A DNA stretch of 64,000 bases from the IMG/VR virus record IMGVR_UViG_3300032298_001038, positions 1-64,000 of that record. One strand, 5' to 3'. Position 1 is the stretch's first letter, and each line of letters starts with the position of its first letter. Of this stretch, positions 1 to 64,000 are shown one piece after another. Position numbers and translations under genes: made by a program. The notes beneath the pieces are model-generated. The model did no database searches. It was given only the letters and a program-made list of their open reading frames with translations, and was not told the DNA's origin. The DNA is from a virus.

Positions 1-1
1 A

Positions 2-1354
2 CTTTTTCATCAACCCGGCAGACCAGTCCGGATTGAGGAAAGAACTGGATTCCTCCAGCGCCGCATTACGCCGACCCAACGAGGGCCGGTAATTATGCAG
101 CCAGACGACTCGGAGCACCGTCTTGAGTGCCGCGATCTGCTCGTAACGAGCAACCGCGTCGTGGTCGCCCAGCAGGACGACAACACGAACCTTGAAACGA
201 CTCTGGCCAGCGCAAACGTCTTCGTAGATTTTTTTGATCTCGTTGACGTCGCTGGTAACCGGTTTTCCGTTCAGCCACGGGAAGTAGTTCTCGTCGGAGG
301 CTACCTCGCCGTTGCAGTGCGGGAAAACCAGCACGTCGGAGCCAGAAACTCCGGCGTACCCAGCCGCGTTAGCGAGGTCACAGGCGATCTGGGCCTGCTG
401 CTCGCAACTCGGCGAAATGTCTGGAAGAAACAGCGCGACAGGGCGACCACTGACGCTGTCTTCCTTGAGGGCGTTTTGCAACGGACGCCGGACAAGCATC
501 CTGTTAACAAGTTTACGCGCACTCAATACAGGAATCGGACCCAGTTGGGCACCTGAAGTCCCTGCCTGCAAGACAAGCCGATTAATCAGTTCGGCCATCT
601 GACTCCGCAACTTTTGCGGAACACGCCGCAACCTCCCGTGGGAAGTTGTCAGGTGTTTCCGGGCGGAGAGCGAGGGACCCGACTTGCCGGGGACGGGTTT
701 CACCGCCGCCTGCTTGCGCGTCTCTCGCAACAACTTCTTTGCCTGCTGGAGATTCTTTGCGGCCTCAGCAGAGTTCGGGTTCTGCTGCGCAGCCCGCACG
801 GCCTGCCGAAACATCTCCTTAGCCTGCTGCAACACCTGCTGCGGGTGCGGCTGCTGGGGTTGGGCGGGCGCAGAACCGGTTGGCTGCGCACGCGACTGCC
901 CCTGCTGCGGCTGAGATTGCGGGTCAGGCTCGCCGGGGCCGTTCAGGCCGGGAGGCGGTTCCGACTGGCTATCTGAGCCTTGACCGCCCTGCTGCGGTTG
1001 CTGCGGCTGGTCGCCTTCCTGATCCTGCTGCGGCTGCTTTTCAGCGGCCTCGCGTTCCAGTGCGTCTAGAACGTCAGAAAGATCGGATTCGGGACCGTAC
1101 CGCCGCGCCAACGAGTCGATTAAAGACTGCGGGTTAGCAGTGCGGCCAGCGCGGCCACACTCAGCACAACCACACGTGTTCTTAATCAACCCGTTGTTAA
1201 GCACTACACGCCGGAAGCGGTTGTGCCCTGCCACGAAATTGGCCAGCCGGGCCACGGTAGACCGCTCACTGTAAATGTCGTCATCAATGACGGTGCCGCC
1301 GGCACGCCGAGACGCGCTCAGAAACTTCTGCATGTCTCGAAGAGTTAAAGCCAT
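2..1354 (-). CDS. vWA/MIDAS-like partner of MoxR ATPase (runs off window start; not in ORF track)
   Basis: Manual translation from ATG 1354 (SD AAGGAGG) is open to base 2. It has a Q/P-rich linker, then LFLPDISPSC (DxSxS MIDAS-like) and VVVLLGDHD, and lies directly downstream of the AAA+ gene. Confidence 0.65.
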   Translation of the reverse strand, partial: MALTLRDMQKFLSASRRAGGTVIDDDIYSERSTVARLANFVAGHNRFRRVVLNNGLIKNTCGCAECGRAGRTANPQSLIDSLARRYGPESDLSDVLDALEREAAEKQPQQDQEGDQPQQPQQGGQGSDSQSEPPPGLNGPGEPDPQSQPQQGQSRAQPTGSAPAQPQQPHPQQVLQQAKEMFRQAVRAAQQNPNSAEAAKNLQQAKKLLRETRKQAAVKPVPGKSGPSLSARKHLTTSHGRLRRVPQKLRSQMAELINRLVLQAGTSGAQLGPIPVLSARKLVNRMLVRRPLQNALKEDSVSGRPVALFLPDISPSCEQQAQIACDLANAAGYAGVSGSDVLVFPHCNGEVASDENYFPWLNGKPVTSDVNEIKKIYEDVCAGQSRFKVRVVVLLGDHDAVARYEQIAALKTVLRVVWLHNYRPSLGRRNAALEESSSFLNPDWSAGLMKK

Positions 1355-1386
1355 GGGGCATGACCTCCTTTCGTGGCGTGGGTGTA

Positions 1387-1420
1387 GGGGGCGCGATTCC
1401 CGCCACAGAATCGCGCCCCC
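1387..1420 (-). other. 13-bp intergenic hairpin without U-tract
   Basis: GGGGGCGCGATTC / GAATCGCGCCCCC, 8-nt loop, between AAA+ and vWA genes. Confidence 0.6.
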
Positions 1421-1425
1421 ATTAA

Positions 1426-2259
1426 CTACTTCCGACCGAACTCGCCGAACAGGACCGAACCCGGCGATCGAACTTCACGTTCAATCGCGCTGCGGTCCTT
1501 CGGGTCCTTTACGAGGAACCCGTCAATCAGCGCGTCGGTATCCGCCGCGGACTCCACCAAAACACGAGACCGCAGAAGTTCGCGCAACTCCTGAAGACTC
1601 GGCTTGGATTCGCCGCGGGTCCGGATGGCGTTGGCCATGCGAACCACCAGCCGACAGGCCCCGCCGGGCGCACCGGTCGACTTCCGCAGAACGTCGACTT
1701 CGATGTGCTCGGGCAGGAACTCCATGATCACGCGAAAACACCGCCGCTTCACGGCCTCCGGCAAGTCCGTCTCTTCGTTCGCGGTGAGCACGATGAAGAG
1801 CCGGCGCAGGTTGGCCTGATGCATGTGGTGTCGGGCGTCGGGTACCCGACCATGCTGGAGAAAGTCCAGAATGAGCGGGTAGAACCGACTGCCAGCCTTC
1901 TCCACCTCGTCGAGAGTGATCACGACGTCGTGGTGTGCCGTCGCCTTAACAGCGCGCAGCAACTGGCCGTCAAGGTACGCGTCGTCAGCGTGTTCAACGC
2001 CGACCGCGACCTTTCCGATGTCCACACCCTGATTTACCTCTTCATTGGTCAACCACGGGTGGCACGGAATGAAGTAATGCTTGGCCTTCCTGCCGCGCGC
2101 GAAGCACTCGGCAAAGAAGGTCTTTCCAGTTCCGGGCGCGCCCACAAGGAGCGCGGCCCGAACCGTGTCGGTGACGAGGGCCAGCAACTTTGCGGCCAGA
2201 CTCTCGCGACGACGAGCATGGTAGCCGGGCAGCAACGTTTCGATTGCGGACATGCGCAT
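1426..2259 (-). CDS. MoxR-like AAA+ ATPase
   Basis: Walker A GAPGTGKT, Walker B ITLDEVEK, sensor LTAN, R-finger AVKRRC; SD AGGAG. Confidence 0.85.
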   Translation of the reverse strand: MRMSAIETLLPGYHARRRESLAAKLLALVTDTVRAALLVGAPGTGKTFFAECFARGRKAKHYFIPCHPWLTNEEVNQGVDIGKVAVGVEHADDAYLDGQLLRAVKATAHHDVVITLDEVEKAGSRFYPLILDFLQHGRVPDARHHMHQANLRRLFIVLTANEETDLPEAVKRRCFRVIMEFLPEHIEVDVLRKSTGAPGGACRLVVRMANAIRTRGESKPSLQELRELLRSRVLVESAADTDALIDGFLVKDPKDRSAIEREVRSPGSVLFGEFGRK

Positions 2260-2290
2260 CTCCTGTGTGATATAAAGCGTGCACTACAGA

Positions 2291-2318
2291 ATATGCCCGG
2301 ATTTTGCTATTTATTTAG
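2291..2318 (-). promoter_or_regulatory. Phage promoter-like motif CTAAATA-N15-GCATAT
   Basis: Exact motif, 15-nt spacer, about 30 nt upstream of the AAA+ start; 1 of 9 copies. Confidence 0.8.
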
Positions 2319-2326
2319 CACCCCGC

Positions 2327-2360
2327 TGATATCTAAAAAAAGGGCCAACCACGCTGGCCC
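2327..2360 (-). terminator. Intrinsic terminator-like hairpin overlapping TTTAGATATCA element
   Basis: GGGCCA/TGGCCC stem followed by TTTTTTAGATATCA on the minus strand. Confidence 0.7.
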
Positions 2361-2376
2361 TGTGCGTTTCCGAACA

Positions 2377-2772
2377 TCACGCCGGCACCTCAACCGCGAG
2401 GCCGCCGTGCGCGTTTACCACCGCCTCCACAACTTCGACCGGAACCCAGCCGTAGACCGTCTCCGTCGGCTTTTCGGGGGATTCGGCGTACGCCATGAAC
2501 TCCTCGACGCGCTCCGACGGAAACCCGATCTCGACGGCGACCCATGGGCCGATGTTTTCCCGCGGCGAGCAGTACGTGTATTCCGAAGCCTGCGCAGAGA
2601 ATGTTAAACCATCGGCACACCTGATTCTTTTCATCTGGCGCATCATGGGAACTTTGCCTTCCCACGCTTTCGCCCAGTATTCGCCGCTCGCCTGCATCCG
2701 TCGAATTCTGGCGAGGCAGTCTTCGCGAAGATTGCTATCATCAGCCAGATAGTCGTTCAAGTTAAACGTCAT
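2377..2772 (-). CDS. Conserved phage hypothetical protein
   Basis: Start MTFNLND with SD AGGAG; SAQASEYTYCSPR...GFPS...TVYGWVPV motif recalled from phage proteins. Confidence 0.7.
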   Translation of the reverse strand: MTFNLNDYLADDSNLREDCLARIRRMQASGEYWAKAWEGKVPMMRQMKRIRCADGLTFSAQASEYTYCSPRENIGPWVAVEIGFPSERVEEFMAYAESPEKPTETVYGWVPVEVVEAVVNAHGGLAVEVPA

Positions 2773-2805
2773 GCTGAATACTCCTGATAGGTGCAATCGT
2801 CGTAA

Positions 2806-2843
2806 AAGCGCTGGCCCGGAGATTGCGACCCGGGCCAGCGCTT
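2806..2843 (-). terminator. Intrinsic terminator
   Basis: 14-bp perfect stem AAGCGCTGGCCCGG/CCGGGCCAGCGCTT, followed by TTTT on the minus strand. Confidence 0.7.
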
Positions 2844-2859
2844 ACGCTACCATACCGCC

Positions 2860-3381
2860 TCAGTTCTGGCTCGGCTCCCACCGTTTGTGGACCGTACCGC
2901 TGAGGGGCTGCGGAGTAATTGCCGCGGTCTTTGCGACCTTGGCCTTCGCAGCCTCGGCGGCGGCGAACTCCTCGTTTCGCTCCTTCTCCATCTTCTCGCC
3001 GTCAGCAAACAACTGCTCGGCGATGTGGTGAAAGTCGATCGAGGCCATGTACGCCGTGAAGACGCTTTCGGCAAACGTCATCGACGACGCCATCTCGTCG
3101 GCCGCCTTCTTGTGCGCCTCGTCGCCGGTCTCGACGGCGATCCGCATGAGCGTCACGATCTCGTTGAGCGTGCTGGCAATTGACTTGCCAACGACCATGG
3201 TGACCCACAGCCCCATGGCGGCGATCGCATCCCGGCGGTGTTCTTCGCACCACTCGGTCTTGCCCAACTTGTTGCGGCCTTCGAGCGCCATGGCGTACGG
3301 ATGGCCGTCCCACGGAATCTCATCGGCCTTCTTTCGGAACCGCTCCAGCGTGGTCTGCGTCGCCTCGTTAACAGCCTTCAT
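2860..3381 (-). CDS. Hypothetical early protein
   Basis: Start MKAVNE with SD GGAG, downstream of the promoter at 3463. Confidence 0.7.
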   Translation of the reverse strand: MKAVNEATQTTLERFRKKADEIPWDGHPYAMALEGRNKLGKTEWCEEHRRDAIAAMGLWVTMVVGKSIASTLNEIVTLMRIAVETGDEAHKKAADEMASSMTFAESVFTAYMASIDFHHIAEQLFADGEKMEKERNEEFAAAEAAKAKVAKTAAITPQPLSGTVHKRWEPSQN

Positions 3382-3462
3382 GTGGTAGTCTCCACCGCGC
3401 AGTGGAAATGGGATCGGCGGCGGTTGCGCGACCGTACGCCGATAAAAAACGTGCACTACCTA

Positions 3463-3490
3463 ATATGCCCGGATTTTGCCCGGTATTTAG
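3463..3490 (-). promoter_or_regulatory. Promoter-like motif CTAAATA-N15-GCATAT
   Basis: Exact motif; shares extended identity with the 2291 copy. Confidence 0.8.
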
Positions 3491-3544
3491 GGTGTTACGA
3501 AACGTCGGCCCAAATGATTCAGGGCAGAGGTTTTGTCACATTTT

Positions 3545-3689
3545 CGCAATTCGCGAATTGCGTAAATCTTTGTCGCGCAAAGAGTTGCGACGAAAAAAAG
3601 TATTTTGACGCAAGTGTTTGATACGCAAAGACTTAGAGCGAATAGGTAATACCCGCACGCTCTAAGTGCTTACGCCGCAAACACTTGCG
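3545..3689. repeat. 18-bp palindrome plus three 29-bp 11-7-11 imperfect palindromic sites
   Basis: CGCAATTCGCGAATTGCG at 3545-3562; sites at 3561, 3609 and 3661 with arm consensus YSYAARTSYTT. Confidence 0.75.
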
Positions 3690-3726
3690 ACAAATGTTCC
3701 ATATTCCAGAAAACGGAACGTCAACT

Positions 3727-4716
3727 TCAATACCGGATACGGATCGCGTCGGTATAGGCACTGTACTTGTAGTTCGACGTGACTTCGCCGTAGCAGCCCT
3801 CAAGGTTGATGCTGGCCTTCGTCGCGCGAACCCACTCCCGATAAGCCTGCCAGCGCGCTTGGCCGGCACGCTCGTAAGCGGCTTCCTTGTTCTGGTCGTC
3901 TACCTGAATACCGCCGGCGGAGTATGACAGTTGATTGCGCCTGAATTGCTCCGCCACCATAAAGAACAGGTTGGCGCAAATACCCTCCAACCAATGATAT
4001 CTAAACGGGAAGTTCTTGGTCGTAAATGTGCGGATCGGCGGCGGTATCTCATTCCAATACATCACCGGGCGGCCAATAGCCAGCGCGATCTCGGCGTCGT
4101 CGAACATCAGGTGCTCAAGCAGGTAACTCTCGCTCGGAGCCGAGTCGCGCAAATGTAGGCGAATCTCGGCGATGCTGGGCGGACCGCTATTTAACCCGCT
4201 GCGGCTGTCGAAGGCGCTGCGGTTAATAATGACGTAAAACGTGTTCGAGAATACGACGCACGGCAAACCAGCCTCTTCAGCCGGGATGTTGATCAGTGCC
4301 ATCTCGCCGTAAAAGATGCCCGGGATGCCGACCAGATTCTTGGTGAGTGCGACTTCAACTTGCCCCGTCGCGGCGGCGACGATGGTCGCGTCAACTTGAA
4401 CAACGGGAGAAGTGTTGCTGAGCGCAATTTGGTCGCGAAGGCGTAAAACGACCTTCATGGGCAATTCATCGCAGGCCGACATATCCACAGGGAGGCCGTC
4501 TTTGTCGTGCATTTGCCACTGAATCGTGGCGCACTGGCCTTGGGTGATCGAGATAGCCCGCATGCGCGTGAGCACAGGCTGGCCGTTTTGTGACGATACC
4601 GGTGCGCTAACAATACTTTGCCCGGCGCAAGAGACTGGCGTCAATACGGGCGCGGTATTGCGGTTGTCGCAGCACTGTTCGAGGGCGTGAGACGTGGGTG
4701 TGGCGATGACGGCCAT
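3727..4716 (-). CDS. Putative head-tail adaptor/neck protein with N-terminal Ig-like domain
   Basis: Position downstream of MCP; beta-rich N-half; helical C-half with LSYSAGGIQVDDQNK typical of neck proteins. Confidence 0.5.
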   Translation of the reverse strand: MAVIATPTSHALEQCCDNRNTAPVLTPVSCAGQSIVSAPVSSQNGQPVLTRMRAISITQGQCATIQWQMHDKDGLPVDMSACDELPMKVVLRLRDQIALSNTSPVVQVDATIVAAATGQVEVALTKNLVGIPGIFYGEMALINIPAEEAGLPCVVFSNTFYVIINRSAFDSRSGLNSGPPSIAEIRLHLRDSAPSESYLLEHLMFDDAEIALAIGRPVMYWNEIPPPIRTFTTKNFPFRYHWLEGICANLFFMVAEQFRRNQLSYSAGGIQVDDQNKEAAYERAGQARWQAYREWVRATKASINLEGCYGEVTSNYKYSAYTDAIRIRY

Positions 4717-4750
4717 GAATGCTCTCCCGTTTTAGTTAAGTATACAAACA

Positions 4751-4783
4751 GAAAGGGCCGGCCGATAATCGGCCAGCCCTTTC
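4751..4783 (-). terminator. Intrinsic terminator after head operon
   Basis: GAAAGGGC-GGCCGA / TCGGCC-GCCCTTTC hairpin, followed by TTTCTGTTTG. Confidence 0.75.
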
Positions 4784-4807
4784 ACGTTTAACACTGCTAG
4801 ATACGAA

Positions 4808-5203
4808 TCAAGCGCCGGCCGGGCCGGTCGCGCCGGTCGCGCCAGTCGCACCGACAGTGGCAACGAAGTTATCGTTGCCGGTGCCCTGCCACGACGGGTT
4901 GTTGACACCAAGCACGCCGGTGGCGTTCATGGCAACTTCCCGAGTGGTGCTGCCGGTCACGCTCAGCAGGTAAACCGACGGCGACTTGACGATATCCAGC
5001 ATATTTTCTGTGAGCGCGCGTTCCAGCGCCTTGAACTTCCGCTGGCTGCGTTGCGCACCCAGTTTGGTCACAAGGTCGCCGGGAACGGTGTAAGTAGCGT
5101 TGTTTTCTAACGTCTTACCGTGCGCTCCCAGAAAACCGAACGTAAGGGTCTTACCCGAGACGTTCTTTACAGTCGTGTAAAGATCAGTTGTAGTAGTCGG
5201 CAT
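4808..5203 (-). CDS. Virion structural protein with short C-terminal collagen-like G-X-Y run
   Basis: In head operon; ends GATGATGATGPAGA. Confidence 0.6.
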   Translation of the reverse strand: MPTTTTDLYTTVKNVSGKTLTFGFLGAHGKTLENNATYTVPGDLVTKLGAQRSQRKFKALERALTENMLDIVKSPSVYLLSVTGSTTREVAMNATGVLGVNNPSWQGTGNDNFVATVGATGATGATGPAGA

Positions 5204-5218
5204 TTTTTACTCCATTCT

Positions 5219-5611
5219 TCAAGATGCGGATTGCATAGCCGCGGCGGCCGCGGCTTGCAGGGTCAATACAGCGTCGGCAATTTCGGGTTGGCCGGCGGCG
5301 AGAGCGGCCACGTCGTGAAACGCAGCCTGCTTCTCGTCGCCGCCATTTGTACCCGACGCCGCCGCGAGGACCGCATCCAGTTGCTGATTTACAGCAGCCA
5401 GACCACTGTGCCTTGCCGCAGCGGTTTTTTCCTGCTCAGCCGTATAGAGCACATGAAGTTTCTGGGCAGCGGTCCACATTTCCGTGGCTTCGGCTTCCGA
5501 CGCGGGCGTGATGCCGTGCGCCGAAAGTTTTTCAAAGAAATATGGGGCGGCAAGTTGCGTCACAACCGTGGCGTAAGCCTGCTCTGCCGCTTGCTTAACA
5601 GTATCAGACAT
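5219..5611 (-). CDS. Ala-rich head-associated protein with K-x-A motifs
   Basis: SD AAAGGAG; VKQA, EKTA and EKQA motifs. Confidence 0.65.
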   Translation of the reverse strand: MSDTVKQAAEQAYATVVTQLAAPYFFEKLSAHGITPASEAEATEMWTAAQKLHVLYTAEQEKTAAARHSGLAAVNQQLDAVLAAASGTNGGDEKQAAFHDVAALAAGQPEIADAVLTLQAAAAAAMQSAS

Positions 5612-5640
5612 GATTAGTGCTCCTTTGGTATTTATACGGC

Positions 5641-6567
5641 TCAGACAAACGTTACCTTCGCCAAACCATTCGTGTGGCCGAACGAGCCGCCTTGCGTGTT
5701 GTACGCAAAGTACTCAAGCATGAACGCTTCACGACGGATGTACATCGTGGTCGGTTCCAGTTCGTAGTTCTTGCCGATGAACTTCGGCGAGGCGAACATG
5801 TACAGCACATCGTTCGGAACGAGGTTCCGCTTGATCGTCACGATCCAGCGGCAGTTGAGGAAGTTCGTCTCCGCCCAACCGTTCTTGATGATGTCCTGCG
5901 AGAAATCACCGCCCATCTCGTCGCGGCCGAACTTCAGCAGTTCCTTGATGGTGATGTTATTCACCAAGCAAGTCTCCACTTCGAAGTGGCTGGGCGTCGA
6001 GGGCATAACCTTCAGGGCGTCAACGATCGTCTCGCGGGTGATCCCGCCCGAGATCGTGACGTTCTGCGGCACGCCGGACAGCGCGTTGTTGGTGTCGGCA
6101 GTACCGACGGCCACGTCGAGCGCCGTGATGAACTTGGAGTCCTCTTCGGCCAGCATGTCCTTGATCATGTTGTCCGACAGAACCTGACGGATGTCGATGA
6201 CGTACGTGCGCAGTTCGTCAACGTCCTTAACAGCGCGGGGCGACACGATCCGGTCAAACATGACGCGGTAGCGCGGGCCACGGATGTAGAAGTTGATCGG
6301 AAGCGTCGCGAACGGGAGCGACACGGCCGCCGGGGAATCGGGTTCCTTGTCGACAACCTTCACCGGCTTGTCCGTGTCAACCTGACGATCGAGTTCGTCG
6401 TTGGTGATGGTCAGCGGGGGAAGAATACGACGGTAGAACCCGTCTTCACGCATCTTGGTGCGCGTGAAGTCATTAACCGCATCAATGGCCTGCTTCTGCA
6501 TGCCGGGGGTATCAAGTTGCTCAAAAAGCGTCTCGTTGAGCAGTTGAACTTCTTGCTGAGTGGGCAT
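5641..6567 (-). CDS. Major capsid protein (HK97/encapsulin-like fold)
   Basis: About 308 aa, downstream of protease, scaffold and decoration genes; HK97-like pattern (spine-helix region QVLSDNMIKDMLAEEDSKFI, C-terminal beta strands). The start is likely MPTQQ, not MEV. Confidence 0.8.
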   Translation of the reverse strand: MPTQQEVQLLNETLFEQLDTPGMQKQAIDAVNDFTRTKMREDGFYRRILPPLTITNDELDRQVDTDKPVKVVDKEPDSPAAVSLPFATLPINFYIRGPRYRVMFDRIVSPRAVKDVDELRTYVIDIRQVLSDNMIKDMLAEEDSKFITALDVAVGTADTNNALSGVPQNVTISGGITRETIVDALKVMPSTPSHFEVETCLVNNITIKELLKFGRDEMGGDFSQDIIKNGWAETNFLNCRWIVTIKRNLVPNDVLYMFASPKFIGKNYELEPTTMYIRREAFMLEYFAYNTQGGSFGHTNGLAKVTFV

Positions 6568-6571
6568 TGTA

Positions 6572-6587
6572 AAGACCTCCATGTCTT
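6572..6587 (-). promoter_or_regulatory. CsrA/RsmA-type hairpin over the MCP Shine-Dalgarno
   Basis: AAGAC-ATGGAG-GTCTT. Confidence 0.6.
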
Positions 6588-6605
6588 CTATTAGGGTTGG
6601 TTAGT

Positions 6606-7199
6606 TCAGGCTTCCCAATCGGTAGCGCCGGGGAGCCAGACGCACCAGAACGAGAGGGCATCAATTCCATTGTGGTTAGTAGCGACACCGCTGGACACCA
6701 CGCCGACCACCGGCGTCTCAAACTGCGTGACACCCTCGTTCGTCAGGCGGCCATCGGTGGCAGCCGGGGAAGCGGTGGTTGTGGCAGTCAGAAGTTGACC
6801 GGGCACGTAGGTGGTCTCGGTGGCCACGAACTCCGTCGAGGAGATTTCGTAACCGCCCGTGGCCACGAGGCCGGACATCTTTCCAGTCGGGGCGACAGCA
6901 ATGTGCATGAAGTTGGCAGCGGTCTGCGTGGCGTTGGCACCGCCAGCGCCTTGACCCTGACCCCAACCCGGATTGCTGACGTCAGCGTCTTCGCTGCCGT
7001 TGAGCAGGAAGATGGCAACGTTCGTCTGGTGAACACCGGGGACGAAATTGCCGTTAGAGTCAACGTGCACGACGCGACCGCGCTTTACAACGAAGTCAAC
7101 GTCGGGGGACAACTTCGCTGCGTAATCCAGCGAAGCCATGTCGAACCAGCCCTTCTTTACGTCAAGGCCGTGAGTGAACATTTGCTCAGGAGCAGGCAT
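6606..7199 (-). CDS. Putative capsid decoration/cement protein
   Basis: Immediately upstream of MCP; Gly/beta-rich, 197 aa. Confidence 0.5.
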   Translation of the reverse strand: MPAPEQMFTHGLDVKKGWFDMASLDYAAKLSPDVDFVVKRGRVVHVDSNGNFVPGVHQTNVAIFLLNGSEDADVSNPGWGQGQGAGGANATQTAANFMHIAVAPTGKMSGLVATGGYEISSTEFVATETTYVPGQLLTATTTASPAATDGRLTNEGVTQFETPVVGVVSSGVATNHNGIDALSFWCVWLPGATDWEA

Positions 7200-7201
7200 T
7201 G

Positions 7202-7219
7202 TTAGACCTCCATGTCTAA
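7202..7219 (-). promoter_or_regulatory. CsrA/RsmA-type hairpin over SD
   Basis: TTAGAC-ATGGAG-GTCTAA. Confidence 0.6.
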
Positions 7220-7234
7220 AGAGTTATATTCCAA

Positions 7235-7660
7235 TCAGGTAGTGGGCGGATTGAGACCGAGACCAGTGAACAACTTAATGTCGCTGGCCTTGAGGCGACC
7301 ATCGCGGGCACCCACATACCCGCTCGTCAAACTTTTCTCGGGGTCATAGGAAGCAGCCTTCTGCTGACCCACGGGTGTGCCAAGTCGCGCCATCTCGGCG
7401 GCGTTCTTGTGGCCGGCGAGTTTGACGACAAGTTCCATCGCGCGCACCGGATCGTGAAGCGCCTTTTCGAGGGCTTCCTTCTGGTGGGCTTCGATACGTT
7501 CATGTTCAACGCAGGCTTCAACGGCAGCCGGAATAAGCGAGGCCAACTTCTCAGCCTGCTCTTCCTGCGCCTTGATCGCCGCGGCGGCCTTCGTCAGCGC
7601 CGCATCGGAATAACCGATGTAGTCGATGACCTTCTGTACAAGCGTGTTCTTATCGGACAT
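7235..7660 (-). CDS. Helical head-assembly protein
   Basis: In head operon; K-x-A motifs; SD within a CACGGAGG hairpin at 7663-7683. Confidence 0.65.
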   Translation of the reverse strand: MSDKNTLVQKVIDYIGYSDAALTKAAAAIKAQEEQAEKLASLIPAAVEACVEHERIEAHQKEALEKALHDPVRAMELVVKLAGHKNAAEMARLGTPVGQQKAASYDPEKSLTSGYVGARDGRLKASDIKLFTGLGLNPPTT

Positions 7661-7678
7661 TTGATAAACCTCCGTGAC

Positions 7679-8995
7679 TTATCGGTTAACGAGTTCCAGA
7701 ACGTGCTGCTTCATGACGTCACGGAGTTGGCGCGAACGCTTGGTGCGCGCTTCCTTGACCTGAAACTTGCCGGCACGCTTGAAATTTACAACGGCACGAC
7801 CGATGGCGTTAAGGTCGTTGGCAGCGGCCATCTTCGGGCCGGCTTCCATACCGCCCATTTCGCCACCACCAGCGCCACCTTCGGCAACGGCTTGCAGAAG
7901 CGCCTCGGGCGGGATGCCGAGTTCTTCAAGCGCCATGGCCAGTTCTTGAACGGCTTCTTCGTCGCTCGGCTCGCCGCCCGCGTCGCCTTCAAGCCCTTCG
8001 GCTCCTTCAGGAGCGCCACCCATCATGGCTTCCATACCGCCCTCGGGGGCCGGGGGAGCGTCGCTGGCGCCTGACGCGGCGTCACCGGCAGCGCTGTGGT
8101 CTTCACCGGCAGCGGCTTCGTCGGTCACGTCGGCGTTGGCTTGCTTAGCGGACAAAAAACCGATCAGAAGATCAGCCATCTCGTCGGCTTCGCGAAGCGT
8201 GTTAGCGCAAACTTCACGAACAGCGGCCTCAGCCGCCTCCTTCTCGACGCCGAGAGTGGCGGCGAGTTCGTAACCAGCGTCGTACGCGGCGGCCTTGCCA
8301 GCGCGCAACGAGGCGAGATCAGAACCCTCGATTTTGCCGTCATTGTCGACGTCCAGTTTGTGCTGGTCGCCCTTCAGGTTGCCTTTGCTTTTGTGCTCGG
8401 ACTTTTCTTCATCCGACTCTTCCGACTTCGACTCGCCCTTCTCGTGAAGAGCCTTGGCGAGCGCCGGAGGCATTTCGGCTTGCTTCAGATTCGCGGTGCC
8501 AAAGTTAATCAGGTTGGCAAGGATGTCGTTGCCAAGGTTGCTGCAAGCATCGCGGGCTTGCTTGAACGACACGCTGCTGTACTTCTCGCCGTCGTTGGTC
8601 TTGGCGGGATGCGACGTGCCCGGGTCATCCTTCGTTCCCTTGTAATCCTTTTCAGCGGCCGGGTCTTCGCCGGTGGCCTTGGCGTTCGTGCCGATGTTTA
8701 ACTGCACGTCGTCCTGCCGGCCGTCCTGCGACATCTCGGGGGTGTTGTCAACCGAGAGCGCGCCCTGCTGTTGCTTGATGTCGGCTTCGTACTCGCGGGC
8801 ACGCTCGCCTTCCGGGGCGTCCTGCACGTCGTTACCAACACTTACGGACGGATGCGTCGAAGCGCCTTGATATCCACCCGGATCAGCGGGGACGGGGCCA
8901 GCCTTCTTTTCAGCGGCGGCCTTGACCGAACTCTGCGAAATCTCTTCCGCGAGAGCATTAAGTTGAGCGAAAAGGGAACGTTGCATCCGTGCCAT
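7679..8995 (-). CDS. Putative scaffold protein (acidic, low complexity, many K-x-A sites, EF-hand-like loop)
   Basis: Between protease and MCP; very D/E/A/G-rich; DVDNDGKIEGSD loop. Confidence 0.6.
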   Translation of the reverse strand: MARMQRSLFAQLNALAEEISQSSVKAAAEKKAGPVPADPGGYQGASTHPSVSVGNDVQDAPEGERAREYEADIKQQQGALSVDNTPEMSQDGRQDDVQLNIGTNAKATGEDPAAEKDYKGTKDDPGTSHPAKTNDGEKYSSVSFKQARDACSNLGNDILANLINFGTANLKQAEMPPALAKALHEKGESKSEESDEEKSEHKSKGNLKGDQHKLDVDNDGKIEGSDLASLRAGKAAAYDAGYELAATLGVEKEAAEAAVREVCANTLREADEMADLLIGFLSAKQANADVTDEAAAGEDHSAAGDAASGASDAPPAPEGGMEAMMGGAPEGAEGLEGDAGGEPSDEEAVQELAMALEELGIPPEALLQAVAEGGAGGGEMGGMEAGPKMAAANDLNAIGRAVVNFKRAGKFQVKEARTKRSRQLRDVMKQHVLELVNR

Positions 8996-9041
8996 GTTTA
9001 TCTCCTTTGAGGCCTAACCGTTATGAACGATTAGCGTCGTT

Positions 9042-10502
9042 TCATGTGACATAATTTTGCAGTACACAGTGGTTTGCTGTCAACAAGTTATTCCGGTATT
9101 TTTCACTGGCGGCAGCGTAAGCAGCAATCTTATACAAAGCGTAGTGCTTCGCAAGAGCAGTTTCTGCGTTTGTGCTGGCCCGCTTTTCTGTCTGAGGTTT
9201 TACAGGTTTAACGTTACGAATTGCGGCTAAATAGGCACGTTTTTCAAGGTTATCGATTAACGTGCTGTGCGTACGTGCAACCTTTTCGGCCCAAAGCCTT
9301 ACGGAGTCTGACGCGCTATCTGCCGGATAAAACTTGTTGTTTTCCAACGAGGAAACGATGTCTTCTTCTGCCGCGAGTTTCGAAAAAACGTTTGGCAGCG
9401 CGTTTGTCACTGCCTCAACGAGTTCAACATTAGCAGATTTGACCGTAAGTGCCAAGAAATCCCTTACAGACAGGATGACTCCGGCGTCGGCTAGTCCGCG
9501 TAATACCTCCGCCATTTTAGCAAATGGACAGGCGTTTATATCAAGCGCAGGCTGTACAGACGGGTGCGCGGCGAGGGCCATCTGAGTCCAACCGTTGGGA
9601 TTGTTAACAGATTCTTGCTCGGCTTGCGCCAGTTGTTGCAGGGCGTTGAATTGCTGCGCGGCGCGCTTCGACGCCATGGCCGAATCCAGACCGTACGGCA
9701 TCGTGACGCCCAGTTGCTCGGCCAGTTCTGCGCCTGAAACCATGGTTCCCGCAGACGCCGCTTTCTCCAACCGGCCCGATACGTAAGCGATACGGTCCGC
9801 CGGGCGGAACACGTGAGAAATGTCGAAAAACGAGCACTTGATGTTGTCGGCGTGGAGGATGTGGCCGTCCTCCAACACCCGGCCCATGTGGTGTTTTAAA
9901 CCGCCGGCTTTGCAGTGCCCGCCGTTCTCAATCGAGTCGCAGTATTCGGCGCGGGTGCGGGCTTTATTGCCGCAAGACGAACAAATATCAAAAGGGATTT
10001 TGCACGCCATGGAAACCGGGATGTCCTTGCCGGAACCCAGTTTTTCCATCTCTTTGTCGGCCAGCAAACCGCCGTTACGGTCGGCGGCCTCCTTCGAGCC
10101 GTTCAGCGCGCAGATCAGTTCGATCCGCTTCATCGGCTCGTTGTAGTACGACGCCTTTACAATGCCGAAACTCTTGGCCGGATTCTTGTTGGCGTGGTCG
10201 CGGTAGAATCGTGCAAACTTTTCAAACGTGTGATGATCTTTTTTGCACGTGTCGCGGCTAAAGCCGTCGCCGTTGCGGTTCGGGCCGTAGTCTTCAGTAG
10301 CACCAATAGCGATCAGGTGCACAGGAACTTCATCTTTTGCGAATTTAATGTGCGATACCTTTTCGACAAACTCGGCTCCGGCGCGCTTTACAAACGCCTG
10401 CTTGTCGTGGCCTATGATGCCGCGATTAGATACTTTAATCAGCGCGGCGACCGGCTCGCTGAAGTCCTGCGAGTTCGGCTGAATAACTTTGATCATGCTC
10501 AT
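9042..10502 (-). CDS. Putative prohead maturation protease with Zn-finger insertion and C-terminal extension
   Basis: FYRDH and VSMAC candidate His/Ser; CKIPFDICSSCG...C...C; canonical position upstream of scaffold and MCP. Confidence 0.65.
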   Translation of the reverse strand: MSMIKVIQPNSQDFSEPVAALIKVSNRGIIGHDKQAFVKRAGAEFVEKVSHIKFAKDEVPVHLIAIGATEDYGPNRNGDGFSRDTCKKDHHTFEKFARFYRDHANKNPAKSFGIVKASYYNEPMKRIELICALNGSKEAADRNGGLLADKEMEKLGSGKDIPVSMACKIPFDICSSCGNKARTRAEYCDSIENGGHCKAGGLKHHMGRVLEDGHILHADNIKCSFFDISHVFRPADRIAYVSGRLEKAASAGTMVSGAELAEQLGVTMPYGLDSAMASKRAAQQFNALQQLAQAEQESVNNPNGWTQMALAAHPSVQPALDINACPFAKMAEVLRGLADAGVILSVRDFLALTVKSANVELVEAVTNALPNVFSKLAAEEDIVSSLENNKFYPADSASDSVRLWAEKVARTHSTLIDNLEKRAYLAAIRNVKPVKPQTEKRASTNAETALAKHYALYKIAAYAAASEKYRNNLLTANHCVLQNYVT

Positions 10503-10510
10503 GTGTAGAC

Positions 10511-12418
10511 CTACAGCAGGTTGAGGTTTCTGTCTTTGATCTCGCCAATGGCTTTGTCGCGGTCGGCGCGGAGTTTATCCATTTCGAGAATCTGCTTTAC
10601 GTCAAAGTCCGCTAACTGCCCGGACTCAAGACGCTTGCGCAACAACGGCCGGATCATGCCCGGGGCGTCGATAAGGCTGGGCGCTAATTCCGCAATTTCG
10701 TTAAACGCCATTGCTACGTCCTGCGGGTCATAGCCGGAAATAACGGAATCATTCAAAACCATATCGTGCAGCACGCTCTTGGCGCGGATAGTCTTCAGCG
10801 CGTTTTCGTGCGTCGGGTCCATGAGTTTTTGGTACTGCTCGCGGACAACCTTCTTGGAGTCTGTATCTTTGATCGGCGACAAGTCGCTCAGATTTTTGGC
10901 GCCCAACAACCCGCCGACGAATTTAATCGGCGTGTCCATCTTGGGCGCAAGGTCTTTTACGGCTTTGCCAAAATCGCCGCTGATGCCCTTTACCTTAGTT
11001 TTGAACTCATCTTGCTTCTTGGCAATCTCTTTTTGCTGGAACTCTTCGTCCATAAGCCGGGCTGCCTCGGCTTGTTCTGCGGTTAAATCTTCTTCACGTA
11101 ATTTGCGCGCATATTGCATGTCGCGTTCTTGCTGCACTCTGTTGTTTTCGTTTTGATTAAACAACGCGTCTTGCAGTTTTTCGTCATCAGCCTGCATCTT
11201 GGCGGCGTCTTCTTCCTGCATCTGGCGGTGTGTCGATTCGTCGCGTTCTTGCTGCACGCGATTGACTTCGCGTTGGTTAAACAAAGCATCTTGCAGTTTT
11301 GCGTTATCGGCCTCTTGCTCCTCGCGCGCAAATGCTTCTGCCGGCGTTTCTGGTACAAGTTTTTTGCCCATGTTTTCGAATCGCGCGCGTTCCCGTTCCG
11401 CCGCGTCGAGTTTATGCGCTTGGCTGCGGACGTAATCGGGGCTGACGTTCGGGATGCCTAACCGGTCTGCAAATTCTTGTTGAAAGTTTTTATCGCCGCC
11501 AATGTAATTTGGCGGCTTTTTTGCCGCTGACTTTAACGTCAAAGGCTCTTCGACTTTTTCGGCAAGGATTGAGCCTGTAAGAAATTCTGGCGCGGTTTTC
11601 TTACCAACCGCTTCGGCTTTTTTTGAGGATGTCTTCGCCTGAGCGGCGTTGTAAGCGCCAACGGAATCAAGCACGTTCTGCACTAGTCCGTATACCGCGT
11701 CGTCGCCGAAGTGCTTTTTGTTTGTGTCCGCTTGCTTCGTGAAGTGCGGATAAACAGCCGCAACCTTTTGCAGCACAGAAACACCCTGCACGCCAAACCG
11801 AAGATTTACTTCGCGCAAAGCGTCGCCAAACGACATGTTGCCCGGCGTGCGGAAGTACACGTTCAGGTCGTCGAGGGCTGTGGCGGCCTTGCTATAAGCA
11901 GCGGTGGCTTGGCGGCGGGTTTCCTCTTCTGCGCGATGAGCGGCCATCTTTTGACTCTGCGAGCGAACAACAGCGGCGTGTTCGTCGCGCGGCGGCGGTG
12001 TCCACGTCTTTTCAGGCAGGGCCACTTTTGCCGCGGCGGACTTTTGCATCTCGTCCTTCCTGCGCGCAAGCATCCCAGCGACAGGTAGCGCGTATTCAGT
12101 CGAGACAACCTCGGCGCGTTTGATGGCGGACGAAGATTTCACTGTTTCAGGGTACAGGGCTTTAAGAACGTCGTTCACGTCAGCCAGCGGGAAGTCAGCG
12201 GCTTTTTCCAGCGTGCTGTCGCTCTTCTCGCGCTGCGTCGTTGTGCGGCCGGTGTTATAGGCGTGCACCATGAGGTTGATGTGGCCCGCTGGAATATCGT
12301 GCTCGCGGGCGCTTTTAATGATTGCGTCTGTCGGTGCAGCCCCGTCATTTACGAGCGCGGCAGCCTTTTCGATAGCGCTGATTAACTTACGCTCGGCGTC
12401 TTTGCTGAGTGAACGCAT
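10511..12418 (-). CDS. Large helical, Cys-free virion protein with K-x-A sites
   Basis: 635 aa, no Cys, at least 7 K-x-A motifs, internal 40-aa duplication. Confidence 0.65.
   Translation of the reverse strand: MRSLSKDAERKLISAIEKAAALVNDGAAPTDAIIKSAREHDIPAGHINLMVHAYNTGRTTTQREKSDSTLEKAADFPLADVNDVLKALYPETVKSSSAIKRAEVVSTEYALPVAGMLARRKDEMQKSAAAKVALPEKTWTPPPRDEHAAVVRSQSQKMAAHRAEEETRRQATAAYSKAATALDDLNVYFRTPGNMSFGDALREVNLRFGVQGVSVLQKVAAVYPHFTKQADTNKKHFGDDAVYGLVQNVLDSVGAYNAAQAKTSSKKAEAVGKKTAPEFLTGSILAEKVEEPLTLKSAAKKPPNYIGGDKNFQQEFADRLGIPNVSPDYVRSQAHKLDAAERERARFENMGKKLVPETPAEAFAREEQEADNAKLQDALFNQREVNRVQQERDESTHRQMQEEDAAKMQADDEKLQDALFNQNENNRVQQERDMQYARKLREEDLTAEQAEAARLMDEEFQQKEIAKKQDEFKTKVKGISGDFGKAVKDLAPKMDTPIKFVGGLLGAKNLSDLSPIKDTDSKKVVREQYQKLMDPTHENALKTIRAKSVLHDMVLNDSVISGYDPQDVAMAFNEIAELAPSLIDAPGMIRPLLRKRLESGQLADFDVKQILEMDKLRADRDKAIGEIKDRNLNLL
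11121..11310 (-). repeat. 120-bp-period in-frame tandem duplication
   Basis: KLQDALFNQxExNRVQQERD at 11121 and 11241. Confidence 0.85.
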
Positions 12419-12419
12419 G

Positions 12420-13358
12420 TTATTCTCCCGGGAAACCTAATTTTTGGATATCGGCAGTGTTTTCGAGTTTACCGCCGGCGGCAATAACTAACATCTCGTC
12501 GCCGCGTAATTCTGCTGCTCCGTTATCAAAGGGTAACATTTTTGCCCCTTCGGAATCCAGTTTTGTACCAATTTGAAAGGGTAGAGACGTCAGCATTACG
12601 CCGATATTGTCGACGATTGACGACTGGGCTTTCATGACGTTGTCGCTGTTTTTCTCGATCTCCACGTATTTTACAAAAGACTCGATGAGCGGCAGTTGGG
12701 TGTGCGTATTGACCTGCACCGTTAGGCTGGCCAGCGCCGCCTTGTACTTCATCGAACTGATAGCAAAATCTTGGAAAAACGTCCCGACGCCGTCGGCCGA
12801 CTGCGGTTTGGCAACGTCGGTGCCGCGGTTGATTACGGCGTCGAGAACAAGCGGACCGCCTTTGTACGCTAGCAGTTTCCAGAGCAGGTCGTAGTGCCGC
12901 TCCTGAAGCCCGCGGGTCACGGCATCCGCCATGATGACGTTTTGTACGTAATCCAGATTGTTAAGCCTGTCGCGGACATCGAAAAAGACGTTGATGTACG
13001 CGGTGATAATGCCCGGGTCAGTTCCGATCTTCTCGGCGATCTGCGCGTCTGACTCGCCGGCCAAAACGCGGGCCTCAATACCCCAGCGCGTCGGGTTCTT
13101 GTCCGCCAGCCAGATAGAGTGCGCCCAGAAAAGTTCTTTATCGCGCAGAATGAGGGCGTACATAGCGTTACGCCTGTTACCCGCCCGCTCAGCGTGGCGC
13201 TTTAAACGCACAGCCCGGCGAATCCACGTAAAACCGTCAGACCCGTCGATTTTTCGAGTCGGTTTTTGACCGCCGCCGTCAATTTCCTGCGCACGCAACC
13301 ACTTCCAATGGGGGGCGCGGCAAGGGTTATCACGAAATGCGGGATTTAAAACGTTCAT
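12420..13358 (-). CDS. Hypothetical protein, possible HTH segment
   Basis: ESDAQIAEKIGTDPGIITAY resembles a helix-turn-helix; coupled to the next gene. Confidence 0.55.
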   Translation of the reverse strand: MNVLNPAFRDNPCRAPHWKWLRAQEIDGGGQKPTRKIDGSDGFTWIRRAVRLKRHAERAGNRRNAMYALILRDKELFWAHSIWLADKNPTRWGIEARVLAGESDAQIAEKIGTDPGIITAYINVFFDVRDRLNNLDYVQNVIMADAVTRGLQERHYDLLWKLLAYKGGPLVLDAVINRGTDVAKPQSADGVGTFFQDFAISSMKYKAALASLTVQVNTHTQLPLIESFVKYVEIEKNSDNVMKAQSSIVDNIGVMLTSLPFQIGTKLDSEGAKMLPFDNGAAELRGDEMLVIAAGGKLENTADIQKLGFPGE

Positions 13359-13367
13359 ACAAATAAA

Positions 13368-13595
13368 TTACGAGTACGTCCCGCCATCAATAGTGGCGTT
13401 ACCGATATCGCCGCCGGAGCCGATTGTGGCGGTGGTGCCGTCTTCGCGCCCAATGTAAAGCGTGTTTTCGTCCTCGCCATACACCAGTTCGCCGGGCTGT
13501 AAGTTTACGGGCGCCCCTTGATTGACGTCCACCGCCGGCCGACGCCGCGTCGGCAACCGCAATACGCGAAAGATACGTGTAATAAGCCCGCTCAT
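13368..13595 (-). CDS. Small fibre/tropism-N-terminal-like protein (paralog of 14769-15101)
   Basis: PxNxQPGExxYxxxENxLYxGxEDxT motif shared with the paralog. Confidence 0.55.
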   Translation of the reverse strand: MSGLITRIFRVLRLPTRRRPAVDVNQGAPVNLQPGELVYGEDENTLYIGREDGTTATIGSGGDIGNATIDGGTYS

Positions 13596-13710
13596 AATAC
13601 CACCAAGAAATAATGCAAGATCGTTTTGTTATTTTAAATCCGCGGGTCTAAAACACGTGTGTTGCCCGCGTACACACACGCGCGCGCGACACGCACCGCC
13701 AAGCATAGCG

Positions 13711-14763
13711 TTAAACATTTTGGTCGACAAACCCGAAACAGACTGTGCAGTAATATTCGGCAGCACCGTAGTAAAACTTCACACTACTCATTGTTCCGTC
13801 GATTCGAATAATGTTGAACCCTTCTGCGCCAGTAAATTGTGTGTACTGAGTAACACCTACGGGATTTTGATATGTCGTCTCGCCGCCTGACTCCCAGATT
13901 GGCGTAAACGGTTTTGGATCACCATTCTCGTCCTGCACCTCTACTGGGACCGCCGTGCCTCCATTACCGACGCTAGCAAACGCGACTAGGGCGTCTGTGA
14001 CAGGCGAACTAAACACCGCCGTAAACACACCGGCCTGCGTGTTTGCAATTTGCTTGCCGCTGCTTGGTACGCCGTATTCTGTCGGAAAAGTGCCAGCCGA
14101 GTACATGCCGCCGTGCTCAAACATCCCGCCGCCACTTTGGGTAATCGCGACTGTGATATTGTTCTGCCCGATTCCAGACGCCGTGGTGGAGTCTACGCTA
14201 AGCATTCGCATCCACTTAAAACCAGAATCGCCAGTGCACGAAAAGTCATCGCAGGTTGCTAACGGGTTGTAATTGTCGGCGGCTGGATTCATGCAGCCAT
14301 AGACGCACGGAATACATGACCCGTCATCGCAGGTCGCGCTGGGGTTGTAGTTTGTGGCCGTGTCATCTGTGCAACCATTAACGCACGGCGGGCAAACTTG
14401 CTCAGCCGCATACGGCGCAGGCCAATTTACAAGCCAAGGCCGCGCCGCATAACTGTATGCCCGCGCAAGTTCTCCGTACGTCGCATTTGTGTAAAGCCAC
14501 ACGCCCGTCTCGTAGCGAACAACTTCATCCCCGTATTGATAAGTTGCGCGCCCGTAAGGCGCATAAGGAATAGGAGAAAGCGTGCGCTCGCCCGCGACCC
14601 AGCCCGTCATTTTGACCGGAGCAGTTGCCTCAGAACAACACGAATCGCCGCGACAGAACACCAACGTATCGCCTACAAATACGCGTTCAACATCGTCATC
14701 GCCTATTTTGATAGACGTGATATTAGCGCTGCCTATGTATGTATCGCTGTCTACTCTTGGCAT
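13711..14763 (-). CDS. Putative receptor-binding/surface protein with two GCxD..A.NY...A.CDD.SC repeats
   Basis: Cys-rich repeats GCTDDTATNYNPSATCDDGSC and GCMNPAADNYNPLATCDDFSC; beta-rich C-terminal domain. Confidence 0.55.
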   Translation of the reverse strand: MPRVDSDTYIGSANITSIKIGDDDVERVFVGDTLVFCRGDSCCSEATAPVKMTGWVAGERTLSPIPYAPYGRATYQYGDEVVRYETGVWLYTNATYGELARAYSYAARPWLVNWPAPYAAEQVCPPCVNGCTDDTATNYNPSATCDDGSCIPCVYGCMNPAADNYNPLATCDDFSCTGDSGFKWMRMLSVDSTTASGIGQNNITVAITQSGGGMFEHGGMYSAGTFPTEYGVPSSGKQIANTQAGVFTAVFSSPVTDALVAFASVGNGGTAVPVEVQDENGDPKPFTPIWESGGETTYQNPVGVTQYTQFTGAEGFNIIRIDGTMSSVKFYYGAAEYYCTVCFGFVDQNV

Positions 14764-14768
14764 AGCGA

Positions 14769-15101
14769 TTACTCGGCAACAATGTAGTACACAGTTGCCG
14801 GGTCTTTAGTCGCCAGCGCGTTGTACCCGGCTTGAGTAATTTTGACGATGTTTGTAAGAACTGTCCCGCCTGTAAGTCCAGTAATGTCGCTCTCTACGTA
14901 GTTGTTATCCGCGCCGCCAACCTGCACAGCAGTTGTGTCTTCAAGACCGGCGTACAGTTTGTTTTCTTCTACGTCGTACAGTATCTCGCCCGGCTGCACG
15001 TTAATTGGCGTCGGGTCTACTTCGCTGACAACCTCGCGGCGACGGTTCGGAAAGTGAAGCGCCCGGAACACACGTGTCGGGTCTGGGGTTTCTTCAGACA
15101 T
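14769..15101 (-). CDS. Small fibre-associated protein (paralog of 13368-13595)
   Basis: Shared N-terminal motif; C-terminal KITQAGYNALATKDPATVYYI fibre-like module. Confidence 0.55.
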   Translation of the reverse strand: MSEETPDPTRVFRALHFPNRRREVVSEVDPTPINVQPGEILYDVEENKLYAGLEDTTAVQVGGADNNYVESDITGLTGGTVLTNIVKITQAGYNALATKDPATVYYIVAE

Positions 15102-15119
15102 CGTTGCACCTTGTTAAAG

Positions 15120-15539
15120 TTACCGCAGCATCGGCGTCTCAACAGTAACCGTCAGCACAAAATTTTTGCTTCCCGAGCCGTTCGGTTTAATCCACAGATA
15201 TAAAAAACGCTGCGGCACAGACGGTGTTCCGTCGCGGTTTAAGTACGCCACATTGACGTTAGTATTTTCAGCGATTGCCACAACGTCAGGGTCAACGACT
15301 ACGTCGGCGAAATCGGCGAGGCTTAACACGTGAAATGCCTCAGCCGGCAGTGACGCGTTCGGCTCTGTTTCTTGGTTGCTAGAGTACAAGTCGGCGTCGA
15401 ACTTGTCGTCGTCGCCGGTTACCTGCACAAGCGAATAGCCGCGCAAAATACCGCGGTGCGGCGCGCGCACCGGGATTACGGTTTCTTGCCCGCTAACAGC
15501 CGTGAAAGATGTCGTTCCAGACCAAATCGTACTTGCCAT
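15120..15539 (-). CDS. Hypothetical structural protein
   Basis: 139-aa beta-rich ORF in the structural operon. Confidence 0.6.
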   Translation of the reverse strand: MASTIWSGTTSFTAVSGQETVIPVRAPHRGILRGYSLVQVTGDDDKFDADLYSSNQETEPNASLPAEAFHVLSLADFADVVVDPDVVAIAENTNVNVAYLNRDGTPSVPQRFLYLWIKPNGSGSKNFVLTVTVETPMLR

Positions 15540-15550
15540 ATTTTCACCTA

Positions 15551-17953
15551 TTACGAGGCTCCAGCGGTAGCGGCGAGATCAACGTCTTGCGCTTCCTCTT
15601 CCGGATACGGTTCAATTGTCTTTTGCTTGAGGAACAGAATTACGTCGCCCAACATTTCAAACGCGTTGCGGAGCGAGTCTTCCAGTTCCGGCATGTCGGC
15701 TTTGCCGTAACGATCGGCAAACCGGTCGCCGTGCCAGTAGAACATGAACAGGATGCGGCCCAACTTGTCGAGGCCCTTGGTCAGTTCGCCCATGTACCGG
15801 TCAACGAGACCATCGTCGCGCACGGCGCGCAACATCGTGCCGATCATGGCGGTGTCGAATACCTCGCGCTGACCGCTCTGCGCCGCACCGAGCACGTGCT
15901 GGATCGACTTCTGATCCAATTGCGTGTTCGGATTGTAAACGCTGCGGTCAGTCTGGCTTGCGGACATGCCGGGAACCGGCGCGCCGACGTCGATGCCGAG
16001 TTGTGTCGGAACGCTGGTGCCCATAATGGTTTCGCCGCCCATGACCGGGCCGGGATCAGCCGGCGCGCTGGGCGCGTTGTTAATCATCATCGGGCTGCCG
16101 TACGGGTCGGCGTACTTGATGTGGCACGCAAACTTGCGGCGGGCTTTGGCGTTGGCCAGTAACGTGCGGGCTGCGTCTTCACGCAGGCCATGACGTGCAA
16201 CAAGCGACGCCAAAGCATTCTTTTCCGACAACTCTTTTTCAATGAGTTGCTTCTTCGGACTGTGAATCTCGACTGCCGTGCCGTTGTGATAAATCGTCAC
16301 GCTGCCGAGTTTCTGCATCAGCGAGAGTTGCGCGTCAGCAAGGTTGCCCGGCATCAGCGGCGGATTGGCGCTTTCGCCGCAGCCGCAAGCGTCTTGCCCG
16401 TCAGCCGTTTCGGCGTCGTCTTCGCCCGGCGCGCACTTCAACAACTTGTACCCTTCGGGCACAAAGATGTCGCCCATGCTGAAGCGAAGTTTCGAGCCTC
16501 CCTTTCCGTTCAGGTGAATGCGCACGCCGTCGCGGTACTTGTCGTAGTTCAGCGGGTCGGTGTAGCAGCAGGGAGAGATTGAACCCTTGGGCGGGAATTT
16601 GGAATGGTCTTCCATGTGGACTTCGTAAGCGTTGCCGCCAAACTCAGTCTCGCCGTATTCGCGAATAACGCGGAACGGGACAGTCGTGTCGCCGTTCTTG
16701 TGAATCGCCATGTAACGGCCGCTCTTCGACACACTGTTGGCGTCGGAAAGGCCGTTGTACCACGAATCAAACTCGTCGCCTTCAACACGGCTCAGACAGA
16801 ACACGTGGTCGGCGCGGGTGTTGATCCACTCCGGCTTGCCTTCCGTGCGGACGACGGTGACAAAGTCGCTGCGCTTGCTCGGCCCCATCGGGTAGACAGC
16901 GATATAGCACTTTTCCACGTCGCCCGGCTTGACGAGCACCATGTACAGGCCGCTTTCGGTCGGATTGAATAACTTCTTCTCGACCTGAATGTTGTAGGGG
17001 ACAGACACGTTGTCGCGGTCGCGGATGTCTTTGATCAGAATCCCGTCGCGCAGCAACTTTTCTTGGTCCTCTTCGGTGTAGCCCGGCGGGAGCGCCGTCT
17101 GCATCGTCGCGTCGTACGTGATGACCTTCAGCGTGGCCATAGCCTTGGGTTTTTCGGGCGCTTCGGACAACACGCTCGCGACCTTGTGGTTCGCGGCGGC
17201 CTCACGGGCCTTCGCCGTACCGATTGCCTCGCTAATAATATCTAAACCGTGAAACTCGTCGATCGCCTCGGCGAGGTGTGGTGCAAACTGGCAGGTTTTA
17301 ACAAGCGCGGCAATAGTCTCCATGCCGGCTTGCTTCAGAAACGCCTTGAGATTTAACTTGTGGCCCAACTCTTCAAAAGCCAATTTGGTGTTCATGGTTG
17401 CCGTCTTCGCCAGTGTCGGCAGCACGGCGGTCATCATTTCCTTGAGCGTGGGCTGCGCCGAACCGAACTTGGCCGGAGACCGTGACAACTGCGTAAAATC
17501 GGGTTGGCGCTGGCCAAACTGCGTCAGGTTCTTGTCGATACCGCTGCCGAGAATGCTGGGCTTGCGATTAATGAGGTAATTGACCCAGTTTTCCTTGAGC
17601 GGCACGAACATGTCCTGATTCTTGATATACAGGAGTTCGTGCCCCTTGAGGTCGCCGTTGAGGAAGAATACGGGCGCGTACAACCACATCGACCCAACCT
17701 TAAACGCAAAAACGCCAACAGCCTTGGTGTTTTCTCGGTTTCGGTCGAGGAGTTGGAACCCGATCTCGTGATCCATTAACTTGGGCGCGCCATCGCGGAG
17801 ATAGGCGTGAGCGAGGTTTGAAAACGCCTGCTCAAACGCCATGTCGTCGCCTCGGCCGCCGATTTCGGCAACCTTGGTCTGGGTACGGTCATAGGACCGG
17901 ACGACGTTTAACCAATGCTTCCACGATGCTTCTTTAGTCTTTTTGTTGTACAC
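15551..17953 (-). CDS. Large conserved virion/head protein with K-x-A sites
   Basis: About 800 aa; probable GTG start 8 nt after GGAGG; LAKTA, LKQA and IKYA motifs. Confidence 0.65.
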   Translation of the reverse strand: MYNKKTKEASWKHWLNVVRSYDRTQTKVAEIGGRGDDMAFEQAFSNLAHAYLRDGAPKLMDHEIGFQLLDRNRENTKAVGVFAFKVGSMWLYAPVFFLNGDLKGHELLYIKNQDMFVPLKENWVNYLINRKPSILGSGIDKNLTQFGQRQPDFTQLSRSPAKFGSAQPTLKEMMTAVLPTLAKTATMNTKLAFEELGHKLNLKAFLKQAGMETIAALVKTCQFAPHLAEAIDEFHGLDIISEAIGTAKAREAAANHKVASVLSEAPEKPKAMATLKVITYDATMQTALPPGYTEEDQEKLLRDGILIKDIRDRDNVSVPYNIQVEKKLFNPTESGLYMVLVKPGDVEKCYIAVYPMGPSKRSDFVTVVRTEGKPEWINTRADHVFCLSRVEGDEFDSWYNGLSDANSVSKSGRYMAIHKNGDTTVPFRVIREYGETEFGGNAYEVHMEDHSKFPPKGSISPCCYTDPLNYDKYRDGVRIHLNGKGGSKLRFSMGDIFVPEGYKLLKCAPGEDDAETADGQDACGCGESANPPLMPGNLADAQLSLMQKLGSVTIYHNGTAVEIHSPKKQLIEKELSEKNALASLVARHGLREDAARTLLANAKARRKFACHIKYADPYGSPMMINNAPSAPADPGPVMGGETIMGTSVPTQLGIDVGAPVPGMSASQTDRSVYNPNTQLDQKSIQHVLGAAQSGQREVFDTAMIGTMLRAVRDDGLVDRYMGELTKGLDKLGRILFMFYWHGDRFADRYGKADMPELEDSLRNAFEMLGDVILFLKQKTIEPYPEEEAQDVDLAATAGAS

Positions 17954-17957
17954 AGGC

Positions 17958-17973
17958 GCCACCTCCATGCGGC
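17958..17973 (-). promoter_or_regulatory. CsrA/RsmA-type hairpin over SD
   Basis: GCCGC-ATGGAG-GTGGC (one G-U pair). Confidence 0.55.
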
Positions 17974-18000
17974 AGACAATAAACTAACAACTCTACTAAT

Positions 18001-19941
18001 TTACAGTGTTCTTGGCTCGGAGCCTAGCGGACTTGCGGGGGTTTGAAAGGCTTTTTGGGGGTTAGATTCAGTTTTCCACCCACTTGTCGCGCCAGAAACG
18101 CCAAATTGCTCGCCCCGCGCGAGCGCAGGCACGTAACTGCTACCTTCGGTATCGCTCTTCAACCCGCGGTGAACACTGTTTAAAAATCCACGTTCTTGAT
18201 ACGACCCCAGCATACGCGTCATCCAGTCAGGATCGTTTGAAATGTTGGCCATGCCGCGCACCATCTCGGACTCGAAGGGCGGCGGCTCTTTATGGGCCTG
18301 AATATTGTTTATGCCGTACTTTTTCAAGTTGTCCGCGACGCTTTTAGTTATTTTTGTGCCGATCGAATAGTGCAAGACCGGTTCTTCCAGATAATGATTC
18401 ATAAGCGTATTCGGCGCAGATGCCACAGCGCCCGAACGCGGCTTCCACGACCGTTCCAGCATTGAATATGGAATAACGTCGTCTGGGGCGTAGTCGCCGT
18501 ATTCGTCGTTCAGCCTGACGTGGTTGATCAGCCCGCGCGCCACTAGTTCGATGTTACGCCGGTGGGCTGTGATGCCGGAATTACCAAGCACTTGCCGCAT
18601 GGCTTGCACGAAGTACTTACGCCCTTCACCGACGCCTTTGTGTTTAACAATCTCGGCGGGGTTGGGCATGCCGTCTGACAGTACGTCGCCGGCTTCCAGT
18701 GCGTCGCCTTTCTTGACGCTCACTTGTCGGTCTGCCGGGACGTAGTGATCTTCACCGTCAACGGTGACGTAAAAGCCGCCCTGCGCGGCTGGGCGAATTT
18801 CTTGCACGCGGCCTTCGCGCTGCGTGTGCGTAGCGCCGTCGGGGTAACGTCGTGGAACTTGCACAAGCGCGTTAATAGCCTTGAAGCCGCCAATCGACTT
18901 TGCCCCGCCTACGCCACCCGAGTGCTTCGACGACAACTGCGACTGCGACACCGGCTCAGACAGCGCTTGCGCAGCCGCAATGCCGACGTAATCACCAACG
19001 GGTGGCACGCGGCCCTTTTCGCGATAGCCGACGTCTTTCGCGTATACGCCGCCATCCTCCGGACCGCCGACCAGCGGACTGCGCACTAAAATATCTTTAA
19101 CGCCCATCGCCTTGATGTCTTTGAGAATTTTGGGCGTGAGTACCGTGTTGCGCTTGTACGGGCCGACAGGTCGCGCCAAAAACGACCCTTCGTTATCCGG
19201 GTCGTCAACGTCGGACGGCAGGCCGCGGTTGTGCGCCGTTACCAGCCGCGCTTCGTCATCGTCGTCATCCGCGGTGACAAGGAGGCGGTGCGCCATCTGC
19301 GTAAGTTGCTTGCCATAAAAACCGGCGTCAGCGGTGGCGGTCTTCACGTCAATCACGCCCTTACGCGTACCGAACGATGCCGCGAAGTATTCAGCCGGCG
19401 TCAAGCCGCGACTGTAACTCCGCAGCACCGGCAGCGGGATTGGGTTATCACGATGGTCGACATATTGCATGTCAGCGCCAATCAGCGAGTTCAACATAAA
19501 CTTGTTGCCCGTGGCGCCGGCCAGCACTTGGTGCGCAAGCGGGTTGTTGGCGTCGCGAGCCTCGTTAAACACGTCTTCAACAAGTTTCTGCTGCGTTTCA
19601 GCCGCAAGTTTCAGAATTTTTAACTCGCGCTCTTTGTCCGAGAGGTTAGTGTCCGCAAGAATTTGACGCAGTTCTTTGCGGACTTTGATTTGCGCGTGGC
19701 GGCTCGCAAACGTCGGCCGAATGTCTTTCAGCCCCATCGACAACCCACCCGTGGTGTACGCCACGTCGCGGGAAACATCGTGAATCTTCTTCATCACCTC
19801 GCGGTACCGGTCAGGGTATTTTTTTGCTAGATCGGTGGCCAACGCGCCCATAGCCTTCTTGTCCAACACGCGTTCGTAATCACGCATGTCGTCCGGAAGG
19901 GCTTCGTTGATCATTAACTGGCCAAGGGTAGTTTTTAACAC
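18001..19941 (-). CDS. rpoC: DNA-directed RNA polymerase beta' subunit, C-terminal half
   Basis: TTLGQL; bridge helix GLTPAEYF...RKGVIDVKTATADAGF; trigger loop GIAAAQALSEPVSQ...KHSGG; no Cys. Confidence 0.92.
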   Translation of the reverse strand: MLKTTLGQLMINEALPDDMRDYERVLDKKAMGALATDLAKKYPDRYREVMKKIHDVSRDVAYTTGGLSMGLKDIRPTFASRHAQIKVRKELRQILADTNLSDKERELKILKLAAETQQKLVEDVFNEARDANNPLAHQVLAGATGNKFMLNSLIGADMQYVDHRDNPIPLPVLRSYSRGLTPAEYFAASFGTRKGVIDVKTATADAGFYGKQLTQMAHRLLVTADDDDDEARLVTAHNRGLPSDVDDPDNEGSFLARPVGPYKRNTVLTPKILKDIKAMGVKDILVRSPLVGGPEDGGVYAKDVGYREKGRVPPVGDYVGIAAAQALSEPVSQSQLSSKHSGGVGGAKSIGGFKAINALVQVPRRYPDGATHTQREGRVQEIRPAAQGGFYVTVDGEDHYVPADRQVSVKKGDALEAGDVLSDGMPNPAEIVKHKGVGEGRKYFVQAMRQVLGNSGITAHRRNIELVARGLINHVRLNDEYGDYAPDDVIPYSMLERSWKPRSGAVASAPNTLMNHYLEEPVLHYSIGTKITKSVADNLKKYGINNIQAHKEPPPFESEMVRGMANISNDPDWMTRMLGSYQERGFLNSVHRGLKSDTEGSSYVPALARGEQFGVSGATSGWKTESNPQKAFQTPASPLGSEPRTL

Positions 19942-19947
19942 GGCAAG

Positions 19948-20163
19948 TCATTTCGGCGGAACAAGTTCTCGTACGGTCGGCGCGTTGTTGAGGCCGACCA
20001 TGTTGAGTACGGTTTTGAAATCACTATCCCCAACTGCCGAGTACAAAATGCCGTCTACAAGGTGCGTAGCGACAAAAATTGGATTACCCAAATCGTCTTC
20101 GATCACGACGCTATGGGCTTTTTGGTCGGCAGGAATTAAGTTGTGCTGCGTTTTAACGAGCAT
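19948..20163 (-). CDS. Small hypothetical protein between RNAP genes
   Basis: 71 aa, coupled to neighbours. Confidence 0.55.
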   Translation of the reverse strand: MLVKTQHNLIPADQKAHSVVIEDDLGNPIFVATHLVDGILYSAVGDSDFKTVLNMVGLNNAPTVRELVPPK

Positions 20164-20896
20164 TGTCCGTCAAACTCCGGTGCAACGCTTTCGCTGCGCT
20201 GACTTTTGCTTGAAGATCAATGTTCAAAATCTCAGCGGCAACGGGCTGACCAACACGCGAAACAGCGTGCTGCTCGACGCGCTCCCACCAGTTCGCCTGC
20301 TTGCCAGCAGCAGCCGGATCAGCCGGCGGCGCGCCGGGAGGCAGCGGACCTCCGGGAGGCAGCGGGCCGCCCGGCGCTTGAGGACCGCCTGCCGGGGCCG
20401 GAGGCGGCGCCATCGGACCACCGGGGAGCGCGGTTTCGGCCGGCGGGGCGCCGGTTGTGCCGGGAGGAAGTACAAGCGACTCAGGCGCAACCTGCACGCC
20501 CATCGCGTTCATGATCGCGGTGAGTTGCTGCTGCATGTTGTACAGCCGGTAGTCAAGCATCTGCATCATTTGTTCTGGCTTTAACTTCTGACCAGCACCG
20601 GCGCCGGCAGGACCGGCGGCTTGCGGAGTAGCCGGCGGAAGCGCGCCAAGCATCGACGGGTCCATCATGCCCGGAGGAGCGGCAGCCGGAGGAGCGCCAC
20701 CACCCGCGGCGGCGGCAGCCTGCGCCGGATCAACGGGCTGTTGCGCGCCAAGCGCGTCAGGAGTCATGGGAGGCATGCCGACCTGCTGGGACTGATCAGC
20801 GCCCATTTGGCCGCCCTGCGGCGGCACAACCGCCGACTTTTCAAATACCCGGCGGCTCGCAAGCGCCAGCAGTTCCGGATTTACCGTGTAGGACAT
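20153..20896 (-). CDS. Pro/Ala/Gln-rich Cys-free protein with K-x-A sites
   Basis: FEKSA and GKQA flank a low-complexity core; start MSYTV. Confidence 0.65.
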   Translation of the reverse strand: MSYTVNPELLALASRRVFEKSAVVPPQGGQMGADQSQQVGMPPMTPDALGAQQPVDPAQAAAAAGGGAPPAAAPPGMMDPSMLGALPPATPQAAGPAGAGAGQKLKPEQMMQMLDYRLYNMQQQLTAIMNAMGVQVAPESLVLPPGTTGAPPAETALPGGPMAPPPAPAGGPQAPGGPLPPGGPLPPGAPPADPAAAGKQANWWERVEQHAVSRVGQPVAAEILNIDLQAKVSAAKALHRSLTDNAR

Positions 20897-20897
20897 A

Positions 20898-20913
20898 TTT
20901 ACCTCCATGTAAA
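20898..20913 (-). promoter_or_regulatory. CsrA/RsmA-type hairpin over SD
   Basis: TTTAC-ATGGAG-GTAAA. Confidence 0.6.
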
Positions 20914-20916
20914 CAA

Positions 20917-23900
20917 TCAGGCCTTATCTTCCACAATGTGTACCGGCGTGTCCACGTCGATATCGCCCCGTCGGTAGGCGGCGAGGGCGTCTTTTTTCGT
21001 GCGGTAAACGCGCGGCTTAGATTTGTTGTTAACCTTGCTTGAGGCTAAGTATACACCAGTCTGGTAGTCTTTGTTTGGTACATAATGGGCTTTGAAGTTA
21101 GACGCTGCGAAAAGGTTTTTGCTGGGCAGCATCTTTTCGACGGCTTCCTTGGCGGCTTCTTCGGTGCTGGGCACGTGGTACTGCATCGCGTCGCCGTCGA
21201 AATCGGCCCCGAAGCCTTTTGTGATAACCGGGTTTACTTCCATGACCTTGTTTTTTGTTAACCGCGGATAAAACGCCATAACGCCGTACCGGTGTAGAAC
21301 GGGCGCGCGGTTAATGACGATGGGCTTCGCGTTCATTTGCGTGTTTAATTCGGCAAACGCTTCTTTGTTGCGCTCTTCGACTGCCCGCATCGCGTTCATT
21401 CGCGGCATGCCGCGCCTGATCAGCCCGCGGACGACAAACGGCTTGTAAATGTCCCACGCTTTGTCTTCTGGCAGGGCTACCTCGTCCATGTCGAGGTCCG
21501 GGTTGGGCGAGATTACGGCCCGGCCGACAAGGTCCACAGTGCTCGACAGCAGTTTGCGCTGCATCGTGCCAAACTTCGGACTGTCACCAAATATCTTTGA
21601 CAAGAAACCGCGCACGTTCCGTTCGACGTTCTTCGGGTGTTGCGGATCGCCAAGGCCGGACACCGCCTTCATCGAGTCGTATAACGACAACCGCTCGCCG
21701 CCGACGTCGGAAAGCAGGCCAGAGGCTTCCTTCAGCACGTTGTTCGACTCAAGCAGTTCTTTGTACAGATAGTTAGCGTCGTCGATAAGTTGCATCTTCT
21801 TCGCGCCCATCGTCGAGACTGGGCGGAACGCTGGCGGCAGCACGCCGACCTTGGTTTGCATCCAGTCTTTCGGATGGACGCCAGTGGCTTCTGCGCCCTT
21901 CAAAAACGCGAGCCGGCGCACGGCCGCGTCGCGCAACGTCTTGCGACCAGATTTGATGTCTGCGCGCGCTTGCTCGATTGCGCGCGGAAGGTTCACAGAC
22001 TTTAACGCTTCGTGAATCGCTGTTGGTCCGGTCTTGTTGCCCAACTTCTCTTGACCGGCGAGCACGGCGCGGAACTTCTTTTCGGTCAAGCCTAGCGTTC
22101 GCCGAATCGGCTCTTCCATGATCGGGTTCGGCATCGGCTCGTGTAATGTTATTTTTGACCAACGATTGCCGTTGTGACCGCCAGTCAGCGTCTCGTCGAA
22201 CAGCCCGCCTTTAACCGGCTTCAGGTTGCCCTTCCAGTCGACGGTCTCGGCGTTCTGAATCTCGCGATCGCCGGCTAACTCTTCGACGTTCTTGTCAGTC
22301 AACGCCATGATGTGCGTCTTCGAGCCGGTGCGCACAGCGTTTACGCCAGCGCCGCGAAGTTGATTGACAAACTTCTCGTACACGTGCGGCACCTTCGGCA
22401 GCGGCGGGTCATACCCGGCCATGAACTGCGTCCAGTATTCGGGGTTGGCTTGGCCGCGTACCATCTTGGCGTCGCGCACAACCTTGCCGGCGCCGTGAGA
22501 CAAAAGCGCGCCCAGTTCCAGCATGCCGACGCGCTTAGCGCCTTCGCTGCCGCCCTTGGCGGGCGTGCCTTCAGCCGTATACCCGCCGATCGACCGCCCC
22601 TGACCTTTAGACTCAGCCGTGTGGTGCAGTTTCATAAAGAAACGGTTGCCGGTCAGCACGCCACGAATCTTGCGGCCAGTTTCTGGGTCAATCAGGTCTT
22701 CAGTGTCTGTCAGCCCGTGCTTGGCCAACTCCGCGGCGGCCATCTCGACCAGATCGTTATCGTTATCGAAGTCTTTGATCTTGAACGGCTGGCCAGTCTT
22801 TTCAGAAACTTTGCCCAACGCGGCTTCGATGATCTGCGCAGGGTTTACGCGATTAATTAAGCCGAGCGGGCTGACAAGAATTTCGAGCGGCCGGCCTTGC
22901 CCGTCTTGCGGCATCTGATTGTCAGGAACAATCTCCGACACAACGCCCTTGTCGCCGAAGCGGCCGGTAATCTTGTCGCCGACCTCCATCTGCGACTTCG
23001 ACTTCACGACGACGGACACGCCCTTCTTGGTGTGCTCCACGTCAGTCACGACGCCCGGCGAGTGATGCTCCCACGTCATCGTCTCGTTCGCGAACGCGCC
23101 CGCCCGGCCGCGGTGTACTTTGCCGTAAACCTGATCGCGCTTCTTGGCGACGAGCACCAGCGGGTCGCCAAAATTGACGATCGTGCCTTTTTTGATTGCG
23201 CCGTTATCGTCAAAGTTCTCCAGCATCTTTTTGTCGTACTCGCTGGGAAACAAACTGACGAAAGCCTTCTTGCCGACGTGGGTGTTGTCATCCCACTCGG
23301 CTTCGTGCTGATACATGTGCTGGCTGGTGAGTTTCTTGGCAGCCGATTCAGATATCACAACGGCGTCTTCGTAGTTGCGCCCGCGGAACGGCGTATAGCC
23401 CACGCGCAAATTTAAACCCAGCGCAGCCGCGCCGCCTTTATCAGTAAAGTTACTGGTAGCGATCAGTTGGCCGGGCTTCACGACATCGCCGGGCTTTACC
23501 GTCGGCGTCTGCGTCCAGAACGTCTTCCGATTGAACGGCATGTCGTTGTATAAGTCGATCGTGTGCTTCTGGCCGTCCTTGTCGCGAATGATCATCTCGT
23601 CTGGCGTGACTGCGACAACTTGCCCGCCGACTTGGGATTTAATTGCGCCTAACTTTTCGCCCATCTCGTCTTCGTGCGAAACGCTTCCGTCACCGTCGAA
23701 CTTGGCGGATTGCACGAACGGCGACTCAGCGTTTTCGAGCGGGAGCGCCTGCGTAAACATACGGCTACCCATGATGACGCGCTGGCCTTTTACCATGCTT
23801 TTCATCGGCACCATGTTGGTCAGCGACGAAAACGTGTTGTCCATGTTCGGAACGGTGTACTGCGCGTCTTTGCGCGGCACGTACTTAATCTTGCCGTTTA

Positions 23901-25347
23901 CAAGCGCCGCGACCATCGGCAGGTCCGACTTGTCCTCGCCCGGGAACATGAGCGGCATGTCCGCCAGTTCTTGCGGCGTCTTGTACTCCGTCTCGCCGGT
24001 GTTGGCGTTCTTGACGGGCACCACAAACGTGTGCAGGTTGTTGCCCAACTTGCGCGCCCCGGCAGCGAAGCGCATGTCTACGCCCACCTTGCCAGACTCC
24101 GGCGTGCGGAGATAGTCGATAAAGCCGAAGTGGCTGGGCTGCACGCTGCGCGACTCCGCCGGCACGGCGTCCAGCGAGCCGATGCCGCCTTCGCCGAGCC
24201 GGGTCACGCGCGTCTGGTGGTCAAAAATTTCAGCCGGGTTGATTTCTTCGAGGCTCGACCCCAATCCCGAGCCAATGAGCGCCGCGGTGATCGACTTGTT
24301 AAAGATGCCGCTGGGGATGTGGTCCAGCGTCTTCTTCGCGGTGGCTTTCCAGAGCAACTGCCGCAGGGCCGACTTGTCTTTCACGAACCGTTCCGATATC
24401 AAATCTTCCGGGCCAAAGACTTGCTGGAACGTCATGCTATCGCGGTCGTCGCTTTCGGCTTCCTTGCGATTGACCGCGATAAGTTTTTTGGTGATGTCCA
24501 GAATGGCGTCTGGCGTCAGATTCTTGTACGGCGTGCCCAACGTGCGCTTCGTAACCTCTTCGTCCAACTCCGTCTTGGCAAACTCCGCGGCGATAGCCTT
24601 GATCTTGGCTAACTGGTCCGCTGCCGGGTCTGGCTTAAATACGAGCCGGCTGTAAAGTTTATCCAGCGTGCCGGCGTCGCCTTTCTGCATGTTTACGGCG
24701 GCGATCTCGTTGCCCCACGCTTCCCGTATCTGCTTTTCTTGCACGCCGAGTGTCTTCAGCAGCGGCATGAGCGGAATCTTAGCCTGCCCGATCTGGATTT
24801 GAAACTCGCCGGTTTTGGGGTCCATGTAATAACGGTGCGAGCGGCCTTTGCCGGGCAGCGTGTTAACGTGCGATTCCAGTTCGCCGTTATCTTTCTCGCG
24901 CGTGAACACGCCCGGCCTGAGTCGCAGTTGATGTGCCAGCGTGTATTCGACACCTTTGTTTACAAACGTACCTGAGTCGGTCAGATATGGCACATTTGCT
25001 ATCGTAGCCTGTCGCGAAGCGACAGGCTTTTCCGAGCCATTTTCTATTAAAGTCCACGTGCCCGTTAACTTTCGGGCAAGTGTGCCGCGAGTTAATACAG
25101 CCTTCTTTTGATCTTTACGCGAATAGCGCTCAGGCCCCGCGTAACCCACGTTCGTGAGTTTAAGGGTGTAAAGATCGTTCTGGATCGGCTCAATGCCTGA
25201 CGCAGAACGCAGCGCCTCGTTAAAGATGTTATCGCGCAGGGCGTTAATATCGCCGAATGCGCGGGTCTGTTGCTGCGGAGGAGCAAGAGGCGGAAGAGCC
25301 GGAACTGTCTGCGGTTTCAGCGGCGGCAAGGGGTCGGACATGGTCAC
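20917..25347 (-). CDS. rpoB-rpoC: RNA polymerase beta subunit fused to beta' N-terminal half (catalytic DFDGD)
   Basis: beta motifs GTFVNKG, RTPESGKVG, GDKITGRFGDKG, KLHH...KRVGMLE, followed by beta' motifs KGGLFD, VLPPAFRP, NRAPVLHR, GADFDGDAM; no Cys. Confidence 0.95.
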   Translation of the reverse strand: MTMSDPLPPLKPQTVPALPPLAPPQQQTRAFGDINALRDNIFNEALRSASGIEPIQNDLYTLKLTNVGYAGPERYSRKDQKKAVLTRGTLARKLTGTWTLIENGSEKPVASRQATIANVPYLTDSGTFVNKGVEYTLAHQLRLRPGVFTREKDNGELESHVNTLPGKGRSHRYYMDPKTGEFQIQIGQAKIPLMPLLKTLGVQEKQIREAWGNEIAAVNMQKGDAGTLDKLYSRLVFKPDPAADQLAKIKAIAAEFAKTELDEEVTKRTLGTPYKNLTPDAILDITKKLIAVNRKEAESDDRDSMTFQQVFGPEDLISERFVKDKSALRQLLWKATAKKTLDHIPSGIFNKSITAALIGSGLGSSLEEINPAEIFDHQTRVTRLGEGGIGSLDAVPAESRSVQPSHFGFIDYLRTPESGKVGVDMRFAAGARKLGNNLHTFVVPVKNANTGETEYKTPQELADMPLMFPGEDKSDLPMVAALVNGKIKYVPRKDAQYTVPNMDNTFSSLTNMVPMKSMVKGQRVIMGSRMFTQALPLENAESPFVQSAKFDGDGSVSHEDEMGEKLGAIKSQVGGQVVAVTPDEMIIRDKDGQKHTIDLYNDMPFNRKTFWTQTPTVKPGDVVKPGQLIATSNFTDKGGAAALGLNLRVGYTPFRGRNYEDAVVISESAAKKLTSQHMYQHEAEWDDNTHVGKKAFVSLFPSEYDKKMLENFDDNGAIKKGTIVNFGDPLVLVAKKRDQVYGKVHRGRAGAFANETMTWEHHSPGVVTDVEHTKKGVSVVVKSKSQMEVGDKITGRFGDKGVVSEIVPDNQMPQDGQGRPLEILVSPLGLINRVNPAQIIEAALGKVSEKTGQPFKIKDFDNDNDLVEMAAAELAKHGLTDTEDLIDPETGRKIRGVLTGNRFFMKLHHTAESKGQGRSIGGYTAEGTPAKGGSEGAKRVGMLELGALLSHGAGKVVRDAKMVRGQANPEYWTQFMAGYDPPLPKVPHVYEKFVNQLRGAGVNAVRTGSKTHIMALTDKNVEELAGDREIQNAETVDWKGNLKPVKGGLFDETLTGGHNGNRWSKITLHEPMPNPIMEEPIRRTLGLTEKKFRAVLAGQEKLGNKTGPTAIHEALKSVNLPRAIEQARADIKSGRKTLRDAAVRRLAFLKGAEATGVHPKDWMQTKVGVLPPAFRPVSTMGAKKMQLIDDANYLYKELLESNNVLKEASGLLSDVGGERLSLYDSMKAVSGLGDPQHPKNVERNVRGFLSKIFGDSPKFGTMQRKLLSSTVDLVGRAVISPNPDLDMDEVALPEDKAWDIYKPFVVRGLIRRGMPRMNAMRAVEERNKEAFAELNTQMNAKPIVINRAPVLHRYGVMAFYPRLTKNKVMEVNPVITKGFGADFDGDAMQYHVPSTEEAAKEAVEKMLPSKNLFAASNFKAHYVPNKDYQTGVYLASSKVNNKSKPRVYRTKKDALAAYRRGDIDVDTPVHIVEDKA

Positions 25348-26372
25348 ACCCCTTGGTCGTCATGCGGTTCTTTCGTGGCAGCCACGTCTTTGACCTGCGC
25401 TAATTCCTGCGGATCAATCCAGACTGGCATTGTGTCTTTCATGCGATCCTTGGCCGCCAGAGCCTTGGCCAGATTCTTCGCTGAGGACGCGGCCATGGTC
25501 TTGTCATACATGTATTTGCCGCCGATCAGGCCGCCGCCGAGCGTCGCGCCAGCGGCTGCCACGCCGTACATGTTGGGCAAGTCGTGAAAAATGGACTTAA
25601 GGATAGGCAAACGAGACGGATCAACGTAGCGGAGATAATCCGACCAGTCGGCTTTCTTTTCGGTATACACGTCATAGGCTTGATCGAGCATGTCGGTAAC
25701 CGAGGACTTCTTCTCTTTTTTGCTATCTTTGTCGTCGTCCTTCAGCAACTCATCAAAATACTGCCGGCGAGCGGACTCAACGTTGTCATATTGTTCTTTT
25801 TTCTTCTCGGCTTCGGCGTACGGCTCAGCGGCCATATCGTAAAGCGTCTTTCCGCCCAGCACGCCGAGACCAGCGCCGCCAGCGTTCATCATCGCGTTCC
25901 AGCCGGTATATCCAGAACCGCGATTAAAAAGCGGCTTACCTAAGATCGGCTCCAAAAACGGGAGATACGAGCGCGGCGTGTTCTTGCCCAAAAACTCGTG
26001 AACAGGCTTGGTGTTTAAACCCGCGCCCACGCCAGCACCTGCAAGCCCGCCCAGCAACGCATTCCGCTTCTTCGTCTTCTCGTCCGACAACGCAGACGCC
26101 AAGATCGCACCAGCCGCGCCGCCAACAGCCGGCGCCGCAACCGTATACGCGTCAAAAGCCAATTTCTTTTGCTCAGGAGCCGGCAGTAATTCAGGCGTAT
26201 CAAGCGCGACGTCATTGTAGTCGGGCGTTACGGGCTTGCTGCGCGCCAACTGATCTTCAAAGCGCTTCCGCAGTTTCTTGGCCAAGTAGTACAGCCCGGT
26301 GGCCGAAGCCCCGACGCCGGTGCCTAACAGGACATTGTTAAAGATTTCTTTGCCGTCTTCTGCGTAGCCCAT
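25344..26372 (-). CDS. Gly-zipper virion protein (Cys-free, K-x-A sites)
   Basis: Several GxxxG hydrophobic helices; KKLA, KKSS and EKKA. Confidence 0.65.
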   Translation of the reverse strand: MGYAEDGKEIFNNVLLGTGVGASATGLYYLAKKLRKRFEDQLARSKPVTPDYNDVALDTPELLPAPEQKKLAFDAYTVAAPAVGGAAGAILASALSDEKTKKRNALLGGLAGAGVGAGLNTKPVHEFLGKNTPRSYLPFLEPILGKPLFNRGSGYTGWNAMMNAGGAGLGVLGGKTLYDMAAEPYAEAEKKKEQYDNVESARRQYFDELLKDDDKDSKKEKKSSVTDMLDQAYDVYTEKKADWSDYLRYVDPSRLPILKSIFHDLPNMYGVAAAGATLGGGLIGGKYMYDKTMAASSAKNLAKALAAKDRMKDTMPVWIDPQELAQVKDVAATKEPHDDQGV

Positions 26373-26384
26373 AGTCGCCTGCCG

Positions 26385-26732
26385 TTATTTGGGCGGAATC
26401 ATGCCGTAAACTTGGCACCACTCCAGCCAGACTCTGTAATGTTTGTGTTCTTCGTCCCAGTGATCGGAACGTTTTTGCGCCATATACCAGCCGTTGACCA
26501 TTTTATCATTGATGTCGTCAAATTCGGCCTTTTGCTGCTCATCCCACAATTCGAACATCCTAGACTTGAAGTCGAGCCGGAAATCAATGTTTTCCAGTTC
26601 GCCGTCTTTTAAGTTTGGGGCAGTTCCGGGCGGCGCAATGACAGGAAAACCTTCAGGTGTTCCCGGCCAATACAACCGATGATTCCCGTGCTGACCCCCG
26701 GCTACCTCTTGAAAATACTTCCTTGTACTCAC
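26385..26732 (-). CDS. Hypothetical protein
   Basis: 115-aa ORF in operon. Confidence 0.65.
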   Translation of the reverse strand: MSTRKYFQEVAGGQHGNHRLYWPGTPEGFPVIAPPGTAPNLKDGELENIDFRLDFKSRMFELWDEQQKAEFDDINDKMVNGWYMAQKRSDHWDEEHKHYRVWLEWCQVYGMIPPK

Positions 26733-26744
26733 AGGAGCCTTTCG

Positions 26745-27251
26745 TTAGCGCGAGGTTTCACGAGCCTGCCGATACTTCTTGTAGGCTTTCTGGGCCTTGA
26801 GTCGATCAGAGTAGACCTTGTATGTATCCGATAATTCTTTTGATTTAATCTCGTCTTCGTCAATCGGTTCTTCGTCTAACTTGGCTTTGCCGTAACCGAG
26901 CGCGGCGCCACCCAGAAGGCCCGCTGCTCCGCCAATGCCAATACCAGCAAGGCCGAGGTCTTTAGCCGCTGAAAGGCCGCCGTTAAGCAAGAAAGGACTA
27001 GCAAGAATGCCCGCGGTGCCTACGGTCTTTGTTGCGGCGCCTGTGCGGGCAGCAATTGGCGCAAGGCGGGCGGCGAGGGCCGGGGCAAAACGCGCTAACA
27101 ATCCAGTGCCTGTGCCGCCGAGAAATGTGGGAAGAAGTGCGCTTTTTTCAAACGCTTCCTTCACCTGTTCGGGTTCAAGGCCCATTTCAAAGCATCGGGC
27201 GGCGAAACCCATCTTGAAGGCCGTCTTTTCGTCAATGCTATCAAAATCCAT
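26745..27251 (-). CDS. Gly-zipper virion protein
   Basis: EKTA and EKSA in the leader; GLAGIGIGGAAGLLGGAALG helix. Confidence 0.65.
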   Translation of the reverse strand: MDFDSIDEKTAFKMGFAARCFEMGLEPEQVKEAFEKSALLPTFLGGTGTGLLARFAPALAARLAPIAARTGAATKTVGTAGILASPFLLNGGLSAAKDLGLAGIGIGGAAGLLGGAALGYGKAKLDEEPIDEDEIKSKELSDTYKVYSDRLKAQKAYKKYRQARETSR

Positions 27252-27252
27252 G

Positions 27253-27753
27253 TCACTCTCCCGGCAGAATTAACTTTTTGGGGGTATTCGGCGTAGCCCC
27301 CATTGTAAAGTCTGGAGCGACGTATTTTCCAGTATCTCGGCCTAAAGGAAGCGCGCCGGGAAGTGAAGTCGTAAAATTAGCCCCCGACGCCAACGAAATC
27401 CGGCTCTTGCGGTTCGGGCGGTGCTTCATGAACCACGCATCGACTTCCGGGTCCGAGCGGTCGCCTTGCTCCTTAGCCTCGTTCGTGCAGGCAATCATTT
27501 CTTCAATAGCGCGAATCAGGTCAGAGCGGTCAGCAGACAACCACGACGCCTTAGACGGGTTTTCGGCGGCGACGTGGCGCAGACGGGCGGCTTCGTCGGA
27601 AAGGGCCTGTGCACGCAGCAGGAATTCTTTACGAGTCAGGACGTAGAACTCGCCCGTGTCCTCGTCGTGCAAACAGACAAATCCGTTTTCCGCGTAAAAC
27701 TTGAGGCCGCGGAACCTGTAGCACTTCCCTGTGACTTTTTTCAGATCGGGCAT
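27253..27753 (-). CDS. Hypothetical protein
   Basis: 166-aa ORF abutting the next gene. Confidence 0.65.
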   Translation of the reverse strand: MPDLKKVTGKCYRFRGLKFYAENGFVCLHDEDTGEFYVLTRKEFLLRAQALSDEAARLRHVAAENPSKASWLSADRSDLIRAIEEMIACTNEAKEQGDRSDPEVDAWFMKHRPNRKSRISLASGANFTTSLPGALPLGRDTGKYVAPDFTMGATPNTPKKLILPGE

Positions 27754-27866
27754 CCTTGCACCTTATGTCGCCTATATCGAACGTCAGCCTCCGTAACGTC
27801 TTGTATATCTGACATTACGCGTTTCGGCAACGGTAATCTAGTTCGGGATTATTGCGCCACAGGCAA

Positions 27867-28148
27867 TTATCGCGAAATAGTCTGCCCGAGCGTGGGATCG
27901 CAGTCGGGGCACTTGGTCCAGCCATGATCATCGCCCGTCCTGACTCGCCCAGTGCCCTTGCAGGTCGTGCAGTCCTTTGTGGGGACTTTGGGCTTTACGG
28001 GCGCTGCTTCAGGAATAAGAGCAGAATAAGCAGCCTCTGAAGCGACCAGAGCGATATAGTCTTTTTGAGGCGCGGCGTTGTCATGATACAGCCCCGGCGA
28101 AAAAAGACCGAGCACGAACGCGATAAGCGCCGTTAACCAGTTAGGCAT
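27867..28148 (-). CDS. Membrane-anchored protein with DnaJ-like CxxCxGxG zinc finger
   Basis: N-terminal hydrophobic segment; CTTCKGTG...CPDC. Confidence 0.6.
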   Translation of the reverse strand: MPNWLTALIAFVLGLFSPGLYHDNAAPQKDYIALVASEAAYSALIPEAAPVKPKVPTKDCTTCKGTGRVRTGDDHGWTKCPDCDPTLGQTISR

Positions 28149-28237
28149 GCTTGTACCCTTTAATATTTTGAAGGTTTGAGCGGTTGAACACAAATTTCTT
28201 ATGTCGTTCCGCGTAACATATCAAAACCGATATGTCG

Positions 28238-29263
28238 CTAAATGTTACCTAATGCACCATATGACTTGAGTTTCTTGGGCGGCCAGCCGTTGACGCCCGA
28301 GAAAGCGATCATGGAGCGGTTCTTGATATCGGACCAACGTGCCCAGAACGAGCCGATTGGGATATCGATGTTCGTGCCCAGAATGCGGCGAGGTCCGTCA
28401 TTCCACGCGCCCCACGAATTTTGGACCAACACCAGCGGTTCTTTATACAGCGTCTTAATTACGTCGCGATCGTCCACGGCCAGATAGGCGAGGGCGTGCG
28501 CCCAAGACCCACGTCTGGCTGACACGCCATGCTCATCCCTATCACTTGAAAATCCTTCCGAGCCGCATGAACTAATGCAATAACCGTTGGCAATCAGGTC
28601 GCGAAGTTGTTCGTAATCTTCGACGTCGGTCGCAGTGCGTACCAAGTGGTCTTTGCCGATCTCCAGCCACGACTCAGGCGGCGTTTTGGAACCATAGATG
28701 CCGGCGTTGCGGGCGGAATATTGCGTGAAATCGACGTTGATTTCGTCGTACTTCTTGCGGAGCCACAGACCAGACTCGCGCAAGGCTACACGCGCGGCGG
28801 AATCGCAACTCCATCCGTCCCCGCCGTGCCGGCGCCAATTGTAAAACGCTTCAGTAGCGATGACGCCGTTTAAACGCGCTGTGTCGCTCACTTCCGGCGC
28901 GCCTTCAAGCCGCCCGGAAACTTCGTCGGGCTTGCCGCTTGTAATTTCGCAGCACATGGTGCCAAGGCACGCGTTTCGTGTACTCCAACTGACACAGTCG
29001 CCGCGGCCCTGCGCTCCGCCCGGGAGACAGTCAGGATACAGCGCCAGAATTTCCATGAACGCGAGGCTTAACTTATTTTTGCCAGTCTCTTCAAGGCCGT
29101 ACGACTGGCACGCCATCGCGCCATTCGGGATACCGCCCGCGGCCGCAACTTCTTCCCACAGTTTCGCACGCTCTTCGGGATCGGAGTACGCGCCGACGAA
29201 ACCCTTCTCGTAAGCGTCAACTACGTCGTATACGTTGTCAAAAAATTGTTCGGTGTCGGCCAT
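28238..29263 (-). CDS. Papain-like (C1-type) cysteine peptidase
   Basis: QGRGDCVSW (oxyanion Gln and catalytic Cys), WAHAL (His), LVQNSWG (Asn). Confidence 0.85.
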   Translation of the reverse strand: MADTEQFFDNVYDVVDAYEKGFVGAYSDPEERAKLWEEVAAAGGIPNGAMACQSYGLEETGKNKLSLAFMEILALYPDCLPGGAQGRGDCVSWSTRNACLGTMCCEITSGKPDEVSGRLEGAPEVSDTARLNGVIATEAFYNWRRHGGDGWSCDSAARVALRESGLWLRKKYDEINVDFTQYSARNAGIYGSKTPPESWLEIGKDHLVRTATDVEDYEQLRDLIANGYCISSCGSEGFSSDRDEHGVSARRGSWAHALAYLAVDDRDVIKTLYKEPLVLVQNSWGAWNDGPRRILGTNIDIPIGSFWARWSDIKNRSMIAFSGVNGWPPKKLKSYGALGNI

Positions 29264-29334
29264 GGCTTTGTAGGTGTTAGGGTTAGGCCCCGCCGCCCGT
29301 CAGGACGGCGGGGCACCAACCGGTGTGTTAAACG

Positions 29335-29826
29335 TTACGCGTTAGTAACGTCTTCGTCAGTTCCGCCCTCCGGAGCCTCGTCCGAGACGGTGGTTTCGCT
29401 GACCAGCGACACGCCCAGCGCACCCGGAGCAGCGGGCGGCAGGGTATCGACGGCCACAAACATCATCTCAGCGGGTTCAGATCGGTTGCCGGCGTCGTCT
29501 ACGTCGACGAGCCGTAAAACAACCTCAGCATTCTGCGGCGCCTCTAGGACGCCGAGATCAACTGCGTAACCCGGGAACGAAGCAACAGGTTGCTCCACCC
29601 CGTTGATAACCACGCTGAGTTCGCGTGATACAACGTCGCCATCGACGACGGGAGCAGCGGAAACAGCGTAAGTTAAAACGTCAGTCATAGATTCTCTCCT
29701 TTGCTCATAAACAGACAAACGCGGCGTTTTTGGGCGCCGCGTCAACACGTCTCTTATGATAACAAAAAAAAGAAACAGGAGCCACGCGCCGACGATGACA
29801 GCAGTAATCGTGCACGATGCGGGCAT
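29335..29826 (-). CDS. Ig/FN3-like domain protein with optional N-terminal TM (second start at 29688)
   Basis: DVDDAGNRSEP FN3-like motif; SD GGAG at 29826 and AAAGGAG at 29688. Confidence 0.6.
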   Translation of the reverse strand: MPASCTITAVIVGAWLLFLFFVIIRDVLTRRPKTPRLSVYEQRRESMTDVLTYAVSAAPVVDGDVVSRELSVVINGVEQPVASFPGYAVDLGVLEAPQNAEVVLRLVDVDDAGNRSEPAEMMFVAVDTLPPAAPGALGVSLVSETTVSDEAPEGGTDEDVTNA

Positions 29827-29849
29827 GACGCGACTCCGTGATAGCGGTA

Positions 29850-30284
29850 TTACTTACGCGCCGAGGCTGCAACAACTTCGCAGGCTTTGACGAGACGCTG
29901 CTGTGTTTCAGGATTATTCGGCAGCACGTCATCGGTGCCGACCGTCTTCTTGAACACGTCTTCAATCGCGACGTCGAGGCCTTCGTACTTGCCGGGAGTT
30001 TCCATAGCGAGTTGCAGCGTGTTGGCCTGATAGTCAGACCAACGCTCTGTCGTCTTGATTCGGACGCCGTTATCGCGGCGCAGCACGGTCGCCATCGCGT
30101 CGTATACACCAGCAATGTGCGCTTTGTCTTCCGGCGTGGCTTCGGCCAAGATTTTAACGATGGTGGCGTCTGTCTCGACATCGACGGGTGCGGGAACCGG
30201 CTTCGGAGTCGGCAGGCTGATGCCGTTCGGAAAAAACAGCGCCACCAACAGCACGAGGCCAGCAACCCAAACTAATTTCTTCAT
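29850..30284 (-). CDS. Signal-anchor/secreted protein
   Basis: MKKLVWVAGLVLLVALFF leader, Pro-rich linker. Confidence 0.65.
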   Translation of the reverse strand: MKKLVWVAGLVLLVALFFPNGISLPTPKPVPAPVDVETDATIVKILAEATPEDKAHIAGVYDAMATVLRRDNGVRIKTTERWSDYQANTLQLAMETPGKYEGLDVAIEDVFKKTVGTDDVLPNNPETQQRLVKACEVVAASARK

Positions 30285-30308
30285 GGGAAATACTCCAAAT
30301 CTGGTTTA

Positions 30309-30593
30309 TCAGACGTTCTTGGCCGGCGGGGTGTGCTCAACAATGACACGCAGAAGACTGGTGCACGCTTCGACGCCCTGCTGGCAACCTTCGGACGCCA
30401 ACTTATCGCGCAGTTCGGTGACCGAGATCAGGTCGTCAACGATTGTTACGGCAATCGACTTAGGCGCCGCGGCGGGGGTTTCAACGCCGCCACGCTTCAG
30501 CAAACTCTTCAATAACGCCAACAGTTCCTTGCGGTAAGCCACGGCGACAACACCGACGAATACACCAAGCGCAAGCATTTGAAACTGAGTCAT
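30309..30593 (-). CDS. Single-TM protein
   Basis: LALGVFVGVVAVAY; SD AAGGAG. Confidence 0.65.
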   Translation of the reverse strand: MTQFQMLALGVFVGVVAVAYRKELLALLKSLLKRGGVETPAAAPKSIAVTIVDDLISVTELRDKLASEGCQQGVEACTSLLRVIVEHTPPAKNV

Positions 30594-30625
30594 GGTTTTC
30601 TCCTTAAAGATATCCAGTGATTTTA

Positions 30626-31453
30626 TCAAGTTTTGGGTACCAGCACATAAGGCCGCCCGTTAATGACAATGGTGCCGCCAACTTTTAGGGCGGCATCTTT
30701 TGTAATCGGGTACTTCTTCGTGCGCTTACCGTATAACTTTACGATTTCTTCAATATCGCCCTTTTGTGGCGACGTGACGTTGGGGTCATAGTAGGGCGCC
30801 ATCAGGTTGCCGTTGTTTAAATGCGGCAAGCCGAGCGCGTGGCCAAGTTCGTGGCAAATGACGGCGACAGCCATGTTAAACGACCACGGCTCCGCTTCGT
30901 CGTACATTTGCTCTAGTTGCACGTTGTGCGCCACGCCACACGGCAACTCGCTCCACGCTAATGTCCCGCCGCGGTTGTCGAGGTTGTATTTCTTGCCGCT
31001 GCCAGACTTGGCGTAAATATTGGCGCGCTCGTAGCCGTCCACGCGTGTCGGCTCGATGTTGCATACTTCAGCCCACTGACTGAACGCGACGTCATACGCG
31101 TCACGCACCTGCTCTTCCGTGATGCCGGGCATCTTGACGTCGTGATAGTACGTGATCTTCGGCATCGGCCACTTGCACGGCTCGCCGTTCGGGTCGGTGA
31201 TGCCGAAGTCCGGCAGGCCACAGCGGCGGCGGTTCAACCGGTGCGCGGTGACGTCGTCAATGCAGCCGCACTCGTCGATGCCGTTGAACTTTTGATAGGC
31301 GCAGATTGCCTTCTCTAGTTCCTTGCCGCGGATCGTTTTGACTTTAGACCACGATTTCCCCTCGAAATAACCGAGGTTGAAAAGATACTTAAGCGCTTCC
31401 TGCGGCGGAATTACATTGTTATCCGCCGTAGGCTTCTTTGGCTTCCGTGCCAT
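30626..31453 (-). CDS. Matrixin (M10/MMP-like) zinc metalloprotease with PG-binding-like prodomain
   Basis: HELGHALGLPH, Met-turn LMAPYY, cysteine switch RRCGLPD. Confidence 0.88.
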   Translation of the reverse strand: MARKPKKPTADNNVIPPQEALKYLFNLGYFEGKSWSKVKTIRGKELEKAICAYQKFNGIDECGCIDDVTAHRLNRRRCGLPDFGITDPNGEPCKWPMPKITYYHDVKMPGITEEQVRDAYDVAFSQWAEVCNIEPTRVDGYERANIYAKSGSGKKYNLDNRGGTLAWSELPCGVAHNVQLEQMYDEAEPWSFNMAVAVICHELGHALGLPHLNNGNLMAPYYDPNVTSPQKGDIEEIVKLYGKRTKKYPITKDAALKVGGTIVINGRPYVLVPKT

Positions 31454-31456
31454 ACA

Positions 31457-31870
31457 TCACCCGTTTTCTTGCTCGCGGGCGAGTCGGAGCAATTCTTGAA
31501 TTGTCTCCGCGTCTGCCCGTTCGCTCACCTCGTACAATGCCGTTACTAATGGATTCACCGCGGTTGGGCTGGCCTGATCGCCGCCGCACCGCTCACGCCA
31601 TAACTTATTCAGCCGACGACGAAGCCGCATAAGTTGCCGCGGGGGCAGCGTGCGGATATCGCGGATGTCCTGCGCAATCTGCTCGTCATCTCGCTTGTTG
31701 CGGCAGTGAATGATTACTTGCACGATGATCGAAATGATCATGATGATCGTAATCGGGTCAAACTGCACATTTTGCTCAGAATGAAACGCCAATTCCTTGG
31801 CGATATCATCGTGCAACGCTGACAAGTTTGGCGACGACTTGATCCGATCAGCCAGAGCGCCTTCGGTCAT
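31457..31870 (-). CDS. Membrane protein
   Basis: ITIIMIISIIVQVII hydrophobic helix. Confidence 0.65.
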   Translation of the reverse strand: MTEGALADRIKSSPNLSALHDDIAKELAFHSEQNVQFDPITIIMIISIIVQVIIHCRNKRDDEQIAQDIRDIRTLPPRQLMRLRRRLNKLWRERCGGDQASPTAVNPLVTALYEVSERADAETIQELLRLAREQENG

Positions 31871-31873
31871 GGG

Positions 31874-32248
31874 TCACCTCGCCTGTAAGGCCTGAATGCG
31901 GGCAAACGTCACGTCTTCAGCCATACGCAACTTGGCCGCAACAATCTGCTTGCGCACTTCTTGCCGGCCGGTCAAAAACTTCCAGACCAGCAAGCCGTTC
32001 ACGAGAATAACCTGCGACGCGCCGAGCAGGGCAGTGACGGCCTTCGTTACGTTTTCAACTTGCGAGTGGTCCAGCCAGCCAACCAGCGCCAGCACGGCAA
32101 TCAGGTTACTCGCGGCTGTAATAGCCATGGTCCAGAACTCGGGCGTCAGCCACTTATCAAGACCTTCCAACGCCGTGCCCTCGACCGCTTCGCCAAACGT
32201 GCGCAACTCTTCGCGCACCGTGTTTACACTCTTTTTCGGTGTCGACAT
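31874..32248 (-). CDS. Holin-like two-TM protein
   Basis: TPEFW followed by two TM helices and a basic C-tail; heads the protease cassette. Confidence 0.5.
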   Translation of the reverse strand: MSTPKKSVNTVREELRTFGEAVEGTALEGLDKWLTPEFWTMAITAASNLIAVLALVGWLDHSQVENVTKAVTALLGASQVILVNGLLVWKFLTGRQEVRKQIVAAKLRMAEDVTFARIQALQAR

Positions 32249-32258
32249 AAAGCCTCCT

Positions 32259-33587
32259 TTAACGATTACCAAACATTGAAGGTACGATAGCATGCATCAT
32301 TCCGCCCCACAACCCCATGTCTTGTAACTTTTCCTGTCCGGCAGGTGTTAAACCGGCTAGCGCAGATAAAGCCCGGCCAGCCATGTTTGCCGTGGCTAAA
32401 CCGACACCGGCAGATGCGATACCGCGGATTACGTCTACAGGGCGAATAATCGGGGAGTTATGCGCAGTGCTGATGCCGGTCATTAAACCTGTCGTGGCAG
32501 CAGCAAACTGGGGCGGCGTGTAGTTCTGAAAGTTATTGGTATACATGCCGCGCTGTACGTCGCCCCACGCAGCCTGATTAAACTGCGGCACGTTTACGAC
32601 AGGCGCAAACAGGCTGGGCTGCCGTAACTGCGACGGAAACTGCTGGAAACTTTGTTTTACTTGTTCGGCGCTGCTTTTCTTAACCGCCGCCGGAAGAGGG
32701 TCATAGCCCGGGATACCTACGGCGGGATCGGCTTCGCCCATACCGACCCAGTGCTGACGAACCCGGTCAACGTGCTCGCGCTGCGCCGGTAACAACTCTT
32801 GCGGCCGATTAAAATTTGCGACTTGAATACCGCCAAGGAGCGTTTGATCGTCTGTCATCACGCCGTTGGTAAATGCTTTGCGGTCGCCTTTTGACAGGTT
32901 ATCGACATCAAACATCGGCGCGTTGGGTCTGTTCGCTGGCGCGGTGAACATGCCGTTAAGCGGCTGGCCTTTCGCAGCAAGACGCGCGGCGGGCGTGTAT
33001 TTCGAGACGTCGGCGTCGTTGCGGGTGATAAGCCCCGACCAGAAACCCTTGCCAGTGCGCCGGCCGTTGGCGTAAGCGTTCATAGCGCCTAAACCAGCGC
33101 CGGCACCAAGGCCGAGCAGGCCGAGATTCTTGCGCAACTTGCCGCGAGAGACGTACCGCTCTGGAAACAGGTTTTCAGCCAGCGTGCCCGCACCGTAGCC
33201 GAGGCCGCCGAGCATCAGGCCGGACACAATCGCGTTCGAGAGCGGTGTTGGGCCGAGCAGGGCTTTGTTCGAAAAGTCCCACACATGGCTAAGGCCCGGA
33301 ATCGCGGCTTTCTTGATGATGATTTCTTTTTCAAGATCGGGCTTCTCGTTGATGTCGCGCAACCGAAAGCACTGCCCGTTATCGAGGTGGCCTAATTTGA
33401 CGGTGCGCGTGACGTTCGGGCGATAGCAGACCAGAACGTCTTCGTCGACTAGCCATGTAGCCGTGCTGCCGGCTAAATCACCGGTCATAGCCGCGATCTT
33501 GGTGTAGGCGTGAGCAATCTCCATCGCGCGCGGTAAAAGTTCTGCTACGCGCGCAGGAACGGCTTGCCATACAGAGATGTCGATCAT
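32259..33587 (-). CDS. Gly-zipper virion protein with K-x-A/S sites
   Basis: IIKKAA separates a Cys-containing N-segment from Cys-free Gly-zipper modules. Confidence 0.65.
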   Translation of the reverse strand: MIDISVWQAVPARVAELLPRAMEIAHAYTKIAAMTGDLAGSTATWLVDEDVLVCYRPNVTRTVKLGHLDNGQCFRLRDINEKPDLEKEIIIKKAAIPGLSHVWDFSNKALLGPTPLSNAIVSGLMLGGLGYGAGTLAENLFPERYVSRGKLRKNLGLLGLGAGAGLGAMNAYANGRRTGKGFWSGLITRNDADVSKYTPAARLAAKGQPLNGMFTAPANRPNAPMFDVDNLSKGDRKAFTNGVMTDDQTLLGGIQVANFNRPQELLPAQREHVDRVRQHWVGMGEADPAVGIPGYDPLPAAVKKSSAEQVKQSFQQFPSQLRQPSLFAPVVNVPQFNQAAWGDVQRGMYTNNFQNYTPPQFAAATTGLMTGISTAHNSPIIRPVDVIRGIASAGVGLATANMAGRALSALAGLTPAGQEKLQDMGLWGGMMHAIVPSMFGNR

Positions 33588-33602
33588 TATCCCGTATCCT
33601 CG

Positions 33603-33872
33603 CTATTTCGACCGGAAGCCGAATATGCCTTTAATAAACCGCACAGTGCCGCGCAGCAAAAGATACAGCCACGCGATAAAGCCGCTGATAGCAAAAAAAA
33701 CAATTGCCGGGACGCTCACGAATACCGGCCAGAGTTCCTTTAAGTTTACCTGACGCAGCGTTAACCACACACGCATCCACGGCGTACGATTCGGACTATC
33801 ATCGGGAATTGGCGGGATTACAGGCTGCGGGTCGGTCTTTTTGGGTTTTAACCAGCCGTCAATCCAACTCAT
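33603..33872 (-). CDS. Small membrane protein
   Basis: C-terminal TM helix. Confidence 0.6.
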   Translation of the reverse strand: MSWIDGWLKPKKTDPQPVIPPIPDDSPNRTPWMRVWLTLRQVNLKELWPVFVSVPAIVFFAISGFIAWLYLLLRGTVRFIKGIFGFRSK

Positions 33873-35836
33873 TTCGGCCTCCCAAACACTGTGTTCATGA
33901 AACTATCGCCGTAGCGTCCAATGACTTGGTCGACCATCGGCTCTTCTTCCATTTCATTGTTCATGGCTTTCATGGCCAGTTGATACCGGTAGTTGGGATC
34001 AAGTGTCGCCATGTAGCGCTGCTGGTTGATTTTGGCGTTGCGCATGAAGTCGCCGCGCTGTTTCACCTGCATTAACTGCTCTTGGATGTTTTCGGCCACT
34101 GTTTTGTCGTAGTTGTATGTCAGCGGCCGGTTTAACCCGTAAGAGTTGTATAGCGCGGTGGCATATGCGCTCCGGGGCTGACGATATGCGGCTTTGACAG
34201 ACTCAGGGATCGCGGTTGGCTCGACGTGGAACCGGAACTTCGTCGGCTTGTGCGTAATTCCCTTGTGGTACGGCTTCGGGTCGTCTACGTGCCAGTCTTT
34301 AGGCGCTTTAGCCATGAGCCGCCGCAAGATTTCAGTTTTGTGCGCGTACCTTTTGTTATCTGAATGGTCTTTAGCCGCGCGGAGTTCGTCGAGAATGCGC
34401 GCTTGGGATTCCGCCTGCTTCTTTTGCTCTTCTTGCTCGTCTGGCTGCTGGGGGTTCGGTAACTGCTGCCCTGACGGCGGAAGTGCGGGCGGAGGAACAA
34501 CACCGAAAGCCACGTCGTTTGTTACCGGCGGAGGCATTTCGGGCGGCGCAGTCAGGTCTTCGGCTAGTTCTGGCGGCTTTGGCGGTTTGGGAACTGGCGG
34601 AAGTGCAGGATTGTTGGCTGCTTTTTCAATCGCTTCTACTTTTTTGTAGTAGGACGCGTCTTCTTGCAGATGATCTTTGGCAATTTCTTTGGCGACTTGA
34701 CCATTGTTTGTGTGTTCGTGCTCATGCTGCGCTCCTGCGGCTAATGCTTTCTGAGAAATTTCCCGATCGGGAACATTGTCGGCTTTTCCACCCGGTAACA
34801 GGTCTTTTTGTCCCGAGCGGGAAAGTTTTGTTCCCGTACGGGCAAATTTTGCGGCTTTCTTTAACGCCGGCGCCAATAATGCTTTAATGTCTGGCCCCAT
34901 ATAGTCGGCGCCTTCGGGCAGTCCATGCGAAAGCGTGACCACAGCGTCAGAACCAACACTAGCGTTAAAGTTTCCGGGTTTGAGTTTGTGCTTGGGCAGT
35001 TCCAGATAATGCTCGTGCTGCCATCCTTCGCGCGGATCGTTACCTAAAGCGCGGAAAGCGGTTGGTTTGATTTTCACGCCGAGTTCTTCGAATAACTCAC
35101 GCGCAGCAGCCTGTTCTGGTGTTTCGCCCGTTTCGATACCGCCACCGATAAATCGCCGTTTGCCGATGTTTTCCGGCCACTTCGAGTTATTGAGCGTTTC
35201 CATCAAATACTGGTCTTTGTACGGCACGACGACGCGCACACGGGGCTGCGGGCTTTTAGCGGCGGCGGCTTTGCGCACACTATTGGCCTGCAACACGCTT
35301 TTCCGGCGCACGGCAACAGTAATGTGGAACGGGTGGCCATTTACGAACGGCTGCAACCCGTAACTCTTGCGAATAGCCGACAACATGGGCGACGAGACTT
35401 GCAGCGCCCATAACTTGCTGACGCCGTCGACATTCCGGGGGGTGATCTCTTTCAGGTGGCCGAGGGAGTAGCCAACCATGTGCCCGCGTTCGTTGATATT
35501 CTCCGGGCCGATCTTTTTGACTTCATCGGCAGTCATGACGGAGATATGCGCGTTCAAGACGTCGCTGGCTACGTTGGGCACGTTCATGGTGCCTGCCAGC
35601 GGAAGTTCGGCCCCGGGGGCAGTCATCGCGTCGTAGATGCCCCGGACAAGCGCGTTCGGGACGGAGAGAAGAAGCCAGCCGCTTTTGGCGACATACAGCC
35701 GGCCGGCGAGGGCGTGGCTGGTGGCGGCTTGTTTTTCATTACGCGCAAGCCAGCCGACAGCGTTGCCGATGCTGTATTCGCGTTGGGAGTTCAGCGGCTC
35801 GCGCCATGAACCGTCAAGAATAGAAAAGCCGTCCAT
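33869..35836 (-). CDS. Polyprotein: 2H phosphoesterase + Nudix hydrolase + DUF5661-like + two unknown modules
   Basis: HISV/HITV 2H motifs; complete Nudix box GGIETGETPEQAAARELFEELGV; EHEHT...IAKDHLQE...YYKK; K-x-A at each junction; no Cys. Confidence 0.85.
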   Translation of the reverse strand: MDGFSILDGSWREPLNSQREYSIGNAVGWLARNEKQAATSHALAGRLYVAKSGWLLLSVPNALVRGIYDAMTAPGAELPLAGTMNVPNVASDVLNAHISVMTADEVKKIGPENINERGHMVGYSLGHLKEITPRNVDGVSKLWALQVSSPMLSAIRKSYGLQPFVNGHPFHITVAVRRKSVLQANSVRKAAAAKSPQPRVRVVVPYKDQYLMETLNNSKWPENIGKRRFIGGGIETGETPEQAAARELFEELGVKIKPTAFRALGNDPREGWQHEHYLELPKHKLKPGNFNASVGSDAVVTLSHGLPEGADYMGPDIKALLAPALKKAAKFARTGTKLSRSGQKDLLPGGKADNVPDREISQKALAAGAQHEHEHTNNGQVAKEIAKDHLQEDASYYKKVEAIEKAANNPALPPVPKPPKPPELAEDLTAPPEMPPPVTNDVAFGVVPPPALPPSGQQLPNPQQPDEQEEQKKQAESQARILDELRAAKDHSDNKRYAHKTEILRRLMAKAPKDWHVDDPKPYHKGITHKPTKFRFHVEPTAIPESVKAAYRQPRSAYATALYNSYGLNRPLTYNYDKTVAENIQEQLMQVKQRGDFMRNAKINQQRYMATLDPNYRYQLAMKAMNNEMEEEPMVDQVIGRYGDSFMNTVFGRPK

Positions 35837-35852
35837 GGCAAACCCGTAACGA

Positions 35853-36053
35853 TTACTGACGGGTCATGACGGCTGTGGCGGCAGTTTTTTCAATACTCTG
35901 CCGGGTGTGTTCTGCGCCGTGAACATGGGCTGACAAAAACATCACCCAGCCGCATAGAAAAGTCATCACCCACGCCATGAGGCTCATCTGATTACGAATG
36001 TGTTGGTCGATCATCGTTGTTGGCATTGTCGTGAGGGCAGTGGAGTTCATCAC
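35853..36053 (-). CDS. Small membrane protein
   Basis: One TM helix; overlaps the upstream gene, so the start is uncertain. Confidence 0.45.
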   Translation of the reverse strand: MMNSTALTTMPTTMIDQHIRNQMSLMAWVMTFLCGWVMFLSAHVHGAEHTRQSIEKTAATAVMTRQ

Positions 36054-36372
36054 GGTCCCTTTCGTGATTGATGATGACTTTAATACCAGCGCCGGCCAGA
36101 AGCGAGATCAAAACGTCTGTGATCGTTGACCCGCCCATGCCTGCCAGCACGCAAATTCCTATTAATCCGTGAACGTTGGCGGCTTCTCGGTAGTTTTGAT
36201 ACCAAATCAGCGAAATGGCGAGGCCCAGAAAGCCCGAATTAAGCATAGCGCTGACAATGGCTAGTTTAGAAAGTTTGCGGCTAAAACGCAAAAGCGTCGC
36301 CAAGCCGGCAAACGCTGATACGCCAAAAGCCGCGGCAAATACGGATAAAGACACAATAGTCTCGTCGAACAT
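35992..36372 (-). CDS. Holin-like (LydA-type) multi-TM protein
   Basis: Three hydrophobic helices with small-residue patterns (SGFLG, AGMGG). Confidence 0.5.
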   Translation of the reverse strand: MFDETIVSLSVFAAAFGVSAFAGLATLLRFSRKLSKLAIVSAMLNSGFLGLAISLIWYQNYREAANVHGLIGICVLAGMGGSTITDVLISLLAGAGIKVIINHERDRDELHCPHDNANNDDRPTHS

Positions 36373-36413
36373 GTTTTTAACTAATGTGCGTAGGCCGACT
36401 TACGTGTGAAATA

Positions 36414-36647
36414 TGGTGTGTACCGCAAGCCCCCGCGATCCCCTTTCCGCGGGTCCGACCCTGACCGAAATCAGGGCTTCACGGCAACTTTCGAGGGCAA
36501 GAAATTTCGCCCTGTGTGGTATTTGCCGCGCCTCCGATCGTGTTCACGACTAAACCTGACCACGAAACCATGTTGCGCTCGCTGCATCCCTGCATTGGCC
36601 GCAACCCTAACCGACCGACCACCACGGCCAACTTACGGTACACACCA
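36414..36647 (-). ncRNA. Unknown ~234-nt multibranch structured RNA
   Basis: 16-bp closing stem plus at least 5 internal helices; three G-U pairs only on the minus strand. Confidence 0.7.
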
Positions 36648-36655
36648 ATTTTACA

Positions 36656-36692
36656 AAATCGCAGTGCGGCGACGGAAATGCCGCTGCGATTT
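36656..36692 (-). terminator. Terminator-like hairpin
   Basis: AAATCGCAG/CTGCGATTT stem running into TTTTG. Confidence 0.55.
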
Positions 36693-36729
36693 CCGCCATA
36701 ATTTGCCAAAGAACAAAAAACTGCGGCTA

Positions 36730-37185
36730 TTAGATATAGCGTCGCGGTTCGTCGCTGCATAGGCCGGCTGGTTCGGCGCTGGCGAGCCAGTCCGGCGGCG
36801 CGGTTTCAGGCAGCATCGCAATGGACCGGTCGATAAGTTCGTGCGGCGGCAACGTCCAGATAAATTGCGCGCTGGTCAGCGACATAAAACTATCGCTATT
36901 CAGAAAACAATGCGCATTAATGTTGCAGAGCGCGTCGATCGTTTCGGCGTTGTGGGCGCGGCACCAAATGCGCTGTTTAGACAGCATTGCCGGCGGAGCC
37001 ACGTTATACCCGCCGTCAAACGGTAGTAAAAAACTACCTTTGTGGAATATCACATCAATGCAGACGTGCCAGCCTTCTTTCAGGGCTTTTTGAACATACG
37101 CGAGCGTATTTTCAAGTTCAGGCTGGCGGCCGTCGGTGTTCCCCAGATGCGAAATAATAATGCCACTAAAAGCCTGCTTACGCAT
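36730..37185 (-). CDS. GDPD-like (glycerophosphodiester phosphodiesterase) domain protein, degenerate
   Basis: ISHLGN...ENT...AL..G..VCID pattern; HRG, EID and GHD catalytic motifs altered. Confidence 0.55.
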   Translation of the reverse strand: MRKQAFSGIIISHLGNTDGRQPELENTLAYVQKALKEGWHVCIDVIFHKGSFLLPFDGGYNVAPPAMLSKQRIWCRAHNAETIDALCNINAHCFLNSDSFMSLTSAQFIWTLPPHELIDRSIAMLPETAPPDWLASAEPAGLCSDEPRRYI

Positions 37186-37284
37186 TGCGACATCCCTGTC
37201 TTAACAGTCAACGCAAGATGTATAAATGGAAACGCCCATCGTACCACTGGCAGATGGGCGCGTCCACGCGGTTAGAAAATTTTG

Positions 37285-38319
37285 TCAGAGCACTTTCGCA
37301 GCGATCAGACAGCCGCGCGCAACCGCGTGAAGCGGGTCACTCGCGTGGCGAACTTCCTTGATCGGCAACGGGAAACCGTTCTCGACAATTTTTTGCTCGA
37401 ACATCTTGACGAACCCTTGCGCCTGCGTCGTGCCGCCGGCGAGGGCGATGAGCAGCGGATTCTTGAACTTGGGCAGCAGTTTGTGCCCGCGCAGTGCGTT
37501 CGCGAGTTGCTTCGTCGTATAGTCGATGAGCCGTTCGTAGTACGCACTCACCGCCGCGAGCACAGGATTGTCGTTCTGCTCGCCAATCACAAACTCGCCG
37601 TTCTCTTTCTCGGCCTGCACAACGCTGTCAGGCTCGCCGGTGGCGATGCCCGCCATGCGATCGATCCAGTCGCCGGACTTGGTGGTGGAGAACGTGACAG
37701 TCGGCTCGCCGTTGAGCATGACGCAGCAGTTCACCATACCAGCGCCCCACGAGAGCGCGACACCGGTGTAGTCGTCGTTCTCCAACTCCGAGTAGCACAG
37801 CGCTTCAGCCTCGTTGATGGCGCGGGCGCTGTAGCCTTGGCCATGAAGCACGGTCTTCACCACGTCTTCGTGATAGCCAACGTCAAACTCGTCGTCTTCT
37901 TGATCGACGGGCTGCGCGGGGATGCAGAACACCAGTTTCTCGTCAGGCTCGCTGGCGGTGCCGCACACCTGCTGAAGAATGTACGCCAGCACGCGCTTGG
38001 CTTCTTTTTCCTTGGGGCTAACTACGCCGCGGTACATCGGGCGCTTGGCAGAGTCATTGCGCTCGATCGCCTTCTCGATGGCGTCTTGGCCGAGAATGAT
38101 GAACGCGCCGTCGGCGTCCTTGACAAAAACTTTGCCTTGCAACCCCTTTTCGATCATCTTCGTCGCGACCGGAGTCGTGGGCTTGATAACAAAAAAAGCG
38201 TCACGGAAGTCTGTGTACTTCACGTAGCCAAACTTGTCGTCGCTCGTGTAACTCATCGGGGCTTCACCGTCGGAAGCCAAGACGATAAACGATGTACCGA
38301 CGTCTAAACCTTTCGCCAT
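37285..38319 (-). CDS. Actin-like ATPase (MreB/MamK/volactin-like)
   Basis: GLDVGTS (phosphate 1), INEA (connect 1), SWGAGMVN (phosphate 2), LAGGT (adenosine), ARG (connect 2). Confidence 0.85.
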   Translation of the reverse strand: MAKGLDVGTSFIVLASDGEAPMSYTSDDKFGYVKYTDFRDAFFVIKPTTPVATKMIEKGLQGKVFVKDADGAFIILGQDAIEKAIERNDSAKRPMYRGVVSPKEKEAKRVLAYILQQVCGTASEPDEKLVFCIPAQPVDQEDDEFDVGYHEDVVKTVLHGQGYSARAINEAEALCYSELENDDYTGVALSWGAGMVNCCVMLNGEPTVTFSTTKSGDWIDRMAGIATGEPDSVVQAEKENGEFVIGEQNDNPVLAAVSAYYERLIDYTTKQLANALRGHKLLPKFKNPLLIALAGGTTQAQGFVKMFEQKIVENGFPLPIKEVRHASDPLHAVARGCLIAAKVL

Positions 38320-38328
38320 ATTCTTCTC

Positions 38329-38472
38329 CTATTTCGTGTTCCACATGAGCGCGACGTTGGCGCAGCAATAACTAGCCCAGATAAAAAACCCGGGCGTGTT
38401 GCCTTTGTATCCCTGCTCGACTGCGACATACGCGTAAATAATCGCGACAAAGAACAGTAACGGGACGCTCAT
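38329..38472 (-). CDS. 47-aa two-TM protein (not in ORF track)
   Basis: MSVPLLFFVAIIYAYVAVEQGYKGN...; coupled to neighbours. Confidence 0.55.
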   Translation of the reverse strand: MSVPLLFFVAIIYAYVAVEQGYKGNTPGFFIWASYCCANVALMWNTK

Positions 38473-38579
38473 TTCTGCTTCAGTTTCTTTTCAAGTTTCT
38501 GAATGTACTTTGCCTGCTCTTTGAGTTTGCGACAGGCTTTTTTGACTTTCTTTTTCGACCATTTGTCCCAGAAACTCAT
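38469..38579 (-). CDS. 36-aa Lys-rich peptide (not in ORF track)
   Basis: MSFWDKWSKKKVKK...; TGATG and ATGA overlaps with neighbours. Confidence 0.5.
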   Translation of the reverse strand: MSFWDKWSKKKVKKACRKLKEQAKYIQKLEKKLKQK

Positions 38580-38938
38580 CACTTCCCCTTGAGTTGTGCC
38601 AGCCGAGAAACCGACTCGTTAATTTTGTCTTGTTTCGCGGTCGTCGTGCCGAGTTCTACTTCGGAGCCTTTTTGGATGTCTTTCGTGCTGATTTCTGTGA
38701 CGACCGTGCGCGTGTCGATGTCGATTTTTTCGGCGACGGCTTGCGCTTGGGTTTCGCTGGCGGGGCGCTTGGCGGTTCGTTCCATTCTTTGCGCGAAAAA
38801 TCCAGTGGCTTGGGGGAGTTGACTTGCTCCTTCGTGCCACTCTCGGAGCCGAACGTAAATATAGTCAAGGCGCGCACATAGATAACCAGCAAAAACGCCA
38901 GCGATAATGCCACCAATAAAGAATGCATACGTAGTCAT
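38579..38938 (-). CDS. Membrane-anchored protein upstream of actin
   Basis: N-terminal TM; SD GGAGG; C-terminal amphipathic helix SVSRLAQLKGK. Confidence 0.65.
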   Translation of the reverse strand: MTTYAFFIGGIIAGVFAGYLCARLDYIYVRLREWHEGASQLPQATGFFAQRMERTAKRPASETQAQAVAEKIDIDTRTVVTEISTKDIQKGSEVELGTTTAKQDKINESVSRLAQLKGK

Positions 38939-38967
38939 AACTCCTCCGCGCAAAACTAAAGTATACC

Positions 38968-39228
38968 TTAAGTTTCGTGCGTTTTAAGTCGCTCTTGCTG
39001 TTGTTCGTCGTACCGCAGAATTTCTTGCGCATCAAATACGTCTGGCGCGCACTGGGCCGCGGCATAGATATCATAAGGCCGCGGATAGTGTTTTAACAAC
39101 CACAGCGCCTCACGCCGGACAGCCTTGGGAATGCGCTTGATGCCGTTTTCGTTGTACGGGCTGATTAACCGCACCAGAAAGTCGTGCACGCTGACGACTG
39201 CGCGCGTGCGTTCATTGGGAAGTGTCAT
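38968..39228 (-). CDS. Conserved phage hypothetical protein
   Basis: MTLP.ER..A...LKHYP motif. Confidence 0.65.
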   Translation of the reverse strand: MTLPNERTRAVVSVHDFLVRLISPYNENGIKRIPKAVRREALWLLKHYPRPYDIYAAAQCAPDVFDAQEILRYDEQQQERLKTHET

Positions 39229-39237
39229 GAGCGTGGC

Positions 39238-39723
39238 CTAAAATTCGATGGTGCCGCCGTTGAAGGTATAAGACACGCCAAGGCGCTCGTCTAGTAATTC
39301 GATCTGCACGCCGGATTCGCGCAGCATCTGGTCTGCCGCAGCAATAGACTCAGCCCAGCGTCCATTGGCTTGCGACCGCGGGACCGTGTGGCCAACAACG
39401 CGAGTAATGCCCGCCAGAATAATCGCGCGAGCACAGTCGGCGCAGGCAAACCACGGGCAGTACAGCGTGGCGTTGTGCGTCCTGATTCCTGCCTTGGCGG
39501 CAGCAAAGATTGCGCCCCGTTCTGCGTGCTCAACGAACTGGTACTTCGCCGGGCGTGCCAGTCGGGCTTCGCTGACAACCACTTCGGGTGGCAGGCGGTT
39601 CGCGGCCACAACGATTTCACCAGACGCGGCCCGAAGAAGCGCGCCATTTTGCGTGTGCGGGTCTTGGCTCTCCATCTGCCCAACTTTGCAGGCTTCGCGG
39701 AGGTAGATAGCGTCGTGCGTCAT
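39238..39723 (-). CDS. dCMP/cytidine deaminase
   Basis: HAE and PWFACADC zinc motifs. Confidence 0.9.
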   Translation of the reverse strand: MTHDAIYLREACKVGQMESQDPHTQNGALLRAASGEIVVAANRLPPEVVVSEARLARPAKYQFVEHAERGAIFAAAKAGIRTHNATLYCPWFACADCARAIILAGITRVVGHTVPRSQANGRWAESIAAADQMLRESGVQIELLDERLGVSYTFNGGTIEF

Positions 39724-39980
39724 GCGTGCCAGTTGCCCATGTACTTAACAGCGATATACGTCCCGATAAACGCGCCGCAGGCCAACGGGATCAAGTACCA
39801 TGGGTTGTGCAGGTAACTCATCACGCCGTACGCGCCCAGACTGTACAGCGCGGCGCTGATGGCGCTGGCACGCCACGCTTGCTGCCGGCTGACACACAGC
39901 ACGTACAACGCATAGAGAATGTCAAAAAAGACATAGACGACAAATACCGTCGCCGCTGTGGACCAGTTAAATTCTTCCAT
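39720..39980 (-). CDS. Small multi-TM protein
   Basis: Three hydrophobic helices; ATGA coupling. Confidence 0.65.
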   Translation of the reverse strand: MEEFNWSTAATVFVVYVFFDILYALYVLCVSRQQAWRASAISAALYSLGAYGVMSYLHNPWYLIPLACGAFIGTYIAVKYMGNWHA

Positions 39981-39982
39981 GA

Positions 39983-40459
39983 CTACAACTGCTCCTCTGC
40001 GTCAAAGTGTGTGTTCAAAGCGTCAGCGAATCGGTCGGAAATCTCCCATATCTCATCACCTTCCGCCTCTTCGCCAACTTCGACTTTGTTGCGCCGCACG
40101 ACGACTTCGTACGCACAGAAGTATGGGTAGACGTCGACGTAAAGCCGCTGGCACCCGTTGGCTTCGGTCAACATGCTCGGCTCTTCTTCAATCTCTTCCC
40201 ACGTCATATCGTCCGGCGGAAGCATAAAAGAAAATTGCACGTGCCATGGCGTGGCGTTGTCGGTGTCGACGTACACGGGCGTCAAACCCACCTCTTCGGT
40301 CAGCACGTCGAGCCAGCCGAACAAATCCTGCATAAAGCAGTCATGCGAACTTTCGTACCACGGTAAACCGGCGCGGTTACCTGTGTCGCCGTTCACGTCG
40401 GCGTACTGCACGGACTCAATCGTCTGCCAGATGTGTTCCATCAAACGCGCGTACGCCAC
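39983..40459 (-). CDS. Acidic hypothetical protein
   Basis: 158-aa ORF in operon. Confidence 0.6.
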   Translation of the reverse strand: MAYARLMEHIWQTIESVQYADVNGDTGNRAGLPWYESSHDCFMQDLFGWLDVLTEEVGLTPVYVDTDNATPWHVQFSFMLPPDDMTWEEIEEEPSMLTEANGCQRLYVDVYPYFCAYEVVVRRNKVEVGEEAEGDEIWEISDRFADALNTHFDAEEQL

Positions 40460-40474
40460 AGTTGTCCTCCCTAT

Positions 40475-40792
40475 TTAATTATCCCGGTCATGTTCAAAGA
40501 TTTTGCCGCCAGTGGCGAGTAACGCCATTGCCAGCAAACCGCCAAGAACAGCGCCAACGTAACCGACTACATGCGCGACTAGCCACAGCGCGTACTGAGT
40601 CTTCGGCCACATTGCAGGATTAAGAAAATAGGGCCAGATGTGCCACGCGGTAAAACCACCAAACCACAGCACACCGATGTGTATCCATAGCCGCGACCAT
40701 TCCGCGCTAACGCGCTGCTGCTCCTGCTCGTCGAGCATAGCCAGCCGGGCACGTTCTTCTGTTTCCAGTTCGCGGGACGTTTGCGGCATCAT
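40475..40792 (-). CDS. Two-TM protein
   Basis: Hydrophobic helices. Confidence 0.6.
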   Translation of the reverse strand: MMPQTSRELETEERARLAMLDEQEQQRVSAEWSRLWIHIGVLWFGGFTAWHIWPYFLNPAMWPKTQYALWLVAHVVGYVGAVLGGLLAMALLATGGKIFEHDRDN

Positions 40793-40797
40793 GCCAC

Positions 40798-41067
40798 CTA
40801 GACAATCGCGCCGGCTTGGATCATGCCGGAAAAGATATCAAAAGCCTTCTTGCAGCGCAGGTCGTGCAGTTCGCGCAGGCCGATCAGGGCGTTTGCCACG
40901 CGCTCACGATCCGTAGATTCGTCGGTCAAGGCGTCCAGCACGATATCGAGATCGTCGACGACGTTGCCGCAGGCAATAATCGCTTGTTCAAGGTCAAAGC
41001 GGTCCATCGTAGTGCTCCTGTCGATTTCGGTGAGAACTTGGGCTAATTCAGCCAATTCGCGTTGCAT
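40798..41067 (-). CDS. Hypothetical protein
   Basis: Helical acidic ORF; start uncertain. Confidence 0.5.
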   Translation of the reverse strand: MQRELAELAQVLTEIDRSTTMDRFDLEQAIIACGNVVDDLDIVLDALTDESTDRERVANALIGLRELHDLRCKKAFDIFSGMIQAGAIV

Positions 41068-41590
41068 AGCAAGCCCCGTCGTCGCGGCGGATTGAGTAAC
41101 CACAGTGTTGTAATCGTTGCATTAAGGCTTGCGCGTCCGGCAGCGGGACGAGGCCGTTATTCTCAAAAAATATCTCACGCGGCCGTTGTGCGCAAGTGTC
41201 TAAAAAGTCGTTCAAAATAATCGCGTCGTGGCCTTCGGTGTCAATCTTTAAATAGTCGATCTCGCCGATGCCGTGCTTGTCGAGCAGCGCTTTAATCCTG
41301 ACGACCGGTACGGTATCCGCGCGCAGAATCTCAGCGGGCAAACCGGCATGATGCTTGTGCGGTTTGCCCACAGAATTACAGCCGCGCAGCCACGTGTCGA
41401 GTTTGCGCGGCGCAATCTCGTCGGGGTCGACGTAATAGATATCGACCGTGCCCGTGTAGTTCGACACGGCCACGTTTTCCTTCCGGCACGGAGGCAGCCG
41501 GTCGAAATAATACTTCAGCGGTTCGATAAACAAACCGTCGGCTAGGCCGGCGGACGTCTCGAAGTCGCAGGTGCCGATTTCAACAATCAT
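41048..41590 (-). CDS. FkbM-family methyltransferase
   Basis: VEIGT, IEP, NVAVS and LKIDTEGHD motifs. Confidence 0.8.
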   Translation of the reverse strand: MIVEIGTCDFETSAGLADGLFIEPLKYYFDRLPPCRKENVAVSNYTGTVDIYYVDPDEIAPRKLDTWLRGCNSVGKPHKHHAGLPAEILRADTVPVVRIKALLDKHGIGEIDYLKIDTEGHDAIILNDFLDTCAQRPREIFFENNGLVPLPDAQALMQRLQHCGYSIRRDDGACYATRIG

Positions 41591-41596
41591 CGTAAA

Positions 41597-41668
41597 CTGC
41601 CCGGGTAAGACTCGAACTTACAACCCCAGCATTAACAGTGCCGTGCACTACCATTGTGCTACCGGGCA
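41597..41668 (-). tRNA. trnN-GTT: tRNA-Asn (GUU), CCA not encoded
   Basis: Acceptor TGCCCGG/CCGGGCA; D-arm GCAC-AATGGTA-GTGC; anticodon arm CGGCA-CTGTTAA-TGCTG; T-arm GTAAG-TTCGAGT-CTTAC; discriminator G. Confidence 0.92.
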
Positions 41669-41806
41669 TCATCTTGGCCCCGTGTCTGTCGTATTGCCGC
41701 TGTCACTCGTGAGCAGGTGCAGCATCAACACGGCCGCGACACACCACAGTATCTCCGTCATGACTTTACTTTCGTAGCGCAAAATATACCGACGGTATAT
41801 TCTCGA

Positions 41807-42343
41807 TCACTTTCCTAAAAATTTGAACGGATCGTGACGCGTGTTCCGCAGCATTTGCCGCAGGTCGTTCGCCATGATGCGGCGCATGCGCTCGGCGTCT
41901 TCGTAACTGTCTTTGAGTTGGTCTTCATAGAACACGGTGAGGTAGCGCGCCGTCACCGGGAACGCGGCAGACAACTGATCGAGTTGTTGCAGCCGCTTCG
42001 TGTAGTTCTCGACAACGTGCATCTCCAGTTCGATCGCGTGCGTGATCGCGTCTTCGGCGTTACTAAACGTCGAAAACGACGCCGATGACTGCGTCGGGTT
42101 GGGGTAGTTCAGCCCGTATAGCCGGTCCAGAAACGCCTGCACATGCAGCATCTCGCCTTTCGCTGCGTCCGTAAAAAATTCGCGGTATTCTGTGGCGTGC
42201 ATGCCGGTAATCGCCGCCGAGTGGTACAAGTAAAACTTGAGATGGGTCCACTCGTTCTGGAGATCGTTGTTTATCAACTCCAGAAATGCCGGCAACGTTA
42301 AACCGGGTTCACCGACCGGGCCGGGATCGCCTGCGTGACTCAT
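41807..42343 (-). CDS. Ferritin-like (four-helix, diiron-type) protein
   Basis: E...Y..H, EMLH, ELE..V...Y and E..D...M patterns. Confidence 0.7.
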   Translation of the reverse strand: MSHAGDPGPVGEPGLTLPAFLELINNDLQNEWTHLKFYLYHSAAITGMHATEYREFFTDAAKGEMLHVQAFLDRLYGLNYPNPTQSSASFSTFSNAEDAITHAIELEMHVVENYTKRLQQLDQLSAAFPVTARYLTVFYEDQLKDSYEDAERMRRIMANDLRQMLRNTRHDPFKFLGK

Positions 42344-42984
42344 GACTGAAACTCCTTTTCGTCATCTCGGGTTATCACATCCGGCGTAAAGTCCGGATGC
42401 AGCGCCGGGCGGTAATCATAATGGTCAAAGTCTGCGGTGACTAGGGGGGCTGACAGCAGATCGTCGATGCGGAGATTGAAACAATCCCACTTGAACCGCC
42501 AGCCACCAAAACCAGCCGGGTCGATGTCGCCGCGCTTGTAAAACAACGCCTGCGCAAAAAACGCTTCTTTGGGCATTAAACCCAGCAGCCACGCCTTCGA
42601 GAAATCTTTGAGAACACGCACGAACGCGTAGTAATCGCACTGCTGCTCGGCGTTGCTGGCGGCAATCGAACAGTTGTAGTGCTGCTGCGGCGCGGAGGTG
42701 CAGCGTTTAGTTTTTACTTCGATGCGCCCCAGTATTTCCGGGTCCAGCAGGTCGTAGTGAAAGATCGATTCGCCTTGAGAGCGCAGAAACCCGTAATAGT
42801 CGCGGAACAACTCTTCGCCCACCAGTCCCGCGAGCATGCCTTCGCCTTCGGTGATCGAGTTGTTTAAGTGCGCCCGGCCGTAGCGCGCCGCGAACAACTT
42901 TGTCATTTCTTTTTCACGGGCGCGGGCATTGGCTATTTGACGCTTGGCCGGCACAATCTCCAACAATTTGAACTTGGTGGGCAT
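42340..42984 (-). CDS. PD-(D/E)xK nuclease-like protein
   Basis: GE...YDL...IEVKTK motif. Confidence 0.6.
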   Translation of the reverse strand: MPTKFKLLEIVPAKRQIANARAREKEMTKLFAARYGRAHLNNSITEGEGMLAGLVGEELFRDYYGFLRSQGESIFHYDLLDPEILGRIEVKTKRCTSAPQQHYNCSIAASNAEQQCDYYAFVRVLKDFSKAWLLGLMPKEAFFAQALFYKRGDIDPAGFGGWRFKWDCFNLRIDDLLSAPLVTADFDHYDYRPALHPDFTPDVITRDDEKEFQS

Positions 42985-43023
42985 GCGAATCCTTTCGCGT
43001 TCGTGCGTCCGTGCACGATTGCG

Positions 43024-43923
43024 TCAGCCAGCGCGTTGGAGTTCTTGAATCCACGCGCGCTTGATGACTGACCAATCGAATGTCTTGCCGACCTCCAAGG
43101 CGGCCTGACACATATGAGCGTACAACTCCGGCTCGTTTTGTAAAGTCCGAATTGTATTGCTAGCGCTAGCAATGAAAGCATCTTCTTCCATCGGTAACAT
43201 AATGCCGGCGCCTGAGTTGGCTATTTCAGGAAAGATACCGACGGGCGTGCCCAGTGTTGGTATCCCAGCCGCGGCGGCTTCAATGGCCACGTACGGGTTG
43301 CCTTCGACTAGCGAGCAAAACATGACAAGATCGACTTCGTGATACAGCCGATCAGCCACGAAAAAAGGCACGTTTTCGCGGTTCCAGAGCGTTAAGCCGG
43401 TGTTCTCGGCGACGCTCTTCGCCAGATATCCGCGCTTGATATCGAACTCGCCGTCCTTGCGGTGCCAGCGGCCGAAGTAGCCCAGTTTAGATATTTGAGT
43501 GGGCCGCTCGCGCTGGTAATTTGCGCAATTGACGCCGACGCGTAAAAACGTCGGGACGCGTTTGATCCCGTGCGAAAACGATACAGCCCTCAGCGGCTCG
43601 GAGACGACGGCGTATCCCCGCAGTCGTTCGAAATAGCCCGCTGGAAATCGACGGAGTGCGTCCACGATGTCGAAGTCGAGGTGGACATGGCCGTAGCATT
43701 TTTCAAGTGGGATGCCGTATGTGTCGTGAAGGAAGAAACATCCCACGGGTGTGGAGAAGAATAGATCGTACTTCTGCTGCATCCGGTCTGTGTTTTCGCG
43801 TTCTTGGACTTTCCCCCAGTCGAATATGTCACAATCCACCTCCGGATACAGGTTCTTTGCCAGTTCGTTGAATATCTTGCCGAAGACCCAGTTGTTCTCG
43901 ATAAAAAACAAGACCCGCTTCAA
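43024..43923 (-). CDS. GT-B (GT4-like) glycosyltransferase
   Basis: KRG...SLVEGNPYVAIEAAAAGIPTL motif. Confidence 0.85.
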   Translation of the reverse strand: MKRVLFFIENNWVFGKIFNELAKNLYPEVDCDIFDWGKVQERENTDRMQQKYDLFFSTPVGCFFLHDTYGIPLEKCYGHVHLDFDIVDALRRFPAGYFERLRGYAVVSEPLRAVSFSHGIKRVPTFLRVGVNCANYQRERPTQISKLGYFGRWHRKDGEFDIKRGYLAKSVAENTGLTLWNRENVPFFVADRLYHEVDLVMFCSLVEGNPYVAIEAAAAGIPTLGTPVGIFPEIANSGAGIMLPMEEDAFIASASNTIRTLQNEPELYAHMCQAALEVGKTFDWSVIKRAWIQELQRAG

Positions 43924-44016
43924 GTGATGACTCCTGTCGGGGAGCCACTACTTTAGCGGGTCTTTCCGCACCTGTAAACGGCACTTGAGTGCTTTTCGGT
44001 TGGGGCCGAACGGGTG

Positions 44017-46092
44017 CTAGTTGTGCGATACTTTAAGTTCGGCTTTGTTACCTCGGCGGGTGTTAACCCAGCGACCTTTTTGGCCGCGGGCGCGATACTT
44101 TTTCAGCCATTCGTCGGCGACTTCTTCAGCCGTCTTCTCGGTCTTCTTTTTTTTCTTCTTGCTGCCAATCGGGCGGCACGAGTTTTCGCTGTACGGCGCT
44201 TTGCCCGGCGCGGGTTCATAGCCCTTCCAGCAGCGGGCTTCTTTCGCCCACTGGTGTGCAAGATTGTAGCCGTGCTCGACCGACGTTTTTTGTCGCATAC
44301 CTAACAACCCGGAACCCATTTCTTTAGCCCAATTAGTCCATGTCGGTTTTGAATACTCTTCACCCGTTCGCAGGTGCTGGTTAAGCGCGCTATCTTGGTC
44401 GGCGTATTGCGAACTCAATGTGCCAACGTTCTTTGCGGCCAGTTGCGCTTCTTCGGGGGACAAACCCATATTCTCCAGCATCCGCGGCGTCATACCGCCC
44501 ATGCTATTCAACATTTGAATTTGACCAAGTTGCTCTCTGCCCGCTGCAACTTGCTTGGCCGCACCTTCGCGCGACGGCACCGTCGCCCACCCGCCGCCGC
44601 CTTTAATTTGCGCAACCGGGTCTTTTGCTAGCAAAATTTGCTTCTGCTGGTCTGTCAGTTTTTCAGGCACCATGCCCATCGACTTGCCGATGCCACTTAC
44701 AGCGTCAGCCATGAAGTTCTGCGCGCCCTGACCAAACATACCGCCACCAGCGCCAGCCAGACCTGCGGCGCCAAGGCCCAGCAAGCCAAGCATTCCCATT
44801 CCCCCGCCACCACCGAACATACTGCCGAGTATGCCCAGAAGACCGCCACCCAAGCCAATCCCCATCATCCACTTCATCGGCTCGGGCATGTTTTGATAAC
44901 CCTGCATGACACTCTGCAACATGCCGCCCTGCTCTTGCGGGCCAGCGCCGGGATTCTGCTGCCGCAACTTCGCAAACTCTTCACGGATGTAGGCGTTGCC
45001 GGCCTTGTCCACCTCGGCCTGAAAAGCCTTGGCCTGCGGCGTGTCTTTGCCGGCATGTAAGTCAGCCATGCCTTGTTTCATTTCCGGATTGCTGTCCATC
45101 ATCTGTTGCACATGCTGCTGCGCCAGTTGCTTTTTCTCGGCGTCCGGCATGTCGCTATTCAACTTGGCCATGACGTCCGTGTTCGCCTGCTGCTTCTGGT
45201 CCGGCGTCATCGGCGTCGCGGGTTTGGCGGCGCCGTCGGTCGGCGTGTTTTGTGTTGGCTGCGCGCCCGGCTGTTGCTGCGTGGCGGCCGTTTGTTGCGG
45301 CGCGCCTTGCTCGGGAGCGGGCGTCGGTGCGGTCTCTGTCCCGCCAGATAATTGTCGTACACCTTCGAGTGCCGCGGGCAATGCGGCCTCGGTGCCAAGC
45401 GTGGCTGCGGTACCGCCAGCAGTCATCGCGCCACCGCCGGCCGCTGTTAATCCAGCCGCGGCGGCGACAGGAACAGCCGCTGCCGTCGCAGTCGCGCCGC
45501 CAGCAATACCCATTGCCGTTTGCCCCCAGCCCTTAAGGCTTTCTTCGCCGCGCTCTGTGCTCGTCTGCGTCGTCCACGGGTTGTACCACCGATCAAGCAC
45601 GTCAACGTACGACCCGTAGCCTGTGTGACTTTTCGGCCCCGGCGTTGTCTGACTTTGTTGCGCGCGCATCTGCGCGAATGTTTGCGGGTCGACTTGTTGC
45701 CGGTTTGTCGCCAGTGCGGGTTGCGCCGGCTGACCTGATTGCGCAGCAGCCACAGACGCGGCATTTTGCTGTGCACGAAGTTGCGCCGTGGTTGGCTGCG
45801 CAGCGGGGGCCGCGGGCGTTTGCCGCGAAAAAATAGAATTGTTGCCAGCCGGTGCCGCGCCAATCGAAGCAGACGCTAACCCAGTGGGTTTAGGCTGCGG
45901 GGGCATCAACGGCTTCGCGCCGCCGCCCGGCTTGTTAAACGAGAACGATTGCGCCTGTTCAGTCAGGCCTTTCGGCATCGGCGCGGCCGGTTTCGGCGCC
46001 GTTACGCTTTTCGGTAATCCGGCGCCCGTTGGGTTGTCTGTGAGAAACGCATATTTGCGCAACGCCGATTGTACGTGCTTCGGAAGTGCCAT
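44017..46092 (-). CDS. Low-complexity/Gly-zipper virion protein with C-terminal CWxGY mini-module
   Basis: P/Q/A-rich, Gly-zipper helices; KEA-RCWKGYEP...SCRP; EKTA. Confidence 0.65.
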   Translation of the reverse strand: MALPKHVQSALRKYAFLTDNPTGAGLPKSVTAPKPAAPMPKGLTEQAQSFSFNKPGGGAKPLMPPQPKPTGLASASIGAAPAGNNSIFSRQTPAAPAAQPTTAQLRAQQNAASVAAAQSGQPAQPALATNRQQVDPQTFAQMRAQQSQTTPGPKSHTGYGSYVDVLDRWYNPWTTQTSTERGEESLKGWGQTAMGIAGGATATAAAVPVAAAAGLTAAGGGAMTAGGTAATLGTEAALPAALEGVRQLSGGTETAPTPAPEQGAPQQTAATQQQPGAQPTQNTPTDGAAKPATPMTPDQKQQANTDVMAKLNSDMPDAEKKQLAQQHVQQMMDSNPEMKQGMADLHAGKDTPQAKAFQAEVDKAGNAYIREEFAKLRQQNPGAGPQEQGGMLQSVMQGYQNMPEPMKWMMGIGLGGGLLGILGSMFGGGGGMGMLGLLGLGAAGLAGAGGGMFGQGAQNFMADAVSGIGKSMGMVPEKLTDQQKQILLAKDPVAQIKGGGGWATVPSREGAAKQVAAGREQLGQIQMLNSMGGMTPRMLENMGLSPEEAQLAAKNVGTLSSQYADQDSALNQHLRTGEEYSKPTWTNWAKEMGSGLLGMRQKTSVEHGYNLAHQWAKEARCWKGYEPAPGKAPYSENSCRPIGSKKKKKKTEKTAEEVADEWLKKYRARGQKGRWVNTRRGNKAELKVSHN

Positions 46093-46101
46093 AAATATCC
46101 C

Positions 46102-46620
46102 TTACTCACTGCACCGAAAAACCATCGAGTACCGTAATGCGCTGACGGGTTTGATTTCGTGCTGCCACTCGTAGCGAATCTCGTTCCGCATCTGCACCAG
46201 ACTGCGCGGCGGCAACTCCACTACGATGTCGGCTTCGTCCTGTTTTGTAAATACCATTGTGGCCGGGGATGCCAGACTCAGCACCGTGATCACAGGACCA
46301 GCCTGCATCGGATCAATGTGCGGGCGAATGACTTGCCCCGGATAATACTCGTTTATTGTAATCGAATCGGGCTTTACATGCGTATGCTGGGCCTGCGCTA
46401 ATTTCACGCACAGCCAGTCGAGGTGCGCGGGAATTTTCCCGTCCAGCACGTCTTTAAACGGCTTGGGAGACCCGAAGCGCACGATCGCGTTTCGGTCCCG
46501 CACGCCAGTTCTGGGCCGGTCGGGCATGTACACCCGAATGTGCAACAGCAGTTCGGCTTCTTCCGACGGCGTAATAAACTCCGGATACAGCACAAGGCCA
46601 AGCGCGACGTGGTTTTTCAT
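46102..46620 (-). CDS. AlkB-like 2OG-Fe(II) dioxygenase
   Basis: INEY.PGQ.I.PHID...HEI...RYSMVFR. Confidence 0.85.
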   Translation of the reverse strand: MKNHVALGLVLYPEFITPSEEAELLLHIRVYMPDRPRTGVRDRNAIVRFGSPKPFKDVLDGKIPAHLDWLCVKLAQAQHTHVKPDSITINEYYPGQVIRPHIDPMQAGPVITVLSLASPATMVFTKQDEADIVVELPPRSLVQMRNEIRYEWQHEIKPVSALRYSMVFRCSE

Positions 46621-46624
46621 AGCA

Positions 46625-47251
46625 TTATCGCCGGGGAATGGGCGGCAATAACTGCGAGTTGGGTACGGCACCCTTGGCCAGATTCGTGTTCGCCACTGGA
46701 ACGCGATTACCCTGATCGTTCATGATGGTGGGATTGTTGGGGTTCGCCGCGTTGGCCGGCGGGACGGGCGCAGGCCGCGGCTGTTGGGGTTTCGGCACAG
46801 GCGGAGCCGCGGGCGGCTGCGGCGCTGCGGGCGCTTGTGGCGCGCCAGCCTGCTGCTGCGGCAAGCCTTGCACCGACGACAGCGGCGGTTTGTAGCCCGG
46901 CTTACCCTGCTGCGCAAACACGGGGTTATAGCGCTTCCCCGTATTCGTCGCGAACGTGCGCATGTTGTTAAATGTCCGCACATGCTGCGCCATCGGGCCG
47001 CGCATCGGGCGAGCCTGCGGCGCCTTGGCGAACTGCTGATTGATATGCCAGATGTCACGCGCGCTGGCACCTTGCAACTGCTCAGCGGACATATGCGGCA
47101 ACCCAGCGTGCTGCCACGCTTCGGCCGGCAAGTTTAACTTCGCATAGCGCTGCCGGAGCGCGTTGTAATCAGGGTCGCCGGGCGCGCCAGTGTCGGGCAC
47201 GCTCGCGGCGATCTTCTGGCGCAACAGCAAGCCAAACTTAAAAGCATTCAT
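46625..47251 (-). CDS. Pro/Gln-rich Cys-free protein
   Basis: N-terminal AFKFGLLL..KIAA motif. Confidence 0.6.
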   Translation of the reverse strand: MNAFKFGLLLRQKIAASVPDTGAPGDPDYNALRQRYAKLNLPAEAWQHAGLPHMSAEQLQGASARDIWHINQQFAKAPQARPMRGPMAQHVRTFNNMRTFATNTGKRYNPVFAQQGKPGYKPPLSSVQGLPQQQAGAPQAPAAPQPPAAPPVPKPQQPRPAPVPPANAANPNNPTIMNDQGNRVPVANTNLAKGAVPNSQLLPPIPRR

Positions 47252-47531
47252 CGTCGCTCTCTGTATAGTTCGGGGACTTCTCGTGGTCTTGTTCGGGGCG
47301 GCAATGCCCGCCGTCGCAGCAGGTCTCGTTGATCGTCCGGCAGCGGGAGCAGACCATTTTGCCGCGCATGTCCATCAGATCGCCGCCGCAGACATAGCAG
47401 GTAATCATTGTAACATACTCCTTACTGCCGCGGACGTGGCGGGGAAGATACGGGCAGTTCACGCATTTGTTTCCGCAGCAGACTCCGTGTTGTAAAAGCA
47501 CCTGCCGGGAAAGCGGAGCGGGCCGCGTCAA
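47238..47531 (-). CDS. Cys-rich zinc-binding protein
   Basis: CCGNKCVNCPY (DUF5522-like) plus CxxC...CxxC...CC. Confidence 0.55.
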   Translation of the reverse strand: MTRPAPLSRQVLLQHGVCCGNKCVNCPYLPRHVRGSKEYVTMITCYVCGGDLMDMRGKMVCSRCRTINETCCDGGHCRPEQDHEKSPNYTESDDECF

Positions 47532-47875
47532 ATGTGCGCGGTGGTGAATCGCTGCTCGTAGGCTGCATAAATTTCAGCGTACGCCACGCCCCACGCCGCG
47601 TCGTGAGCGAGTTTATTAAAAGCCTCGTCCGTGGCGGCGTTGTCCAGCCGGTGATTCCACGCCCGGGCATGTGCCCACTCATGGATCAATACATCCATGG
47701 CGCGGCTCTCGTCCAGACCCTTGTCGATCTGGATGTGAAACTTTTTCCCCTGTTTCCAGCAGCGCCCTTCAAGTTTTGTTAACTTGACGCGGCGCACACT
47801 GACGGGGAACGCTGCGGCGCACTCATCCTTGAGCATCCGCAGGAGAGACTGGTATTGTTTAAATCGAGCCGCCAT
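47528..47875 (-). CDS. Small zincin-like metallopeptidase
   Basis: LIHEWAH (HExxH) and a downstream H. Confidence 0.6.
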   Translation of the reverse strand: MAARFKQYQSLLRMLKDECAAAFPVSVRRVKLTKLEGRCWKQGKKFHIQIDKGLDESRAMDVLIHEWAHARAWNHRLDNAATDEAFNKLAHDAAWGVAYAEIYAAYEQRFTTAHI

Positions 47876-47949
47876 GCTCCGTCTCCTGTAGGCATCCTTG
47901 CCACAGGGACGATTGTATCAGGCTGAGAAAGCCGCGACGAACGCTATTT

Positions 47950-50319
47950 TTACAGGCCAAATTGCGCCCGCAACCACGCATTTGCAACGGGATTTTGGGC
48001 TGTTTCTTCCGGCTCCGCGTCCAAAATACTTGATATCTTTACGCTCGGACCCTCGGGCGGAGGAGCGCCACCTTCTTCACGGAGAATGCGCCGGAACGCC
48101 TCGTTGATCTCTTCTTTCTCCGCGGTGAGTCGTTCCAGTACTTCGTCGCCGGTGCGCTGGCGTTTGGCGCCGAATAAATACTTCCCGATCAGGCCCGGCT
48201 CAGTCGATTCGGTGAGGTACCGCCGGACAAGCACGTTGCGCAGGTCTTCAGGCAGTCCCGCGTGGCTGTCAAAGCGCAGACCACGGCCGCGGGCTTGTTG
48301 GCTGCGGGCTTCGTTCCAGTGCGGGTCCAGAAGTTGAATTAAACTCGTGCCCTTCGTGCTAATCCCTTCCGCCGCGGCCGGCCCGAGAAGCAGGGCTTTG
48401 CTGCGCCCTTCGTTGTAGTCTTTCAGGGCTTTCTGCCGGTCTTTCAAGGGGATGCCGCCATGAAACACGCCATACGGAATCTTGTCCCGTTCAAGGGCCG
48501 CAGCATAGGGGTTCACGCCCGAATCAATGAAGTTCGAGTAGATGATGGCTTTCTTGCGCGGGTCTGATTTAATCGTCTCTTGAAAGTCCTGATACGCCTT
48601 TTGCATCTTGCTGGACTGCTCGAACGCCTTGATCGGATTCTTGTCTTTGCGGAACGCCTGCGTGGACAAACTCACTTGGCGCAGGCCGTTCAAGAACGAG
48701 TTCATCTTGGCCAGTTCTTCGCGCGACAGTGGGAACTCTTGGTCTAACTTCCACAAGAAGCCGGGCGGAATGCGCGTGCGAATGGCGTTCTGAATCTTCT
48801 GCTGTGCGTCGGACATCGGCACGCGCACGATCTCTTCATTAACGTTCACGCCTTCAGGAGTCTTGCTGGGGTGATAGTCCACTTTGCCCTTGAGCAGTTC
48901 ACGCAGTTCGTCTTCGTTCTTGACGTAGGCTTTCTCGCCCGGCTTTGCGCCCCTGAACCAACCCAACCAGCCCGGGCCGACTTTCTTGTAGCCCACGTAC
49001 TTCTCTTCGAACTGCTCCGGAGAAATCTTCTGGTTGTTCAGCATCGAGAGCAGGCTGGCCAAGTCGGTCGGCGCATTGGTGATCGGCGTGCCCGTGAGCA
49101 AGAGTAAACGCTTGGCTTGGCGCGCGGCCTCTGTAGCCGCGCGGGTGCTGGCGGCGTCGGGATTACGTAACCGGGCAGCCTCGTCCATGATCAGCGTGTC
49201 GGGCGGCTTCTTGAACTGCTTGCCCAAACCCAACCCGGTGTAACTCATGATCTCAGGCTTGGACCCGGTCGTGAACTTGTCGATCTCTTTCTGGAAGTTC
49301 GCGCGCAGACTCGCCGGGACCACGACGCCGTAGTCTTCTTGATATTTTTGTTTGGCGGCTTCGGCAGCAGCAATAGCCGAGAGAGACTTGCCGGACCCTA
49401 GGCCGTGATAGACCAGTAAGCGCGGGTCGTCGCCGGTGAGTTTGTCGGCAATGCGCTGTTGGTGCTCTTGGAGTTGGACTTCTGGTAATAAGTCGGCTTG
49501 CTTTTCCGGTTGTTCGTGTTGAATGTACTTAGCCGGAATTTTCTGCGTAGTGTACTGGTCGGTCATGAGCATATTGAGCGGCCACGGAAACAACGGCTGC
49601 ACAGCAAAGTCATCAGGGAGTTCTACTTTCAAGCGCGCGTCGCCGTACCCAGAGTTCAACTGCGGATGTGTGGCTAGAAACACCCGACGTTCGTAACCCG
49701 GAATGTCGGTCGGGACGCCGGAGTCAGCCCCAGTACCAGCAAATTCCGGGTCAAGACCGCGCTCCAAAATAGACTTGAGGTTTTTGCTGGCGGTGCCGTG
49801 ATAAAACGTTTTTGCAGCCTGCTTCTGCTGCGCCAGATGCCGCTGCGTGGCTTTGGTCTTGTACGCGTCCAGCATCTCGGCAACGCGCTGCTGCTCTTCA
49901 GGCGACACGAGCGTCGTCGGGTCAATTGCCCAGTTGCGCAGCGCCCAGCCGCGTCGGGGTGTGGGGTTCTTGGCAAACGGACCGCCATGGCGGGCTTTGA
50001 AACTCAGCCAGCGCTTGATCTGCCGGGTGTCTTCGTCCGGGATTCTGCGGCCACTGGTGTAACGCTTGTACCACTGCGCCCAGCCCTTGGGATCGTGCTC
50101 GCTGACCCATTCAGGCTTCCACTCGCCAAGACTGGCTAACCGCGGGCCTTGGCCGCGGTACAGCGCGTCGTACACGCCAAGGTTCTCCAGTTGCTCCGGG
50201 GTGTAGTCCGGCGCAAACGCGGCGTCGAGAGCCTGCAACTTCTCCGTGGCTGTCTTCAAGATAGCAGCCGGAAGATAGTCCGCGTCCAAGATAGATTTGC
50301 TGGGCTGCCTACTTGTCAT
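47950..50319 (-). CDS. Polyprotein: unknown domain + ADP-ribosyltransferase-fold domain + SNF2/SF2 helicase
   Basis: DPKGWAQWY.RY..GRR...D..QI.RW; YHGT...SIL..GL...VFLA...IP.KYI; HGLGSGKS, DEAA, TGTP and QARGRGLR; KQA at both junctions; no Cys. Confidence 0.85.
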   Translation of the reverse strand: MTSRQPSKSILDADYLPAAILKTATEKLQALDAAFAPDYTPEQLENLGVYDALYRGQGPRLASLGEWKPEWVSEHDPKGWAQWYKRYTSGRRIPDEDTRQIKRWLSFKARHGGPFAKNPTPRRGWALRNWAIDPTTLVSPEEQQRVAEMLDAYKTKATQRHLAQQKQAAKTFYHGTASKNLKSILERGLDPEFAGTGADSGVPTDIPGYERRVFLATHPQLNSGYGDARLKVELPDDFAVQPLFPWPLNMLMTDQYTTQKIPAKYIQHEQPEKQADLLPEVQLQEHQQRIADKLTGDDPRLLVYHGLGSGKSLSAIAAAEAAKQKYQEDYGVVVPASLRANFQKEIDKFTTGSKPEIMSYTGLGLGKQFKKPPDTLIMDEAARLRNPDAASTRAATEAARQAKRLLLLTGTPITNAPTDLASLLSMLNNQKISPEQFEEKYVGYKKVGPGWLGWFRGAKPGEKAYVKNEDELRELLKGKVDYHPSKTPEGVNVNEEIVRVPMSDAQQKIQNAIRTRIPPGFLWKLDQEFPLSREELAKMNSFLNGLRQVSLSTQAFRKDKNPIKAFEQSSKMQKAYQDFQETIKSDPRKKAIIYSNFIDSGVNPYAAALERDKIPYGVFHGGIPLKDRQKALKDYNEGRSKALLLGPAAAEGISTKGTSLIQLLDPHWNEARSQQARGRGLRFDSHAGLPEDLRNVLVRRYLTESTEPGLIGKYLFGAKRQRTGDEVLERLTAEKEEINEAFRRILREEGGAPPPEGPSVKISSILDAEPEETAQNPVANAWLRAQFGL

Positions 50320-50554
50320 AAAAGTTATCCGTGACTTTCAGCAGCGCCAGCAACCCCAGAATAGCCGAGAGCAGGCCGAGATATTTAGCCCATGTGAAGA
50401 TCGTGGCGAACCAGTAGATACCCAACCAAATCGCCATCCCCGCAACGAGAATGGCCAAGATATTAAAATGCCGCCACGCCAATACGTACGCGATCGGCCC
50501 GCAAAGAAAGACGGCGCAGAACAGGCCGAAGACTAACAGCGCCAGACTCTCCAT
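50309..50554 (-). CDS. Multi-TM small protein
   Basis: Hydrophobic throughout; start MESLAL. Confidence 0.6.
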   Translation of the reverse strand: MESLALLVFGLFCAVFLCGPIAYVLAWRHFNILAILVAGMAIWLGIYWFATIFTWAKYLGLLSAILGLLALLKVTDNFYDK

Positions 50555-50556
50555 GA

Positions 50557-50652
50557 CTAGCCTCGCAGATACAGCAGAAACCACGTCAACGTTCCGGCCA
50601 TGGTTGCCGCCAGCGTTGCCATCGTGAACAGGAATGTGTTTAAGTGCTTCAT
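50557..50652 (-). CDS. 31-aa membrane peptide (not in ORF track)
   Basis: SD GGAGG; MKHLNTFLFTMATLAATMAGTLTWFLLYLRG. Confidence 0.45.
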   Translation of the reverse strand: MKHLNTFLFTMATLAATMAGTLTWFLLYLRG

Positions 50653-50664
50653 GGTCGCCTCCAG

Positions 50665-51531
50665 TTATTTGGGGTCATCGGGCAGTTTGAACTCGACTAC
50701 TTCGAAGTCCAAGGCTGCTCCCGTTGTCGCCCGTGCGGCCAGCGCCAGTTCGTACTTCTCGATCTGCGATTCTACCCAATTGGCGTATAAACTGACACGG
50801 GTAAATGCACTTTCGTCGCCATACGTGCCGTCGGGTTTCTTATCAACCGCCATGAGAAAAGAGTTAATACCGGCGAGTTCATTGCCGATAAACATCCCGC
50901 CGCCCGAGTCGCCCGGCGAGATCATAAACTCCAGCGGAAACCGCCCAGCACCCGTGGTGGGCTTGCAGACTAATACCCCACGCTCCGTGCCTTCGACAGC
51001 GTTATGCCCAGCCCGTTTCTTGCCGTCAGAGAGCGTGCAGCCGGTGTGAAACGTGCCCGTCAGGCCGTAGCCGGCAATGGTGATCGCCTTGCCCAGTTCG
51101 TCCTGCTTTTTGTACAGCGCCGGGTAAAAGTCCAGTTTAAAATCCTTGGGCGAGTAGCACAGCGCCAGATCGTAAAAGCCGATGTTATCGCCATTAAATT
51201 CCTTGGGTACGATGACGTCGTTGAGCACGTACACGTCGTCGTTGTCTTTGATCACCGCATGAACCGTGGCGCCTTCGACCACGTGGGCGGCGGTGAGCAC
51301 CCAATTGGGCCTAATGATTACGGCCGACCCGTACTGGACGGCCGGCCGTGTCTTGCCCGTGTCTGTGTCAGGAATCTCGCTAATCGCCCGGTAGCGGACG
51401 ACCGACGGAAACTGCTTGCCAAAATCTTGGTACTTGCTGTCGGGCGTGTTCGGGTCGCGGGTTCCGGCGTGTAGCCCGTCAAGTGCCGACAGAAAAAATA
51501 ACAACGTTGTCAGTAGTGCGCGAATAAACAT
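50665..51531 (-). CDS. Secreted trypsin-like (S1) serine protease
   Basis: Signal peptide; TAAH, DLAL and GDSGG catalytic triad. Confidence 0.9.
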   Translation of the reverse strand: MFIRALLTTLLFFLSALDGLHAGTRDPNTPDSKYQDFGKQFPSVVRYRAISEIPDTDTGKTRPAVQYGSAVIIRPNWVLTAAHVVEGATVHAVIKDNDDVYVLNDVIVPKEFNGDNIGFYDLALCYSPKDFKLDFYPALYKKQDELGKAITIAGYGLTGTFHTGCTLSDGKKRAGHNAVEGTERGVLVCKPTTGAGRFPLEFMISPGDSGGGMFIGNELAGINSFLMAVDKKPDGTYGDESAFTRVSLYANWVESQIEKYELALAARATTGAALDFEVVEFKLPDDPK

Positions 51532-51535
51532 GCGG

Positions 51536-51547
51536 CACCTCCATGTG
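51536..51547 (-). promoter_or_regulatory. CsrA/RsmA-type motif over SD
   Basis: CAC-ATGGAG-GTG. Confidence 0.45.
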
Positions 51548-51607
51548 ATAGAAAGCCATGGGTCCCGTTGTTTATTTTACTTTCCGCACTCCGCAAATTG
51601 TTAACTT

Positions 51608-52339
51608 TTACAGCCGCCGCAGAATTTGCGCGACCAACGGGTGTCGCACGACGTCTCCGGGGGCGAATTCGTGGACGCCAATGCCCCTGACGCCGCGCAA
51701 CTTATTGACGACTTCGAGCAGGGCCACGCCGTCCGGACGATGGCCGCCGGGAAGATCACTCTGCTGCGGGTCGCCTGTGACGATGACCTTGGTATTGACT
51801 CCGACGCGCGTCAGAAAGAGTTTCAGTTGCGTGTAGTGCGCGTTCTGGGCCTCGTCGAAAATACAGATAGCATTGTTGAACGTCCGGCCGCGCATGTAGC
51901 ACAGCGGCGCGAGCACGACCGCCTTGTTGATCGCCTCGCGGGCCGCTGACTGCTTGCCCAGCATCTCGTCCATCGCGTCGTACAGCGGCTGCATGTACGG
52001 GTTGACTTTCTCGCCGAACGAGCCGGGCAGAAAGCCCAACTTCTCGCCCGCTTCGACGATCGGCCGGGTGAGCACGATCTTCTCGCACTGCTTGGCGAGC
52101 ACCGCTTTGATCGCGTGCGCCATGGCCAGAAACGTCTTGCCCGAACCAGCCGAGCCGAGCAAGAACGTGATGTCGTTTTCTTCGACGAGTTTAACTGCGG
52201 CTTCTTGTGATTTCGTGCGCCAAACAATCTCAACCGACGAAGAAACATTTTGCTCTTGCTTGGTTCTCCGCGTCTGTTTCCGTTGTTCTCGCCGCGCGGC
52301 CTTGTTGGCTTTGCTGGCGACACGTTTGGCCATGGTCAC
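51608..52339 (-). CDS. phoH: PhoH-family ATPase
   Basis: GSAGSGKT, RPIVEAGEKLGFLPG, YMRGRT, DEAQN, GD..QSDL. Confidence 0.95.
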   Translation of the reverse strand: MTMAKRVASKANKAARREQRKQTRRTKQEQNVSSSVEIVWRTKSQEAAVKLVEENDITFLLGSAGSGKTFLAMAHAIKAVLAKQCEKIVLTRPIVEAGEKLGFLPGSFGEKVNPYMQPLYDAMDEMLGKQSAAREAINKAVVLAPLCYMRGRTFNNAICIFDEAQNAHYTQLKLFLTRVGVNTKVIVTGDPQQSDLPGGHRPDGVALLEVVNKLRGVRGIGVHEFAPGDVVRHPLVAQILRRL

Positions 52340-52368
52340 GCCATCCGGGTTGTAAAACTAGTAGCAAA

Positions 52369-53163
52369 TCAGTGCTGCGTGCGTTGCGCCAGTTGGGCGC
52401 CAAAATCCTGTGCGGCCGACATCTTGCCGAAGTGGTCCATGGCTGCGCCGCCCAGACCACCAGCAATGCCGCCCATGCCAGCGCCGCGAAGAGCGCCAGA
52501 CAGCATGCCTCGGCTGCGCTTGCGGACGTTGCCGTCCTCGTCTTCGTACTCTTCTTCGCCGGGCATCATCGCGCCAGCCAGACCACCAAGGCCGGCACCG
52601 AGCAAACCGCCACCAACAGCGCTGCCAAAGCCCTGTGCGGTCTGCGGGTTCATGCCGACAGCCCCGCCCAGCGCGCCGCCAAGACGTTGTAACCCGCCAC
52701 CGATGTACGGCAGTGCGCCGCCAGCAACACCTGCCGCGCTGGTCGCCAGTCCGACCGGGTGCATCATGTACGAGCCAACGCCTTTTTGGCCCACGAGCAT
52801 ACGCGGCACTAAGTTCTTCCATGTCTTCGTCGCGTTGTTGGCGACGCTGGGCAGAATACCTGTAGTCGCGACGGCCTTGGTGCCCTGCCAGAGTTTGTTG
52901 GCGTTGCTTACTAACGACTTGCCGCCGAGACGCCACAGGCCACGGGCAAGCGCACCGTACGCTTCTTTTTCAAGACCATTATCTTCTGCGTGCACACGAG
53001 CAACCATGGCAACTTTACGCTGAAACTCGTCTTGGCTGAGCCGCTTGTGCGCCGTCGAGATCATCTTCGGCTTGATGTCGCTCGTACCCTCGCCAGCGTC
53101 GTGGACTTGCATCTTCGGCGCAGTGGTTTCGGGCGGGCAGCAGTTCTTTGTTTCGTTGCTCAT
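52369..53163 (-). CDS. Gly-zipper virion protein
   Basis: EKEA after a Cys-containing leader; Gly-zipper hairpin; C-terminal AQDFGAQLA. Confidence 0.65.
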   Translation of the reverse strand: MSNETKNCCPPETTAPKMQVHDAGEGTSDIKPKMISTAHKRLSQDEFQRKVAMVARVHAEDNGLEKEAYGALARGLWRLGGKSLVSNANKLWQGTKAVATTGILPSVANNATKTWKNLVPRMLVGQKGVGSYMMHPVGLATSAAGVAGGALPYIGGGLQRLGGALGGAVGMNPQTAQGFGSAVGGGLLGAGLGGLAGAMMPGEEEYEDEDGNVRKRSRGMLSGALRGAGMGGIAGGLGGAAMDHFGKMSAAQDFGAQLAQRTQH

Positions 53164-53198
53164 GGTCGTTCCTTTTGATAGTTAAATGCGCCCGTGAT

Positions 53199-55904
53199 TT
53201 ACATCACGCGGGCGCCCATTGTGGAGTTGAAGTTCGTGGGGCCTTGGCTCAGTCCGGCCGCGGGAGACGCCGACGGCATCGGCCCGGGCGCCGGAGACTG
53301 GACCGGCATCGAGTTCTGTAATGCAGGCGCCGGAGGGACACTGGCGCCCATTGTCGCGCTGGCATCCGCCGGGCCTTGCGGAATTACCGGCGATTGCGGT
53401 GCAGGATTCTTCGCGGCTTCAGCCTTGGCGGCCTCGACCAAGTCAGGCTGCATTGTCGCGTCGGTTGAAATACCCTTTTCAGGAGACCCGGCGCCTTGCT
53501 GTTTCGAGGCCAGATGCGCCTCTAACAGCGCACGAATCTTATCGCCGCCGAAGTAGCCAGCCGCACCGCCAGCCGCCCCGCCGACGGCCGCGCCACCAGC
53601 CAAGCCACGCAGCGCGCCCATCAAACGAGACCGACGCTTACGCCGGCCAGTCATCGGGTCTGTTTCGTGTCCCGGAGCCAGCGCGCCAAACAACGCACCG
53701 CCAGCGCCGAGCGCGGCGGCACCCGCACCTGCACCAAGGCCAGCGTCGCCCAAGTTGGCTGTCTTTACTTCAGGCTTTTTCTTCTTGGCGTCGTTCTTGC
53801 CAGCACGGCTTCCCAGATACGCGGCGCCACCAAGGAGACCTGCTGTTCCCAGACCAGCCGCAGCATACGGCGTGTACTTCGAGTTCATGATCTGCTGGAG
53901 CATTCCCGGCTCATCGCGCAGCGCCATATTTCCCAGCGCGCCAAACAACGCACCGCCAGCACCAGCAGCGCCTACGCCGCCTGTGATCTTGGCCCATTGC
54001 GGCAGCGCGTTCAGGCCTTCAGCAGCCCGACCGGCGTAACCCTTCGCGGCGTCTAACCCAGTGGTTGCAGCGCCAGAAGCGTTACGCCCCAGCCGTTGCA
54101 GCCGCGCCATCATGCGGAGATACGTGCTGATGGCCTGCTTTTCCATCGGATTGTTCGTGGCCTTCGTCAACGCGTACCAGTTCATACTTGCAGCCTTGGG
54201 CATCTCGTAGTCTCCTTCGTCTTCTTCACGTTGCGGGCGCTTCTTTTTCTTGTTACGGCGCGATAAATAATCAGCCAACGCAATGGCACCCAAACCACCG
54301 GCGCCAATCGCCGCATAGGGAGCGTAGGGCTTAAGTTGGTCGAGCATGGACGGCGGCGGGGGAGCGTCGGGCTTGAGCCACTTGAGCAAGTTACTGCCCG
54401 CGCCCATGCCAGCCCCCACAGCGTCCTGACCCTTCTGGCCAATGAAACTCAGCGCACTGCCGATGCCCTTACCGGCACCGATGCCCATGCGCTTGGCGGT
54501 ATCGAGGTTCTTGTTGAAGTACTCCCAATACACCTTGTCGTTCAGTTTTTCTTCCGCCGAACGGGGCCGAGAGACAGCCCCAGTGCCAGACGACGCCGAC
54601 ATGTCGGGGATCATCGCCGGCGGACGCCACTTGCCGCCGCCACTTGCAGCCGGAGCACCAGCAGGAGCCGGCGCATCAGCCATGTTGATTGGCAGGCCAG
54701 TCGTGGGCGAGATCGGCATGCTGGCGCTCGACGGGTCAAAGCCCGGAGGCGCGCTCATGGCCAGACCGGGCGAGGGCGGAATGCTTGCGCCCATCGTGGC
54801 ACTGGTGTTCAAGTCAGCATGCTTCTTGAGCAGTTCAGCGTAAGCCGCCATCTTCTCGGCCAGCGTCAGCGTTGTGTTATTTAAAAGCGCGTGGGCTTCC
54901 TTCTTTTTCGTCGCAGGAATGTTACCGTCTTCGTCTTCTGCCGGACCCACAAGCGCGTCGGCTAACGCTTTGCCGCCAGCGTGACCAGCCATGCCGCCGA
55001 ACGTGCCACCCACGCCGGCGCCCAGCGTCGCAGCATTACCGACGTTCGACAAACCTTGGTAACTCTTCGGCGCGCCGGTCAGGCCGATGACGGCGCCGCC
55101 ACCAAGACCAGCACCCACGGGAAGTCCGGCGCCAATGCCGAGTCCAGTTCCGGCGCCCATGAGCATTCCGCGGGCCATGCCGCGCAGTTTGTTCTTGGAG
55201 GTAACCGCGCCAGCAGCACCACCCACTGCGCTCCCGAGAACGCCAGTGCGCAAAAGGTAATTCAGCAGCAATTGGGTTTCGGGTTTCATCGCCTGCTTCT
55301 CGTTCTCGCTCATGGAAACATCCTTGTTAATACTCGATGATTTGTGTCGTTCATTATAGCGGGCACGTGCATCCGCCATATCAGAAGTTCGCTTACTAAA
55401 ACGTTCCGTGGGCCTGTAATATCTGGCCCGCGCGGTGGCTACGATCTTGTTGTTATCCCAGCCCAGAAAGTCGGCTTGGTACTGCGGGTCGGCTTCTAAG
55501 TCTCGCTTCGCGGCGCCCTCGGGCATTCTCCGCATGAGTTCTTCTAAACCTTCGTTCTTGGCTTCTCGGTCCATGCCGGCTGCAATGGCGGCCAAGCCAC
55601 CGGCGCCCAAGCCGCCGATCAGCGCGCCCATTCCCGAGTAACCTTTGCCGTCTGAACCGTGTGCAGTACCACCGATTGCGCTGCCGATTCCAGCCCCAAG
55701 TAACCCCGCCGGCACGCCAAAGATCAGGCCAGTCTTCAGGGGGCTGGCCATGAGGTCGGGAATCGGCGTCCCGTAACTCTGGAAGATGCGCGGCAGCCAG
55801 CGTTTCTTGCCGGCTTCCAGTGCGTCCTCCTCGTGGGGCGCTAACGTTCGGTGCGCCGAGATGTCAGGAATACCGCTCTCGGCACGTTTAATTTTCTCAC
55901 TCAT
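53199..55904 (-). CDS. Large modular Gly-zipper polyprotein (Cys-free)
   Basis: At least 6 K-x-A sites separating hydrophobic GxxxG modules; repeated SATMGASxPP motif. Confidence 0.7.
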   Translation of the reverse strand: MSEKIKRAESGIPDISAHRTLAPHEEDALEAGKKRWLPRIFQSYGTPIPDLMASPLKTGLIFGVPAGLLGAGIGSAIGGTAHGSDGKGYSGMGALIGGLGAGGLAAIAAGMDREAKNEGLEELMRRMPEGAAKRDLEADPQYQADFLGWDNNKIVATARARYYRPTERFSKRTSDMADARARYNERHKSSSINKDVSMSENEKQAMKPETQLLLNYLLRTGVLGSAVGGAAGAVTSKNKLRGMARGMLMGAGTGLGIGAGLPVGAGLGGGAVIGLTGAPKSYQGLSNVGNAATLGAGVGGTFGGMAGHAGGKALADALVGPAEDEDGNIPATKKKEAHALLNNTTLTLAEKMAAYAELLKKHADLNTSATMGASIPPSPGLAMSAPPGFDPSSASMPISPTTGLPINMADAPAPAGAPAASGGGKWRPPAMIPDMSASSGTGAVSRPRSAEEKLNDKVYWEYFNKNLDTAKRMGIGAGKGIGSALSFIGQKGQDAVGAGMGAGSNLLKWLKPDAPPPPSMLDQLKPYAPYAAIGAGGLGAIALADYLSRRNKKKKRPQREEDEGDYEMPKAASMNWYALTKATNNPMEKQAISTYLRMMARLQRLGRNASGAATTGLDAAKGYAGRAAEGLNALPQWAKITGGVGAAGAGGALFGALGNMALRDEPGMLQQIMNSKYTPYAAAGLGTAGLLGGAAYLGSRAGKNDAKKKKPEVKTANLGDAGLGAGAGAAALGAGGALFGALAPGHETDPMTGRRKRRSRLMGALRGLAGGAAVGGAAGGAAGYFGGDKIRALLEAHLASKQQGAGSPEKGISTDATMQPDLVEAAKAEAAKNPAPQSPVIPQGPADASATMGASVPPAPALQNSMPVQSPAPGPMPSASPAAGLSQGPTNFNSTMGARVM

Positions 55905-55952
55905 GTGTGCGCCGTCCGTGGCTGCAAGACCGAAGAAAGTCCGGCGGGAAGA

Positions 55953-56348
55953 CTAGCCCTTGCCGAACAAGAATTTATCGATCTCTGGATTATAACGCGA
56001 GACCACTTGGCCCGCATAGTTCGCTAAAGCACCCGTGCCGGCGCCAATACTTCCCTGCTGGAGCGCCCCAAGCCACGGTTTAATTTTCTTCTTGGAGATC
56101 ACGCGGCCTTCGTCGTCCAAGGTCTCGTTATACCCGGGAAACATGTAGCCCTTCACGCTGCCGATTGTGCCGCCCACGCCCGCCGCAATCAGGGCTTGGC
56201 GGAGAGATTTATAGTCCGCGGGAAGCCGGGCCGCGCCTTCGTTATCGAACAAGCCGGCCAAGATGCGCGGCGCGTCAAACGGTGACAGGCTGGCGACCTT
56301 TTCGCCGAACAACCGGGCCGCATTTTTTTTGCTATCAGAAGCCAGCAT
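55953..56348 (-). CDS. Gly-zipper hairpin protein
   Basis: ARLFGEKVA leader; PG...DDEG..K hairpin loop. Confidence 0.65.
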   Translation of the reverse strand: MLASDSKKNAARLFGEKVASLSPFDAPRILAGLFDNEGAARLPADYKSLRQALIAAGVGGTIGSVKGYMFPGYNETLDDEGRVISKKKIKPWLGALQQGSIGAGTGALANYAGQVVSRYNPEIDKFLFGKG

Positions 56349-56353
56349 AGTGA

Positions 56354-56986
56354 TTACATTCCGGCCGCGCGGCGAAGGGCGTCAAACTGGTCCCACGAAT
56401 CAGTCAGGCCCTTCCACTCGGCGGGGTTTAAGTCGCTGAACCCCACGGGCTTGACGCGCGGGACTTTCAATGTGCCCTCGGCCATGCGTTGGGCGCCGAT
56501 CGAGTTCGTAACAAGTTCTTTAATCTTGTTGCCTTGCTGGCCAAAAAACTTGCTCACGTCACCGAAAGATTCGGGGTTTATAGTCCGTGCGGCCGTGTCG
56601 CCGATCGTCCGCAGGCTATTGCGCGTATGGTTGGCGACGTAGCGCGCAGCATCAGCGCCAGCGCCGGTAGCGTTCTGGAAGCCGCCATGGACAGCCTGCA
56701 CAGCCTCGTCGGCTTGGCTTCCAATCTGGCCCAGATACTTCGTGGCAAGGTCTTTGATCTTGGACTGGTTTACGGCCTTCGCAGCCGCGGTCATGCTAAA
56801 CGGCACAGGCATTGGAGGTGGCGGCCTGCGCATCATCTTCGCAACACCGCCGAATGCTTTCCCCAGCGCCGGAGCAGCCCGAGCAGCCATCGCCAACGGA
56901 TTCGCCTGCTTCTCGGTCGTACTCACAGTGTTAGCCACATACTCGCCGAACATGTGGGCCGCGGTTTTGTTATCAAAGGCCATCAC
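56354..56986 (-). CDS. Ala-rich Cys-free protein with K-x-A sites
   Basis: NKTAAHMFGEYVA; EKQA. Confidence 0.65.
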   Translation of the reverse strand: MMAFDNKTAAHMFGEYVANTVSTTEKQANPLAMAARAAPALGKAFGGVAKMMRRPPPPMPVPFSMTAAAKAVNQSKIKDLATKYLGQIGSQADEAVQAVHGGFQNATGAGADAARYVANHTRNSLRTIGDTAARTINPESFGDVSKFFGQQGNKIKELVTNSIGAQRMAEGTLKVPRVKPVGFSDLNPAEWKGLTDSWDQFDALRRAAGM

Positions 56987-57063
56987 TTGAATTCCTTGAA
57001 GTTGACGTGCTGCCTAATTGGCATCTGGCTTTGCTTTGTGCCAATTAGGCAGATGAGATTTAG

Positions 57064-58803
57064 TTATTTGGGGCCGGGAAAAAGGGACTGCCCAACAGCG
57101 CCACGAGTGCCGCCAAGCAGGGCTGAACGCACAGTGGGCGCGCCGCCACCAGCAGCCGGCGTCACATTAGTTTGGCCGCGGCCCATGAGTTGGTTCATCG
57201 CTGTCGTGCCTCGTTGCACGCGCTGCTGGTACGCCTGTGTCTGCTGCGGGCCGACGAGGTTCCCTAACTGCACGCGCGGGTCATTGGGGTTGGTAGTCGG
57301 CCCCAGAGCAAACGGCGCCGCGGCCAACTTCAGGCCGAACTCCATCGCGCTGGAGCACTTGCAGTTCCACTTGCGCAGGGACTTGTTAATCCGCGAATCA
57401 GGGTCGGACTTCGTCTTGGCGCCGGTGTTCACGCGCTTCATGCCGCACATGCGTGAGCAGAACGAATTCTGGCGCTTCTTCGCCTCGCCCTTGGGGTTCT
57501 TCTGGGTCACAGGAGCCTTGAGATTCCCACCGTGCTCGCGCTCGTAACTCTTGCGCCCCTTCTCGTTCAGGCCGCCTGCTTCGTTCTTGCCCTCACTTCT
57601 TTGCCATGCCGGCGTGCCTGCTTCCTTCTCGCTCTTGCTCTCGTCTTTCTTCTTCTTCTTTTTGCCGCTTCCTACGGGCCGGCAGGAGTCTTCGCTAAAG
57701 GGTTTCTTGCCCGGCACCGGCTCGTATCCAGCCCAGCAACGCGCGATCTTCATGACATATTCAGCGCTGTACTTTTCCATCACGGCGACTTTCTTTTCAG
57801 AGGGTTTGTAGCACGACCCGCCCGGCTTTCGGCACGAGCAGGACTGGGAGCATTTGCAGGTCTGGACCGTATCGCCGCAGCCACACGAGCAGGGCATATG
57901 CTTGTCAGTTTTGCTATCAGAACTCGCGGCTTTACGCCCGGCAAGTTCTTCTTCAAACTCTTCGCTGTAATAGTCTACATCCAGCGGGTCGACAGTGTTA
58001 AGGTCCATGAGTTTGGTCAGGGCTTCGCTGCGGGTGGCGTGTTTTATTACTTCAGCCGTCTTGGAACTGTCGGGGCTATTCTTGGCGCCGAACGCTGCAT
58101 TCCCGTTGATTACCCCTGTCGTCGAGAGCGCGCCGAACGCATTAATCGGGTTGAATTGTGGATGCGACCCGCCACCGACAGGTCGCGTGGGATACTGGTT
58201 ATTGGGCTGAGATTGCTGGGATTGCGCCGGTGCTTGGGCCAGTCCCATCGGCGGGAGAATATTAACACCCCCGACAGGGTATTGTTTAATTCCGCGGTTT
58301 CGGCCAATTCTGCGCGCCACACGTCCCTCGCGCTCAGCCCTCATGTTCTCCAGCGTTTGTTCAATATGCGGCGACAGGACCACAGAAAGTTTCGTCAGCA
58401 AATCATTTATAGCGTTTTTGGGTTTATCCCCACACCCTTCGCCCACGTTCATGCCTGTAGGAATCTCGCTTGAAATCTGTCCTTTTGCGCGCTCTTCCCC
58501 TGCATAAACCGGCTTGGAACTGTGGGGGATGTCTACGCGTTCTTGCTTGGAATCAGCGGTCTTATCAGTTTTGCTCATGGTAGTATTAGCAATATCGATA
58601 CGGCTAGACTTACAATTATTCACATATCTGTTAACAAAAGTTAAAGCAGCCGTATATGCGCTTTTCTCCGTAGTATCGTCTTTGGCTTTATTTGCGTACA
58701 TCGGGAGTTTCTTTTTGGTGGGATACTCGTGTGCCCAGCGCTTGGCTATCTCAGGATGTTCGGCCCAGAGAAACCGGCGTTGTTTTTCTGACTTAAAGGG
58801 CAT
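57064..58803 (-). CDS. Mosaic polyprotein of mini-modules (MPFKS, metallothionein-like, CWxGY, DUF6321-like)
   Basis: Each module is bounded by K-x-A (EKSA, DKTA, SKTA, RKAA, KKVA, MKIA, EKEA, LKLA). Confidence 0.7.
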   Translation of the reverse strand: MPFKSEKQRRFLWAEHPEIAKRWAHEYPTKKKLPMYANKAKDDTTEKSAYTAALTFVNRYVNNCKSSRIDIANTTMSKTDKTADSKQERVDIPHSSKPVYAGEERAKGQISSEIPTGMNVGEGCGDKPKNAINDLLTKLSVVLSPHIEQTLENMRAEREGRVARRIGRNRGIKQYPVGGVNILPPMGLAQAPAQSQQSQPNNQYPTRPVGGGSHPQFNPINAFGALSTTGVINGNAAFGAKNSPDSSKTAEVIKHATRSEALTKLMDLNTVDPLDVDYYSEEFEEELAGRKAASSDSKTDKHMPCSCGCGDTVQTCKCSQSCSCRKPGGSCYKPSEKKVAVMEKYSAEYVMKIARCWAGYEPVPGKKPFSEDSCRPVGSGKKKKKKDESKSEKEAGTPAWQRSEGKNEAGGLNEKGRKSYEREHGGNLKAPVTQKNPKGEAKKRQNSFCSRMCGMKRVNTGAKTKSDPDSRINKSLRKWNCKCSSAMEFGLKLAAAPFALGPTTNPNDPRVQLGNLVGPQQTQAYQQRVQRGTTAMNQLMGRGQTNVTPAAGGGAPTVRSALLGGTRGAVGQSLFPGPK

Positions 58804-58997
58804 GCGGTTATCCCGTCGTATGTCCACCAGAAATGCAATGTACACCCGGGCAGTGTATATGCGCCAACGAGTGTAGCGTCAGCCGGTAGAGAAATATGCT
58901 GTTTTTCCCAAGCATGGATGTATCGGGTATTTTCGCAAAAGTGGGCTGAGAGGTAAAGGGCTTTGTTATTTATGTCGGGAACAGGGGATATGCGCTC

Positions 58998-59059
58998 TGA
59001 TATCTAAAAGAAACACGCGGTGGTCCGGGTGATTAGGCCCGGACTACCTGTGTTCCTTT
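58998..59059 (-). other. Two-tier hairpin + TTTAGATATCA element (no full promoter)
   Basis: Inner GTCCGGG/CCCGGAC and outer imperfect stem; GCATAT 4 nt downstream. Confidence 0.65.
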
Positions 59060-59060
59060 T

Positions 59061-59103
59061 AAAGGTACGCTGGTCAGGCCTAAAGCCCGACCGCGTACCT
59101 TTT
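59061..59103 (-). terminator. Long hairpin after first early gene
   Basis: AAAGGTACGC-GGTCGGGC / GCCTGACC-GCGTACCTTT. Confidence 0.55.
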
Positions 59104-59106
59104 TTG

Positions 59107-59742
59107 TTACAGCCCGACGAGGAAGCCCTGAGCGGCAGCCAGCAGGGGTTCGTGGGAAATCTCGTCCAGATGGTGCATTGCCTGAATCTGCATTTGCACT
59201 CCCATCTGCCGGAAGAACGAATGCCAGAAGCCGCCCGTGATGGGGTTCTTCGGCATGGCTTTCCCGACCGTCTCAATGAACAGGCCGGCGAGTTTGACCC
59301 TCACCGCCTGCTCGTCCATCGACAGGTCGTTCCAGCCCGTCATGTTCCCGATAGCATTGGCGAACTTGATGTGCGCCAAGTCGCCGTCGCCACTGTCCTG
59401 TTCTTCAGCCTCCATCAACGGCGCACGGTTGATGGTGGTGTGGGTCTCAGCCGCGGGAGCCTTGTTCGCCCACGCAGTCGCAATCACTGAGACAGCGACG
59501 GCGAGTAGCACGAACGGCACGAAACCCTTCACGCGGTCCGGGGCCGAGCGGCAGACGGCACACCCGGCCATCCACAGAAAGCACGCCGCACCGAACGCGC
59601 CGAGCGCCATGACCACGTAGGACACGGCGACTTGTGCCGGAGTGCTCGCCGTCAGAAAGCACTCCTGATAAAACCCCACCACGCCATACCCGAGCATGAA
59701 GCCTCCGAGGGTACGCATGGCGGCAACAATCGTGTTCTTCAT
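59107..59742 (-). CDS. Early multi-TM protein
   Basis: Three TM helices plus a soluble C-terminal domain; SD GGAG. Confidence 0.65.
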   Translation of the reverse strand: MKNTIVAAMRTLGGFMLGYGVVGFYQECFLTASTPAQVAVSYVVMALGAFGAACFLWMAGCAVCRSAPDRVKGFVPFVLLAVAVSVIATAWANKAPAAETHTTINRAPLMEAEEQDSGDGDLAHIKFANAIGNMTGWNDLSMDEQAVRVKLAGLFIETVGKAMPKNPITGGFWHSFFRQMGVQMQIQAMHHLDEISHEPLLAAAQGFLVGL

Positions 59743-59763
59743 GATAGAACTCCATTGTTAGGG

Positions 59764-59831
59764 AAGCGTACGAACCCCAACACGACTACCCCACCCTTAT
59801 TAACCCTGTGTTAACAAGAGACGGTACGCTT
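59764..59831 (-). ncRNA. Structured 5' leader motif, copy 1
   Basis: P1 AAGCGTAC/GTACGCTT; P2 CTTGTTAAC/GTTAATAAG. Confidence 0.6.
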
Positions 59832-59836
59832 ATTAG

Positions 59837-59864
59837 ATATGCCCGTATATGCGCAAATATTAAG
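59837..59864 (-). promoter_or_regulatory. Promoter-like motif CTTAATA-N15-GCATAT
   Basis: One mismatch, 15-nt spacer. Confidence 0.75.
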
Positions 59865-59872
59865 TCGGGCTT

Positions 59873-59923
59873 TGATATCTAAAAACAAGCGCCCAACCCC
59901 GGGGGCGCTTGTGGCCCCCGGGG
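59873..59923 (-). terminator. Hairpin + TTTTAGATATCA element
   Basis: ACAAGCGCCC/GGGCGCTTGT + T-tract, with an alternative CCCCGGGGG stem. Confidence 0.65.
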
Positions 59924-59936
59924 ACAGACACCACGA

Positions 59937-60356
59937 CTACTCGTCGACGGGGCGCAGGTGCGAGTCCTGCGTCCGGGCGTAGTTCCACACGGCGTAGATC
60001 ACGTCGCGCACGGCGACGGTGCCCATCGCCACGCCCTTGAGGCGGTCGCGGCCGAGGAAGCGCGTGAGGCGCTTCGAAAAGGCCTCACCGCCCACCTGCA
60101 TGTCGCAGGCGAGGAGCAGTTCGAGGTCGGCCCGCGCCGCCTTCTCGGCGAGCAGGTCCCTGCACTGCTCGTCCGACATCGGCCCGTGCTCAGCGCGCAA
60201 GGCGTTGAAGCGCTCCTGCTCAGCCTTGAGGGCGAGCAGGCGAGCGGCGTGGTCCTGCTCGTTCTTGCGCTTCTTCTCAATCTGCGCGGCGGTCTTCGGC
60301 CGCTTGGTCTTGGTCGCCGTCGTGCCGTCCTTCTTGCCCTTGGTGTCCTTGGACAT
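59937..60356 (-). CDS. Lys/Arg-rich early protein
   Basis: Start MSKDTK, SD AGGAG; very high GC3. Confidence 0.65.
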   Translation of the reverse strand: MSKDTKGKKDGTTATKTKRPKTAAQIEKKRKNEQDHAARLLALKAEQERFNALRAEHGPMSDEQCRDLLAEKAARADLELLLACDMQVGGEAFSKRLTRFLGRDRLKGVAMGTVAVRDVIYAVWNYARTQDSHLRPVDE

Positions 60357-60382
60357 GATCACGTCTCCTACCCCGTCGGTGC

Positions 60383-60452
60383 AAGCGTACGAATCACCGA
60401 TGACAACCAACCCACTGTTATTAACCCTGTGTTAACAACAATCGGTACGCTT
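60383..60452 (-). ncRNA. Structured 5' leader motif, copy 2
   Basis: Same P1; P2 with a compensatory G-C for C-G change. Confidence 0.6.
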
Positions 60453-60457
60453 AATTA

Positions 60458-60485
60458 ATATGCCCGCATACGCGCAGATATTTAG
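60458..60485 (-). promoter_or_regulatory. Promoter-like motif CTAAATA-N15-GCATAT
   Basis: Exact. Confidence 0.8.
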
Positions 60486-60493
60486 TTGGGCTT

Positions 60494-60550
60494 TGATATC
60501 TAAAAAGCAGGCACAGCGGGCGGGCTTGCGCCCGCCACACCATGCCTGCT
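60494..60550 (-). terminator. Two-tier hairpin + TTTTAGATATCA
   Basis: AGCAGGCA/TGCCTGCT outer and GGCGGGC/GCCCGCC inner stems. Confidence 0.65.
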
Positions 60551-60596
60551 TCGTCGCGGGGTAGGGCGCACGATCGACGCGCCCTACCCCGCTCAC

Positions 60597-61178
60597 TCAC
60601 AGCGTGAGCGCGGCAGCCGGGGTGCGGCTGGCCGGCGCCTCGCGCAGGCCGACGTAGGCCAGCGTGAACGCGAGCGCCGCGATGACCGCGATCCACAGCA
60701 TGCCGACCACGCTGGCGCTGCCCGGCGCACCGGTGCAGACCCAAGCGCCGCCGCCGATGCTCACGTACTCGTTGCCACTGAGCGTGGCGGTCGAGTACAG
60801 GAACCCGGGCTGCACGTCAGCACCCACGGTGCGAACGATCACCGCGTCGCTGGTGGCGCCGAGGACACCACCGTCACGGCTGTCCCACGCCACGTTGGAC
60901 GTGGTGAACTCCGAGGCCGGCGGGGCGACGACCGCCACCACACCAGCCAGCGCCACGAAGGCAACGACCGGGGTGACGATGGACGCCACGATCCGAGGGC
61001 TGCGCTTCGGGGTGCTGCGGAGCGTGTTCGCCGCGGCGTCGCCCGCCGTGTTGAACACCTTGACGACCTGCTCCTTGGTCGTACCCGCCTTGACGACGTT
61101 CTCGACCTTGTTGAACAGGTGCGAGACGCCGTACAGGATAACCGCGGCGGTGGCGGCGAGGGCAATGTAACTGATCAT
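60597..61178 (-). CDS. Early three-TM protein
   Basis: Hydrophobic helices; SD AAGGAG inside a hairpin. Confidence 0.65.
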   Translation of the reverse strand: MISYIALAATAAVILYGVSHLFNKVENVVKAGTTKEQVVKVFNTAGDAAANTLRSTPKRSPRIVASIVTPVVAFVALAGVVAVVAPPASEFTTSNVAWDSRDGGVLGATSDAVIVRTVGADVQPGFLYSTATLSGNEYVSIGGGAWVCTGAPGSASVVGMLWIAVIAALAFTLAYVGLREAPASRTPAAALTL

Positions 61179-61255
61179 AGAACTGACTCCTTCGAAGGAG
61201 GACTACCAACCAGCCACAGAAACGGTGTGGCGCCGTCGCCCCGCGACAGGGCAAG

Positions 61256-61327
61256 TCTGTTCCTCACGAGTTGAACGTGAGACCACCGGAGATGTGGGGT
61301 GGTGGTTGCCGCCTACGGCAGAACAGA
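61256..61327 (-). ncRNA. 72-nt tRNA-like perfect four-way junction in promoter-proximal leader
   Basis: 7-bp closing stem, three hairpins, T-loop TTCAACT, no canonical anticodon loop. Confidence 0.7.
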
Positions 61328-61360
61328 TGCTGGTTTCACTGCTAACCAGCGGAACACTAG

Positions 61361-61388
61361 ATATGCCCTGTTTTGACCCGGTATTTAG
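61361..61388 (-). promoter_or_regulatory. Promoter-like motif CTAAATA-N15-GCATAT
   Basis: Exact; embedded in an 11-bp inverted repeat. Confidence 0.8.
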
Positions 61389-61412
61389 CCGGCAGGGCAT
61401 ATCGGGCGTATA

Positions 61413-61577
61413 TCACAGGCCCGAGAGGCCCATGTACACGCCGTAGGCAAAGCAGGCGCAGATGTAAGCGCCCACCGCAACCATCACACACAATGCGATG
61501 TTGCGGACCGTCCGAGTGACGAAGCGGACGGGGAGAACAAGGCCGTAGTAGAGAGCGGCGCAGAAAGCATAGGTCAT
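61413..61577 (-). CDS. 54-aa two-TM peptide (not in ORF track)
   Basis: SD AAGGGTGA; own promoter at 61678. Confidence 0.55.
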   Translation of the reverse strand: MTYAFCAALYYGLVLPVRFVTRTVRNIALCVMVAVGAYICACFAYGVYMGLSGL

Positions 61578-61677
61578 GGCTTCACCCTTTCAAGGTGACT
61601 ATCTGTGTGTCCCGCATGCAAAGTGCGCACTTTGCTGGTGCCCGGTACGCCCACAGATAACTAGACGCCCGTACTTA

Positions 61678-61705
61678 ATATGCGTGTAAATGCGGGAGTA
61701 TTTAG
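61678..61705 (-). promoter_or_regulatory. Promoter-like motif CTAAATA-N15-GCATAT
   Basis: Exact. Confidence 0.8.
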
Positions 61706-61708
61706 CCT

Positions 61709-61773
61709 TGATATCTAAACGAACGTGTGGGTGCCCGGGGCGTTAACCCCGGGCATGGCTTCCACACGTCGTT
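61709..61773 (-). other. Two-tier hairpin + TTTAGATATCA
   Basis: Inner TGCCCGGGG/CCCCGGGCA and outer AACGACGTGTGG/CCACACGTTCGTT. Confidence 0.7.
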
Positions 61774-61780
61774 GTTGCGA

Positions 61781-62227
61781 TCACCAGTCGCCGCCGTAGG
61801 CTTTTTCGCTGGCGGCGTACTCGTCGTCGCTCTCGTCGCTCTCGTCGCTCTCGTCGTCGACGAACTCCGCCATCGCAGCGCGGTGTGAGTCGCGGTCGTA
61901 CTCGATGGACTTGTTCCACCGAGCAGAGGACTGCGCCGCGTGATCGCGTGCTGTGCTTTGCACCCGATATACGAGACCCGACAACTCCGGCAGCGCAGCG
62001 TCGAAGAACGCCTGCACGCCGCTGGAGAGCCGGGTCAGGACGTAAACCGGCACGACGACGACCGCGAAGGCGGCCGACATCCAACAGAACTGGAAGGCGT
62101 TGTGGAGCCGGCGGCCGAGCCGCTTCCAGTCCTTTGTCCTCACCATCATGAGGGCCGTCCACACGACACACATGATGACGCCGGTGACAGCGGCGATACC
62201 GTAGAAGAACATTTGCTCAGTGGTCAT
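61781..62227 (-). CDS. Early membrane protein with acidic tail
   Basis: Start MTTEQ, SD AAGGAG; two TM helices; DDESDESDESDD tail. Confidence 0.65.
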   Translation of the reverse strand: MTTEQMFFYGIAAVTGVIMCVVWTALMMVRTKDWKRLGRRLHNAFQFCWMSAAFAVVVVPVYVLTRLSSGVQAFFDAALPELSGLVYRVQSTARDHAAQSSARWNKSIEYDRDSHRAAMAEFVDDESDESDESDDEYAASEKAYGGDW

Positions 62228-62323
62228 CTCTCTGCTCCTTACCCCGTGTTGCTGGTGGCTGAAGTTAGCCGCGGCGTACGTTCCGCACAGTCCAACGCGC
62301 AACAGATAATTGGACTGCATTAG

Positions 62324-62351
62324 ATATGCCGCAGAACACGGGAGTATTTAG
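62324..62351 (-). promoter_or_regulatory. Promoter-like motif CTAAATA-N15-GCATAT
   Basis: Exact. Confidence 0.8.
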
Positions 62352-62354
62352 CCC

Positions 62355-62414
62355 TGATATCTAAACGTGACGTGCACAACCCGGGTGTGACCCCGGGCTA
62401 TACACGTACACGTT
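62355..62414 (-). other. Two-tier hairpin + TTTAGATATCA
   Basis: Inner CCCGGG/CCCGGG and outer AACGTG-ACGTG/CACGTCACGTT. Confidence 0.7.
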
Positions 62415-62418
62415 GTGA

Positions 62419-62727
62419 TCAGTCGCGGAACAGCGCCTCCGGCGGGAGGTGCTTGCCCGTGACGTTATAGATCACGCCCTCAATGGCGCACTCCAACGCC
62501 GACGCACTGCGGGCGGCGAGGGAGTTGGGTTCCAGTTTCTTGTTAATCAAGAACTGCAACAGTCGCGCCGCCGCGACGATGTCGCGCGGCTGAGTGCCGG
62601 ACCAGTCGCTTTGATGCACGAACGCTTTAATGGCCGAACGCAGACGCTTGAGCGCCGCGTCGCCACCACCGAACAAGTCGTCGGCGCTCCCGAACAGCGA
62701 ATCATCGTTGTCAAACAGGTTAGCCAT
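62419..62727 (-). CDS. Early hypothetical protein
   Basis: SD AAGGAG; own promoter. Confidence 0.65.
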   Translation of the reverse strand: MANLFDNDDSLFGSADDLFGGGDAALKRLRSAIKAFVHQSDWSGTQPRDIVAAARLLQFLINKKLEPNSLAARSASALECAIEGVIYNVTGKHLPPEALFRD

Positions 62728-62800
62728 GGCTAACTCCTTATCGCGCTACCCCGGACATGGCGTTGTGTTGCTGCGCGAATAACAACACGTGCCTTATTGC

Positions 62801-62828
62801 ATATGCGTGTAAATACCGCGCTATTTAG
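62801..62828 (-). promoter_or_regulatory. Promoter-like motif CTAAATA-N15-GCATAT
   Basis: Exact. Confidence 0.8.
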
Positions 62829-62831
62829 TTG

Positions 62832-62891
62832 TGATATCTAAACGAGGCGCGAACAGCCGGGGCGTTACCCCCGGCGTCGCGACACCCGTTT
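62832..62891 (-). other. Two-tier hairpin + TTTAGATATCA
   Basis: Inner GCCGGGG/CCCCGGC; imperfect outer stem ending CGTTTAG. Confidence 0.65.
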
Positions 62892-62895
62892 ACTT

Positions 62896-63003
62896 TCACT
62901 CGCGGTCCTCCGTCTGAGCGGTGAGCATCGCGTCCTCGCACTTCTCACAGCGCTCCTCGTCGATCTCCACCGTCTCCCAACCGCAGCATTCGCAACGGGG
63001 CAT
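62896..63003 (-). CDS. 35-aa zinc-ribbon peptide (not in ORF track)
   Basis: MPRCECCG...RCEKCED; SD GAGGT; own promoter at 63105. Confidence 0.55.
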   Translation of the reverse strand: MPRCECCGWETVEIDEERCEKCEDAMLTAQTEDRE

Positions 63004-63104
63004 GACACACCTCTTGTGTTTTCGTGCTTCCTCCGGGCACGGCCGGGACTAATGCAAAAGCAGGGAGTCACCCGGGCCGCCAATACGTATCGGCGACTTA
63101 ATAG

Positions 63105-63132
63105 ATATGCCAGAGAAGCCGGCAGAATTTAG
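63105..63132 (-). promoter_or_regulatory. Promoter-like motif CTAAATT-N15-GCATAT
   Basis: One mismatch, 15-nt spacer. Confidence 0.7.
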
Positions 63133-63779
63133 TCCCACAGCCCTTCGAAGTACTTACCGAAGAGCGTCAACCCGCGCGTTTTTCTGTTTTGCCACGCGGT
63201 ATATCCGTCCTTGTCAAACTTGCCCCGGCGCATGGACTCGTCAAACGAAATGCCGGGTTCGCCGCGGGGTTTATCCGGATTCAAATCAGTGTGAAACTGG
63301 CTTTCGGCTTCGTCGTCCACAATCTGCTCGAACGCCCAGATCATTTCGCCCATCACCCAGTCCCAGCGTTTGTGGGTATTGTTATCTGTATACCCCATGT
63401 TGACCTGCGCGTCGGTCAGGGGTTCGGCGTTGGTGCTTTTGAGTTCGTCTGGCACGTCGTCATCGTCTACCAGAGCCGAACCGTGCTTGGTTTCTTTTAA
63501 CTGCTTGAGCAAGGGCAGGATGATGGGCGCGAGCGTGGAATCCATACCCCACGTGTCGTAATAATCGACGCGGATTCGAACCTTGCGCTTGTACCGTGCG
63601 TCAACCCATTCTTCGATCGCGCGCAGCCAACTAAACCGACGGCGAGCGATACGGTTGACGCGGTCGTACTCGTCGAGGTTAACGCGCTTTTCATTCAAAC
63701 CGTACCGCCAACGCAACAGTTTTTTAACCCAGCGGTAGGGTTGAAACCAGTGGTGGTACGGCCCGATGTAGACTTTCAT
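63129..63779 (-). CDS. Conserved phage hypothetical protein
   Basis: DTW.MD.TLA.IILP.LKQLKETKHG...VDD.DVP...WDWV..EMI.AF motif recalled from large phages. Confidence 0.75.
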   Translation of the reverse strand: MKVYIGPYHHWFQPYRWVKKLLRWRYGLNEKRVNLDEYDRVNRIARRRFSWLRAIEEWVDARYKRKVRIRVDYYDTWGMDSTLAPIILPLLKQLKETKHGSALVDDDDVPDELKSTNAEPLTDAQVNMGYTDNNTHKRWDWVMGEMIWAFEQIVDDEAESQFHTDLNPDKPRGEPGISFDESMRRGKFDKDGYTAWQNRKTRGLTLFGKYFEGLWD

Positions 63780-64000
63780 GCCGTGGTTCTCTTTTTGGGT
63801 TGTGGTTTAAACCTGTACCAACTGTGCTTGCAGTCTGGACACATCCACTCGCTCACGCCGTCGTAATGCTGCGGGTGGTCATACGAGTATTCGACGCCCA
63901 CAAGCCTGCTGAATTTGTAGGGCGGCGCATAACACTCTCGGATAGACGCCCGGAGTTCGTCGTCAGACTTGTCTTTACACCACTCTTGGGGGCGCAGGAC
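63776..64000 (-). CDS. Partial hypothetical protein (5' end outside window)
   Basis: Open frame ending ATGA on the next gene; YDGVSEWMCPDC motif. Confidence 0.55.
   Translation of the reverse strand, partial: VLRPQEWCKDKSDDELRASIRECYAPPYKFSRLVGVEYSYDHPQHYDGVSEWMCPDCKHSWYRFKPQPKKRTTA

Follow-up and report, generated by a model that had tools for sequence, protein, structure and literature searches.

The locus considered here lies in the complete 198-kb genome of an uncultured phage of the Arash-like group, of which a stretch of 64,000 nucleotides (the window) was analysed. An open reading frame on the minus strand, with an ATG start and no internal stop codons, encodes a chain in which a short leader ending in K-T-A is followed by an all-alpha domain (D1), a K-Q-A tripeptide, a module with the fold of ADP-ribosyltransferases (ART), a second K-Q-A, an SNF2-family ATPase core and a C-terminal tail (Table 1). 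Every motif quoted in a preliminary description of this DNA was located in the translation (e.g. GWAQWY at residues 79-84 and RQIKRW at residues 99-104 of D1, and YHGT at residues 173-176 of the ART module), and the boundaries proposed there for D1 and the ART module agree with the blocks defined by homologues.

Table 1. Features of the helicase gene, its neighbours and two head genes (positions in the window)
Feature	Position	Strand	Remarks
Whole ORF, modular (polyvalent) helicase protein	47950..50319	-	789 aa, 0 Cys
N-terminal leader, residues 1-24	50248..50319	-	SILD at 9-12, K-T-A end at 22-24
D1, residues 25-165	49825..50247	-	conserved all-alpha domain (GWxQWY...GRR...RQIKRW)
K-Q-A joint 1, residues 166-168	49816..49824	-	
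ART-fold module, residues 169-272	49504..49815	-	homologue of Tpt1/KptA NAD+ lobe; H174, T176, I184 invariant
K-Q-A joint 2, residues 273-275	49495..49503	-	
SNF2-family ATPase core, residues 276-750	48070..49494	-	
C-terminal tail, residues 751-789	47950..48069	-	second SILD, ending AWLRAQFGL
115-aa minimal zincin, HEWAH	47528..47875	-	conserved downstream neighbour, candidate processing peptidase
Small membrane-protein ORF	50309..50584	-	stop overlaps helicase start codon
Trypsin-fold serine protease	50665..51531	-	signal peptide; Met at S1 specificity position; conserved upstream neighbour
Major capsid protein	5641..6582	-	30% identical to Arash gp226; K-Q-A at residues 30-32
Candidate prohead protease (Arash gp222 homologue)	9042..10502	-	S78/S77-type by language-model atlas only

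The gene order trypsin-like protease, small transmembrane protein, helicase, 115-aa zincin, AlkB-like oxygenase and PhoH is kept in relatives. The zincin scores 22.7 bits against the SprT-like Pfam model, below the cut-off of 25.6. The trypsin-fold neighbour was rejected as a processing enzyme: its signal peptide and S1 residue suggest a protein that is probably exported and unlikely to have that role. A megablast search with the 12-kb neighbourhood found no match in a phage collection, and PHROGs searches with 30 proteins, either neighbours or structural, gave for the most part no hits.

A constant chassis bears swappable cassettes

More than 450 relatives of the helicase were found, among which ART modules are exchanged with others (NUDIX, P-loop kinase, DUF4269 and DUF6321, these four being the inserts seen besides D1 and ART). 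In the 120 listed relatives the core is about 70% identical, and lengths range from 547 to 1380 aa. Close relatives have the same leader in front of different first modules; what it precedes may be D1, either by itself or with ART, ART without D1, a second YHGS module, a kinase or no module at all. Behind that leader, phages whose helicases are 65-92% identical (81-92% for five of six listed) have anything from no module to two different ones. In a minimal relative (P0030), the aligned stretches are residues 31-166 and 252-750, with the middle module skipped. The C-terminal tail is common to the closest subgroup only (11 of the 120). D1 is N-terminal in 102 of the listed relatives, C-terminal in 13 and absent from 5; in one relative (L077) it is encoded by a separate, overlapping gene, and in another (L078) it lies inside an RNA polymerase gene cluster. 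Modules also occur in two other multi-module proteins of the same genome; neither D1 nor the ART module was found a second time in its 198 kb. Together these proteins display a constant chassis (leader, SNF2-family ATPase and C-terminal tail) that bears swappable cassettes, a clean natural series of exchanges from which it might be learned how the injected arsenal of phages is renewed.

Taken in isolation, the three occurrences of K[QT]A in the 789-aa protein (0.67 expected) are weak evidence that these tripeptides delimit modules, as had been proposed (P = 0.03). In the family the evidence is strong: when the variable sequence was made non-redundant (8,475 aa), KQA occurred 19 times where 4.4 would be expected, a 4.3-fold enrichment that was reached in none of 1000 shuffles, and it recurs at the module borders inspected in relatives; in 112 of the 120, the helicase core has a K-x-A at most 12 residues before it. 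The tripeptides are real module borders. Because the two copies of KQA use different codons, it is at the protein level that the motif is conserved, and a DNA-level repeat flanking the ART insert was rejected on the same ground. Just upstream of the helicase, the linker KQA-D/E-L-x-P-E-V-Q-L-Q forms a conserved block.

The tripeptide is also found near the N-terminus of the major capsid protein, which PHROG and Pfam searches did not reveal and which was located by synteny with Arash. There K-x-A is invariant at residues 30-32 across 45 different N-terminal sequences, which are 54-98% identical, x being Q, R, T, E or D, and the Arash capsid protein has KEA at the aligned site. A conserved stretch adjoins the motif, so its invariance is no proof of a cleavage site; and the 86.6% coverage of the Arash capsid protein is compatible with a missing N-terminus, but tells us nothing firm. 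The cysteine-free proteins of the genome are enriched 3.1-fold in K[QT]A (Fisher p = 0.001). The beta-type chain of the RNA polymerase has no K[QT]A, which counts against the virion-cargo reading given below. If K-x-A were a cleavage code, it might allow virion cargo to be predicted across hundreds of uncultured jumbo phages.

The D1 and ART-fold modules

D1 is a real, widespread and confidently folded all-alpha domain. It gave no clear match to a solved fold and has no catalytic signature, so the proposal that the chain unites three enzymes is not borne out. Invariant Trp and Arg residues hint that its ligand may be a nucleic acid or a nucleotide. Neither D1 nor the family of ARTs reduced to a Tpt1 lobe was present under any name in the libraries searched. 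A likeness of D1 to proteins of nucleocytoplasmic large DNA viruses, which the preliminary description had proposed, did find support: there are stand-alone relatives, and clusters with members from giant viruses were among the nearest in a feature search. Stand-alone D1 proteins have 2.8 Cys on average. The surroundings of their genes in five bacterial loci are heterogeneous (TGT/UvrB, FolE, Fpg/RuvA and others), with UvrB, Fpg, RuvA or TGT nearby in three of the five; for want of a consistent operon, a link between D1 and 7-deazaguanine was dropped.

The middle module has the split beta-sheet, NAD+-binding core of the ART superfamily, with Tpt1/KptA as its closest relatives, as had been suggested: a PDB search with its profile gave Tpt1 entries and nothing else (best E 4.7e-5). 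H174, T176 and I184 are the same in 23 of 23 relatives; their aligned counterparts in Clostridium thermocellum Tpt1, H101, T103 and I111, contact NAD+. Position 214, the second-position aromatic, is F or Y in 22 of the 23. An acidic residue (D or E) occupies position 254 in 18 of the 23 (D in this protein), and position 255 is H in most (here Q). D254/Q255 may supply the catalytic acid, an uncertain assignment in that the alignment does not fix the register with the catalytic Glu.

The resemblance to Tpt1/KptA (PDB 6e3a, 9ldi, 8tfi; PMC6333775) thus holds for the fold and the NAD+-binding residues, but not for the N-terminal winged-helix RNA lobe, which the phage module lacks, and the catalytic acid remains a candidate. 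The module, of 104 aa, aligns solely to residues 91-180 of the Tpt1 chain (lobe boundaries as given in PMC6333775), and before it stand a linker and the all-alpha D1, not a winged helix. With the RNA lobe absent, the Arg-His-Arg-Arg tetrad has lost three of its four residues. The arginine cage of the clostridial enzyme (R121, R139, R140) is not conserved: no Arg follows GLDPEF, a loop of about 18 residues being inserted after GLDP instead, and R212 and R229 of the module are not conserved across relatives. Scores against library models fall below the cut-offs (14.5 bits against 26 for Pfam PTS_2-RNA; 20.7 against 239 for NCBIfam NF002014). From its alignments, then, the module appears to be a minimal ART retaining just the NAD+ lobe of Tpt1. 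D1 and this ART offer two tractable targets for functional study.

The SNF2 motor and an orthologue detected in virions

The C-terminal part of the chain exceeds the Pfam cut-offs for both SNF2-rel_dom (46.8 bits against 24.9) and Helicase_C (51.6 against 23.5) and matches phrog_62 (E 1.7e-46). Motifs I (GLGSGKS, 306-312), II (DEAA, 379-382) and III (TGTPITN, 409-415) are followed by WNEA at 668-671 and by motif VI, QARGRGLRFDSH, at 675-686, which includes QARGRGLR (675-682). The family profile aligns with residues 60-438 of SsoRad54 (1z63_A; E 2.9e-19), and also with Sth1, Chd1 and ISWI. Judged by sequence, this is a generic SNF2 ATPase.

Is it also a particular relative of the poxvirus ATPase NPH-I, as had been supposed? 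The C-lobe block (EGIS...LD..WNEA...Q..GR..R..SH) is identical at 22 of 59 positions to residues 438-496 of vaccinia NPH-I (E 1.1e-3), so the NPH-I-like motif V-VI block is present, and the family profile covers the whole NPH-I core (residues 29-496, E 9.8e-15; VETFs, E 4.3e-8). However, with the same profile SsoRad54 and five remodeller or repair entries, Chd1, Rad5, Rad54 and Sth1 among them, all outscore NPH-I, and a specific kinship is not supported.

The supposed association of helicase and RNA polymerase fared unevenly. In its favour, the orthologue in Salmonella phage Arash, gp217, whose gene directly follows that for RNA polymerase beta', was recovered from purified virions: 38 unique peptides covered 100% of its sequence, in 1148 spectra, and beta' itself was present with 1210 spectra (PMC10585845). 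As that virion list runs to 116 proteins, including ligase and primase, carry-over of gp217 is possible. Against the association, the Pseudanabaena phage PA-SR01 has the helicase, and no match was found there to the 1476-aa beta-type polymerase chain of our phage. In PA-SR01 the helicase homologue lies inside the head gene module, while the gene described here lies outside the head module of its own genome.

A further pointer comes from amino acid composition. The complete absence of cysteine from 789 residues would hardly be expected by chance (P = 5e-6), and the helicase family as a whole has only 60 Cys in 101,043 aa. This scarcity is common to the phage's RNA polymerase and other K-x-A proteins, and not to most ordinary enzymes of the genome.

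Interpretation and relation to known systems

With somewhat better than even confidence, we infer that this is a polyvalent virion-cargo protein of an Arash-like phage, packaged and possibly cut at K-x-A. It would be loaded into the capsid alongside the cysteine-free RNA polymerase; the head-maturation machinery would cut the K-x-A joints, the same motif being present near the N-terminus of the capsid protein; and the parts would enter the host with the phage DNA. The SNF2 motor might then translocate on the incoming DNA, aiding early transcription or clearing host proteins from it, and the ART module might use NAD+ to ADP-ribosylate an early target, either a protein of the host or the phosphate end of a nucleic acid.

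It is possible, with appreciably less confidence, that the protein works as one uncleaved multidomain enzyme in the manner of P1 DarB, packaged or not, K-Q-A being a flexible linker or a joint for cassette recombination. The retention of D1 beside the helicase in 115 of the 120 listed relatives suggests that the two work jointly, the linker upstream of the helicase belongs to a conserved block, and not all polyvalent proteins are processed (PMC5512222). Yet D1 may stand at either end of the chain or in a gene of its own, which fits separable beads better; K-x-A is invariant in the capsid N-terminus, a site where no cassettes are exchanged; and the differing codons at the two joints speak against a DNA-level recombination signal.

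A repair or anti-defence helicase that is produced in the course of infection, acts on DNA or RNA inside the cell, and never enters the virion, we regard as unlikely. The conserved gene order, with a SprT-like zincin, an AlkB-like 2OG-Fe(II) oxygenase and PhoH in what resembles a repair-type cluster, would suit it, as would the best solved relatives of the motor (Rad54, Rad5 and CSB-type repair motors) and the DNA-repair genes or TGT found near stand-alone D1 in some bacteria. It is opposed by the abundance of gp217 in Arash virions, by the position of the PA-SR01 homologue among head genes, by a cysteine scarcity shared with the RNA polymerase and K-x-A proteins rather than with most ordinary enzymes, and by the mixed contexts of stand-alone D1. 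The least likely account, that the helicase is an orthologue-level relative of poxvirus NPH-I (D6-D11) serving the virion RNA polymerase in termination or elongation, has on its side the C-lobe block, the span of the profile over the NPH-I core, the place of the Arash gene and protein beside beta' and the D1 of L078 among polymerase genes, but gives way before the better scores of SsoRad54 and the chromatin remodellers and the helicase of PA-SR01, with no match to the beta-type chain.

The virion-cargo reading can be taken further, to a proposal that we offer only as a doubtful one. A clade of freshwater phages with genomes of about 200 kb might have a distinct cargo system of cysteine-free, K-x-A-punctuated proteins with a SIL-D tag at the N-terminus that are head-loaded, cut into their individual modules and injected, in which the SNF2 motor and D1 would serve an injected, zinc-free RNA polymerase and the ART would act on nucleic-acid phosphate ends, not on proteins. 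If so, K-x-A may also mature the capsid protein in this clade; the motor and D1 would be constant cargo, a bacterial-virus counterpart of poxvirus NPH-I; and among the swappable cassettes would be a minimal ART that stems from the Tpt1 NAD+ lobe.

Arash gp217 (PMC10585845) is among the closest known counterparts: its SNF2 core is orthologous (453 residues aligned at 35% identity, 278-717 of our protein), it is likewise cysteine-free, and it comes from the same group of phages with a bacterial-type RNA polymerase. With 472 aa, however, it is core only, without leader, D1, ART or tail, and its gene adjoins that for beta', whereas here 22.6 kb separate the helicase gene from those for the two polymerase chains (18001-19941 and 20917-25347). 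Vaccinia NPH-I (D11) and the small subunit of VETF (D6) (PDB 6rfl_Y, 7amv_W) are likewise SNF2-like ATPases carried in virions beside a multisubunit RNA polymerase, and they have the motif V-VI block (WNEA, QxxGRxxRxxSH) in common with the phage helicase; but no counterpart of the C-terminal polymerase-binding region of NPH-I was recognised in the phage protein, neither ATPase is among its top-scoring relatives, and any kinship closer than common membership of the SNF2 superfamily is unproven. A motor of this kind carried in virions with an RNA polymerase would nevertheless parallel NPH-I, and in Arash there is a cultured phage available as a model.

Enzymes packed into heads, ARTs included, are familiar from Alt and the internal proteins of T4 and from the inner-body proteins of phiKZ, which the head protease trims at the short motif that also serves in capsid maturation. 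That motif is L/I-x-E or S/A/G-x-E, as against the K-x-A at which we infer cleavage, and the ART described here is of Tpt1 type, unlike T4 Alt, which is usually placed among the R-S-E-type ARTs. DarB of P1, a large SNF2-type helicase protein, is also packaged in the head, is injected and acts on incoming DNA; it joins its helicase to an adenine methylase, and our protein has no methylase.

A further parallel is with the polyvalent proteins (Iyer, Burroughs, Anand, de Souza & Aravind, 2017; PMC5512222) of phages and conjugative elements, for which head packaging and delivery with the DNA have been predicted, and whose described repertoire includes SNF2 ATPase, ART and zincin (MPTase) domains. 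As in those, several unrelated effector-type domains are united in one phage polypeptide and shuffled among relatives. The present family differs in keeping its leader and SNF2 core fixed while cassettes enter at a short K-Q-A joint, in its lack of a methylase partner, in having the zincin as a separate neighbouring gene and, as a further feature, in the near-absence of cysteine. It adds a variant to the polyvalent proteins, which in phages are probably packed into the head and delivered along with the DNA.

The phage and the modules of its helicase protein

The virus record containing the window measures 198,312 bp, its last 123 bases repeat the first 123 (completeness rating 100%), and the minus strand holds nearly all genes of the phage. 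A bacterial-type RNA polymerase is encoded as two chains, and the gene order around it is common to this phage and Salmonella phage Arash. The helicase ORF has an ATG start and is open across 789 codons; every motif quoted in the preliminary description was found in its product at the place assigned to it. Between the gene of a trypsin-like, probably exported protease and the helicase gene are two tiny membrane-protein ORFs; the stop codon of the second shares bases with the helicase ATG (ATGACAAGTAG), an arrangement that points to translational coupling. Genes for an AlkB-like 2OG-Fe(II) oxygenase and PhoH are kept near the helicase gene in relatives (loci L002, L003 and L077).

Features of the phage genome and of the helicase protein
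Feature	Position	Strand	Remark
Capsid protein	5641-6582	-	30% identical to Arash gp226
Homologue of virion protein Arash gp222	9042-10502		
RNA polymerase chains	18001-19941; 20917-25347		large, zero Cys
Other large zero-Cys proteins, window	10511-12418; 20153-20908; 25344-26372; 53199-55904		
Large zero-Cys proteins, elsewhere in genome	139054-140118; 182339-186502		
Multi-module protein	33869-35836	-	large, zero Cys; N-terminal tag
AlkB-like oxygenase	46102-46671	-	
Helicase protein	47950-50319	-	zero Cys; N-terminal tag
Tiny membrane-protein ORFs	50309-50650	-	
PhoH	51608-52339	-	
Multi-module protein	57064-58845	-	593 aa
Cysteine-free protein (genome coordinates)	178077-178883	-	N-terminal tag
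KTA, helicase protein	residues 22-24		
GWAQWY, D1	residues 79-84		
RQIKRW, D1	residues 99-104		
KQA, joint 1	residues 166-168		
YHGT, ART module	residues 173-176		
KQA, joint 2	residues 273-275		
GLGSGKS, helicase core	residues 306-312		
DEAA, helicase core	residues 379-382		
QARGRGLRFDSH, helicase core motif VI	residues 675-686		

The N-terminal region D1 (residues 25-165) is a genuine domain: its predicted model is all-alpha and very confident (pLDDT 94.7), it also exists as stand-alone proteins (206 relatives, about 110-240 aa long), and 17 residues, rich in Trp and Arg, are invariant. No feature marks it as an enzyme, so the earlier description of a three-enzyme protein is not supported. 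The clusters nearest to it in a language-model search came from phages, giant viruses and bacteria; the likeness to NCLDV and fungal proteins proposed earlier is partly borne out. In a more distant 189-kb phage (L078:405-10486), stand-alone D1 and DUF6321 genes lie between RNA polymerase gene pieces, with no SNF2 gene within 5 kb. In one bacterial contig (L070/L071:3757-7624) a stand-alone D1 gene lies 3 bases past a tRNA-guanine transglycosylase gene and is followed by uvrB; other bacterial contexts differ, and no consistent operon is definable.

Sequence matches of the middle module (residues 169-272) to PARP and to the RNA 2'-phosphotransferase Tpt1 fell below threshold. An AlphaFold model from 27 sequences (pLDDT 81.8) found solely ART-superfamily proteins among the Foldseek matches listed, and the module profile matched only Tpt1 entries in the PDB (E 4.7e-5), which confirms the ART fold proposed earlier. 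Membership of Tpt1 is rejected: the RNA lobe of Tpt1 is missing from the module, which removes three residues of the essential tetrad of four, and so is the arginine cage. H174, T176 and I184, invariant in 23/23 relatives, align with H101, T103 and I111 of Clostridium thermocellum Tpt1, which contact NAD+ (PMC6333775); residue 254 is acidic in 18/23, its alignment with a catalytic Glu being uncertain. The module could plausibly be competent as an enzyme and would perform an NAD+-dependent modification. Its family is small (16 matches among 1.84 billion representatives, 14 in a second search), mostly large multi-domain or short unannotated metagenomic proteins, two with DUF6321.

Module exchange at K-x-A joints

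The helicase is common to more than 450 proteins at about 70% identity, from contigs clustering near 200 kb. The 120 relatives listed range from 547 to 1380 aa; of these, 102 have D1 at the N-terminus, 13 have it at the C-terminus and five lack it. Compared with the minimal form (D1 plus helicase, 621 aa), the 789-aa protein has a single inserted module with a KQA copy on each flank; further inserts in the family are NUDIX, P-loop kinase, DUF4269, DUF6321 and a second YHGS module. Close relatives (65-92% identical, best BLASTP alignment) have in common a leader ending K-T-A-A-E-K-L, after which they carry nothing, D1, D1 plus ART, ART alone, the YHGS module or a kinase. In L077 a gene of its own encodes D1; it overlaps the stop of the helicase gene, and next comes the small zincin found downstream of the helicase gene here as well. 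Two other multi-module proteins of the genome share modules (see table). The later one has 16 cysteines and a C-terminal DUF6321, which in relatives is fused to the helicase-protein C-terminus (P0009, P0072) or to the ART module (P0262, P0263).

Every module border inspected in the family bears KQA or KTA/KSA/KKA/KEA; in the relative P0011 the motif (at 163, 510, 672 and 856) brackets NUDIX and kinase modules. In redundancy-filtered variable sequence of the family, KQA was observed 19 times against 4.4 expected, a count matched in 0/1000 shuffles, and since codons differ between the two KQA joints of the helicase gene, the constraint acts at the protein level. S-I-L-D/E is another recurrent element: it is found in the leader and the C-terminal tail, and also in linkers, where KQA comes a few residues later. 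In many relatives (P0022, P0023, P0026, P0029, P0033, P0025, P0009, P0095) K-T-A and then A-x-x-F-G trail the helicase core, which is thus bounded by K-x-A on both sides; the protein of this phage has a SILD tail in place of that ending.

K-x-A is also present in the capsid protein, where residues 30-32 keep it without exception in 45 distinct N-termini (identity down to 54%). There x varies much as at the helicase-protein joints, the Arash capsid protein has KEA at the corresponding site, and a hydrophobic-hydrophobic-acidic triplet 8 residues upstream echoes the SILD...KQA layout. The gp222 homologue resembles S78/S77 prohead proteases, a candidate from a language-model lead only. A plus-strand shadow ORF (5617-6594) overlies the real capsid gene, where length-based ORF picking takes the wrong strand, as it does at 6597-7205 vs 6606-7199. 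The helicase protein would be cut at its K-x-A joints; the leading alternative is a multidomain enzyme that stays uncut.

Cysteine avoidance and an N-terminal tag

The helicase protein has no Cys where 12 are expected (P = 5e-6). Its family totals 60 Cys over 101,043 residues, and most of them fall in leaders or in the DUF6321 module; the average stand-alone D1 protein has 2.8, at positions replaced in fused D1. Both RNA polymerase chains, the 33869-35836 and 53199-55904 products and a few more are likewise cysteine-free. With a genome average of 1.54% Cys, the large zero-Cys proteins form a distinct class. K[QT]A density is 3.1-fold higher in the genome's cysteine-free proteins than in the rest (p = 0.001). 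Three of them begin with a similar tag (MDGFSILDG..., ...SKSILDAD..., ...STPSILGD...), which possibly serves to target them to the capsid or to direct processing.

The helicase core, the virion and known systems

Residues about 276-750 are the helicase: Pfam SNF2-rel_dom and Helicase_C both exceed cut-offs, and the family profile aligns with SNF2 ATPases of solved structure over their entire cores, SsoRad54 at the top (E 2.9e-19) and vaccinia NPH-I seventh (E 9.8e-15, residues 29-496), with vaccinia VETF-s at E 4.3e-8 and RapA at E 8.7e-6.

In Arash, the gene directly behind RNA polymerase beta' encodes the orthologous core, gp217, for which purified virions gave 1148 spectra (beta' 1210, capsid protein 1333), in a proteome of 116 listed proteins where contamination is possible (PMC10585845). 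The homologue in Pseudanabaena phage PA-SR01 lies among head genes, and a search of that phage with the 1476-aa beta-type chain of the polymerase described here gave no match, which ties the helicase more firmly to the virion than to transcription. We infer that the protein would be packaged in the virion and its parts injected into the host, where the SNF2 motor may act on incoming DNA or together with RNA polymerase. A repair helicase, with SsoRad54 as the top match in its favour and the virion link against it, is less likely. So is strict orthology with NPH-I: the EGIS...WNEA...QxxGRxxRxxSH block is 22/59 identical, and the earlier description of motif VI is correct, but the likeness is local and falls short of demonstrated kinship.

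Module exchange of the kind seen in the helicase family is what defines polyvalent proteins, multi-domain proteins of phages and conjugative elements; SNF2, ART and zincin domains all belong to their described range (PMC5512222). The helicase protein is a variation on that theme, not a new kind of system.

What the first reader, a model, noticed from the sequence alone, without database searches (positions are those of the whole stretch)
61185..61355. tRNA-like perfect four-way junction in a promoter-driven leader that also hides the SD
Seen (minus, 61327-61256): TCTGTTC TGCCG-TAGG-CGGCA ACCACC-ACCCCACATCTCC-GGTGGT CTCACG-TTCAACT-CGTGAG GAACAGA. This is 72 nt with no unpaired junction bases, a consensus T-loop closed by G-C, a GG in the D-like loop, 13 bp of acceptor plus T-stem, a 13-nt C-rich loop in place of an anticodon, and no CCA. 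It is flanked by three more hairpins, and the SD of ORF 61178 lies inside the palindrome CTCCTTCGAAGGAG. Established: D/T-loop elbow mimicry occurs in tmRNA, bacterial Y RNAs and viral tRNA-like structures. Inference: a tRNA mimic (decoy for tRNA-targeting defence, or substrate for RNase P/Z) or a translational switch whose TCTCC loop could pair with the SD.
Basis: partly seen in the sequence, partly recalled or inferred. Interest (0 to 1): 0.8.

Follow-up and report, generated by a model that had tools for sequence, protein, structure and literature searches.

The report
tRNA-shaped module in phage leader RNA
A 198-kb uncultured freshwater phage and its relatives carry, in the untranslated leader of one small membrane-protein gene, a conserved folded RNA whose core resembles the top half of a tRNA, with an unchanging C-rich loop where the anticodon would be; it is a real RNA that matches no catalogued family, possibly cut by the host's tRNA-trimming enzymes, and its function is untested.

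Summary
The 72-nt four-way junction at 61327-61256 (minus strand) is the minimum-free-energy fold (-30.4 kcal/mol, z -4.3).

Five diverged relatives have a homologous element at the same place. All come from metagenome contigs that encode homologues of the downstream 193-aa membrane protein.
- Each relative folds on its own into the same topology.
- In the 7-bp closing stem and the 5-bp T-like stem, 72 of 72 cells are canonical pairs, and 9 of 12 pairs changed on both sides.
- Across the whole roughly 180-nt leader, 14 pairs are compensatory (0 of 500 shuffles reach this).

Conserved features:
- the 7+5-bp stack (7+6 in the window);
- a 7-nt U-N-C-R-A-Y-U loop closed by G-C;
- an invariant single-stranded CCCACAUCUC loop;
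- no CCA;
- N73 followed by UU, as in the phage's own CCA-less tRNA genes.

Features specific to the window: the linker-free junction, the GG-bearing first arm and the hairpin that locks the SD.

It is not a tRNA: ARAGORN does not call it and Rfam has no match.

Best reading (confidence about 0.4): a new cis-acting leader RNA whose tRNA-like module is recognised, and probably cut, by host RNase P and RNase Z. No RNA data exist.

The parts
61361..61388 (-). Phage promoter-like motif: CTAAATA at 61388-61382, a 15-nt spacer, then GCATAT at 61366-61361. The inferred transcription start is a few nt downstream, about 61358-61352.
   Evidence: The motif recurs about 12 times on the coding strand upstream of genes in this genome. 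It is conserved upstream of the leader in all six family members. Natural variants differ at 61359/61360 just after it. The transcription start is inferred, not mapped.
61329..61350 (-). 5'-proximal hairpin P1: a 7-bp stem and an 8-nt loop. The motif GGUUAGCA spans the stem's 3' edge and the loop.
   Evidence: The inner stem covaries in the relatives (helix 2: 96% of cells paired, 2 pairs changed on both sides). The motif is kept even in L091, which lacks the core module.
61256..61327 (-). Core four-way junction (tRNA-shaped module). Closing stem 61327-61321 pairs with 61262-61256. Arm 1 is 61320-61307. Arm 2 is 61306-61282. Arm 3 is 61281-61263.
Evidence: Homologues at the syntenic site in L085-L090 and L092 each fold to the same topology. 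72 of 72 canonical cells and 9 of 12 covarying pairs in the closing and T-like stems. Only one natural variant change falls in these 72 nt: 61327, the terminal pair.
61288..61300 (-). 13-nt apical loop of arm 2 with the invariant core CCCACAUCUC.
   Evidence: The core is identical in all six versions while the supporting stem is entirely different in sequence. Predicted unpaired probability is 0.93-1.00 in full-leader ensembles. No conserved pairing partner was found.
61269..61275 (-). 7-nt T-loop-like loop of arm 3 (UUCAACU), closed by G-C.
   Evidence: The family pattern is U-N-C-R-A-Y-U with an invariant G-C closing pair. Position 2 varies (U, C or G). Outside the tRNA and tmRNA genes, only one other hairpin of this kind exists in the 198-kb genome.
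61253..61255 (-). Discriminator-like base (C) plus UU directly after the closing stem. There is no CCA.
   Evidence: N73-UU occurs in 6 of 6 versions and UUG in 5 of 6. The same trailer is found in 6 of 9 (UU) and 4 of 9 (UUG) of the phage's CCA-less tRNA genes, against background frequencies of 0.057 and 0.017.
61238..61252 (-). Hairpin P5: a 6-bp stem and a 3-nt loop.
   Evidence: Helix 6: 100% of cells paired and 2 pairs changed on both sides. Natural variants change only the linker after it, 61235-61237.
61213..61231 (-). Hairpin P6: a 6-bp stem and a 7-nt U-rich loop. It is preceded by a conserved single-stranded ACGGCGCC.
   Evidence: helix 7: 94.7% paired. The natural variants at 61219 and 61223 fall in its loop. 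The conservation island in the metagenome variants ends at 61213.
61187..61200 (-). 14-nt palindrome containing the SD (AAGGAG). This SD lock is specific to the window.
   Evidence: P(SD unpaired) is 0.10 here and 0.26-0.49 in the relatives. The X3 variant keeps a G.U-tolerant version of it.
60597..61178 (-). Downstream gene: a 193-aa protein with three hydrophobic segments (about 1-23, 60-92 and 150-181). It belongs to no Pfam or PHROG family.
   Evidence: It has 10 homologues at 36-59% identity in metagenomes. The nine loci with a called upstream neighbour have a 210-343-nt gap (230-246 nt in six) after it, and in six that neighbour is a small 54-58-aa gene.

Best explanation
The stretch is the roughly 180-nt 5' leader of a phage gene for a small membrane protein, and it is a conserved, structured RNA of an undescribed family.

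Transcription starts at a phage-specific promoter motif. The RNA then folds into a 5'-terminal hairpin, a four-way-junction core, two further hairpins and the SD.

The core imitates the acceptor/T-arm half of a tRNA:
- a 7-bp closing stem stacked on a 5-bp arm (6 bp in the window);
- a T-loop-type heptaloop closed by G-C on that arm;
- no CCA;
- a non-C UU trailer like that of the phage's own CCA-less tRNA genes.
The anticodon arm is replaced by a longer helix that presents an invariant, single-stranded C-rich loop.

Most likely mechanism (inferred, not shown): the host's tRNA-end enzymes recognise the module. RNase P would cut at its 5' edge, and RNase Z or an equivalent enzyme would cut after the discriminator-like base. 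This would sever the gene's mRNA from the promoter-proximal hairpin, or from the upstream cistron in read-through transcripts. That would set the mRNA's stability and translation. It would also release a 72-82-nt tRNA-shaped RNA that displays the invariant loop.

Shown: the structure, its conservation and covariation, strand specificity, the tRNA-like dimensions and the trailer resemblance.
Inferred: transcription from the motif, cleavage by RNase P/Z, and any effect on expression.
For: - Fold: the MFE equals the four-way junction, z = -4.26.
- Homologues: they lie at the same position, about 80 nt before the start codon, upstream of diverged homologues of the same gene (36-59% protein identity).
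- Independent folding: each of the six versions folds alone into the same topology, z = -3 to -5.
- Pairing: 72 of 72 canonical cells. 9 of 12 pairs changed on both sides in the closing and T-like stems. The G.U intermediates are valid only on the gene strand.
- Whole leader: 92.5% of cells paired against 31-47% for slid partners. 14 compensatory pairs against 2-5 slid and 6.2 shuffled, with 0 of 500 shuffles as high.
- Natural variation: freshwater metagenome variants keep 61213-61402 at about 96-98% identity, while the flanking coding DNA falls below 80%. Their changes fall in loops and linkers.
- tRNA-like dimensions: the 7+5 = 12-bp stack is kept in 5 of 6 versions. The G-C-closed U-N-C-R-A-Y-U loop is kept in all.
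- Trailer: N73-UU(G) matches the phage's CCA-less tRNA genes.
- Host enzymes: the phage has no Pfam hit to the CCA-adding enzyme family or the RNase Z-type fold, so host enzymes must process its tRNAs.
- Precedent: RNase P cuts the P1/P7 C4 RNA out of a larger transcript and also cleaves some mRNAs (PMC5320573, PMC11143913). RNase Z cuts after any discriminator unless C follows (PMC7479834).
Against: - No RNA data. The only metatranscriptome contig laid does not cover the module, so transcription, ends and cleavage are all unshown.
- tRNA profiles do not recognise it: ARAGORN default gives no call, and Rfam shows nothing at E <= 10 even in a 201-nt search space.
- The tRNA core that builds the elbow is missing or not conserved. 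The window has no 8/9, 26 or variable-loop linkers, the first arm differs in every subtype, and loop position 55 is not fixed.
- The window's stack is 13 bp, not 12.
- The invariance of the C-rich loop is not explained by a pure processing signal.
- One relative (L091) lacks the module altogether.
Confidence: 0.4

Rival explanations
1. It is an uncleaved regulatory platform. The leader folds into a rigid scaffold whose purpose is to present the invariant C-rich loop, and perhaps the T-loop as a tertiary docking motif. A trans-acting factor binds there, such as a phage or host RNA-binding protein or the 30S subunit/S1 at a standby site. That factor tunes translation or stability of the membrane-protein mRNA. 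The tRNA likeness is convergent architecture.
For: - The loop core is invariant while its stem is completely replaced, and the loop is always unpaired.
- Several other single-stranded segments are also conserved: GGUUAGCA, ACGGCGCC and the U-rich P6 loop.
- T-loops are general tertiary modules (established knowledge).
- tRNA profiles do not match.
- This phage clade has other structured leaders (notes, not tested here).
Against: - No candidate binding protein was identified.
- It does not explain the 12-bp stack, the absence of CCA, or the tRNA-like UU(G) trailer.
- A standby site would not need an invariant sequence.
Confidence: 0.28
2. It is a translational switch that works by anti-SD pairing. 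The CUCC at the 3' end of the invariant loop, or a local palindrome, pairs with the AGGAG SD. The multi-helix leader acts as a thermometer or a co-transcriptional switch that opens the RBS.
For: - The loop contains CUCC, and every version has an AGGAG-type SD 7-10 nt before the start codon.
- In the window the SD is strongly paired (P unpaired 0.10) in a 14-nt palindrome.
- L090 has a different palindrome over its SD.
- L089 and L092 have a GAUGU...GGGG segment upstream of the SD that complements the loop.
Against: - Loop-SD pairing is only 4 bp, with no conserved extension.
- SD sequestration is weak in four of the five relatives (0.31-0.49) and 0.26 in L092, and it is achieved by non-homologous means.
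- The complementary upstream segment is absent from the window and L090.
- An anti-SD needs about 5 nt, not an invariant 10-nt core.
Confidence: 0.1
3. It is an anti-defence tRNA decoy. The module mimics a tRNA to soak up a host tRNA-targeting defence, such as an anticodon nuclease or an acceptor-end toxin, or another tRNA-binding host factor.
For: - tRNA-like acceptor/T-arm geometry.
- The phage invests in tRNA biology, with 10 tRNAs, a tmRNA and a second tRNA look-alike near the tmRNA (note).
Against: - Nothing mimics a 7-nt anticodon loop or any specific tRNA identity set. The loop is 10-14 nt and C-rich.
- There is no CCA end for acceptor-end toxins.
- It is embedded in one gene's leader rather than expressed as an abundant stand-alone RNA.
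- The discriminator base is not fixed.
Confidence: 0.05
4. It is a relic with no function of its own: a decayed phage tRNA gene, an attP-type fragment of a host tRNA gene, or a chance GC-rich fold.
For: - The T-arm-like sequence and 72-nt size recall a tRNA.
- ARAGORN calls it at a 90% threshold.
Against: - Decay would break stems. Instead all stems are maintained by compensatory changes across versions whose proteins share only 36-59% identity.
- The 5' strand covaries with the 3' strand, which an attP core would not need.
- The leader is better conserved than the flanking genes.
- 0 of 200 shuffles fold as well.
- The relaxed ARAGORN threshold gives 8 spurious calls genome-wide.
Confidence: 0.03

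Closest known systems
C4 antisense RNA of phages P1/P7 (Rfam RF01695)
   Same: It is a phage RNA of about 77 nt made as part of a larger transcript. Host RNase P cuts it at the 5' end of its closing stem. Its single-stranded apical loops then pair with the mRNA, one of them over the ribosome-binding site (PMC5320573; PMC11143913). It resembles this element in size, in being embedded in a transcript, and in the logic of a closed stem plus functional loops.
   Different: - The C4 model does not match, even at E <= 10.
- C4 has three stem-loops, not a four-way junction with a T-loop-type arm.
- C4 loops vary to set target specificity, whereas here the loop is invariant and no conserved target was found.
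- Cleavage is shown for C4 and not here.
Canonical tRNA (RF00005), including this phage's own CCA-less tRNA genes
   Same: - A 7-bp closing stem.
- A 5-bp arm with a 7-nt loop that keeps U54, C56, R57 and A58 and the G53-C61 closing pair.
- A 12-bp coaxial stack.
- 72-82 nt overall.
- No encoded CCA, and a UU(G) trailer like the phage tRNAs.
   Different: - No anticodon loop; the loop is 10-14 nt and C-rich.
- No conserved D arm or G18G19.
- No 8/9, 26 or variable-loop linkers in the window.
- Position 55 is variable.
- ARAGORN and the Rfam tRNA model do not recognise it.
- It sits inside an mRNA leader.
tmRNA tRNA-like domain and tag-less TLD-only RNAs
   Same: The acceptor stem and T arm are retained, while the anticodon arm is replaced by a long helix. 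In the 82-nt relatives the D region can be an unpaired stretch, like the tmRNA D-loop analogue. The same genome holds a tmRNA and another tRNA look-alike (note).
   Different: - No G3.U70 alanine identity pair; positions 3-70 are U-A or C-G.
- No CCA.
- No Rfam tmRNA match.
- It is not a stand-alone gene.
tRNA-like processing signals inside long transcripts: MALAT1 mascRNA, and RNase P-cleaved bacterial polycistronic mRNAs
   Same: The concept is the same. A tRNA-shaped fold inside a longer RNA recruits RNase P, and RNase Z for mascRNA, to define the ends of the flanking RNA and release a small RNA (PMC8457004; PMC11143913 citing Li and Altman 2003 and Alifano 1994).
   Different: - mascRNA is eukaryotic and defines a 3' end.
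- The bacterial mRNA sites are not conserved cloverleaf-like modules.
- Here the module lies in a phage 5' leader and carries an invariant loop.
- Cleavage is untested.

Membership tests
tRNA gene (RF00005) | Recognised by tRNA detectors or covariance models. | tested here: not met
   ARAGORN at default settings gives no call in the window or in any relative. Rfam shows no tRNA hit at E <= 10 in 4 kb, in a 201-nt search, or in five relatives' loci. The ARAGORN 90% threshold call uses a forced, different fold and is one of 8 extra calls genome-wide.
tRNA gene (RF00005) | A 7-bp acceptor stem and a 5-bp T stem with a 7-nt T loop (T54-Psi55-C56-R57-A58, G53-C61). | tested here: inconclusive
   The 7-bp stem and the G-C-closed 7-nt loop with U1, C3, R4 and A5 are kept in 6 of 6 versions. 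The T stem is 5 bp in the five relatives and 6 bp in the window. The position equivalent to the near-invariant Psi55 is U, C or G.
tRNA gene (RF00005) | A 7-nt anticodon loop on a 5-bp stem, a D arm with G18G19, and linker nucleotides 8, 9, 26 and 44-48. | tested here: not met
   The loop is 10-14 nt on a 6-13-bp stem. The first arm differs in every subtype. The window has no junction nucleotides at all.
tRNA-like substrates of RNase P / RNase Z (functional class) | A coaxial acceptor/T stack of 12 bp ending in a T-loop elbow. | tested here: inconclusive
   The stack is 7+5 = 12 bp in 5 of 6 versions and 7+6 = 13 in the window. One natural window variant loses the terminal pair. Whether an elbow forms cannot be judged from sequence.
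tRNA-like substrates of RNase P / RNase Z (functional class) | A 3' side compatible with RNase Z: an unpaired base after the stem, not followed by C or CCA. | tested here: met
   N73 (C or U) is followed by UU in 6 of 6 versions, the same trailer as most of the phage's CCA-less tRNA genes. The rule is taken from PMC7479834.
tRNA-like substrates of RNase P / RNase Z (functional class) | Actual endonucleolytic cleavage at the module's borders. | not testable with these tools
   No RNA run covers the module. The one RNA contig laid covers only 61370-61402 and 61570-61628.
C4 antisense RNA (RF01695) | A match to the family model, and loops complementary to sites in the regulated mRNA. | tested here: not met
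   No Rfam hit. No conserved complementarity between the loop and the leader/RBS or the genome was found.
SD-sequestering riboregulator / RNA thermometer | The SD is paired by a conserved anti-SD element. | tested here: not met
   The SD is strongly paired only in the window (P unpaired 0.10). The relatives show 0.26-0.49 with non-homologous partners.
tmRNA tRNA-like domain | A G3.U70 pair, a 3' CCA, and pairing of the 5' and 3' ends of a stand-alone RNA. | tested here: not met
   Pair 3-70 is U-A or C-G. There is no CCA. ARAGORN's tmRNA search finds only the genuine tmRNA at 67248-67602.

The most novel reading that the evidence does not exclude
Host RNase P and RNase Z excise the module, and it may then receive a CCA tail. 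This would give a stable 72-82-nt tRNA-shaped small RNA born from an mRNA leader. Its invariant C-rich loop would then act in trans, for example on the ribosome or an SD-like sequence, or on a host tRNA-binding or defence protein. One promoter would thus deliver both a membrane protein and a tRNA-mimicking effector RNA.
Probability: 0.15. Interest if true: 0.8.

Novelty: new variant of a known kind. Interest (0 to 1): 0.55.

Why it matters
Few tRNA-shaped modules inside bacterial or phage mRNAs are known. The best-studied case, C4 of P1/P7, shows that such a fold can couple RNase P processing to gene control.

This element is a covariation-supported family that matches no Rfam model. It combines a tRNA acceptor/T-arm mimic with an invariant loop, in the leader of a conserved gene of uncultured jumbo-type freshwater phages.

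If it is processed, it would show that phages use the host tRNA-maturation machinery to punctuate their mRNAs or to make tRNA-like small RNAs. If it is not processed, it is a new protein-binding or ribosome-binding leader.

Either way it is a compact, testable RNA with clear mutational targets: the stack length, the T-like loop and the C-rich loop.

Tried and rejected
- DNA similarity to GenBank phages, near and distant modes: no match.
- Protein-seeded scans of IMG/VR and JGI metagenomes for the downstream gene: no relatives.
- Pattern scans of IMG/VR, three patterns: no hits.
- Pattern scan of prokaryote genomes: 19 hits in unrelated taxa, none confirmed by the structure model. Treated as chance.
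- Metagenome 20-mer scan: one hit, L084. It shares the T-like hairpin inside a 7-bp stem but has none of the other hallmarks, so it is not counted as a member.
- Single-sequence covariance model: no second copy in the genome and none in four related roughly 200-kb phage records.
- Iterating the covariance model failed. Reverse-strand hits of the near-palindromic hairpins contaminated A6, and Infernal aligned the middle arms inconsistently in A8. Pair counts therefore rest on a helix-anchored manual count and on the MAFFT alignment A7.
- MAFFT alignment A5 of the cores put a gap inside L092's closing stem and was not used.
- Contigs of four further protein homologues (P0002, P0004, P0007, P0011) could not be read because no DNA is served.
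- RNA evidence: the single metatranscriptome run has a 256-nt contig of a variant that does not cover the module. It says nothing about transcription.
- Search for a pairing partner of the invariant loop in the leader and the genome: nothing conserved.
- The idea that most phage tRNAs share the element's U1-A72 pair was dropped. ARAGORN had added a U(-1)-A73 pair to normal G1-C72 stems, and only tRNA-Asn and tRNA-Gln truly have U1-A72.
- The idea that G-[UNCRAYU]-C hairpins are a general leader motif was rejected. There are only two outside the tRNA and tmRNA genes.
- ESM Atlas look-up of the 193-aa protein: nothing usable.

Full report
**What the window is.** The window is the first 64 kb of a complete 198,312-bp viral record with direct terminal repeats.
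- It encodes a multisubunit RNA polymerase (Pfam RNA_pol_Rpb1_5 in ORF 18001-19941). The closest GenBank match, at about 25% identity, is Salmonella phage Arash.
- It has ten tRNA genes and a tmRNA.
- Neither the region nor the genome has a nucleotide relative among GenBank phages.

- RNAfold returns the described structure as both MFE and centroid: four helices with no unpaired junction base, -30.4 kcal/mol. The z-score is -4.26 against dinucleotide shuffles, and 0 of 200 shuffles fold as well.
- The fold is unchanged in a 251-nt context.
- It is flanked by one hairpin upstream (61350-61329) and two downstream (61252-61238 and 61231-61213). The SD lies in a 14-nt palindrome (61200-61187).

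**It is promoter-proximal.**
- A bipartite motif, CTAAATA-N15-GCATAT, ends 33 nt upstream of the junction.
- The motif recurs about a dozen times in this genome, always on the coding strand in front of genes and often just after a terminator-like hairpin.
- First-stage notes on the same genome list the same motif. I re-derived it independently.
- There is no terminator between the upstream 54-aa ORF and this promoter. The leader may therefore also be an intercistronic spacer in read-through transcripts.

**It is not a tRNA by profile.**
- ARAGORN at default settings does not call it.
- At a 90% threshold ARAGORN calls a 'tRNA-???' with a four-base anticodon and a forced, different fold. That threshold gives eight extra calls across the genome.
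- Rfam 15 shows no tRNA, tmRNA, C4, T-box or other plausible family at E <= 10. This holds in 4 kb, in a 201-nt search, and in the relatives' loci.

**Finding relatives.**
- The downstream protein has 193 aa and three hydrophobic segments, and it matches no Pfam or PHROG family.
- It has no relatives in IMG/VR or JGI contigs by pattern-seeded search.
- The large protein collections hold ten homologues at 36-59% identity.
- Nine of the ten loci show a called upstream gene, followed by a non-coding gap of 210-343 nt (230-246 nt in six of them) and then the gene; in six the upstream neighbour is a small 54-58-aa gene.
- DNA could be read for five distinct versions with the module: L085, L088, L089, L090 and L092.
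- A single-sequence covariance model of the window's junction hits the syntenic position in them, about 80 nt before the start codon.

**The structure is conserved by compensation.**
- Each of the six versions (72, 73 or 82 nt) folds on its own into the same topology (z = -3 to -5):
  - a 7-bp closing stem;
  - a small, variable first arm;
  - a long second arm with a 10-14-nt loop;
  - a third arm of 5 bp (6 in the window) with a 7-nt loop.
- I counted pairs on helix-anchored positions. In the closing stem and third arm, 72 of 72 cells are canonical pairs, and 9 of 12 pairs changed on both sides. The G.U intermediates would be A.C mismatches on the other strand, so selection acts on the RNA of the gene strand.
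- RNAalifold on an independent MAFFT alignment of the whole leaders recovers the same architecture with 14 compensatory pairs.
- The pair-count tool gives 92.5% paired cells, against 31-47% for slid partners. It gives 14 compensatory pairs, against 2-5 slid and 6.2 +/- 1.8 shuffled, with 0 of 500 shuffles as high. This holds although two rows are misaligned in the closing stem.

**Natural variation.**
- Contigs from three freshwater metagenomes match 61213-61402 at about 96-98% identity.
- The coding DNA downstream, and in one variant part of the small upstream ORF as well, has diverged below the 80% laying threshold.
- Within 61213-61355 the differences fall in loops and linkers. The only change in the 72-nt core breaks the terminal pair.

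**What is conserved in the core.**
- The 7-bp closing stem.
- A 12-bp stack with the third arm in five of six versions (13 bp in the window).
- The loop pattern U-N-C-R-A-Y-U, closed by G-C.
- The loop core CCCACAUCUC, which is invariant. Its stem is completely different in the three subtypes, and it is predicted unpaired in all of them.
- The absence of CCA.
- An unpaired base followed by UU after the stem.

**What is not conserved.**
- The linker-free junction.
- The first arm. It is a 5-bp hairpin with loop UAGG in the window, CCC-GAA-GGG in L092, and 9 nt in the 82-nt versions. In the 82-nt versions the arm can be unpaired or form a 4-bp hairpin, an alternative fold 1-5 kcal/mol above the MFE.
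- The second position of the T-like loop.
- The SD lock. P(unpaired) is 0.10 in the window and 0.26-0.49 elsewhere.
- One relative, L091, keeps the promoter and the start of the first hairpin but lacks the module.

**Clues to mechanism.**
- Nine of the phage's ten tRNA genes lack CCA. Six of the nine have UU at positions 74-75 and four have UUG, against background frequencies of 0.057 and 0.017.
- The element has UU in all six versions and UUG in five. The window's seven trailer bases are identical to those of the phage's tRNA-Thr.
- The phage has no Pfam match to the CCA-adding enzyme family or the RNase Z-type fold, so host enzymes must mature its tRNAs.
- RNase Z cuts after the discriminator whatever its identity, unless cytidines follow (PMC7479834).
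- RNase P recognises the acceptor/T stack. It is known to cut the P1/P7 C4 RNA out of a larger transcript and to cleave some mRNAs (PMC5320573, PMC11143913).
- These facts make the module a credible substrate, but nothing here shows cleavage.
- I found no conserved pairing partner for the invariant loop in the leader, at the RBS or elsewhere in the genome. Its pairing to the SD is limited to 4 bp.
- G-C-closed T-loop-like hairpins are not a general leader motif. The only other one outside the tRNA and tmRNA genes lies in the tRNA look-alike near the tmRNA.

**Verdict.**
- The finding is a genuine, conserved, structured leader RNA that matches no Rfam family. The scan read the same stretch a second time from an overlapping window, but no look-alike on other DNA was on record.
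- The tRNA resemblance is real but partial: it covers the acceptor/T-arm half and the 3' trailer only.
- I favour a processing module read by host RNase P/Z (about 0.4).
- Next is an uncleaved protein-binding or ribosome-binding platform (about 0.28).
- Then an anti-SD switch (about 0.1), a defence decoy (about 0.05) and a relic (about 0.03).
- It is a new variant of a known kind, namely tRNA-like elements embedded in longer transcripts, with C4 as the nearest functional analogue.
- Known members are few, and all come from uncultured freshwater phages.

Noticed in passing
window 2318, 3490, 59864, 60485, 61388, 61705, 62351, 62828, 63132 (minus strand); genome 73211, 95085, 158918: A strict promoter-like motif, CTAAATA-N15-GCATAT, recurs on the coding strand upstream of genes. 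The three copies outside the window are followed by a shared GCACCCCC-type start, and the copy at 73211 lies upstream of the tRNA/tmRNA cluster.
   Followed up: partly
window 59864-59790 and 60485-60410 (minus strand): Two promoter copies are followed by nearly identical leaders of about 55 nt in front of different genes. This looks like a duplicated leader element.
   Followed up: no
window 62351-62318 (minus strand): The ATG of ORF 61781-62320 begins only about 4 nt after the GCATAT box. The gene may therefore be expressed from a leaderless or near-leaderless mRNA.
   Followed up: no
L002:10071-11246: In the closest 203-kb relative, the same promoter motif is followed by about 1.1 kb with no ORF longer than about 80 aa. 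This is a possible large non-coding RNA or a very diverged gene set. The cloverleaf model does not hit it.
   Followed up: partly
L084:11314-11398 (minus strand): An unrelated metagenome contig (47% GC) has an 85-nt multibranch element. Its arm is identical over 20 nt to the window's T-like hairpin and sits inside a 7-bp closing stem. It has no C-rich loop, promoter motif or UU trailer, so it is probably coincidence or a tRNA-derived repeat.
   Followed up: partly
genome 41597-155759 (tRNA genes): Nine of the ten phage tRNA genes lack an encoded CCA and mostly carry a UU(G) trailer. The genome shows no Pfam match to the CCA-adding enzyme family or the RNase Z-type fold, so tRNA maturation depends on the host.
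   Followed up: partly
window 61446-61573: In one freshwater variant (run X4), the central 126 nt of the 54-aa upstream ORF are replaced by a same-length diverged segment, while both flanks stay about 96% identical. This is a local mosaic exchange.
   Followed up: no
L091:785-1049: One relative of the downstream gene keeps the promoter and the GGUUAGCA start of the first hairpin but has a different leader without the tRNA-shaped module.
   Followed up: partly
window 61351-61356 versus 61257-61262 (minus strand): In the window and in L092, the transcript's first bases (UGUUCC) duplicate the 5' strand of the closing stem. They could pair with its 3' strand instead, giving a possible alternative conformer that is absent from the 82-nt relatives.
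   Followed up: no
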